From positions 54,774 through 118,773 of the forward strand of contig NIVC01003113.1 of NCBI GenBank assembly GCA_002269645.1: DNA of 64,000 nucleotides, given 5' to 3'. Source of the DNA: Macrostomum lignano (Eukaryota). Both the position numbers and the translations under genes were made by a program. Of this stretch, positions 1 to 64,000 are shown piece after piece (positions within the stretch are counted from its first letter, which is position 1; each line of letters begins with the position of its first letter). The notes beneath the pieces were generated by a model. It ran no database searches. It had not been told where the DNA came from and saw only the letters and a program-made list of their open reading frames with translations.

Positions 1-300
1 CAGGAAAAGACTGCGCCGGCTTTCTCACCGACTTTGAAGTCGCAAGCATAAACGCCGTAATTGGGAGGTGGCCGCGATTTCCACCTCTAAACCCACGTGG
101 CTGCTTTTACCACTTGCCAATGCATTCTGCGTCGCGTCGCTTCCGGAGGACTGAAGTCAGCGAATGAAAATGATACTGAAGTACTCGTAAAAGCGACTGT
201 CAGGTGTCTGATGGCTCGCCCCTGATGTCGCTGGCTAGCGTGGAGGATGCTTTTCAGTTAGTCATGGCAGACATAACTGGTCATGCTTACTTAAATCTTG
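1..300 (+). mobile_element. Mutator/MULE transposase relic (catalytic-core fragment, runs off window start)
   Basis: Frame from nt 21 reads FLTDFEVASINAV...FP...RGCFYHL, then after shifts GGLKS..ND..VRCLMA..VEDAF. This matches the MULE pattern DFE.A..NA...FP...GC.FH and GL...Y..D...R.LMAL. Stops and frameshifts are present. Confidence 0.7.
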
Positions 301-1039
301 CCAGACACAGGCGGAGCTGCAAGAGTGTCGAAACAACGGACCTAACATAAGCAAAACAGCAAGGGTTTACAAAAGGAAATCGAGAGAGTGCCCGGGATGT
401 AAGCGGGCACTAGCGGCGACCAACATGGCGCGACACCATAGGAGGTGCGACGACGACGGTCCCTGAGAGCTGTGGGGTGAGGCATAACCTCTGCGAAGGA
501 CAATGGTCTTTCCTGAGCTCAATAGTAACATTCGGTTGCTATGCTTGGTTTAAAATCCAAGTAATATTTGCGTTTCATGTGTTTTTGCAAACATCGCCAA
601 AAGTGCTAGGGCCCGTTATCGAACCTTACAAATACGAGCTTATCTTGCATTTATATTTTTGTTTGCTATATATTTTATAGACACTCAACTTTTAAAGGAA
701 CTCACATCCTATAATGGCTTTATTGTTTCAGAGACATTTTACTTTTTTAAACCAGTGTTTCTATTAATATGCAGATTATGTCATTAAAAATTGTTTGGTA
801 TGTCATAGAAGTGTTGTAGACCTCTTTGCAATTCAAACTATGACATTGGTATTAAAGCTACAGTGCAAAGATTTTCATTAGACAAGGATGAGTTTAGACG
901 TTGGCTAGGTCACTAGGTGCCCTTTCAGCACAAGTTAAGGTAAGATTTTTTTTGTTATGAATGAATTACATATTTCCAAAAGAAAATCTCATAATATTAC
1001 CCTTATTCTATGTGGTAATGCTTGCTGATAAAATAAGAT

Positions 1040-2800
1040 GCTTTCAATGCAAAGGACAGAATACAAAATTGGGAAACATTTATTGGCCATGCAATGCATA
1101 ATCTACTACCCACAATGCCTAGTTGCGTACATTTCTTTTGCCATTTTTGGCTGGGCTGCATAGTTGTCGGTTTGCCACATACATCAATGCAGCTGGAGTT
1201 ATCGACAAGAATCGAGGGCAGCAGTTGCTGCTGTACGCCGCAGGGAGGAGCTGTTGTCGAAGAGAACGAAATAGTCTCTAGTGAAGACCATAGCAGCCAT
1301 TGGAAAAACATCCAGGCGTTCTGGGACGGCAAGAACAAGTTTCTGCGATGCAAGCTCGAGACCTGCAGGCAGCAGCCGGGCGAGCCAATCGGCCAGTGGT
1401 TTTCACCAGCGTCTGCGCAAAGCGGCGGAGCCGTGCGAGCTCGGGACTCTCAGAGACTCGCTGATTCGAGACAAAATCATCGCCTATGCGAGTCCGAGAG
1501 ACTTAGGAGACTTCTTGCAGACCAACAACATCTCCCTGGCAGATGTGCTCAAAAAAGGCTAGAGAATGAAAGAAGTCTCAGAGCAGCAGGCTACAGAAAT
1601 CGAAAGCGACAGACAGGAGAAACTGCATCAGTGTTCATCAAAGATAAAATCTCAGCTATGTCAAGGACTCACAGTCAATTTTCAATGATACTGACTCCTT
1701 AGACAGCTACAACTTAGTACGAGTCATTAATAATGCGTTACGCATATTGAGGACATTCTGTTGTCTGCTCGCATGATTTTCATTGGACATGAACGTGCTG
1801 GCTATCATGCAACAAGAGACATCCTGACAATGCCACATCCAGATACCCTGAAGAGCTATTTTGGTGGACTGGGCACAGTTGGACTGATGCTGACTTTCAG
1901 AAGCTACCTAGTTAAAGCAGTTACCTGCTGCCACACATTTTCGAAATTGTTGCTCTATTATATTTGATGAAGCGCATGTGCTGCCCTCACTTCGACTTCG
2001 TGGATGTCACATCATTGGCTATTCAGAGGACGAGCCAGCAAATTGGCGCACACAGTTCTGGCAAAAATGTTTAAAACCTTTACGAGCTATTGGGTACCAC
2101 ACGCTATGCTGCTGTTTCCATCTACAGTCTACAGCCAAACTTTTGTACAAACAAATTTCTGTTATTCATCAATGTGGTGGAGTAGTTGACAGTTTAGTCT
2201 GTGATAATCATTTTTTTCAAATCGTAATTGCTTTAAACTGTTCGATCCTGATTCTGCAACGCCATGGAAGACTGCTGATCTGACAGATTCTATGCAACCA
2301 CTATTTTTTGCTTATGGGACGTGCACGGTGCACCCTTAATTGATAAAATTCTCAATAATTGGCTTGAAACTGATTTTTAACTATCAGCGTGAACTTAGAT
2401 TTGTTGTGCTAAATGGAGTCACATTGTTGACATTGAAGTTCGCAGTCGATCACATATCATACGCTTAACTACATTGAATTCTGTTTCTGTTTAGTGTTGC
2501 CCACACCAACTTTGAGCGGAAAAAAGTAATGTGGGTCTGACAGCGTTCGCTAATAAACAATTAATGTCCATATCTTACGAATGTACTTCATAGAGTATAA
2601 AGCCAATTTTAGGCACTACATTGCCACAAAATATTCAATTCACTGCTTAGTTACCTGAGGGTCGCCTGGCTGATACACTGGATATTCCATGTGACGACGC
2701 CACAGTGGAATGTACCGACTAGCCTTGGTCAAAGCAATTGGCTTGGCTAGTACAGTTGGTCGCAAGCTGCTCATTGCTGAAGAGAAGAGCAAAACTCTGA
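1040..2800 (+). mobile_element. Degenerate P-element/THAP9-like transposase
   Basis: THAP-like W.TFIG...P..SCVHF at ~1065-1140. Core fragments: GYHATRDILTMPHPDTLKSY (~1800-1860), FDEAHVLPSL..IIGY (~1965-2030), LAHTVLAKMFK, GGVVDSLVCDN (~2175-2205) and HTNFERKKV (~2500). Multiple stops and frameshifts. Confidence 0.7.
1190..1620 (+). mobile_element. Ty3/gypsy-type gag fragment, frameshifted, nested in the P-like relic
   Basis: QQLLLYAAG, then RQQPGEPI.Q, then RLRKAAEPCELGTLRDSLIRDKII, across three frames. Fits the retrotransposon gag pattern Q..GE...F..RLR..A..C.F..L.D.LIRD.I. Confidence 0.6.
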
Positions 2801-3485
2801 GTTATTAACTATAAATTGTCTTACATGTTAAGGTCTTCATCATAGGACACACTACCTAAGATATAACCCATTACTATATGACTACAAAGGTCTTTGCATG
2901 CTGTCTATATTAAAAAAGAAATATAAAAGATCATTGAAAGTAAAGTAACTATCTATACCTATAAAAATGATGTCATGCATATAGCAGATGTTATTGCTTA
3001 AGGGGCCCACTCTGAATTTCCAAGTGCACTTGACATGAGAACAAAGTAATACATAATAACTAAAACAATACGAAATTGAATCGTTATAGACTTTTTACAC
3101 ATGGACTTAAACCCCTCACTTAAAACAAAATTATTGAATACATAATTTTACATACATATAGTATATTACTTGATATACTATATATATCAATATAATAGTC
3201 CGACTCATGAGTGCGCGCAGCGCACGAGTGAGCATAGGACTATTATCCTAAAGTCTCACTTACGAATAACCGCATTGTCGAATTTCAGTGGGGCCATAGA
3301 CAAAAAGGGCATCGAAAGGAGAGAGGGGTTACCGAGGAGAGAGAGACATAAAGACTGAGGTGGTTTACTGGAGTTTGGGCCATAGACAACGAAGTTGCAA
3401 ACAGGCTGGGGGTTAAGAGGGTGGAAAGGAAGGAGATGTGGAGAGAAAGAGAGAATAAAACGTAAATAGCTACATTCGCTTGGCC

Positions 3486-4978
3486 ATGGAGAACCAGACG
3501 TCATATCCGATCAACTGGGGCAATCTGCCTGTCGAAAGTTTAGCCAACGTATCTAGCAGCAAACTCAATTGGATCTCAAGACTTTCCACATCTCAGAAGG
3601 ACATGAAGGATAACGAAGACTTTTTGAACTTCTTGCACTTGCACCGGCCGAGGATAATGCTCCAGCTGAAGAGGATGGAGAGAATGAAACTGAGCCGAAA
3701 CGAGTTCCTTTGGATATGCAAGAGGCAATGACGAAAGATGAAATAGTGAGCCTACCAACCAAGACGCGAGAGCAGATGATTGCTCATGGTAACGGTTTTG
3801 TGCAGTTCCTTCGCGAACATGGAGCTGCTGTTCATGAATTGAGTCGTGTTGAGATGTGTGAGTTTCTTAGGTATTACTACTACCAATTGCGTCGCCATGA
3901 TGGCGGTCCATACTCGCCTGCAAGTCTTGTGTGCATCCGCGCCGGGATACAGCGCTTTCTGACTATGGTGGCTGGATTAACGATCAACATGATCGATGGT
4001 GAGGAATTCGTTCTAGCGAATAGAATGCTCCGAATGAAAGTCAGGGAATGGCACAACTCCGGCGGTCAGGCTCGATCATATCCGCCAATCGAGGAGGGTG
4101 ATATGGAGAAGCTACGGACGTATTTCGACAGATCAAGTGCAGAGACCACTCAGGATGAATTTCTATTTCGCGTTATGTACGGCCTAGGAGAACGAGGAAG
4201 GGAACATCTGGAGTCGATTGAATCCAAGAAGTGGTTGGTGAAGCGCGAAGACTCGGATGGAAGACCGTACTACGCATTGCCTGTACTGAATTCCAAAAAC
4301 AAGTCTGCCGATCCCAATCGAGCCAAGCGTGACATCGACGTAAAGCAGGCGAGAATCTACGATGTTGGAATTGTGGACGACTACATGGCTATATTACCAA
4401 CGGATACGAAGAACGACTCATTGTTTCCCAGGCCACTGAAGAATGCAGGAGGCACCAGACGATTTTGCTCGAAGCAGAAACGAGGGATAAATTACCTGAG
4501 GACTTTCATGAAGGCGCTGAGCAAAAAAGCGAAGCTGTCTAAGGAATACACCAATCATAGCATTCGGTGAGTCAGTTGGTCGGGGAAGTGCATGTGATGT
4601 TTTCAACTTATGTCTGATTGAGTCTAATTTACAGTTCAATTGCTCAATTGTTCTAGAGTTAGCAGAGTGTGTGACCTGGAATCGGCTGGGCATTCGATGA
4701 GCGAGATCATGGCTATCACGGGTCAAAAGTCCGAGAGCACGGTCCGGCGCTACCTGGCAGTTAAACGGGACAAGTCCCTGCAACAATGCAGCGATGCAGT
4801 GTCGCGTGCGTTGAACATGGGACAAAGCGCCGCGACCCACGGTCAAGTAACAATGCCTACTGACATCAGCATCCAAAGTTCCATCGTGCAAGCAGTGAGC
4901 GTGTCTGATGGTCGTCAGATGAACGGTCGGAATATCTTTATTATGAACAACTGCACTTTTAACAATTGCAATCTGTAA
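3486..4978 (+). CDS. Crypton-like (DUF3504-type) tyrosine recombinase, copy 1 (YR1)
   Basis: ATG at 3486. A -1 shift near 3635 joins MENQTSYPINWGNLPVESL... to the 3710-4570 ORF. A GT-AG intron at 4567-4656 (CG|gtgagt...ttctag|A) restores NHSIR-VSRVCDLESAG. Catalytic-type motifs: GERG (R), SKNK (K), NHSIR (HxxR), ITGQ (H replaced by Q), VRRY (Y). C-terminus is NNCTFNNCNL*. Confidence 0.85.
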
Positions 4979-5418
4979 TGGTCTTCGGCACTATGACAAT
5001 TGCGCCATATTGATACTGCACAATTAACTTTCCATAGCGCTAATCTTTTGTTGTTGGTGTTTGCTGTTTTGTTCTAAAAATAGGCGTCCATTATCCCGAG
5101 TTTGAAATCATTATCCTGAAGTTTAAGTGAAAAAATAAATAAATGTGCTCATGGTTTAACCATAGACGATTGCATTATCCTAAAGGCATTTTGAGCATTA
5201 TCAAAGCCTAAAACCATAGACACAATATTATTGTCTCATGATTTCTACACAAAATAGGCGTTTAATAATCTTTCATTATCAAACGGTTGATAATGCATGA
5301 CTAAATTTAGATACCGTCTATGGTAATTCGTCAGAAACTTTGGTCTTAAATGTTAGAAGTTACAGCGAAGACTTCTCAGTTTTTCATTTTAAGCCGTCTT
5401 CGCTTGCCTGCCTTAAAC

Positions 5419-6836
5419 ATGACCGCTACGCATCTTATCAATTGGTCTCATCTGCCGGTTGATAGTCTGGATGGCGTTTCATCAAGCGAATACTCATTCA
5501 TTGCTGAGCTGAGCAGTGACAATCACCGAGATGACAATCAGCTGGAGGACTTTATTAAATTCATTACCGATCATTCACGATCTGACGATGAACTGCTTGG
5601 TGTCGATCTGCCGGAATGTGAAGATGATGGAGCTTCTGTTGCTACTGATGTCATGGACAAGGCCGAGGTGGATTCTCTACCAAGATCGACCAAGGAGCAA
5701 ATGTTCCTTTATGGCAAAGCGTTTGCCAGCTACATGAGTGACTTGGGTCATCCTGTTGAAAGTCTTAAAACAATGGAGCCCAGTAGCCTCAACGAGCACC
5801 TGCGGTTCTACTACTTTCGGCTTTCTAAACCGAATGGAGAGTCGTACTCGCCATCTAGCTTGGTCTGCATTCGGGCCGGCATCCAGCGATTTTTTCACTT
5901 CATTATCAAGCGTGAACTCAACATCGTCGATGATCCTAACTTTGCTACTGCCAATCGCATGCTTCGAGTTAAGGTGCGGGATTTTCATTCTAAAGGCGGG
6001 AGCGTGAAGCGTTACGAACCGATAGAGCGCGCCGATCTAACCAAGTTGTCCAGTTACTTTGATCGCTCGACTGGAGAACGACTACAGGATGAAGTGATTT
6101 ACACTTTATTGTATGTCTTGGGAGAGCGCGGTCAAGAGCACCTCCAACACCTTCGTCAGAGAGACATACTCGTAGAAAAAGAAGACGGCGACGGCAAGAA
6201 GTATTACGAGCTACCTAACCTCAGAACCAAGAACCAGAGTGCCAATCCAGTCAAGGCCAAAGGTTTCAACACAAAGCAAGCGAGAATCTATGGCGGTCAG
6301 TATGAACTCATTAAGACCTACCTTCAAGTCCTGCCCAACGAAACCAAGGACAATTCGTTTTTTCCAAGACCGATGGCAAATAAAGAAGGACAGCTGCAGT
6401 TTTCAACTAAGCAGGTTCGTGGGATCAATTGGTTAGGATCGTTCATGACTCGATTAAGCACCCTGTGTGAGCTCAGCAAAAAGTATACAAACCATTGCAT
6501 TCGAGTAACTAGGACGGCTGATCTACACGAAGCTGGCTATACTCTGTCCGACATCATGAATATCACGGGACATCAATCTGAGTCGACAGTTCGGCGGTAT
6601 CTATCGAGGAAACGTGACCACACGCTGCGAGACATGGCTACGACTGTGGGGAAGCTTTGCAATCAAGTGAATCTCGTACGAACACAGAATTGGTTAGGAC
6701 TGATCAGCCATCTAACGCTGGATCGTCAAGCACGATGGACGTGAGTAACCAGAACATTACACTTAGTAGGCAGAACGTCTCAACTATCTTCACGGATTGT
6801 CATTTCTCTGGCTGCACTTTCAACTTGAATGGTTAG
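5419..6836 (+). CDS. Crypton-like (DUF3504-type) tyrosine recombinase, copy 2 (YR2)
   Basis: Intronless ORF 5350-6744, likely start ATG 5419. Full motif set: GERG, TKNQ, NHCIR, ITGH, VRRY. A -1 shift at the GGGG run 6648-6651 gives EALQSS...IFTDCHFSGCTFNLNG* (stop 6834-6836), which matches the YR1 C-terminus. Confidence 0.88.
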
Positions 6837-7368
6837 AGACATCTGCGTCATTGAGAATTGCAACTATAAACAACTAAAAACTGTAAACTGTTCATTGCTT
6901 AACCATTGAAGCTGATTTCTCGTTGATATGAAAAATAAACTCGCAGTTCCACCATAGTCTATGGTAGATGTTGAAAAGTTGGCGTTTGATAATCACAAAA
7001 TTACACAACGAGAAATAATAAGAGAAAGAATGTGACAATGAGGCCTTTTTCATATTTCTTTTTATTTCTTTATTTCTTTAGCTACTCAAGTCAGCTCTTA
7101 CTGTAGCTAAAAATCCAAAATCCTAACCATTGTCAATGTCTATGGTGTTCACCCATAGCAAACAAAATAAAAAGGATTAATAGTGCATCACAACAAAAAC
7201 AGCATAGCAGTAGTAGCCAATGCCTTGCAAAAGCAAAGACACTTAAGCAGCTAAAGCTAGAATAGAAGCTGATTCTGCTAGTTTAGTATTGCTTCCCTTG
7301 TATACATCATTTGTGGGAAATAATTTCAAAAAATGTTATATAAGACTATATACTGTTTAACTGTCACT

Positions 7369-7960
7369 AGTGTTCTGCTGTAGCTATGGCTATGGCTATG
7401 GGATCTTATGGCAAAAATGGTAAAATAGGTGCCTATGGTAGATAGCTGCTCTTATGGCTACCACTACAGAAATATGGTAGTTGTTGTCACATTCCATAGA
7501 TTCCTATAGCCATAGTTATTAATTTAAAAAAATATTAGAAACAGGTAAAGTAAAACAAAGATCCTTTGGTAAACTGTATTATAGACTTAGAAACTTATAA
7601 ATTATGCCTAATAAAGAACAATAAAACATTAGCAAACTCTAACTTTTATCAATGTGAGAAATTTCTGCATTAGTACTTTCAGTAGTGATTAGGTATTGTT
7701 ACTCTTTGTAAAAAGGATAAAATATAATCTTACAAAGGCAATTGAGTGTTTGTTTTATTTTCTACCTTAATTTGCAGTTGTTTAAGCACTAGGTTATCTT
7801 CTTGATTCAAAATATTTTGTTTCCTAGACTTTTTGTTAAAACTACGGCTATAGCAATGGGAAATAAGGGGATATGGTAATATTGGAGTCCCTATGGCTAC
7901 AGCCATAGTTTTGCTTATGGCTATGGCTATGGCATATTGACCCCCTTATAGCGGAACACT
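7369..7960. mobile_element. Decayed MITE-like element with terminal inverted repeats
   Basis: agtgttctgct at 7369 and agcggaacact at 7950-7960 are inverted with one C>T change. Internal GCTATG/CATAGC repeats occur near both ends. No TSD confirmed. Confidence 0.5.
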
Positions 7961-8979
7961 GTCACACTAGTCAAATCTATGATGGAGAAAAATGGCATGC
8001 TTCATGCCATGAAATTCCTAGATCTAGGACTGTCAGAATGCCATATGATTGGAAGAAGTCAACTGATCCAACTATCAGGGACCTTGTAGAGAAAATCATA
8101 GCAGTATCTTTAAAATAGGACCATGACTTTGAATTTTCTAAAGATCCTAATTGTGGTTCTAAAGCTAAAACCAATGAAGCATCTAAAGAGAGTACTAGGC
8201 TAGTTGATAATGAAGCTGCTACTGCAGCATTGACTATAGCATTGACTTGTGAAAGTACTATCCTAACGAATATGGGTGTCAAGTTCCATGACATTAAAAT
8301 TGTCAGTGTCAATGAGACTTGCAAGAGCCATGAGCCTATAACAATAACTACAAATCTATTAGTCATACCAGATGGCAATAGCAGCATGGACACTAGTATT
8401 ATATTTAATTCTCACCATCTTAAATCATTCATATCTATGCCATTTTTTGCATCACAATCTTTATTTATTTGAATAATATCAAGTTCAACCAATATACCAC
8501 TTGCAATCAGTGCTACATTCTAGGTTTATTTTTTGTATGCGAAGTGTGTGTTTGCATCCTAAATTTTCAAATTGCACCCTGAAATTAAAAAGTGGGTGCC
8601 ATTTAGGTGTGGTCTCATAACCTCTTTTTCCATTGAAGCCTCATTTGCATTGCCTTAAAATAAAAAAGAGAGAAATTGCATTTTGAGCCTTAAAATTGCA
8701 CTATGAAAGTAAGCAAATGAGTCTTTATGAAAGTATGAAAGTAATGAAAGTCTATATGAAAGTCTTTAGCAAAAAAACTTGGCTATATTCTAATAGCAGA
8801 GAGCTACAAAATACTAGCTAGATGAGAGCTGCAAATCTATGTAGATTTGTAGATATAGATATAGTAGATATAGCTATGTAGATATAGTTACAAAATACTA
8901 AACCAGTGTCTGCATTTGTTTATCAATCTGAATCTAACAAAAAAGCAATGCTAGTTCATGCTGCCTATATTACTGTAGA

Positions 8980-9140
8980 CCAGGGGTATAGGGAGGGGGA
9001 TAGAGGGGATATATCCCCTCGAAGAGCCTGACCAAAACTTTTTTGCTGCCCTTTGTTGCTATACATGCTACTATGTGACTCTGTCATAGCACTTTTACCT
9101 TGGTGTATCCCCCTGTAGGAAATTCCTGGCTATGCCCCTG
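8980..9140. mobile_element. Short CAGGGG..CCCCTG hairpin/MITE element, CpG-decayed
   Basis: caggggtatag at 8981 and cctggctatgcccctg at ~9125-9140 form decayed inverted ends, with an internal ggggatatatcccc palindrome. Confidence 0.5.
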
Positions 9141-12100
9141 CTGTTAGCATTATGCATATGCAAGCAGAGACTAGGACTCTTGTTTCTATATGGCAGACAG
9201 TTAATTCTATATGACATGCAAGTTATAGCAAGTGCAATAGCTACAATAAAAATGTATTCCCAATGTACCTAGAATGGAATATGATTAGCAAGCAAACCAA
9301 AGCAAACCTGACCTAATTATAAAAGAATTTTGGCTCCTATCTAAACTATCTAACAAAGTTGACCAAATGCTTAGATTATAGCAACAGTAGCAACATTGCC
9401 AAGTTTGTATTAAGCAGGCTATCATAACTTTAGCTATTACTATACTGCACTAATGGCAACAGAAATTGGCACAAGAGAAAGCAGTATAAAAGCCTATGAT
9501 ACTGAATGTACATTTATAAAGGTGAATATAGGATAAAGAAATAAATAAAAGACAGTAATCATATAGTCAGTAAATATATTTAATGACAATATACTTTTAC
9601 ATCATAGTATAATAGCATTGAAGTAAAAGCCTAAAAGTTGATTGCATGCATTATCATACTAAAATTAGCCTATTTATAATTAAATGCATGCACTAGGAAA
9701 AATGCTAGAAAACTGCTAGCTTTCTAATAACACTGTGGCAGAACACTGGCAGCAAACTTTTTTTGCCAAAAAATGCAATCAAAATATAATGACTTTTGGT
9801 TGAAAAATTAAGTTTTTTCATAGTAAAAAATTATTTTAAACAGACAACAAACTTATAGTAATTCAAAATTATGCTATATCAATGATCATAATTGTACTTT
9901 TTTGGAGAAGGGAAAGGGTAGAAACTGCATAGACATAGAAGTGAGTGCATGAGTTAGCAAAAATAGATAGATTATTGATATTATATGTTAAACTTGTTAG
10001 CTTAATGTAAGTCATCAGAGCTGCTTGCCTCAATACTAGTCTAAGCAAGGAAACTAAAGTATGAGGGCTGGCATTTGAGGCCACAAACCTCTAGCAAAAG
10101 TAGTTTCAACATGAAGGCTTCTAATTATAGAAGTAGTTATGTTGATCCCCAAAGTTGGCAAATAGTCCCAATGCAAAGACATGCATGGTATACCTATGTA
10201 CAAGGCCCCTCCCAACTACTCTATAAAATAGTTACCGATTAAGTGAACTTGAATTTATGCCAAAACTAAAACACAATTTTTGCTTTAATACTCATATTTT
10301 TCATAATATTTTACGCAAATATATTTTTCTTTAAATCTACATTAAATTTGAGCATAAATAGAAGTGTTTTCAGTGGAGGACAAGACAACCTTGCGCATCA
10401 AGGTTCCGCAATAAGTGATTGATAGCGAATAGTAAGAGTTCCAAGAAAATAAGAATTGAAGAAGTGCTTTCTGTGTTAATTCCTTTTACAAAGTAAGAGC
10501 AAAGTAGACTGAAGTGTATATAGTACATACTACTGAGAAGTAGCAGAATTGAGTAATAAGAATATATGAAGTAGATCTGAAGTGATATGTGTAAGAATAA
10601 CTGGAGGCTGTGACCCTCTGATCTTGGTAACACCCAAGGACTTGCAAAGTACATAAAATACATATACCAGTATAGCCAATAGACCACTCAGGCCAAAAGT
10701 ACAGTAAATGCTACCGGAATCAGAATAAATGCTACCAGAATAACAGAGGAATAAAATCTTTAAGGGCTAACAGTTTCCAAGAATAATACTCAGATAAATA
10801 CTCAGACTAAATACTAAGATATATACTCAGATCAATTCTAAGAAATGTTTATTGGATTTTTCTAAGATTGATAAACTCATAATTTATTAATAGGATAATC
10901 CTGGTGGCAGCTACCAACTTAACAAGAAAACTTAAAGATTAGTATAGGAAGCTAGCCCTAGAACAACTTTGGTGGCAGCATAAGGACTAGGCAGAGGCTA
11001 AGAATGAGGACTTTATAGGAAAGAGCCAAGAGGCCTAGCACACCTATATATAATATGTCTGCATTAGCACCAATATCTATTTATTCTGTGTCAGCACTAA
11101 ATGTATCTGCACTAGCTGCATCACCATGTGTCAATCATACATGCGCAACAGTTGGCTAAGTCGGCCAATCCAGCTGACCAATTTGGTGGCCAAACAAGAA
11201 ATTCGCAAAAATGCCCACCCAAAAAATACCAAAGTAGTAGTACTAAGTAGCTGACGAGGCATTTTGACTTCATAAGACAGTCATAGTTACTCCTGCCGTT
11301 TACCCAAAGTAGCGTTAATTTTGCTTTACGCTACTTACACTAGGTTTTTTTTACATGTAAGTCGCATTTTGGCCAAAAACTACGTCGCATTTTGTTAAAA
11401 CTAAGTCGCATGGCCGACTGAATTTTGAAGGTTGCACATGTATAGTGTCAATCCTGCCTATGTTGTTGCAAAACTTGCATCAGTAAAAGAAAAATTTGAA
11501 CCTAAATTTCACCCACTAAAGCTTGGAAGTAATTAAGCAAAAAGTTTTTCTAAAATCCACAGGAGCAAGGCAGGATAGAATTCATAACTAGAACAGCTCT
11601 TGCAATATAGGCCTATCATGGATGAGGTAGAATTATTTGTCAATTTTGATAAACTTTTAAAACAATTTACGTTACCTAGTCCAAGAGAGTTGAGAGATAG
11701 TGAATGCCTAGAATTTAAGGAACTTAAGGGATCCATAGGCAATAGATGCTCAAAAAAACAAGGGAAAGGGTCTTATCATTTTCAATGTACATCAGGGTAT
11801 ATCCCATCATATACAACACAGTAGATATATTGTGTCAAAAAATATTTTTGTATTAGTGCATAAAGCCAGCATACAAACAAGGTCTTGTCCTTTTTTTCTA
11901 ATATTAAGCCCAGTGTATATTAATACACAATTCTAACTATGGCATACCTAGATAGATAGAAATGTCTCATTTTTAGTACAAGCTGTATAGGATACCCTAT
12001 TAGTAGAACTTTTTATTGGGTAAATTTTTCCCTATAAAAAAATCTATTATAGTAATATCAAAATGGAGTTGGACAATAAATATTTTTAAAACATGGATTT

Positions 12101-12340
12101 AATACTTTGATACTAAGCTCATAAAGATGTCACAAATTTTAAAGAACTATTTGTGATTTTTCAATACTTCTAAAAGTTTATTTAACTGTCAAATTTAAGC
12201 TTGAGTAATGAGTAGGCCTAATTAAATTGCAAAAGATATAGTCATATAGATACATTTATGGTAAAAAATTGGACTAGGCCTATTGCTATTAATCAATAAA
12301 ACTTGACTTGGCATAATTCATGGAGAAAAGAAATATGCAT

Positions 12341-12876
12341 ATGTGGGTTTCCTGACAGATATTTTTCCTTTAAACAGATAATTCAAACAAAAAATGAATT
12401 CATGTTTCAGGATGCATTTCTTACTCTGACACCACATTCAGCTTTAAAATTTTAAAAGCAGAAATTTTCTGTCCTAAAGAAAAAACAATAGCATGAATGC
12501 AAAGTGTGCCAATTAAACACAAATTCAGTGGCACCCCTTTCAAACAAATTTTGGAAGAAAATATTTGGGGAACTACAAAAATACAATCATGTGTCTAAGA
12601 TGCCATTTCAAAGCTGAGAAATGCGTCATGCGTCAAGAAGTGATAAAAGTTCCAGAGCAAATGATTAAAGCATAGAGACGCAGCCATAAATCAGAGTTTT
12701 AGTTGATCAACGATCTTCAACCAAGATGAACCAAAACTTTGCTTTATCGCTCGCTACGTCTTTAAAGCTGAATCTGGCGTCATCTAAAGTAAGGAATGCA
12801 TCCCGAAACATGAATTCATTTTTTGTTCGAATTATCTGTTCAAAGGAAAAAATATCTGTCGGCAAACCCACCACAT
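12341..12876. mobile_element. ~540-bp foldback/MITE with ~110-bp terminal inverted repeats
   Basis: 12341-12448 aligns with the reverse complement of 12761-12876, with a few substitutions and indels. Confidence 0.75.
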
Positions 12877-14034
12877 CAAATAGGCATGTGATTGTGAAAT
12901 AACTCGCGCTGATCATGCACACAATGCCATTAAATTCAAATTGGAGCTGAAGATAAATAATTAGAGATAAAATAAACCATCAACAACAACAACGACAACA
13001 AACCAGTCTAAAGCTACAACTCAAATGTATATTTTAAATTAAGTTCATGCTATTATTTATGCTGATGTTTGCTTTCATTTGTTAAACTCTTGTTTTTGCG
13101 CATCTTTGACGTGAATAACTTACGCTGCATATGTTATATTCCGCACGTTGTCCGCATGTTAGGGCCTTTTCATATCGCTTTTTATAGTATAGTTCTTGAA
13201 CCAGATCCAACTTGTAAAGTATAACTTTGTTAACGTGCTATATACGTGTGCTATAAAGTTGTAATTATTCAATGACAATAGTCAAGAAGAAAGTGAAAAA
13301 CTGGGCAAGGTGAGGCTGTTTAGGCAGCCAAACGTCCAACAAAGTTAAATAATTATACTGCTTTTTGGAAGAGATCATCTAAACCGATTCTGCTTCCAGA
13401 ATGTGAAATCGGTATATGAATTAAAGCCTAGCTATATTCCGCACGTTATTCCAATTTTATATTGCACATATATTCCTCATGTCCGCACTGCACAATATTC
13501 AACATGTTTTTCCGCATGTTTGCTAGGAATTTTTCAAGGAGGTGTACTGTAATTTTTAAACATTAAAACATTAATTAATAATTAATAAGCAACATTAAAT
13601 TTTGCACTTTTGGCACATTTTTAATGTTACGAGAATGCCTATAACATGTACATGTACATAAGAAATGCTTTTCGATATCTAAATCTCGTCTGCATGAATG
13701 CAAATTAATAATTTCGTCATTTTCCCGAATTGCGAATGTATGCTTACGGTACGTAACATTAATTGACTGCAACAAAGTCAGTTGTACAGAATTGTATGTA
13801 CATGTAGATCTTATAGATTTTACATCTTTCGAGTTACAGCAGAAAGCAGGGTGGCAGTGAGATCAGGAGAGTGAAATTAAGAAGAGAATTGAGTGCTGAC
13901 AATTAACTTATCACTTAAAAATTGAAGAATCACCTCGATCATATACAACACTAAGGTCTCCATCGAGCAAATATAGTCTTTTGCTACTGAAAGAAGTTTC
14001 CACTTTAATAAAATATTTATAAGTATCTATACTG

Positions 14035-14600
14035 CCAGGGGCGTCGCCATGGATTTTATGGTGGGGGGACAAAATGAGTGCCTGTGGCACCAAAATGAGT
14101 GCCTGTGGCACCTAAATGAATGCCTGTGGCACCAAAATGAGTCTCTGCAGCGCCAAAATGAGTGTCTGCAGCGCCAAAATGAGTGCCTGTGGCACCAAAA
14201 TGAGTGCCTGTGGCACCAAAATGCAGAGTGTCTGCAGCGCCAAAATGAGTGTCTGCGGCACCAAAATGAGTGCCTGCGGCACCAAAATGAGTGCCTGTGG
14301 CACCAAAATGCAGAGTGTCTGCAGCGCCAAAATGAGTGTCTGCGGCACCAAAATGAGTGTCTGCGGCACCAAAATGAGTGTCTGTGGCACCAAAATGAGT
14401 GTCTGTGGCACCAAAATGAGTGCCGGTGGTACCAAAATGAGTGTTTGCGGCGCCAAAATGAGTGCCTTCGGCGCCAAAATGAGAACCTGTGGCGCTAAAA
14501 TGACCAATACTGCGGTGCCAAAATGAGCGCTGACAACACGATTATCAAAATAATGGAACTGTAGGAATCTAGTCATGTAATGCACATGTACATGTACATG
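14035..14600 (+). repeat. Dispersed repeat carrying an internal 21-bp tandem array (ATGAGTGCCTGYGGCRCYAAA)
   Basis: Starts caggggcgtcgcc; array at ~14069-14525; tail tgacaacacgatta...ggaatctagtcatgta is shared with the copy at 38395-39350. Confidence 0.8.
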
Positions 14601-15411
14601 TTGAATTCTTGACTGTGCCCCCCATGCAACGCCCCATGGCCAGGCCGTGTCGCTCAGCCTGCGCAGAGGCACGGTTTTAATTAAGTACAGCAACTGCCCA
14701 TTGACAGGTCCAGTGTTGAGAGATTGTTCTGGTTTCCCCTCACTCTGAAAAGTCTCTGAAAAGTTGTGTTACAATGTCATGAAATAATTCAACTATAATA
14801 TCAATCACAGTATTTGTGCTGATTTCAATGTCGTTACTCATGCACTGTGGTAAGTAGTATCTGGTGAACTTGATTTGATTCTTGTAGAATATGGATTCAA
14901 TTTACTAGGCCAAGTAAATACACATTTATTTATTTAATTGAGACATACTACGAGGAACATAGTTTCAGAACAGGGAAAACTAATTAAAACCCTAATCAGC
15001 TAGTTAGCTTTTAATTGACATTGAAAGTCAAGATGGAAATTTTTTAGAACGCAGTTGATTGACATGCAAATGCATCGATTTACAGGCAACCCAGACAGCG
15101 CGTAATTTGAATTAGTGTAAAACAACAAACTATAGTCAAACAGGGGCCAAATCGATAGCTATTTAAGCAGTAAGTTGGCTCGGATGAAAATTTAAAAACT
15201 ATGGTTAAAAAATTTCTTTGATAAGTAAAAAATCCACTGTTTTATTTTCTTTCGTCAGTTTAAGATACATTTTTCAAAAGTAAAATGAAATGAATAGTTC
15301 AGAGGCTTGATTTGGAAGTACTTTAAGAGGACAAAATTTCTACTATCGTATTAATTGTCAACTGTTCTGGTGAAGACCCCATTTTAATTACCTGAAATTA
15401 AAATTAATGCT

Positions 15412-16720
15412 TTTGATTCATTCCCGCCACCTTCAACACCGTTTCCGCTCCTTCATGTCACCCTTCCCGCTCCTTCATGTCACCCTTCCCGCTCCTTCAT
15501 GCCACCCTTCCCGCTCCTTCATGTCACCCTTCCCGATCCTTCATGTCACCCTTCCCGCTCCTTCAGGCCACCCTTCCCGCTCCTTCATGTCACCCTTCCC
15601 GCTCCTTATTCATGCCACCCTTCCCGCTCCTTCATGTCACCCTTCCCGCTCCTTATTCATGCCACCCTTCCCGCTCCTTCATGTCACCCTTCCCGATCCT
15701 TCATGTACTCACCCTTCCCGCTCCTTCATGTCACCCTTCCCGCTCCTTCATGTCACCCTTCCCGCTCCTTCAGGCCACCCTTCCCGCTCCTTATTCATGT
15801 CACCCTTCCCGCTCCTTCAGGCCACCCTTCCCGCTCCTTCATGTCACCCTTCCCGCTCCTTCATGTCACCCTTCCCGCTCCTTCATGTCACCCTTCCCGC
15901 TCCTTCATGTCACCCTTCCCGCTCCTTCAGGCCACCCTTCCCGCTCCTTCATGTCACCCTTCCCGCTCTTTCAGGCCACCCTTCCCGCTCCTTCATGTCA
16001 CCCTTCCCGCTCCTTCAGGCCACCCTTCCCGCTCCTTCATGTCACCCTTCCCGCTCCTTCATGTCACCCTTCCCGCTCCTTCATGTCACCCTTCCCGCTC
16101 CTTCATGTCACCCTTCCCGCTCCTTCATGTCACCCTTCCCGCTCCTTCATGTCACCCTTCCCGCTCCTTCATGCCACCCTTCCCGCTCCTTCATGTCACC
16201 CTTCCCGCTCTTTCAGGCCACCCTTCCCGCTCCTTCATGTCACCCTTCCCGCTCCTTCAGGCCACCCTTCCCGCTCCTTCATGTCACCCTTCCCGCTCCT
16301 TCATGTCACCCTTCCCGCTCCTTCATGTCACCCTTCCCGCTCCTTCATGTCACCCTTCCCGCTCCTTCATTTCACCCTTCCCGCTCCTTCATGTCACCCT
16401 TCCCGCTCCTTCATGTCACCCTTCCCGATCCTTCATGTCACTCTTCCCGCTCCTTCATGTCACCCTTCCCGCTCCTTCATGTCACCCTTCCCGCTCCTTC
16501 ATGTCACCCTTCCCGCTCCTTCAGGCCACCCTTCCCGCTCCTTATTCATGTCACCCTTCCCGCTCCTTCAGGCCACCCTTCCCGCTCCTTCAGGCCACCC
16601 TTCCCGCTCCTTCATGTCACCCTTTCCGCTCCCTCATGTCACCCTTCCCGCTCCTTCAGGACACCCTTCCCGCTCCTTCATGTCACCCTTCCCGCTCCCT
16701 CATGCCACCCTTTCCGGTCC
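15412..16720. repeat. 22-bp minisatellite (ATGTCACCCTTCCCGCTCCTTC)n
   Basis: Directly visible. The 22-aa-period ORFs in all three frames are a by-product of the array. Confidence 0.97.
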
Positions 16721-17511
16721 TCCAGGCCAACCTAGCCACCTCTCGTTCCTTCTCGGCCACAATTCCCTATCCTTCGGGCCGTGGAACCATCATTTGAAAC
16801 CACGGGATTCATCTGCCTATTTTGTTTCAGCAATTCCTAGACAAATTCGCACACGAAAGCAAGCCGCTATGCGTTTTATTTTTTGGGAAAAATGCATTTC
16901 AAACAGCCATATAATTTGGCGATGCCAATCCATCTCATTTTCAATGCCCGGGACAGATGACTGCAAAAGATGACTTGGACGCGTCAAAAATATGTGGACA
17001 ACTGGATCGGGTCGGCCGCTGCTTTCGGCCCATAGATTGATTGTCCGCGGCACCGCAGTCTCTCGCACAAGAAAGATGGAGATGGGAAAATAAATCAAGC
17101 CTGTCTCAGGTACCAGCAAGGTTTGTATAGGCGCAGTCGGAGTTGGCGCACAGTTTTGCTCAATAATTAACACCTCCTGCGGGTCCCAGAGCACTTAAGG
17201 TTTGGAGCGCTATTGGGGAGGTCCGAGATGGCCGGGGATTGATGATGAGCGCGAGTGGAGCTGACTAGGGGATTAAGGAAAAGCTATAGGCCTCAGCCTA
17301 GGCGTGTATAGGAGAGTGACTACGGCTGTCAACACGTCGGATGGACCAATGAGGACACTGCAGTTGAGCGTAAACTTCTTTAAATAGGAGCCAGACAGAC
17401 AGTGGCCCGGAGCTCGCGAACTCAAACGTCAGCTGCTGCAAGCGCCAAGCCAACCCCCAGAAATTAAGCCTTTAATAAGTTTGCCCGTAGATACAGTTGA
17501 CACACAAGCAA

Positions 17512-18293
17512 ATGGCTGCCGCGTGCAAGACAATCCTGGGCCTGTGCATTGCGCTCTCCTGCCTGACAATGCTACCGCAGCAGGCGGCCTGCTCAGCTGT
17601 CGAATATCCGGGCGATGGTGAGTTCGAAACTCGAGAAAGTCTGCCTGTTGCTATTCTATCTTCGAGTATCAAACTAGATTTTCTCGCTCACTCCATTTAG
17701 CGCCTCGATCGATCCATTAGAAATGATGAATTATTTAAATACGAATTGGCAAAAACTTTGTCGCGGCTATTAGCGTCGAAAAATGTTTAGCATTTCTGCT
17801 GGCGAATCCTTTACCAACTCAACTATAAAGAGATTTGATCTTTGCAGACAGCCTGGACTTCGCTGAGGGCTACCAGAGACAGCCAGCTGAGCTGCGCGAA
17901 GAAGAGCAGCTGCACTCGTTGGCCAAGCGAGGTTGGCAGAGTTTTTTATGATCACTTTTGAACTGTAGGCCGCTCAAAGCAGCAAAAAATACACAGAGAT
18001 ACAGAGAGAGCAAACACTGCAGATTCCCTGCATAACAGTTGTAAAAACAGCAGGCCAGATTTCTCCCAGTCAAATATTTGCAGCCAGAGCTGAAGCTGGT
18101 TGACAGATGCAATGCAGATAGGAAAGGAGCGGACACCTCAAAGCAAATGTTGAGAATAATCCGCATTCGCAATTAATACCCAACCTTTGCAGTGTCTCTG
18201 CAGCGGCTCCTGACCCGGCTAAGGCCAGTCGGCAACAACAAGAGGCAGAGCAAGCTGCCGCCAATCTCCACCCTGAGATTTGGCCGCGGTTAA
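17512..18293 (+). CDS. Secreted RFamide-type neuropeptide precursor (96 aa, 3 exons)
   Basis: Exons 17512-17617, 17848-17931 and 18193-18293, joined by phase-1 GT-AG introns. Protein: MAAACKTILGLCIALSCLTMLPQQAACSAVEYPGD-DSLDFAEGYQRQPAELREEEQLHSLAKR-VSLQRLLTRLRPVGNNKR-QSKLPPISTLRFGRG*. It has a hydrophobic signal peptide, an acidic spacer, two KR sites and RF-G-R. The second donor (gttggc) is weak. Confidence 0.75.
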
Positions 18294-18619
18294 CTAATTA
18301 ATATGAACCAAATTATTATAATAACTTCAGTCGTAACCCACCCGCAAGACTGTCGATCCTGACTGAATTGTTCCCAACAGGCGATTAAGCAACGAGCAGT
18401 AGGATTAAAATAAACTGGAAACAGCAATCTTGTTGAGCGAAATATAAATTCTAATCAAATTGCTGGATATCATATCAGCAACTGATGGACTTGACTTACC
18501 CCTACATGTTAATTTATATGAAATACTAACATCAGGGAGGACAAAACCACCTAGCTACTCCATGCCTTAACGTTGCATGGAAAACATTTTGAAACTTTTT
18601 TCCCACTGGCTGCAAGTCG

Positions 18620-19128
18620 ACTGTGATCTGCGGCAGGGCCCAGGTGTCAGTCAGCCTCATTCAAGAATCAGTCAAAAGTGACAGCCCGACTGTCGCCTGT
18701 GGTCTGCGGCAGGGCCCAGGTGTCAGCCTCATTCAAGAATCAGTCAAAAGTGACAGCCCGACTGTCGCCTGTGGTCTGCGGCAGGGCCCAGGTGTCAGCC
18801 TCATTCAAGAATCAGTCAAAAGTGACAGCCCGACTGTCGCCTGTGGTCTGCGGCAGGGCCCAGGTGTCAGCCTCATTCAAGAATCAGTCAAAAGTGACAG
18901 CCCGACTGTCGCCTGTGGTCTGCGGCAGGGCCCAGGTGTCAGCCTCATTCAAGAATCAGTCAAAAGTGACAGCCCGACTGTCGCCTGTGGTCTGCGGCAG
19001 GGCCCAGGTGTCAGCCTCATTCAAGAATCAGTCAAAAGTGACAGCCCGACTGTCGCCTGTGATCTGCGGCAGGGCCCAGGTGTCAGCCTCATTCAAGAAT
19101 CAGTCAAAAGTGACAGCCCGACTGTAGC
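18620..19128. repeat. 72-bp tandem repeat, ~7 copies
   Basis: Unit gtgacagcccgactgtcgcctgtggtctgcggcagggcccaggtgtcagcctcattcaagaatcagtcaaaa; copies nearly identical. Confidence 0.97.
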
Positions 19129-19468
19129 GTCACGACCCTGGTTCGATTCCGTGCGCGGCCTGCACATTCATTTCCTTGTCCTGCGATTCACAGGCATGAG
19201 GGCCCAACCCCCAATGCACACAGAGTGTACATGCCTATTGTTAATTTTATAAGCGAAGGCCTTTTACTAAGACTGCCTCTTCCCACCAGTGCAGTAAAAT
19301 TCCCTTGAAAACAAATACTAAATAACAAATTTAGCAAAGATAAATACACACTCGTAGTCGATTAAAAATAAATAATTTATACACGTAAAAATGCAGTTGA
19401 AACGTTCGTGTCCGTAAGTAATATTCCATGTATTTTGCTACGCTCAGATGACACAAAAGGTCGGCAAT

Positions 19469-21660
19469 TTAGGACCCAAAGTCCAAATGGTCTTCAACGT
19501 TGAACTGTGGCCCGCCGCCAACTGCGCCGATTTCGCCTTCGCAGTCGCCGTCGCCGTTTACTCGCTCATGCTCGGCGCCGCCTTCTGCTGCTTCATAGTC
19601 CCGCTCCTGCGGTTCCAGGTCCTCGCCGTACTGTAGGGCCATGTCCACCTGACATTGAAAAATTCACAGGGTACAGATTCACAGACTTTACGGTGCAGAT
19701 TCACAGACATTCACGGTACAGATTCACAGACATTCACGATGCAGATTCACGGACATTCACGGTACAGATTCACAGACATTCACATGCAGATTCACGGACA
19801 TTCATACGGTGCAGATTCACAGACATTCACGATGCAGATTCACAGACATTCACGGTACAGATTCACAGACATTCACATGCAGATTCACGGACATTCATAC
19901 GGTGCAGATTCACAGACATTCACGATGCAGATTCACAGACATTCATACGGTGCAGATTCACAGACATTCACGATGCAGATTCACAGACATTCACGGTACA
20001 GATTCACAGACATTCACATGCAGATTCACAGACATTCATACGGTGCAGATTCACAGACATTCACGATGCAGATTCACAGACATTCACGGTACAGATTCAC
20101 AGACATTCACATGCAGATTCACAGACATTCACGTTACAGATTCACAGACATTCACGTTACAGATTCACGGATATTTACGCGGAGCAGATTCACAGACATT
20201 CACGATACAGATTCACGAATATTCACGATGCAGATTCAGACATTCACGGAGAAATTTTCATAAGCAAACACGGCAGAGTCCCTATGACATACCTGCAGCA
20301 GAGCATCCGTCACGCACTGCTCGTCGCTAACATCGAATGGCACAAATCGCACCAAACTATAGCTGTCAATCAAGTCTACAACTGCAGCGTTCAATCCGGC
20401 ATAGCGGGCAGAAAGGGGGCCGCCGTGTTCAGCCAGCAGGTGAGCCAGGTCCGGCTCCAGGTAGTCGGCTAATTGACGCTTCTGAGCCCGACTGAGCAGG
20501 TCCAGCTTGCTAAGCAGATTAACGTGCGGCAGCTCCAGATTAACCATGGCCGACAGGGCGGCGAACAGGCCCGAGACCAGTTTGCACGGATCCACAAGGA
20601 ACTGCGAGTCCAGCACGAACACCGAACAGAGGCGGAACTCGCGAGACTGTAAATAGTCCACAATCTGCCGCATCACGGGCAGGTGGCAGTACAGCTCGAT
20701 CTGGCCGGGACAGTCTAGCAGAAGGTATTCGTCCTCTGCCACGGCGTCTAATGCGTTGTCAAGCCAGTCCAGATTGTGCGCCAAGTAGTCCATGCAGAAT
20801 ACAAGGCCGCCATTGGGACCGAAGGCCAATTCGGAGTCCTCCATGGCGTCGTGGACCTGGTTGGATTGAAGAGGAGAGAATATCAAATCACGAATCACAG
20901 GCACACAAATACATATACAGGTGCACACCCAGACAGGATGTACTCGTATAGCGGCCACGGACTTTCTAATTGTTAAATACTTCTTTGTGTTTTGGGGGTT
21001 GGCAGCCGTAGCCTAGTTGTCTGATGTAGGCTCGATTCCAAGTGCAGTCACATCAATTTGGGGCTGAATTGGAATCTCGGCTTGGCTCTGCTCGTGAAAT
21101 TAACGCCCTTGAAGACCAACCCCCAAGGCACAGTGAAGTGTACATGCCCAACGATAAATAAAGTTAGGGCCGCTGTACACTCCTGTGTGAGTGTGTGCCT
21201 GTGGGTATGACTGCGTACGTATCCGCGCGCTTGTGTGCCTGCTCAGGGGAGTCGTTGCACTTTCCGACTGATTATCAAGACTTGAGAGAATTTGCGACAG
21301 TCAAGAAACGAGTTTGAGGAGTCTTAGTCAGCTGGCACAAAGCACTTAGCTAGGAACTTATCAGTAGACAAATAAGTTATGAAAAAATCCCATTCAACTA
21401 CTATTGTACTGCAATCATTTTTGCACATTCTCTTCTTGCTACTCGTTAGTAGACGATTTTTGATTCCCGTATAATGTTAATCGCACCTGGATAAGATCTC
21501 GAACGTCAGCAACAGGCTGATAGTCGAAATGCTCAGCGGCCGGATCCAAATTGGCCACTAGAATTCGTCGTCGACAGGCTTCAGCATGGCGCTGCAAGTT
21601 GGCGCAGTAGGTGCTCTTGCCGCTGCCGGCCGGACCGATCACTAGCTGGGCGTAGCGGGT
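19469..21660 (-). CDS. GPN3: GPN-loop GTPase 3
   Basis: Exons 21660-21487, 20856-20293 and 19648-19469, all phase 0, GT-AG. Motifs [39 protein letters not shown] and LQYGEDLE. No genomic ATG at the N-terminus; coding starts immediately after ctgcag. Confidence 0.95.
19665..20255. repeat. 22-25-bp minisatellite (CAGATTCACAGACATTCAC...) in the last GPN3 intron
   Basis: Directly visible; explains the overlapping repetitive ORFs at 19507-20472. Confidence 0.95.
21005..21254 (+). mobile_element. tRNA-derived SINE, truncated copy
   Basis: B-box ggctcgattcc; body aacgataaataaagttagggccgctgtacactcctgtgtgagtgtgtgcc is shared with the copies at 46949 and 60938. Confidence 0.85.
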
Positions 21661-21694
21661 CTGCAGTGAGCCGACGGGCAAGACTCTATGCTGC

Positions 21695-23282
21695 TTGCGG
21701 GCGGAATGCACTGCTGGGTCTGATGCAACTGCTGCTTTCACTATTGGGTCTGATGCAATTGCTGCTTTCACTATTGGGTCTGATGCAACTGCTGCTTGCG
21801 GGCGGAATGCACTGCTGGGTCTGATGCAACTGCTGCTTTCACTATTGGGTCTGATGCAATTGCTGCTTTCACTATTGGGTCTGATGCAACTGCTGCTTTC
21901 ACTATTGGGTCTGATGCAATTGCTGCTTTCACTATTGGGTCTGATGCAACTGCTGCTTTCACTATTGGGTCTGATGCAACTGCTGCTTTCACTATTGGGT
22001 CTGATGCAACTGCTGCTTTCACTATTGGGTCTGATGCAACTGCTGCTTTCACTATTGGGTCTGATGCAACTGCTGCTTTCACTATTGGGTCTGATGCAAC
22101 TGCTGCTTTCACTATTGGGTCTGATGCAACTGCTGCTTTCACTATTGGGTCTGATGCAACTGCTGCTTTCACTATTGGGTCTGATGCAATTGCTGCTTTC
22201 ACTATTGGGTCTGATGCAACTGCTGCTTTCACTATTGGGTCTGATGCAACTGCTGCTTTCACTATTGGGTCTGATGCAACTGCTGCTTTCACTATTGGGT
22301 CTGATGCAACTGCTGCTTTCACTATTGGGTCTGATGCAACTGCTGCTTTCACTATTGGGTCTGATGCAACTGCTGCTTTCACTATTGGGTCTGATGCAAC
22401 TGCTGCTTTCACTATTGGGTCTGATGCAACTGCTGCTTTCACTATTGGGTCTGATGCAACTGCTGCTTTCACTATTGGGTCTGATGCAACTGCTGCTTTC
22501 ACTATTGGGTCTGATGCAATTGCTGCTTTCACTATTGGGTCTGATGCAACTGCTGCTTTCACTATTGGGTCTGATGCAACTGCTGCTTTCACTATTGGGT
22601 CTGATGCAACTGCTGCTTTCACTATTGGGTCTGATGCAATTGCTGCTTTCACTATTGGGTCTGATGCAACTGCTGCTTTCACTATTGGGTCTGATGCAAC
22701 TGCTGCTTTCACTATTGGGTCTGATGCAACTGCTGCTTTCACTATTGGGTCTGATGCAACTGCTGCTTTCACTATTGGGTCTGATGCAATTGCTGCTTTC
22801 ACTATTGGGTCTGATGCAACTGCTGCTTTCACTATTGGGTCTGATGCAACTGCTGCTTTCACTATTGGGTCTGATGCAACTGCTGCTTTCACTATTGGGT
22901 CTGATGCAACTGCTGCTTTCACTATTGGGTCTGATGCAACTGCTGCTTTCACTATTGGGTCTGATGCAACTGCTGCTTTCACTATTGGGTCTGATGCAAC
23001 TGCTGCTTTCACTATTGGGTCTGATGCAATTGCTGCTTTCACTATTGGGTCTGATGCAACTGCTTCTTGCACTACTCGGTCTGATGCAGCTGCTGCTAGC
23101 ACTACTAGGTCTGATGCAACTGCTGCTAGCACTATTGGGTCTGATGCAACTGCTGCTTTCACTATTGGGTCTGATGCAACTGCTGCTTTCACTATTGGGT
23201 CTGATGCAATTGCTGCTTTCACTATTGGGTCTGATGCAACTGCTGCTAGCACTACTCGGTCTGATGCAACTGCTGCTAGCGG
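21695..23282. repeat. 30-bp minisatellite (ACTATTGGGTCTGATGCAACTGCTGCTTTC)n between RPL12 and GPN3
   Basis: About 50 near-identical units with an interspersed AAT variant; degenerate units at the 23050-23282 end. Confidence 0.98.
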
Positions 23283-23606
23283 GCACTACCTGGTGATATT
23301 TCAAAACGACTGCAGCTGACTGTAGATGATTAGGAGTTGATAAATACACGACTGGAACTGAGCTTTAGCTAGACACAATCAACCCAAAGTTTCACTAACA
23401 TGGAAGATCTAAACATGGAAGAATTGAACGAAAATGTATAAAAATGAGTGAAGCGAAGACAGAGGCGATTTCTTCCAGAGAACACGCAGACCTCAGTCTG
23501 GCTTTATCAATTAGCCAATCAATTTATTTTTTTACTTAGTTGTACTCTCCCAACAACAGACGCATATAGCAGCCGGTGTGTCAATCGCTAACAACAGTTT
23601 CAATTG

Positions 23607-24101
23607 TCATTCTGGCACAGCATAGGAGCCGTCGTTAACCTTGTCAATAATGTCGTGCGGATTGGAGCCGTCCACTGTGCAGCCTACAGATTGGGCTGTG
23701 CCGAGAATCTCCTTCACAGTGCCAGCCATGGTCTTAGCCATCGATCTCGGCCGCATAGTCTTGGCAATGTCGACCACCTCGTCGAAGGTAATGTTGCCGG
23801 TGTGTTTCACGTGCTTCACTTTTTTGCGATCGCGCGGCGGCTCGTTTAGCGCGCGAATGACCAAAGCTGAAGCGGTGGGGACCACGCTAGCCACGGCCTG
23901 GCGATTCTGAATAACCAGCTTCACCGTAACCTTCAGGCCTTTCCACTCTTTAGTAGCCTTGGCAATATCTTCGCCGACCTTCTTTGGCGACAGGCCTAGC
24001 GGACCGATCTTCGGCGCCAGCGAGGCTGTGGCGCCAACTTCGCCGCCGACGGCGCGCAAGTAGACAATGTTAATAGCGGTGGGATCGATCTTGGGCGGCA
24101 T
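23607..24101 (-). CDS. RPL12: 60S ribosomal protein L12 (uL11), intronless
   Basis: 164-aa ORF MPPKIDP...[33 protein letters not shown]...[21 protein letters not shown] on the minus strand at ~23523-23528. Confidence 0.97.
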
Positions 24102-24244
24102 CGCTATTGGTTACGATTGCTGCTGCATGCATAAAAAATTAAAATAGATTATTATACTACTGATCAGTTATTGAGTAGCACTGACTGACTACACTTTAAA
24201 ATATACACTTTTAAAGTTAAAATATACACTTTAGACAGCGTGCT

Positions 24245-24755
24245 GAGCAAATAGCCCTACTACTAGAGTATCTGGGATGTCAGTAGCCCTACTAGAGTAT
24301 CTGGGATGTCAGTAGCCCTACTAGAGTATCTGGGATGTCAGTAGCCCTACTAGAGTATCAGGGGTCAGTCAATAGCCCTACTAGAGTATCAGGGGTCAGT
24401 CAATAGCCCTACTAGAGTATCAGGGGTCAGTCAATAGCCCTACTAGAGTATCAGGGGTCAGTCAATAGCCCTACTAGAGTATCAGGGGTCAGTCAATAGC
24501 CCTACTAGAGTATCAGGGGTTAGTTAATAGTCCTACTAGAGTATCAGGGGTCAGTCAATAGCCCTACTAGAGTATCAGGGGTTAGTCAATAGCCCTACTA
24601 GAGTATCAGGGGTCAGTCAATAGCCCTACTAGAGTATCAGGGGTTAGTCAATAGCCCTACTAGAGTATCAGGGGTTAGTCAATAGCCCTACTAGAGTATC
24701 AGGGGTTAGTCAATAGTCCTACTAGAGTATCAGGGGTTAGTTAATAGTCCTACTG
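24245..24755. repeat. 29-31-bp minisatellite (GTCAATAGCCCTACTAGAGTATCAGGG...)
   Basis: Directly visible, between the 60-aa ORF and RPL12. Confidence 0.95.
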
Positions 24756-24999
24756 AAGTATCTACTGAACTAACTAGACCCAGAATTAATTAACAGTAAA
24801 TATAAGTAAACAACCTAAGCACCCAAATAACTGGGTTAAAGTACAGAATGCACAGTACAAATAATTTATTTATTAATATCTACAATTTCAATTGTGAAAT
24901 CTAACGCACACAAGTACTCTAGCACAAACACACTCGATAAAGATCTAAATCGCATTGAAACCGAATCCATCAACTGTTCATTTTTTCGCTCAGTAGTAA

Positions 25000-25182
25000 C
25001 TACGAAGAATTTTGCCTGGCCGCTTCGGCCGCACTCAATCGTTCGGCTTTGTAAGCGGCAAGCTGTCTGTAACGCATCAGCTTAACAAAGAATACAAATC
25101 CGGTGCCGAATGAGACAAACACGACCACTGTGCCAACGAAACTCTTGCCTAGATGGTCCAACTGGCGAAACCGTTGCAGCAT
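25000..25182 (-). CDS. Small single-TM protein, possibly a COX14-like cytochrome c oxidase assembly factor
   Basis: 60-aa ATG ORF preceded by a pyrimidine tract and cag (25190). One hydrophobic segment. RQLDHLGKSF...VKLMRYRQ...AAE resembles, from memory, COX14 KQLADIGYKTF...VRVYHYFQ...AAEE. AATAAA at ~24865. The family call is tentative. Confidence 0.5.
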   Translation of the reverse strand: MLQRFRQLDHLGKSFVGTVVVFVSFGTGFVFFVKLMRYRQLAAYKAERLSAAEAARQNSS

Positions 25183-26291
25183 CTCAGGCGCTGGAATAGG
25201 GGAATCAAACTTTCGGCTTGAGAATATGATTTTAGTATATGTAGACTAGCACACGAGCCCTCTTTAGGGGCGTGCAGTTGAAAGCGCAAAAACGGCTTAA
25301 AAAACTACCATTCTGAGATTTAAGCACCCGGTACCCCAGAAGGGTAAGGATAACTTCCCTGTGGAGAGAATATGTCGGGCGCCGGTGGGCAAGTCTTTGC
25401 TTAATGCTAAGGGAAGGGGCTTAAATATTAGCAAAAGATGCTTTTTGCGAAGGTCAAGATTTTTTCGACTGTGAATGCATTGTGAGAATTGAATTGAACA
25501 AAAACTGATTGACTGAATTATGGTTCTGACAAAGATTGAATCACAACAGGCTTTTTATTAATCATCAGTTGACTGGCTGAATTGCAATTGCGACTTGAAT
25601 TAGAGGGTAACAGTGCTCATAAAGTTGATTGCTGAAATGCTTTGGCGCATGGAGGGGATTGCTGAGATGCCAAAGGATTCAGCCATGGCTTGAACTTCTT
25701 AGAGCGCTTTGATGCCAAAGAAGATTATCCACCTAAAGCTGACACAGACTTTACTAAGATAATATTGTACTGTATGAATAAAACATAATACTCAAACGTA
25801 GAATGCCTCAGTTTATAATAAAAAAGCGGCCTCTACCAATTGTTTATTTAACAATTCGACTGTTTTAAAATGACCTCAGATGATGCATCTAGAAAAATAA
25901 GTATAAAAATTGCTTAGCAGATTCAATGAATGATCAGGTTTGTCTTTAAACTCGTAGTTAACAGTACATATTGAATATATAAAGTATCAGAAAATATACA
26001 ATAAATGATCGAGGTGCATATTTAATTTACTTGTAGGTAATACCAATAGGAATAATTGAGAAAATTTCGGAATAATGAACGTATTATGCAAAACACCAAC
26101 ACTAAATGAAAATGAGTAGAGGTAATTAACAAATGGGAGGTCCTGTAAAAATAGATAAAAATTGACTATAAAAGATGAAGCAACTGTTTAGGAAAATAAC
26201 TTCATGTTAAAATATTGCACGACAATATAAATATCAAGCTTCACGAGGAATCCCTTCAAAATTTTGAAGGCCAAATATCTGTCTGGTCTGG

Positions 26292-28110
26292 GATCTGAGA
26301 TGCTAACAGCATGAATTTGAGATATGTGGAAGCTAACAGCATCAATTTGGGATCTGTGGAAGCTAACAGCATCAATTTGGGATCTGTGGAAGCTAACAGC
26401 ATGAATTTGGGATCTGTGGAAGCTAACAGCATCAATTTGAGATCTGGGAAGCTAACAGCATCAATTTGGGATCTGTGGAAGCTAACAGCATCAATTTGGG
26501 ATCTGTGGAAGCTAACAGCATCAATTTTGGATCTGTGGAAGCTAACAGCATCAATTTGGGATCTGTGGAAGCTAACAGCATCAATTTGAGATCTGGGAAG
26601 CTAACAGCATCAATTTGAGATCTGGGAAGCTAACAGCATCAATTTGGGATCTGTGGAAGCGAACAGCATGAATTTGGGATCTGTGGAAGCTAACAGCATC
26701 AATTTGGGATCTGTGGAAGCTAACAGCATCAATTTGGGATCTGTGGAAGCTAACAGCATCAATTTGGGATCTGTGGAAGCGAACAGCATGAATTTGGGAT
26801 CTGTGGAAGCTAACAGCATGAATTTGGGATCTGTGGAAGCTAACAGCATGAATTTGGGATCTGTGGAAGCTAACAGCATCAATTTGGGATCTGTGGAAGC
26901 TAACAGCATCAATTTGGGATCTGTGGAAGCTAACAGCATCAATTTGAGATCTGGGAAGCTAACAGCATCAATTTGAGATCTGGGAAGCTAACAGCATCAA
27001 TTTGGGATCTGTGGAAGCGAACAGCATGAATTTGGGATCTGTGGAAGCTAACAGCATCAATTTGAGATCTGGGAAGCTAACAGCATCAATTTGAGATCTG
27101 GGAAGCTAACAGCATGAATTTGGGATCTGTGGAAGCTAACAGCATCAATTTGGGATCTGTGGAAGCTAACAGCATCAATTTGAGATCTGGGAAGCTAACA
27201 GCATCAATTTGGGATCTGTGGAAGCGAACAGCATGAATTTGGGATCTGTGGAAGCTAACAGCATGAATTTGGGATCTGTGGAAGCTAACAGCATGAATTT
27301 GGGATCTGTGGAAGCTAACAGCATCAATTTGGGATCTGTGGAAGCTAACAGCATCAATTTGGGATCTGTGGAAGCTAACAGCATGAATTTGGGATCTGTG
27401 GAAGCTAACAGCATGAATTTGGGATCTGTGAAAGCTAACAGCATGAATTTGGGATCTGTGGAAGCTAACAGCATCAATTTGGGATCTGTGGAAGCTAACA
27501 GCATCAATTTGGGATCTGTGGAAGCTAACAGCATGAATTTGGGATCTGTGGAAGCTAACAGCATGAATTTGGGATCTGTGAAAGCTAACAGCATGAATTT
27601 GGGATCTGTGGAAGCTAACAGCATCAATTTGGGATCTGTGAAAGCTAACAGCATCAATTTGGGATATGTGAAAGCTAACAGCATCAATTTGGGATCTGTG
27701 AAAGCTAACAGCATCAATTTGGGATCTGTGAAAGCTAACAGCATCAATTTGGGATCTGTGGAAGCTAACAGCATGAATTTGGGATCTGTGGAAGCTAACA
27801 GCATCAATTTGGGATCTGTGGAAGCTAACAGCATGAATTTGGGATCTGTGGAAGCTAACAGCATCAATTTGGGATCTGTGAAAGCTAACAGCATCAATTT
27901 GGGATCTGTGGAAGCTAACAGCATGAATTTGGGATCTGTGGAAGCTAACAGCATCAATTTGGGATCTGTGAAAGCTAACAGCATCAATTTGGGATCTGTG
28001 GAAGCTAACAGCATGAATTTGGGATCTGTGGAAGCTAACAGCATGAATTTGGGATCTGTGGAAGCTAACAGCATGAATTTGGGATCTGGGAAGCGAACAA
28101 GGTGAATACG
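26292..28110. repeat. 29/30-bp minisatellite (GGGATCTGTGGAAGCTAACAGCATCAATTT)n
   Basis: About 60 units with 29-bp variants, degenerating towards the PTS 3' end. Confidence 0.98.
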
Positions 28111-28262
28111 GGATCAATGAAGCTAACAGGGTAAATATGGGATCAGGGGGAGCTAACGGTGTAAATTGCAGATCTGGAAGGGAAGCAGCGTAAAATTAGG
28201 TCGAGACTAAAACACTACTGTAGCAAAATAATCACAATTCCTGGGCAAAGCAACATATAAAA

Positions 28263-28697
28263 TCAGGCCCTCTGGCCCTTATAGACGAAGGCATTCTTAG
28301 GCGTTTCCCACACGCACACCTTGTGCAGGAGACCGTCTGGCAGGTGAGGCTTCAAGCAATCCCAAGCGAACACCGCTAGCATTTCAGTTGTGCTGACGTG
28401 GCCTTCATTAGCAAAATAGGCCACGTCTTTGTCCAGACAGCGATGATCCACTTGGCTAAGCAGTTTCTCATCAATAATCTGATTTAAATTGGCGATATTC
28501 ATTACCATACCGGTGCTTGGATCTACTGGACCGCGGATACTCACCTCAACTGTATAGTTGTGCCCGTGACCATTGGGCCAGTTGCACTTGCCAAATAAGC
28601 TGGCATTCTCTTCAGCTGATAAATGAATCGAGTGCAACCTGTGGGCCGCTGAGAATGATGCCACTCGGGTCACCGTGACCACTGGCCTGCCGTTAGC
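28263..28697 (-). CDS. PTS: 6-pyruvoyl-tetrahydropterin synthase, intronless
   Basis: FSAAHRLHS, FGKCNWPNGHGHNY, GMVMN, VDHRCLD, STTE, VWETPKN..VYKG. The track's start is TTG; the conserved part begins right after ttgcag at 28697 with no ATG. Confidence 0.95.
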   Translation of the reverse strand, partial: ANGRPVVTVTRVASFSAAHRLHSIHLSAEENASLFGKCNWPNGHGHNYTVEVSIRGPVDPSTGMVMNIANLNQIIDEKLLSQVDHRCLDKDVAYFANEGHVSTTEMLAVFAWDCLKPHLPDGLLHKVCVWETPKNAFVYKGQRA

Positions 28698-31600
28698 CTG
28701 CAATTTTTGTCAGTTTCTAAGAATAACACAAATGTAGATCATTGTTAATTTTGTATATGTACCTTGTTGCTTAATGCAAAAACGTTTAATCTTTTATTGA
28801 AGTATGCTTATGTATGTTGCCATTTTACAGTGTGTAATAATTTTTTTAAATAGTGCATATATTGCATCTGCTGTTCTTTAACTATATATAATACATCTAC
28901 TACATATGATAGGCCTCCAGTTTTTATAACAATTTCTTAGAAAAAGTTGCATTTCAAAAATGTTACTGTTGTTATACTACGCGAATATTAAAAATATTTC
29001 TTATATGCAAAATATTCTGAATGTTCTATGTATTAATACTTTGTTTTAAATAATAGGAAAAATTTTACTATAAAAAGGAGTCAGCTGGGAGCCGAAATAA
29101 ATAACCTTTTCTTGTTTGTTGGTCTTGTACCATTGCTTCGAACATTGATCAAGTTTCAAATCAGCCTTGGGCTTGTGATCACTCGCATTACTTATTTCGA
29201 GTAGTAGATAGTGACATAGGAGTTGCCCCAAGATTGGGAGTTCAGTCCGTTCTCAGAGAATGAGACATCCAGATCTAGAATCTGAGAAATCGCCTTTAGA
29301 AGGCAGGAATCCTACCACAGGGTAGAGAAATCCAGGCTTAGAACCTAAGAAACGAGCAGGGCAGAGTACCCAGCAAAGTGCGCTGTGACCCTCTGATCCC
29401 GGGAATGCCCAGGACTGAGAATAATATATTTAGAGGAGTATAGGGATAGGATAGATGGTGCCTAAAGACCACTCAGACCAGAAAGTACAATAGAAGTACA
29501 GATGCTACCAATAAAAATGCATATGCTATCAATAAAAATACATACACTACCAATAGAAGTACATGCGCTACTAGTAAAAGGCAAGTAAAAACCAGTAAGA
29601 CTAATAAGAAGAAATAACCCTGTAACAACTTTGGTGGCAGCTTTAGGACATTCAATAATAAGAATTAGAAAAGTAGCCCTACAACATACATATGACACTA
29701 AAATTTTTCAAGTTGAACATATCTTGTTGCCTATTAGGTATATTTCCTATTTATTGCAATTCAATACACAAAAGTATTTAAGCTTATTTGAACTAATCTA
29801 GCCATAAATAATGGTTTTATTGATAATTTTTTTTTACCTTTTGAGAGAACTTAACAATAATGAAATGGCAAAATTAAGTTGAATTTTCTGTCACAAATAA
29901 ATCATTTATTTCAAGCATAAGGATTAGACCTATAAGAATTTGTTCCAATGATGTTTTATAGATGTTTAAAAGAAATTTAATATTAAAAATCATTATATTA
30001 AAATGAATTGCTTAACATTCAGTACTAGGTACTTTTTAATCAATGATATTTATTTACTTTAGTTACATATTTTATATTAAATAAGAAAAAGTTAATAATA
30101 TTGAGACAATTTATGACTACTTTCTGATTGGAGCAAAAATACAAGATTATTGATTGAAGTTATGTCCCATGTAGCCTGCCTTATATCTGAAGTATTTTGA
30201 ATCAGGAAGATAACCTAATACTTATAGCACCTAATATCTAGTACTTAAATTAAGGTAGAAAATTAAACACACACTCAATTGCCTTTGTAAGATTATATTT
30301 CCATTTATTTTATAGAGTATCAATACCAAATCACTACTGAAAGCACTACTAATGAACTTTTTCACATTAATAAAGGATATAATTTGCTAGTGTTTTATTG
30401 TACTTTATTATGTATAATTTATAAGTTTTTAAATCTATAATACAGTTTACCAAAGTATCTTTGTTTTATTTTGTATCAATTTTTTATATTTTTTTTATTT
30501 ATAACTATGGCTTTACCTCAACTCCTAAATTTTACATATATGCCAGAAAATTCCAGCATATAATAGAAGTGAAAATTTGTTGCCATAAAATCTAGCATAA
30601 AACAATCCATCCTTGCTAGAAAATTGCTTCACAGAGCTAGTGTATGGCTTAGCAATTGGCATACAAAAGATGAAATGTAATGTAAGAAAGGGTCCTTTAT
30701 TGTTGCAACAAAAAAGATCAATTATTGCTAGGGGCCTATAAAGTATTTTAAATAATGTCTAGTATATATTATGAGTAAATTTGTTTTTCTCATAGAAACT
30801 TGAATTATGGCATAGGGGTCACTTTTTCTGGTATACCATATAACAGAGTTGAGAGGTGGTGGCTTAGCTGCAGCTGCAGGGCTGTCCTGGAGGGGACACA
30901 GTGGGAAAGCATGGGCGCCCATTCCGCTAGACCCTATTGGAATAAGTGGTATTTTCGCGGACGGCGTCCGGCGCACTTTTTCTTTTTCCTCATAGTCATG
31001 GCGCATGGCGCGCTACGCGCGCCATGCGCCATGACGCACAGCAGCTCACAGGTAAGATGCAAGGAGGACATCACGCGCTACATACAGCGCTGCTGAACAA
31101 GGATGAGAAGCATGCACAGGAGAAAGTCAGCAGCACGGTGGAAATTCAGCAAACTGTAAGTAAAACTTGTAAACTTGTAAACGCGCACTGGCGCACAGTG
31201 GCGCACAACGGCGCATACCAGAGGACACCGGCGCATGGCGGCGCTGCGCGGCGGGCGCCGCGCCACATGCAGCGTTACCCTTGTGGCGATCCCATGTAAC
31301 GATGTAAGTCGTTACTTGTTACAGTACACTATTCACTGTTCTATCTAATGTAACACTGCATTCTACCAAAAAATAAAAAATAAAATAAAATATTTTCCTT
31401 TTCCTTTTTACCTTTGTTTTTGCCATTTGCTTACTTTTTATGTTTGTTTTGTTTTAAAAATTAGAAATTTAATTAAAAATTTTTTAAATTTCTATTTTCG
31501 GTTTAACGATCTCAATTTCTCATAATATAATATAGATAGCCCGTAACCGTCCCGTATATTGGCGCACAAAAATTGTTGCTATGTTGTAAAAAAAGGTCTT

Positions 31601-34600
31601 TTATTGTCGCAAGGCAGGTAGTGGCGGGCGCACAACGGCGCACACGAGGGTTTTTGTGTCGGCGCACGGCGCACAATTTTGGGAGAGGCCAAAATTTGTT
31701 CCGGCGCACACTCTGCCACCTTCCTGACTATGGCGTCCATACCACCTTAGGATTTGAAGATTGTCATGACGCACCGTCCAGGCCACTTTATGATTGCCAT
31801 GGCGCACTAGATGCACTGTCCACAGTGTCTGAAAACTTATTCCAATAGGGCCGCTAGAGAGAGGTGGTGGCTATCGAAGTTTACAAAATATGACTGCAAC
31901 CATATTTTTATAGTCATAGCTATAAGAGCAGTTATCTATCATAAGGATATCTATAGGGGGATGTCAGACCAAGGATAATATATAACAACTAGATTGTCAA
32001 ACTAGATTGTTGAATATGCCTAAAATGTGACTTGCAAAACCCCTGCTTTTAGCTCACTTGCTATACTGACTTATATAAAAACATTGCCTAGTAGTTAGAA
32101 AGCTAGCTAGGAACAAGGTAGCTTGTGGGCCATGGTGAATAAAGAGGTAAATATAGGAGTTTGTTTTCAAGGTTGTTATATGTCTTCCTAGTATATTTGA
32201 AACCCTCCAGCCAATGAGTAGGGGGTCCAGTGAGATTAACTTTTAAATTTTTTTATTTTATACTATGTAGTATGATAGACCTTGTTTATATGAGTAAAAA
32301 GATATATCCACCACAGTCCAGAAGAGGGGTGGTATGCCGGATTAATCCAGCATACACTCACGACTTTTGGCATACACTTGGCATATAATTTTTTACTTTT
32401 TGAAATCTGGCATACTATTTGGTGTAAAAATATATATTCAAAAAGTGGCGTACATGTTCCTGCAGTTGCAGAATCAAATCAAAAAGTCTAAGAAAATAGT
32501 GTGCATGCAGTTAATAAAATCACATAGAAGAGTTTGTGAAAAGTGAATAAAGAATATAAAACAAGTTTCTTTTCAAGCAATTTCAAACTTTCTAGGTTTT
32601 TAGAGCTTGTAATAGAAAATTTAAACAAATTTTTACATGTTTTAAGTTTCCACTATAAATAATATCAGCAAAAAAGCAAAAGTATTAACCAAATTGTTAG
32701 GAAAAAAAGGTTACTTTACAATTACATAATTAAAAAAATAATTCATTGTTGCAACATAAAACAGGTCATTTATTGTTGCAACACTGGCGTAGATTTAAAA
32801 GTGGGCCTGCACTCAAAATTTGGCATACACTGGCATATCAAAAAAATTGTGAGAGATTTTAGTCCAGCATATAATATTCAGGGTGTTCCAAACTATGGCA
32901 TATCCATAGATCCGCACTTCATAGAGTTGTCTTTTTACTCTAATTAACCTAACATATAATTTAGCATACAATGTAAAAATAATTTTAATCTACAATCAGT
33001 ATATAACAATTAATACTTTTAACTGAAAAAATTATAGTTTACAGTTTATACAATGCAATGTAAAAAAACAAAAATTAATTCTTATCTTAAAATATCCTTT
33101 TATTCTGGCATTCTAGTATAAACACTTGCCACCTTTTTGTCTAATAAGGCCTATTTTTAGTATGCAGTAATTTTGTCAAAATCAACTTGCCACAATCTGC
33201 AATATAGCATAGGGTAGGCCTAGGGGCACGGCCTAAGTCTATTTGCAACTCAAGACAATATATACATAGAAAAATTAAATGACTAAGACTAGGGCCTATG
33301 AGTCTAAGACTATACCTAGAATCAAGATAACTTTATACCATGAATGTCAAACACAGAACAGTCATGACAGTTGACAGTTGGGCACCTAGAGGCAAAGGCA
33401 AACTGGACTGGGGTTGGCCTATCAAAAAGCATGGCCCACCAAAATCAAAGTGATGGACACGTCATAAGCCTACCGGACTTGCTATTAAAGAAATAGTTGT
33501 ACTTAAAATATAATAGACCTAAATATTAGTCATAGAGTCCCAGAAACTTCACATTAAATAAGGGTGGATGGTGGAAATTGTGTAAAGTCGTGTAGACTCG
33601 ACAGGTCGAATCGAATCAAGTGATTTAGGTCGGAGGTTGAGAAAATTATAAGGTTTAATAATCTCACTAGCAGGTTTAAAGGAATAGGACTCTCATGAAT
33701 ATATTATGCAGTAGTAATTTCTTAACAAACACTAAAGAGGTAAAAAAGAAAAAGTCAGATGGCTCATTCCATATAAGCATGGTCGTAACATGACAGGTTA
33801 TTTTTACTTATAAAATGAAATCTAATAATAGAATATACTAAACCAATATTTTAAATGAAAGATTATTTTGTCTAGAATATATTTATCTAGAGTTTCATAT
33901 AGATATCATCATTAGTATAGATGCTATTAAACCTTAAATGACACTTATGGTCGTAACGACAAGATTTTTGACATATAGAAACTAAAAGGTAAAAGTCTTA
34001 TAACATTTTTCATTTTTGATATTTTGCAATACATTTTTAAAATTTGACTAAGAACATCTTTAGAAATCATACTCTTTTATTAGAATATATAAACTCAAAA
34101 GGCAACAAAGATACAAAAGAAAAGGCAGCCTTATGGTCGTAACATTATGGTCGTAACATATTTTTTTCTGTCAATTCAGTAACTTTGAGGTACTAATACA
34201 TTAAAAATATAATAGATTATTTGGTCACCAATGCTTTTATCTGATGATGCAAATACTATACTTTTATCTATAGTTTGTTTCAACCTTCAAAAGCTTTCTA
34301 TTTGTTTTTAAAAGGTACAAAATCTTAATGATGTATTTTGCTTCAAAAAATGTCCAAATTTTTACAAAAATGACTTTTTGCCAATTGATAACATACTAAT
34401 CCAACATTTTACCATTCCTTTATTCTTAGATTGTATATATTGCACAATATAAACATTTGGTAAAAAAATAGGCTAATTAGGCAATGGCAAGCAAAAATAT
34501 TGACTTTTTTCTATTTTCCAAATATGTCCATCTTATATGGAATGAGCCAGATACAGACAGGCTGACCTCTGGTCGAGTCTGTTGGCAAATACAAAACTAC

Positions 34601-35099
34601 TGATACATTTTAGATCGTTTGAAAATTAAAAATCTGTGACTCATTTTGCCGTAACACTGAAAAATAAAGGTAATAATATTAATTAAACTCAATATTGGTA
34701 ATCCTCAAAGACCAAAGAAACGGTTACTATTTCTTAACGAGTAAAATTGTTATGTTAAACATAATTGTGCCCTCGTGACATTATCGTTTCGAAAAAATTA
34801 AAACCATTGCAGGTTAGTGTTCACCGCTCGATAAACCTAGCAATGAACAGATATCTGAGTGGTATTTGCAGAACTCCCGTCTGCAAGCCAAAGAACCGGC
34901 ATCTAGAATTATGTAGTACAAAAGGACATGGCACATTGATTATATACATGTAGCTGCACAAGCAAGAGAATTTTAAAATTGCATTATTTTAAAATTGTTT
35001 AAAACGCGTACATTCTTGGAAGTAACTTTTCTTAGAAACTATCGTTGTAAAAGTAATTAAAATTAAGTACGTAATGTATGAGACGGGTGGTACGTAGTT

Positions 35100-35960
35100 G
35101 TCGCACCTGCTGGCGGAGTAGGTGACGTCCTTCGATCCATGTCTGACCAATTCACGGCCATGAGTCGCCGTTTGAGTTGCCGGAGTTGCCCGGCCAGAAT
35201 TTAAAGACAAAGAAGGGCCCGAGCTGGTGTTCCACATCGTTCCCGGCAGCAGAGTGGTGAGGGGCGCGGACCTTCTGATTTTGTCACTCTGTTACGATCG
35301 AGCTGGGCCGAAATTGGGGCAAGGCTGGCAGCATGTACTAGCGTTGCGTCATGCGTTGTCGCGGCCACACATTCCGGTGGTACTGCCACACAGTCGCCAG
35401 GCGCAGTTTTCGCACTGTCATGGCAAGCGGCACACTTACGAGCTGGATGTCGACCGGGCACTGCGGCGGCACGTACAAAATAAGACAAAAGGGTCGCTAT
35501 GGCGGATGCCTTTCACACCGGCTTCTGCCATATAGCGCAGCGAGAGTTTGATCGCCGAGGCGGCAAACTTTCGTGTTTTGTGTGTGCTGCAGACAAAAAA
35601 GGGCGGCTAAAAAACACCCAATCGAGCTTGAAATTGAAGTGGGTGCCAGGCATCTCGCGGCGGCATCTGCTGTTCGCAGACGCCGACCAACTGTCAGTGC
35701 TGCGAAGCGCAAGGCGCTGCTTTCTCGATGGCACCGTGAAGTCACCATTCACCCAGTTCTACAGCGTCCACGCACATGTACAGCATTGTGCTTCATGATA
35801 ATGTCCGGAAGGTTCAAGCAGGACTACATGTACGAAGCAGTCTTCGGGCACCTTCTACGCCACTGGAGCCTCAGTAATTTTAGCTTGAAACAAATACCGG
35901 TTGACGAATGTCCGTTTACCTGCACAAGCGTACTGTTAAATAAAAGCACTTAATTTATTA
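35100..35960 (+). mobile_element. FLYWCH/MULE transposase relic
   Basis: HLLFADADQLSVLRSARRCFLDGTVKSPFTQFYSVHAHV (MULE DGTFK...PF.QLYSIHA pattern), preceded by an H-x-H region (SHCH). Frameshifted. Confidence 0.7.
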
Positions 35961-36712
35961 CTTGCAATCAGAAATAAGATCGCGTACATGGATCTATCTA
36001 GGTTGTATATTTACTATACAATGGCGATTTTATTGTGGAGGAAAAGATCAAGAACTTATAATTAAACGAAGATTTCCTACAATGTACTTTAACAATCAGC
36101 GTTGTTAGTACCGATTCCGGTGCCGCAGACCAGACTACGTACAGCGTATGCAGCCTACATGTACATGCGAGGGCAGTCACGCACTCGGCATTTCGTAAAC
36201 TGCCTGCTGACCACACGGCCATGTACATGTGCGTTCCTGCCCAAACTTGAGCGAAATCTTGTGCCGATTCTATAAGAAACTTATTTTTACAGCGCACTTT
36301 GGTGTTCATGTTGCTTTGTTGCCTTTTTGTTGCTTGTGCTAAAGAAGCGGTCGTTTCAAAGCGGCACTATTTTTTTACTCGTATTTCGTCAACTACATGT
36401 ATAATTGTGCGCTAGGTTAAACGACGACCTTATATCACAGCTAGGAAATGACTGTACTTTTATATTCTCACGCTCTCGCAAAATCATCCTTGCTACTTAT
36501 TAAGTACATGTGCAGCACATGTATTTAACAATAATACTATAATACTTGGTGTCTTTGAACACTCAACATCTAGCCTGTTATAGTTTTTTTTAAGTTCTTG
36601 TTTTAATTAAATTATTCCATTTCGAAGAGGTTCAAAAAGGGAAAATATTAATCATGTACTGGTACATGTCCGTGTTGTGTATGGGCGCGTAGTCAAAGCG
36701 CGTAGTCCATTT

Positions 36713-36880
36713 TTTATTAGAGGCAGAGGCTGTGTGCACTTTGGCACAATTTAAGTGACCACTGTAAGCGACATTGTCGCACAACCGGCGAGAGGCATTG
36801 CTGCCCATTCCGCCGACTCCCCTTAGCAGGCACACAAGAGCGCGGATACGTACGCAGTCATACGCAGAGTGTACAGTGGC
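36713..36880 (-). mobile_element. 3' half of the same tRNA-derived SINE family
   Basis: Reverse complement matches the 3' parts of 46949-47305 and 60938-61294 (ggcggaatgggcag...gacaatgtcgctta...gtgcacacagcc). Confidence 0.8.
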
Positions 36881-37034
36881 TCTAACTTTTATTTATCGTT
36901 AGGCATGTACACTTCACTGTGCCATGGAAAGTTGGCCCTCAAGGGCGTTAATTGCACATTGCACATGCAGGGCTATACGGTCTCGCACGTGCCGATAGGT
37001 TGTCAAAAGTCTGAATTTGCACAAGGAATTTTTC

Positions 37035-37925
37035 AAATGTCACTGGCACTCAAATGTCACTATGGCAGTCAAATGTCACTATGGCAGTCAAATGTCACTA
37101 TGGCAGTCAAATGTCACTATGGCAGTCAAATGTCACTATGGCACTCAAATGTCACTATGGCAGTCAAATGTCACTATGGCACTCAAATGTCACTATGGCA
37201 CTCAAATGTCACTATGGCAGTCAAATGTCACTATGGCACTCAAATGTCACTATGGCACTCAAATGTCACTATGGCACTCAAATGTCACTATGGCAGTCAA
37301 ATGTCACTATGGCACTCAAATGTCACTATGGCACTCAAATGTCACTATGGCAGTCAAATGTCACTATGGCAGTCAAATGTCACTATGGCAGTCAAATGTC
37401 ACTATGGCAGTCAAATGTCACTATGGCAGTCAAATGTCACTATGGCAGTCAAATGTCACTATGGCAGTCAAATGTCACTATGGCACTCAAATGCCACTAT
37501 GACAGTCAAATGTCACTATGGCAGTCAAATGTCACTATATGGCAGTCAGATGTCACTATGGCAGTCAGATGTCACTATGGCAGTCAGATGTCACTATGGC
37601 AGTCAGATGTCACTATGGCAGTCAAATGTCACTATATGGCAGTCAAATGTCACTATGGCAGTCAAATGTCACTATGGCAGTCAAATGTCACTATGGCAGT
37701 CAAATGTCACTATGGCAGTCAAATGTCACTATGGCACTCAAATGTCACTATGACAGTCAAATGTCACTATGGCAGTCAAATGTCACTATATGGCAGTCAG
37801 ATGTCACTATGGCAGTCAGATGTCACTATGGCAGTCAGATGTCACTATGGCAGTCAGATGTCACTATGGCAGTCAAATGTCACTATATGGCAGTCAAATG
37901 TCACTATGGCAGTCAGATGTCACCG
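37035..37925. repeat. 19-bp minisatellite (CACTATGGCAGTCAAATGT)n
   Basis: Directly visible; lies just 3' of the desulfurase-like gene. Confidence 0.97.
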
Positions 37926-38031
37926 GCCAGTCTAATTGTGACAGTCAATTTGAAATGTTAATCCAATTCATGCACATCAGCAGCAATCCGGTTAGCTTAT
38001 TGAAGCATGTTCGCCATAGACAAAAGTTTTC

Positions 38032-41000
38032 TCAAGTTATCTGTCCCAGCAGCAGACTGTCGGCAGCTTCGTCGGGCATAGCAAACCAGCGCATTCGAGT
38101 CTCCAACTGCTGGCTGAGGCCGCTGTTGTCAAGCGGGTTCGCAGCTTTGGCTTTGCCGTCTTGTAGTCGCTGTTGGTAAATTAGCATTCAGATATGAGGC
38201 CAGTACACCACTTATTTAGATGCATGATGAGATTGTTAATCTACTCAAACACGACTTACCTTTCTAATACGATTTGAAGCAGACTGAAGTGCATTGGCAG
38301 CCGACTTTGCAATGCACTACATTAATAGAAATACAATTGCTTTGAATCCCATAAATCGCTACGATAAATGATCCAGGTTTGTGGCTTAAAAACAGGGGCG
38401 TCGCTACCGGGGGGACAGGGGGGCATGTCCCCCCCCCAGTAAGAGCCTATAGGGGGACATGCCAATGCTTTGTCCCCCCCCCACCCTACCTTGTTGACCC
38501 GTTATGGAAATCAATAATTTTGCTTCAGGGCGACAAAACATAGCGCCTGCGGCGCTAACATGAGTGCCTTCGGCGCTAAAATGAGTGCCTTCAGCGCTAA
38601 AATGAGTGCCTTCAGCGCTAAAATGAGTGCCTGCGGCGCTAACATGAGTGCCTGCGGCGCTAAAATGAGTGCCTGCGGCGCTAACATGAGTGCCTGCGGC
38701 GCTAACATGAGTGCCTTCGGCGCTAAAATGAGTGCCTTCGGCGCTAAAATGAGTGCCTTCGGCGCTAAAATGAGTGCCTGCGGCGCTAACATGAGTGCCT
38801 GCGGCGCTAAAATGAGTGCCTGCGGCGCTAACATGAGTGCCTGCGGCGCTAACATGAGTGCCTTCGGCGCTAACATGAATGCCTGCGGCGCTAAAATGAG
38901 TACCTGCGGCGCTAACATGAATGCCTGCGGCGCTAACATGAGTGCCTGCGGCGCTAACATGAATGCCTGCGGCGCTAACATGAGTACCTGCGGCGCTAAC
39001 ATGAATGCCTGCGGCGCTAAAATGAGTGCCTGCGGCGCTAACATGAGTGCCTGCGGCGCTAAAATGAGTGCCTGCGGCGCTAAAATGAGTGCCTGCGGCG
39101 CTAAAATGAGTGCCTGCGGCGCTAAAATGAGTGCCTGCGGCGCTAACATGAGTGCCTGCAGCGCTAAAATGAGTGCCTGCGGCGCTAAAATGAGTACCTG
39201 CAGCACTAACATGAATGCCTGCGGCGCTAACATGAGTGCCTGCGGCGCTAACATGAGTGCCTGCGGCGCTAAAATGATCGATGACAACACCGATTAGGAA
39301 TTTAGTCATGTACATGTAAAATCCTCGGCTTTGTCCCCCACCACCATAAAATCCTACATAAAAATGGTGAATTCGTACCTGCAGGCTGACCGGCTGCTGT
39401 TCCAAGTAGCTCATCCTGCTGACCGGCCGGTCCAGACGGAAATCTTTCAGGCTGGCAATTTGACTGGCATAGTCGGTGTGCCGCCAGGCCCCCGTGTGCG
39501 GGTTGCAGGTGTACTGAGAAACGGAGAGGGTTGAGTTGTCCTCTTGGAAGTTGTTGAAGACCGCAATTGATCAAAAACAATTGGATCCACAGAATAACAC
39601 AGAATGCCAAATCGAGCGATTTCCATGAAGCCGAATTAAAATTCGTGTGCACTACTCTTGTTGTGATAACTATGGCCAGTAGTATAAATTAGCGAAGAAT
39701 AATTTAGCAAAGATTTCAATTCTTGCACCGATTTTTAAACAAAAATGCTCGAATCGGCATTCTGTGTATATTCTGTGATTGGATCTATATGTTTGAAAAA
39801 ACGGGAAAATATAATTGCGGACTCAAAATCGATTTCATCGGGTTCTACCATAGACAGCACCCTAAAAATAGCATAAAAGATAGGAGCTTCTCTGGCTTCC
39901 CAGTCTTTAGTGGCATTTCTAACAAAGTCAGCTTACTAAACATGTGAACAAACCGTCACCTCGGGCAGCAGTTTCCAGCCGTGCTGGCTGATCATGTCGA
40001 TAGCGTGAAACAAAAACGCGACCATCTCGTTCGTGTAAAAGTACGGCAGGTTGACCCGCACAAAGCCGGGTCTGAAAAAAGTTTCAACACACAACCAAGC
40101 TTAGGTTGAACGATTGAAGTTGAGAAATGCAAATTGAGGCTCACTTCAGTATTTCCAATTCTTCAGGTATGGAGGCGCTGGAAAAAAGAGGAAATTTATT
40201 ATTGATTAGCCTGACGAGTCTTCAGGCTTTGTGATGTTCTCTAGGACTCACCGATCTAACTCAAGCCAGAGGTAGGCAAACTCCGACCCGTGGGCCATCT
40301 CTTCTCTCCCTTCTCTCCTCTCCCTTCTCTCCTCTCCCTTCTCTCCTCTCCCTTCTCTCCTCTCCCTTCTCTCCTCTCCCTTCTCTCCTCTCCCTTCTCT
40401 CCTCTCCCATCTCGCCCCTCCCTTCTCTCCTCTCCCTTCTCTCCTCTCCCTTCTCTCCGCTCCCTTCTCTCCTCTTCCTTCTCTCCTCTCCCTTCTCTCC
40501 GCTCCCTTCTCTCCTCTTCCTTCTCTCCTCTCCCTTCTCTCCTCGCCCTTCTCTCCCCTCCCTTCTCTCCCCTCCCTTCTCTCCCCTCCCTTCTCTCCTC
40601 TCCCTTCTCTCCCCTCCCTTCTCTCCCGTCCCTTCTCCCCTCTCCCTTCTCTCCTCTCCCTTCTCTCCTCTCCCTTCTCTCCTCTCCCTTCTCTCCTCTC
40701 CCTTCGCTCCTCTCCCTTCTCTCCTCTCTCGTATCTCCTTCCTTCTCCTCTCTTCTCCTCTATCCCATCTCCTCTCTCCCGTTCTCTAGCCTGCAACTAG
40801 ATTCTCCACTTGGCCCTTGAGGTAAAAAGGTTTGCCAACCCCTGACTCAAGCAATCGATAAAGACAACGGGTTGGCCTCTCCCGAAGAGACATTGCTCAG
40901 CTCTTACCTATCATTTTCCCGGCACATCTCCTTCATCTTCGGATAGTTATCTATGCAGTACTTCAGCCTAAAGTTCAATTGTGTCATTTTGTATGAGCAG

Positions 41001-43446
41001 CATGTCTTGAAGGATTGAAAGCAAAATGAAGTCACCTACCTGTTGATTCCATCCGCCAGGTAGGGAAACCGATTTTGAGTTTGTTGGTCGAATTCTAATA
41101 GATCCTGAGAGATTCAAGCAAGGTAATAGTCATATCACTCTATGCTACACTCCAATGCTTTAAATTTTTCACGTAGTACAAAAAAACAAATTTTGCATTA
41201 AAAAAAGAAAAAAAATTCGCACGCCCAGCCGCGACGCGACGCAATTGCATTGGAATTTCTGCTGGCTATTTTTAGCTAGGAATTATGCAGCCATATTCGA
41301 GTGCATTGATCCTGGCGTCAAGTGTGCCAGTCAATTAGTCATAGATCCGTAAAAATCGGCTCTATTAAATACGATACGGTAACTTTGAAAAGAGAAACTT
41401 TCTGCATCCAAGTCTTTCTAAGTCGTGTCTTCTAGTTGGGAAATTTCTATTCAGCTTCAGAGCGAAACCGTGTTACAGGTCGAACTTATGGTGAATTGTG
41501 ACAGCGACGTGAATACAGAGTCTTTCTCAGTATAAATATGGGCTTGAATTTATGGTGAAGTGAGTCATTGCTTAGCATGCTAAATCGAATGCCAGGAGGC
41601 ATCTTACCGAAGCGTACGGCCCAGCGCAGGCGCAGCCGGCCCTGCTCTGCACACCGTACAGGTCGTTGAGCAGAATGGCCACAAAGTTGTGGTGCAGAAA
41701 CAGCCCGGTCTCCCGGTTCACCACCAGGAAGGAGAAGATTGGCAGGCGTGGCTGTTGCCGGTTGCCAAGTAGCAGCACGGACTCCATGTCCGGCAGAATC
41801 TGCCAGGCCCAGCGGAGCAGCTCAGCCTCTCGGTTCTCAATGACCCGGTCTCCGATGGTGCGCTTAACCCGGAACACCAGGCCGCAGCGGATGCAATCGA
41901 CAATTGCCGGGGTGCCGCCCTCTTCGCGCGTCTCAACGTCCGCCTCGTACTGGTGCGAGTCGCGCGTGACGAAATCCACGGTGCCGCCGCCAGGCCGGTG
42001 CGGCACCCTGTTGGCGAAAAGGTGCCGCTTGGCCACCAGAACGCCTGGCGTGCCCGGCCCGCCGACGAATTTATGCGGCGACAAGAGCAACGCGTCGAAC
42101 GCGCCCGACTTGGCGCCGCGAGGGTTCATGTCCACCGACACGTAGGGCCCGGCACAGGCGTAGTCCCACACCGCGATGGCTCCGTAGGCGTGCAGCATGG
42201 CTGTCACAGAGGCGGTGTCGGTCACCGTTCCGGTGACATTGCTGGCGGCTGAGAAAGCTCCAATAAGCAGCAGTTTCTGCTTCTCGCCCGACCGTAATTG
42301 CTTCAGAGTCGCTTCTAACGCCGCCATGTCGACGCCACCAGCTGAATCCAGCGGCGTTCTAGTGCAGACGTCGGCCAGCTCCCGCCAAGGCAACAGGTTC
42401 GAGTGGTGCTCGAAAGGCCCGTGCACTACTGCAAGTTTCTCTCCTCGGCGGCGACGCTCCTGAAGCTCCAGGACTCCAATCAGCGTTTGCACAGCGCCAG
42501 TAGCACCGCTACCGGTGAAGATAAGTGCATCGTCTGGCCCAGCGTTGACGCATTTTTTGATCAAGCGTCTCGCCTCCTCCCTGTAGGCGTTGCTTTGAAG
42601 AGCGACCAGCGACCCACTACTGTGCGTGTTGCCGTACCTCGGTAGCACCGAGCTCTGGATGAAGTCTTCGATACAGCGGAGGCTCCTAAATGAGAGGCGA
42701 TAGCAAATCTATCTTAGTTACTGACAAGATACACATTTTAGTTTAATATTTCCACCAGTTTTTACTGTTCTCACCTGCCGGAGGCCACGTAATCGAAATA
42801 TAGAACTGAAATGCAATGAAATTCTATAGAGTTCAGACAGTGATCCACTGCCAGGCTGAGATTGTCATCGACCTCGACTTCACAAAACACCCCACATCGA
42901 GGTAACGTCACTAAACTCCCAAATCGAGGTGATGTCACTAAACTCCCCACACTGAGGTGATGTCCCTAAACACCCTACATCGAGGTGATGTGACTAAACA
43001 CCCCACACTGAGGTGATGTCACTAAACTCCCCAATCGAGGTGATGTCACTAAACTCCCCACACTGAGGTGATGTCCCTAAACACCCTACATTGAGGTGAT
43101 ATGACTAAACACCCCACACTGAGGTGATGTCACAACTCCCCAATCGAGGTGATGTCACTAAACTCCCCAATCGAGGTGATGTCACTAAACTCCCCACATC
43201 GAGGTGACGTCACTAAACACTGGTTTTCCGTCAGTTACTCAACACTTAGCTAGACTTATTCACTTCATATACTCACGTTTTCGCAAGCCAAACGGTCCAA
43301 CAAACACAGAGTCTCCGCCGATGACATTCTCGAGGAGAAAATCGAATTTTTTGCGCGCAGTTTTGTCAGCCAGTCGCCATTCCTCGCTAACAGTCTGCAT
43401 GTGTCGTGACAGCCAGGCAAGTATAACGTGGCTAGTATTGCAATAC
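38032..43446 (-). CDS. Class-V PLP-dependent cysteine desulfurase-like protein (multi-exon)
   Basis: Phase-consistent exons ~43446-43277, 42805-42775, 42685-41608, 41104-41040, 40967-40908, 40071-39960, 39513-39379 and 38169-38032. Motifs GPFGLRKLLYFDYVASGRSL, YGNTH, FTGSGATGA, EHHSN, SPHKF (PLP Lys), RAGCACAGPY (Cys), RPGFVRVNL and RWFAMPDEA. The 5' end is uncertain; ORF 43446-43916 may be an upstream exon. Confidence 0.9.
38395..39350 (+). repeat. Second member of the 14035 repeat family, with a 21-bp array, in the last desulfurase intron
   Basis: Starts caggggcgtcgc; (ATGAGTGCCTGCGGCGCTAAA)n at ~38545-39275; shared tail; the ggattttatggtgg..gggacaaa motif is present but inverted. Confidence 0.85.
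40298..40790. repeat. 14-bp polypyrimidine minisatellite (TCCCTTCTCTCCTC)n, intronic
   Basis: Directly visible. Confidence 0.95.
42880..43220. repeat. ~28-bp minisatellite (GAGGTGATGTCACTAAACTCCCC...), intronic
   Basis: About 11 variant units. Confidence 0.9.
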
Positions 43447-44166
43447 TAAAATCTGAAGCTAATAATTAATTTACTCGCCTCAAGTAGATCGAGATAAGGC
43501 CGAATGTGCACCGAAACTTCAATCCGCTGCTCTGGCAGCCGGACATCATTAATCCCAGACTCACTGGCAGGCTTTGAGACCACCAGCTTCTCTACTGGCG
43601 CTGCATCTATTGCGGGCAAATGCAGCTTTTGCTGCTGCTGCTTTTGTTGAGCAGCTCGCTTTGGTTGCTGGGCCAAGGGTGGAAGCTTCTCGGAGTCCTT
43701 GGACACCAGAGAAGCTTGGGAGCTGACGTCGGCATTCTTCGGCTTCCACCGCTGTTGCTGCTGTTGTTTTGTCGAGAACACCGGAGCCCGATTTTTAGCT
43801 GCGGTCTTGAGCTTGCCCAGCATAGTTTGACTGGGGACTTCAGCTGACTGCGCTCTGTTGTTTTGTTGTCCTTGAAATTGAACTGGGCGTGTCAGTTCAC
43901 GGGAGTAGAGAGGCAAGGCTATTATATAAGCTCTCTACATGCGATACTCATGGCAACGGGTAAGTCTGCGCAGTTACGACAAACTGCATAAATAAATTTC
44001 TGCGTCACAAACATCCGTGGGGGAGTATCGTTTATCATCCTGCATAGCAGCTCCAACTCTATATTTGGTGAATTTTTTGCGCAAGTATGGCTAGCTCAGA
44101 TACTCTAAGAATAATTATTTCCATTTTTAGGTCCATGTCCGAAGGTCACTACAGTACTGATGATAC

Positions 44167-45001
<835 letters not shown>

Positions 45002-46441
45002 GATATCCTTCGCTTTCTCTCGAATGAGTTGTTGTTGCACTACGAGCGTATCAACGCTAATAACACTACTAGCGACAAGTAGCATAAATTTATTAGTTCG
45101 GCAGTTGTTCTAAATGAGTTTTATATTTCTCCTTGATTTTTCGGACGAATCTTACGAAACAGATTGTTATCTTGATGTCTTTCGATCATAAAAAGGAGGT
45201 TATTGCATTCTTTACTCGAATATACGAATGGGAGGAAGGGACTGTTGCAGAGGCTATCTCCTTGTGTTCTGGACTGTCTCCTCGTGATTGACAGTTTATT
45301 TGAAATACATTTACGAGCTCGTACTAATTATTAACCCCATCATTTAGCAAATCAAGGATGGATGTCAAGCACGCCAGTTTGTTTGAAGCGAAGCCTAATG
45401 TGCAGTTAATGAATGAGGGACAATATATGCCAGCTGGAGTCTGTCAACATTGTGCAAATATTTTGAGCACCTGGGGCAGGGCAGGGCAAGAGAGAGATGG
45501 AGAGTCATCTTTGAACTCAAAAAAAGCGCGAATCTCTTTAACAGTAGTATAGAGAAAGCATTCTTGCCGCCCTAGCGACCAGATACGAGCTGATATGGTT
45601 TGGAATCGAATGAGACTTAGATAGGGCTGACCCCCCCCCCCGCGTGCAGGACTGCGCAGTGTCAAAAGGCGCATTTCGATGTTTGGTAGCTGCAAAATTA
45701 AGCAGAGAGAGAGAGAGAGAGAGGGGGTGAAGGGAATTAACTCGGTGCTAAAGGACCCAGAAGCCCTATCACTCATTTTCCAGTCTTACTAAGTTTCTGA
45801 GTGCTAAGGAAGGCTTGTACCTCTCGCTCTCCCTACCCTACCCCTCCCTCTCTCCCTACTGCGCACCGCCCTGCCATGGCAGTCCGTTAGAGCTTCCTCT
45901 TCCACCTGAGCAGCCAGATGCTTTGCACAATTAACCCCTTGCACCCCCTCAGATCCACCCTAGCAGCAATGCCACTAGGCTATTGCCAGTCTCTTTGCTT
46001 TAACTTGAGAGCCAAAGCTTGAAGAGACGAGAAAGAAGAAAATAGGAGTTGGGGTTGAGCGAACACCGCTGGCCCGAGTAAGTTTCGGCGGCACCGGAGG
46101 GCTGAGAAAAAGACAACAGAACAGAATTATATATTCGAGCGTTATTAAATTTACGTTGAGATAGAGAGAGACTCTAATAAGCACCAGCAGTTTTGCTTCC
46201 TTTGCCATATCAATTGCACTGGTACGTAAGAGCGCTGGGTCTACCTGTTTAACTTCTTGCTACAGTTGCTAATCATATCGATCGATCGGGACAGGGTTCG
46301 AGATCCCTCTTGGTTCGCTTGCGGAGGTTGCCAGAGTTCAGCTGCGGTCCGAGCCGTAGTTGTTGAGAACAGGCACTCTGACTTACTTTCGTTAAACTTA
46401 GACTCTCCCAAATCTTTCATCTCAGCAGGCCCAAGTCCAAC

Positions 46442-60484
<14,043 letters not shown>

Positions 60485-60937
60485 TTATCTCTGCTGCCAC
60501 CTTGCCCAACTTTTACCTATATATACATGTTAATACGAACACCTACGAAGGCATGCAATATACGCACATTATTACCTGAAGTAGGCTATGGTGGGGTGTT
60601 TTCCTTTGAAAAGGATCTTTATTAACTTATTGTCGATAACCACTGCACCAGTTATTGTATGAATAGCATCACAATGATTTTTTTAATATGCCTGTCAATA
60701 AGGACATTGTATAGAGCATGCGCCATGTATTATAGTGCACTAAATATTTCCTCAAAATTTTGCTTTCATTCCCGACTTGCTATAGAATTGTCGAGACTGA
60801 TTGTCTGCTTGAGTTCTTCCTGAAGCTCTTATTGCGTTCGATAGGAACAGAAGCCATTTGGCTTGTGGGGCTGCAGGCAAGAGAAAACGAGTGTCGTAGA
60901 TTGGACCTCTATATGATAAATATCCTAGTAAGCCGAA

Positions 60938-61294
60938 GGCCGCAGCCCAGTGGTCCAGCGAGGCGCTCTGATGCGCCAGCGGCCCAGGCTCGATTCCAAG
61001 TGCAGTCACATTAATTTGGGGCTGAATTGGAATCTCGGCTTGGCTCTGCTCGTGCAATTAACGGCCTTGAGGGCCAACCCCCCAAGGCGCAGTGAAGTGT
61101 ACATGCCTAACGATAAATAAAGTCAGGGCCGCTGTACACTCCTGTGTGAGTGTGTGCCTGCGTACGTATCCGCGCGCTTGTATGCCTGCTCAGGGGAGTC
61201 GGCGGAATGGGCAGCCATGTCTCTCACTGGTTGTGTGACAATGTCGCTTAAAGTGCGTCAGGGTGCACATAGTCCCCTGACTCTAACTAAAAAA
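60938..61294 (+). mobile_element. tRNA-derived SINE, near full length
   Basis: A-box cagcccagtggt, B-box ggctcgattcc, A-rich 3' end; same family as 21005, 36713 and 46949. Confidence 0.88.
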
Positions 61295-63305
61295 CTTAAT
61301 ATCCTACGTGTAATCTTGCATGTAGCTTGAGGAGGTAGGAGTAGGGCTTGCTGTAAAAATTCAGTGAGGATTAAATCGGAAGATTTTTTATCAGCTCGAA
61401 ACTTAACAAGCTCGAAATTTTTCTTAAATAATTCTTGTTTCGGTGATGCGAATTTTCAATCTTGTTTAAGTCTCGAGCTTATAAGAAATCTTTGACGAGT
61501 GTGCCAAATCATGGCAGCCAAATATCATCTAATAGCAAATATCTAATGCAGTGTAAATATAACTCCCTTGGCAGCAACGCGTCCCCGTCTCGGACCGGAA
61601 TTCTGAAGTCGCCGACGCCGCGCTCGCACAGCCCATCTGCCGGCCGATACGATTAGGACTGCTGAGCCGAGCTGTCGCTCAAAATCTGACTTGAGCAGCC
61701 CGAGAGCCGGCCGAGCGCGATAAGAATTATAAGAATTAAGAACTGATCATTTTTCCTGTCTCAAATTCTTTGATTGCTATTTTTCTGAAACGAGTGATTT
61801 CTAATTACTTTCTGTCTCTGTGTTTCTATTCTATAGATCTGAATGGCACCTGTGCTCTGACCCGAAGACTTATTCTACTAAATTCATGCAGATGCGAGTT
61901 GACTCATTGTCAAGCAAGCTCTCAGCAGGACGTTCTATTGATACACCAAAATCTAAAGGCGTTCTTGACCACCAATTTCTATTCAATGCGTCCTCTATAG
62001 TGTGCTTGCACCGACCTGAGCACCAGCTACTATGTTAATTCTACTCTATTTAAGGCTGGAAACCTTTTACGCGGCACTTCATGCATTCATACGGGCGCGT
62101 CTTTTTTCTGCTCCTCTCTTGGCGGGTGGAAAACCTTTGTTTTACTTTGTCAATTTCATCTGAATCTGTACTATGTTTTGTTTTAAAGAGAGCTGTTAAT
62201 ATTTCGACCGGAGAAAAAGCTGGCCTGCAGCTTTTCCGAAAAAACAACTTTTTTTTGTTTATTTTCGACACTCAACACAGCTGCTGATTATAACAAAAAT
62301 CTGGCGTTATCAAAAGTGTAACGATGTTAGATTATAGTTGAAAATCCGTCCATTAATATTGTCATTTTTGTCAGCCTTTCTTTAAAGTTTTCCTATCAGA
62401 TTTCTTTTTTTTCAGTTGGCTTTATCTACGCTCGCTACTGATTTCTCTTAGCCTTTATTTACTTTGCGCACACTGTGATTACACATTAATTTTCTCAAAG
62501 CTAATTAATATTAAAGTGAATACACTAGAGTAAATTAAAACGCAAATGTATTCATATATTTATTTTTCATTCGGCACCCTTAATGGCAAAACTGATAGCT
62601 ATTTTTCATAACCATACTGGTAAATTTTAGCCTAAAAGTAATTTATATAGCTCTTCTTTTGTATAATTTTAGTAATCAAACCAAATTAGAACTGGGAATC
62701 CTGTTCAAATTTTCACCATAAGAAATACATGGCGCAGGTCGCTATAAAATCACTCTGTAATGAAAATTAAATTAATTAAATTCCGCAGTCAAAATGTTAT
62801 CGGTGTAATAACTATATATTTTGAGTACGCATTCCTGGCCAAACAGATTACAAAGCTGTCCCGCGGTTTTCGAATAAAAAAGAAAATGTTTTTTCTCTAT
62901 TCAAAATAATAAATAATTAAAAATTCTTTTTATTTTGTTAAGTAACCAAATTTAACATAGAGGTTGGGAACACAAAAAGTTTCAATTTATTAGCGGTGTT
63001 TGATTTTGTTTATTTTACTCAACAAAATAAATATTTTAATTATTTTATAAGAATAATTTACCGATCAAAGTAAACGTTAAATATACTAGTTGTGTTACAA
63101 AAGTAATGAAAAAAAGTAACGAGAGATCTGGTCAGCAAAGAACTTTTTTAGCTTCATCCAACTGCATGCAACTGTGTTTACGAAATACAAAAATCGAAAT
63201 TTTCAAACTTGAGACTTTTATATTACATTACGACGTAACACACTACACAATATTATGGAGATTATATTATAATACTACATACACAATTAGATTAACATTA
63301 TATAA

Positions 63306-63722
63306 CAGCGGAGTCCTGCAAGGAGACTGCCCCCTCTCTCCCTTCCTGTTCATCCTCATCCTGGACTGGGTGTTGCGGACATGGCTTCCGGACAACTCGG
63401 ACGGCTGCATCCTATGCTTCCCATGAGAAGCGGCTGGCTGTCCTCGGCTACACTGACGACCTCGCCCTTCTGGCATCCACTGCTGCCGATGCTCAACGCC
63501 TCCTTGACGGCCTAGCATGCTGCTGCTGCCAAGAAGACTGAAGTCCTGACTGTGCCAGCTGACCTGCCAAATGGACATTCGCCTCCTCAGCTAAGACAGC
63601 GCGATGGCAGCACCAGTACCGCTCTCCCGATGCGAGCAGTTCCGGTGCCTTAACAGTCTCGTGCCCAGCGTCCACGAGGACCTGCAGCGCCACAGAGGGC
63701 TCGCGTGGGCGGCAAGCTCCGC
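63306..63722 (+). mobile_element. 5'-truncated non-LTR retrotransposon RT fragment (RTE-like)
   Basis: SGVLQGDCPLSPFLFILILDWVLR, then after a shift LGYTDDLALLAS (YADD-type catalytic motif). Frameshifts present. Confidence 0.85.
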
Positions 63723-64000
63723 CTAGTGCGTGTCGCGCTCTTTGAGTTGGATAAAGCTCAAAATAAAGTTGTTTTCCAGATGTTATTACGCTCGTAAATG
63801 TTAAGGATTAAAATTTCAACTTCATAAGTAATACACGTAGAACGAGTAAAGCACAGTGCAGCAGTACTCTTACGAGTACGAAATATTTGTTTTTAACGAA
63901 AACCTGCGCCTTCAACGGGAATTAATATTTTTATTATCGATGCCCAACATTTACTCAAATTTAAGATTCTACAAATTCAAAAACTTCAACTGTTCCCCAA

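Follow-up and report, generated by a model that had tools for sequence, protein, structure and literature searches.

The spliced leader as the likely source of the start codon of two Macrostomum lignano genes, PTS and GPN3

Results

Two genes without a genomic start codon

In the flatworm Macrostomum lignano, PTS and GPN3 encode conserved housekeeping enzymes. Neither gene has a genomic start codon, and the coding sequence of each opens precisely at a splice acceptor. For these two reasons, the ATG at the end of the spliced leader (SL) most likely starts both. We consider it likely that the pre-mRNAs of PTS and GPN3 lack an initiator codon and undergo SL trans-splicing. Both lie on the minus strand of a 64,000-nucleotide stretch of contig NIVC01003113.1 (assembly Mlig_3_7), here called the window (Table 1). 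The original prediction placed the two starts at ttgcag/GCT, base 28697, and ctgcag/ACC, base 21660, and this is where we find them. The underlying observation is thus confirmed, and its interpretation in terms of the SL is supported by the sequence features and, indirectly, by the deposited gene models described below.

M. lignano has one published SL, of 35 nt (CGGTCTCTTACTGCGAAGACTCAATTTATTGCATG), whose 3′ end ...TTGCATG is followed by a GTAAG donor (PMC8629364); a second source also gives an SL ending in ATG (PMC5173321). The premise that flatworm SLs end in AUG holds for this species, the AUG abutting the GU donor. For trans-splice acceptors, the published motif is [T/C]TNCAG (PMC8629364). 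It occurs 179 times on the minus strand of the window, or 0.0028 per base; that two genes both have it in phase 0, precisely at the base where homology starts, is not chance. A search of the window for the SL sequence, allowing up to 3 mismatches, was negative, and the window thus contains no SL RNA gene; an Rfam scan of the whole window returned no match.

In the mechanism we propose, the spliceosome would join the 35-nt SL exon (...UUGCAUG) to the PTS acceptor at 28697 or the GPN3 acceptor at 21660, giving junctions in which the SL end ...TTATTGCATG is followed by ACCCGCTACGCC or GCTAACGGCAGG. The final three SL bases would become codon 1, in phase with GCU AAC... or ACC CGC..., and the SL would supply the cap, the entire 5′UTR and the start codon. 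The predicted products are M-ANGRPVV... (PTS) and M-TRYAQLV... (GPN3). We infer that the SL is joined at exactly these two bases, that ribosomes initiate at its AUG, and that translation of both genes may depend obligately on trans-splicing.

Table 1. Minus-strand gene features and tandem arrays of the cluster, in window coordinates (a slash marks an exon boundary)
Feature	Coordinates	Strand	Remarks
In-frame TGA	28710..28712	-	Five codons 5′ of PTS acceptor; translation ...VILRN*QKLQANGR...
PTS trans-splice acceptor (putative), TTGCAG	28698..28703	-	Fits [T/C]TNCAG, phase 0; same in duplicate loci L001 and L002
PTS (6-pyruvoyl-tetrahydropterin synthase) CDS	28263..28697	-	Single exon, 144 genomic codons + stop
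Consensus-like 5′ splice site GAG/GTGAGT	28539..28547	-	Inside PTS coding sequence; used in deposited 64-aa model
30-bp tandem array	26289..28157	.	~63 copies; between PTS and 60-aa ORF
Acceptor of 60-aa ORF, TTCCAG	25191..25196	-	Fits motif
60-aa ORF	25001..25183	-	Single-pass membrane-like; own genomic ATG; AATAAA at 24874
31-bp tandem array	24260..24762	.	Between 60-aa ORF and RPL12
RPL12 (ribosomal protein L12, uL11) CDS	23607..24101	-	Own genomic ATG; AATAAA at 23528
30-bp tandem array	21715..23277	.	Two TRF rows, 2.8 + 48.7 copies; most of RPL12-GPN3 spacer
Alternative phase-0 AGs of GPN3, caag/CAG and gcag/CAT	21690..21696	-	33 and 30 nt upstream of 21660
GPN3 trans-splice acceptor (putative), CTGCAG	21661..21666	-	Fits [T/C]TNCAG, phase 0; pyrimidine-rich stretch before
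GPN3 exon 1	21487..21660	-	Without ATG; ends ...DLIQ
GPN3 exon 2	20293..20856	-	GPNGG motif and first in-frame Met (residue 63)
GPN3 exon 3	19469..19648	-	Includes TAA stop

PTS

The PTS junction reads ...aaaaattgcag/GCT AAC GGC. The TGA shortly 5′ of it excludes an unspliced upstream start. The identity of the gene as an animal-type 6-pyruvoyl-tetrahydropterin synthase is clear from its match to Pfam PTPS (PF01242; 1.1e-29) and to the human (3i2b; 4e-45) and rat (1b66; 9e-45) structures. It carries H19, C38, H44/H46 and D83-H84; we take the first four of these (His19, Cys38, His44/His46) to be the three zinc-binding His and the catalytic Cys, and D83-H84 to be the Asp-His pair. The first genomic Met is residue 64, beyond His19, Cys38 and His44/His46, so the earlier claim that the first internal Met follows the active site is borne out. 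With the SL ATG prepended, the exon would encode MANGRPVV..., with a motif offset of 15, within the ortholog range of 9-28.

GPN3

The GPN3 junction reads ...ggctcactgcag/ACC CGC TAC GCC CAG. Its complete genomic ORF has 305 codons, and the translation equals the M. lignano protein PAA53214, from contig NIVC01003113.1 (100% match), plus one N-terminal Thr. The product, a GPN-loop GTPase 3, covers positions 1-240 of the 240 of Pfam ATP_bind_1 (PF03029; 3.2e-73) and is 55-62% identical to animal GPN3. The P-loop GPAGSGKS occupies residues 9-16 and GPNGG begins at residue 71; Met63 thus lies beyond the P-loop, as had been stated.

Upstream of the acceptor, 568 codons (1704 nt) free of stops and of in-frame ATGs extend as far as a stop at 23367, and no ATG in any frame occurs in the 1.74 kb from 23400 to 21661. 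The original prediction pointed to this ATG-free open frame of 1.7 kb. The absence of an in-frame ATG stands; the open frame itself is an artefact of a tandem array whose 30-bp unit is a multiple of 3, and it has no evidential weight. We accordingly reject it as coding sequence.

SL ATG joined to exon 1 in phase 0 would give MTRYAQLV..., and the P-loop then stands at index 9 from the Met, as it does in 93 of 118 GPN3 orthologs. The added Met therefore restores the commonest spacing, in agreement with the proposal that M-TRYAQLV is an ortholog-like start.

Deposited gene models

The GenBank CDS pipeline for M. lignano cut transcripts at peaks of SL-containing reads (PMC5730564). Its CDSs are 5′-partial for GPN3 at three loci and for PTS at the duplicate locus L002. 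The partial CDS starts coincide with the GPN3 and PTS acceptors or lie 3 nt after them, the first residue being T or R in GPN3 and N in PTS at L002. In some copies, the deposited CDS starts are shifted by one codon. At the duplicate loci, a 5′-partial CDS also begins 2 nt after the acceptor of the 60-aa ORF. The aminotransferase gene next door is not partial in the same annotation.

On the window's contig, PTS is represented by a deposited CDS of 64 aa (range 28697-25149) that starts at A, base 28697. This model corresponds to the 5′ splice site inside PTS joined to the acceptor at 25190, a reconstruction that agrees with the deposit by coordinates and length. An older, independent annotation also lacks the start: its models begin SLQTRY..., fuse RPL12 to GPN3, or take PTS from an internal Met (79 aa). 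The fusion (UniProt A0A1I8I3L8) is rejected as a real protein, since RPL12 has its own stop and AATAAA. In a collection of 5.8 billion proteins, the M. lignano GPN3 and PTS matches are only GenBank and UniProt genome-based models. That collection contains no transcript-derived protein starting MTRYAQLV or MANGRPVV, nor any GPN3 or PTS of M. lignano that starts at a genomic Met.

Alternative explanations

GPN3 might be trans-spliced mainly at one of two phase-0 AGs slightly upstream (exon base 1 at 21690 or 21693). The SL AUG would still be needed, and the protein would gain 10-11 residues. Both AGs are in frame, and all three copies have them, even the two without AG at 21660. However, AAGCAG and GCAAG do not fit [T/C]TNCAG, unlike CTGCAG at 21660, which is also preceded by a pyrimidine-rich stretch. 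The P-loop spacing predicted from the upstream sites occurs in only 1 of 118 orthologs, and the deposited GPN3 CDSs begin at T or R rather than upstream. We judge this use of an upstream site to be improbable.

Alternatively, a cis-spliced upstream exon, possibly a micro-exon ending in ATG, could provide the start and make the SL unnecessary. Flatworm acceptors are reported to be common to cis- and trans-splicing (PMC12582326), the acceptor at 25190 is cis-spliced in one deposited model, and ATG/GT strings exist 5′ of PTS, at 29133 in the window and at 30839 and farther upstream in all copies. Their number, 7 in 7.3 kb, is nevertheless the chance expectation. The nearest, at 29133, sits in a stretch of ~0.9 kb of the window without an aligned counterpart in L002, and neither L001 nor L002 has an ATG/GT within 1.75 kb of the PTS acceptor. 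For GPN3, there is no ATG/GT at all from the RPL12 stop to the acceptor, and the only three ATGs of that spacer all lie within ~210 nt after the RPL12 stop. Moreover, the RNA-seq-based deposited CDSs of both genes are 5′-partial, so the transcript models contain no upstream in-frame ATG. A cis-spliced start thus appears quite improbable.

Least probable of all, to a degree that we give it little credence, is that no special mechanism is at work: the ATG-less copies might be pseudogenes or duplicates in decay, or be translated from an internal Met or from a non-AUG codon. In favor stand the recent polyploidy of M. lignano, with its many duplicated genes, and the loss of the acceptor AG from two GPN3 copies. 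Against this, the ORFs are intact in all copies and 99.4-100% identical, a genomic-Met version of either protein is absent from the 5.8-billion-protein collection, and an internal-Met start would remove the P-loop of GPN3 or the zinc-binding and catalytic residues of PTS.

A candidate polycistronic unit

PTS and GPN3, the two genes for which we favor an SL-supplied start, belong to a co-oriented minus-strand cluster with the order PTS, 60-aa ORF, RPL12, GPN3. An acceptor precedes each gene, and a tandem array lies between each successive pair. The 60-aa ORF has no Pfam match. In contrast to PTS and GPN3, it and RPL12 have their own ATGs, and an SL ATG would yield only short uORFs there: a 14-codon out-of-frame uORF at the 60-aa ORF, and MQQS* at the RPL12 acceptor (gcag/CAG, exon base 1 = 24122).

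Operons of M. lignano have been defined by genes in the same orientation, a repeat-subtracted spacer <1 kb and a trans-spliced downstream gene (Ustyantsev & Berezikov 2021, PMC8629364). From stop to acceptor, the RPL12 to GPN3 spacer measures ~401 nt (1946 nt in all, of which arrays take up 1545 nt) and the repeat-subtracted spacer from the 60-aa ORF to RPL12 ~375 nt; both (~375-400 nt) are below the published 1-kb threshold. The spacer from PTS to the 60-aa ORF is ~1203 nt, although the deposited cis-splice joins these two. The arrangement fits a candidate polycistronic unit, in which GPN3 would be a downstream cistron behind RPL12, itself behind the 60-aa ORF and PTS. Because the four genes are co-oriented with an acceptor before each, GPN3 probably lacks both a promoter and a 5′ exon of its own.

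Discussion

Use of the SL AUG as an initiator has long been established in flatworms, and PTS and GPN3 are ordinary new examples of a mechanism that is not itself new. The AUG at the 3′ end of the flatworm SL was described as an initiator Met in Schistosoma by Cheng, Cohen, Ndegwa & Davis (2006, J Biol Chem 281:733), as cited in PMC9851317, PMC3510090 and PMC12582326, and its use was extended to Echinococcus granulosus (PMC3510090). For S. mansoni, PMC9851317 cites an in-frame SL AUG in 28% of trans-spliced cDNAs and >40 cDNAs that need it. The Schistosoma case (Cheng et al. 2006), as related in the citing papers, is closely similar to that of M. lignano. In both, the SL has AUG at its end, a phase-0 acceptor abuts codon 2 of a conserved protein, the genomic ATG is absent, and the ortholog N-terminus is matched only when the SL Met is counted. 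Unlike Schistosoma and Echinococcus, M. lignano is a free-living macrostomorph rather than a parasite, and AUG use is here predicted from sequence.

Our analysis shares its genome, SL and [T/C]TNCAG acceptor with the published work on M. lignano trans-splicing and operons (Wudarski et al. 2017, PMC5730564; Ustyantsev & Berezikov 2021, PMC8629364). The candidate unit also resembles the operons described there in its co-oriented genes and, at two of its three gaps, in repeat-filled spacers of <1 kb after repeat adjustment. In these two papers, the SL ATG as a start codon was not analysed, and we found only generic mentions of it. We found no paper that names GPN3 or PTS as SL-AUG targets. A further parallel is provided by the slORFs of nematodes, trypanosomes and Oikopleura (slORFfinder, PMC9851317), whose start codons are likewise supplied by the SL and not by the gene. 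However, slORFs mostly have near-cognate NUG starts or are alternative ORFs, whereas in PTS and GPN3 the main conserved ORF would open with a canonical AUG.

The chief value of these examples lies in annotation. The public GPN3 and PTS models are 5′-partial, truncated to an internal Met or fused to RPL12, because gene finders expect a genomic ATG; the 79-aa PTS model is missing the catalytic residues. Models of this sort would be repaired by a simple rule for flatworm genomes: where a phase-0 trans-splice acceptor occurs without an ATG, a Met should be prepended. PTS and GPN3 also add a free-living, early-branching flatworm with working transgenesis, in which SL AUG use is directly testable.

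Finally, the duplicate loci suggest a possible consequence. At L001 and L002, the GPN3 site reads ctgcTG/ACC and lacks the AG of the window's ctgcAG, so that the acceptor matches the motif in the window and not in these two copies (CTGCTG). Either the site is unused there, or the difference is an assembly or copy-specific base variant; in older models, the same T-variant is given as SLQ, implying CAG. Where a gene owes its 5′ end and its start codon to the SL, the start signal would include the acceptor AG. The A-to-T change at the GPN3 acceptor could then act as a one-base “start loss,” silencing these copies or forcing use of an upstream acceptor. We offer only tentatively, as a doubtful but real prospect, that this represents early duplicate-gene loss in a recent polyploid, with the coding sequence still 99.5-100% intact. 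Codon differences among the copies in GPN3 and RPL12 number 5 synonymous and 1 nonsynonymous.

GPN3 and PTS Begin at Splice Acceptors

Two conserved minus-strand genes, encoding GPN-loop GTPase 3 (GPN3) and 6-pyruvoyl-tetrahydropterin synthase (PTS), start at splice acceptors and have no genomic ATG. This sequence observation is confirmed as originally written, and the spliced leader (SL) probably supplies both start codons. For GPN3, the junction sequence and a scan of the upstream frame together bear it out. The frame 5′ of the acceptor is open for 568 codons (1,704 nt), from a stop at 23367, with zero in-frame ATGs, and no ATG was found in any of the frames from ~23400 to 21661. Read as coding sequence, this 1.7-kb frame is an artefact. 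It is underlain by a 30-bp tandem array of ~51 copies (21715-23277), with a period divisible by three and stop-free in frame by chance, and its translation is a monotonous peptide repeat.

The GPN3 model, which carries a 23-bp tandem array inside intron 2, matches GenBank PAA53214 ([quoted passage not shown]) at 100% identity; that protein's locus, on contig NIVC01003113.1 of assembly GCA_002269645.1, is the DNA of the window itself. The GPN3 product shares 55-62% identity with animal GPN3, and its Pfam ATP_bind_1 match spans the full profile. PTS likewise starts at its acceptor, with an in-frame TGA five codons upstream. Its ORF is a single exon of 144 codons; the product has a Pfam PTPS match, and searches against enzyme structures gave the human one at 4e-45 and the rat one at 9e-45. 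The original prediction also placed the first internal methionine of each protein after essential motifs, and this is indeed the case: residue 63 in GPN3 follows the P-loop (residues 9-16), and residue 64 in PTS lies beyond His19, Cys38, and His44/His46.

Features of the GPN3-PTS gene cluster (window coordinates; a slash marks the splice junction)
Feature	Position	Strand	Details
GPN3 acceptor junction	first exon base 21660	minus	...gtcttgcccgtcggctcactgcag/ACC CGC TAC GCC CAG CTA GTG ATC GGT CCG GCC GGC AGC GGC AAG AGC; exon sequence ACCCGCTACGCCCAG
GPN3 exons	21660-21487, 20856-20293, 19648-19469	minus	305 codons in all
Two alternative phase-0 AGs upstream of GPN3	first exon bases 21690 and 21693	minus	30 and 33 nt upstream of the GPN3 acceptor; present in all copies; exon sequences CATAGAGTC, CAGCATAGAG
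PTS acceptor junction	first exon base 28697	minus	...aaactgacaaaaattgcag/GCT AAC GGC AGG CCA GTG; exon sequence GCTAACGGCAGGCCAG
Consensus 5′ splice site in PTS coding sequence	28539-28547, donor at 28545	minus	GAG/GTGAGT
60-aa membrane-like ORF	25001-25183	minus	own ATG 25183; acceptor ttccag/CG at 25190; AATAAA 24874; MLQRFRQLDHLGKSFVGTVVVFVSFGTGFVFFVKLMRYRQLAAYKAERLSAAEAARQNSS
RPL12	acceptor 24122, own ATG 24101, stop 23607	minus	acceptor gcag/CAG; AATAAA 23528

The Spliced Leader as Probable Source of the Start Codon

Every reported flatworm SL has AUG at its 3′ end. The expectation that this extends to M. lignano holds: PMC8629364 gives the SL as CGGTCTCTTACTGCGAAGACTCAATTTATTGCATG, followed by GTAAG in the SL RNA gene, and the same 3′ end is given in PMC5173321. 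The SL-derived string TTTATTGCATG is the expected 5′ partner at both junctions. Joined to it, the PTS exon reads ATG GCT AAC... (MANGRPVV...) and the GPN3 exon ATG ACC CGC... (MTRYAQLV...). With Ala or Thr as residue 2, the initiator Met would be expected to be cleaved, so the predicted mature N-termini are (Ac-)ANGRPVV... and (Ac-)TRYAQLV.... The top motif at M. lignano trans-splice acceptors is [T/C]TNCAG (PMC8629364), which is fitted by PTS (TTGCAG) and GPN3 (CTGCAG), both in phase 0. Because this motif has a frequency of only 0.0028 per base on the minus strand of the window, chance does not explain why it falls twice at the very base where homology begins.

As had been proposed, the added ATG gives GPN3 an ortholog-like start. 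Counted from the SL Met, the P-loop index is 9, the value found in 93 of 118 GPN3 orthologs, all Met-starting; a further 18 have 8. For PTS, the SL Met gives an N-terminal length of 15, in orthologs a variable quantity ranging from 9 to 28. Two neighboring genes provide an internal contrast, each having its own ATG: at RPL12 the SL ATG reads MQQS and then a stop, and at the 60-aa ORF it starts an out-of-frame uORF of 14 codons. We regard the SL as the likely source of the ATG for GPN3 and PTS, and we infer that it joins at 21660 and 28697 and that ribosomes initiate at its AUG.

The mechanism is not new, since SL AUG initiation is already reported for other flatworms. The Schistosoma SL AUG can act as initiator (Cheng et al. 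2006, as described in PMC9851317); in that summary, 28% of trans-spliced cDNAs have it in frame, and >40 cDNAs need it. The same inference was made for Echinococcus, where some N-termini match conserved orthologs only with the SL AUG (PMC3510090). A 2025 survey restates such initiation (PMC12582326). The new element is limited to two M. lignano genes, GPN3 and PTS, as probable additions to the SL-AUG cases.

Alternative Sources and an Acceptor Variant

An ATG could instead be supplied by a cis-spliced upstream exon. For PTS, the nearest upstream ATG/GT (29133) falls in a ~0.9-kb stretch of the window without an aligned counterpart in L002. This locus and L001, two duplicate loci in the same genome (contigs NIVC01000606 and NIVC01000197), contain zero ATG/GT within 1.75 kb of the PTS acceptor, and the ATG/GT count upstream of PTS equals the chance expectation. 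Such an exon is unlikely for GPN3: no ATG/GT occurs between RPL12 and the GPN3 acceptor, and that spacer has only three ATGs, all in the first ~210 nt beyond the RPL12 stop. That the ATG-less copies are pseudogenes or products of decay is also unlikely, because their coding sequences are 99.4-100% identical, with mostly synonymous differences.

A real complication for the GPN3 case is the acceptor itself, which reads ctgcTG/ACC in L001 and L002 (L001:9995-10003, L002:9995-10003) versus ctgcAG/ACC in the window (21658-21666). Both duplicates therefore have no AG there. They also carry three further changes in the preceding 54 nt, the most diverged stretch among those compared, whereas GPN3 exon 1 shows 100% identity. 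A nearby residue (A or T in ...RQL[A/T]DYLEPD) and intron positions also vary. SLQ, implying CAG, is found in older UniProt models of the same GPN3 protein variant, so that the TG may be specific to a copy or to the assembly. The two alternative AGs farther upstream would add 10-11 N-terminal residues and would still need the SL AUG. They do not fit [T/C]TNCAG, and the resulting N-terminal spacing occurs in 1 of 118 orthologs. The TG variant at the GPN3 acceptor of L001 and L002 offers a minor lead.

Public Annotation

To make the Mlig_3_7 gene set, transcriptional units from RNA-seq were split where trimmed SL-containing reads peak, and ORFs were then called (PMC5730564). The three GPN3 proteins in GenBank all carry the label "partial" and begin with T or R; PTS at a duplicate locus, also "partial", begins with N; and a 64-aa CDS deposited on the window's contig starts at A, base 28697. 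An older, independent annotation likewise identified no start: GPN3 models start SLQTRY... or take the RPL12 Met through a predicted RPL12-GPN3 fusion (UniProt A0A1I8I3L8, model P0125, 466 aa), and PTS is a 79-aa model (P0130) from an internal Met, with the catalytic residues absent. The protein collection searched yielded no GPN3 or PTS of M. lignano that starts at a genomic Met. The practical lesson is that gene models without a genomic ATG get fused or shortened.

The 64-aa CDS (window 28697-25149) is reproduced in range and length by joining PTS codons 1-51, through the internal donor, to the acceptor of the 60-aa ORF (segment 25149-25196). The spliced product would be a shortened PTS ending in 13 out-of-frame residues. 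If this match is right, the deposited RNA-based model begins exactly at the PTS acceptor. It also suggests that PTS and the 60-aa ORF share one primary transcript and that the latter's acceptor at 25190 is used in both cis- and trans-splicing.

Gene Cluster and Surrounding Sequence

Five co-oriented minus-strand genes lie in the order class-V aminotransferase, PTS, 60-aa ORF, RPL12, GPN3. The 60-aa ORF, between PTS and RPL12, has one hydrophobic segment and no Pfam match, and its counterpart at the duplicate loci is annotated as a 62-aa partial protein; it may resemble SMIM20 and other small mitochondrial membrane proteins. Each spacer has a tandem array that differs from the others (30 bp, 31 bp, 30 bp). 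With arrays subtracted, the stop-to-acceptor distances are ~375 nt (60-aa ORF to RPL12) and ~401 nt (RPL12 to GPN3), both below the repeat-adjusted 1-kb operon threshold used for M. lignano (PMC8629364). The aminotransferase-to-PTS gap, measured at the duplicate locus, is ~6.9 kb.

The aminotransferase (PAA53217, 591 aa; 41572-42648, minus, plus upstream exons) is not flagged partial. Its best non-Macrostomum matches, at ~50-53% identity, are mostly bacterial "SufS-like / selenocysteine lyase" proteins, with one cnidarian and one echinoderm, a taxonomic spread that is unusual for an animal gene.

Just 5′ of PTS, ~0.9 kb of AT-rich DNA (28914-29811) has no aligned counterpart in L002, where ~70 nt separate the flanking alignments; similar unaligned stretches lie near 30864-31859 and 33760-34548. 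The window is rich in long tandem arrays (periods 14-72 bp), at many sites within 14070-58589 (e.g., 15437-16721, 37033-37923, 38537-39277, and 49647-51062). Those with a period divisible by three give rise, on both strands, to spurious ORFs several hundred codons long. A 464-codon plus-strand ORF (5350-6744) has weak, sub-threshold Pfam matches to Phage_integrase (2e-5) and the QRICH1 domain (5e-5) and may be a tyrosine-recombinase mobile element.
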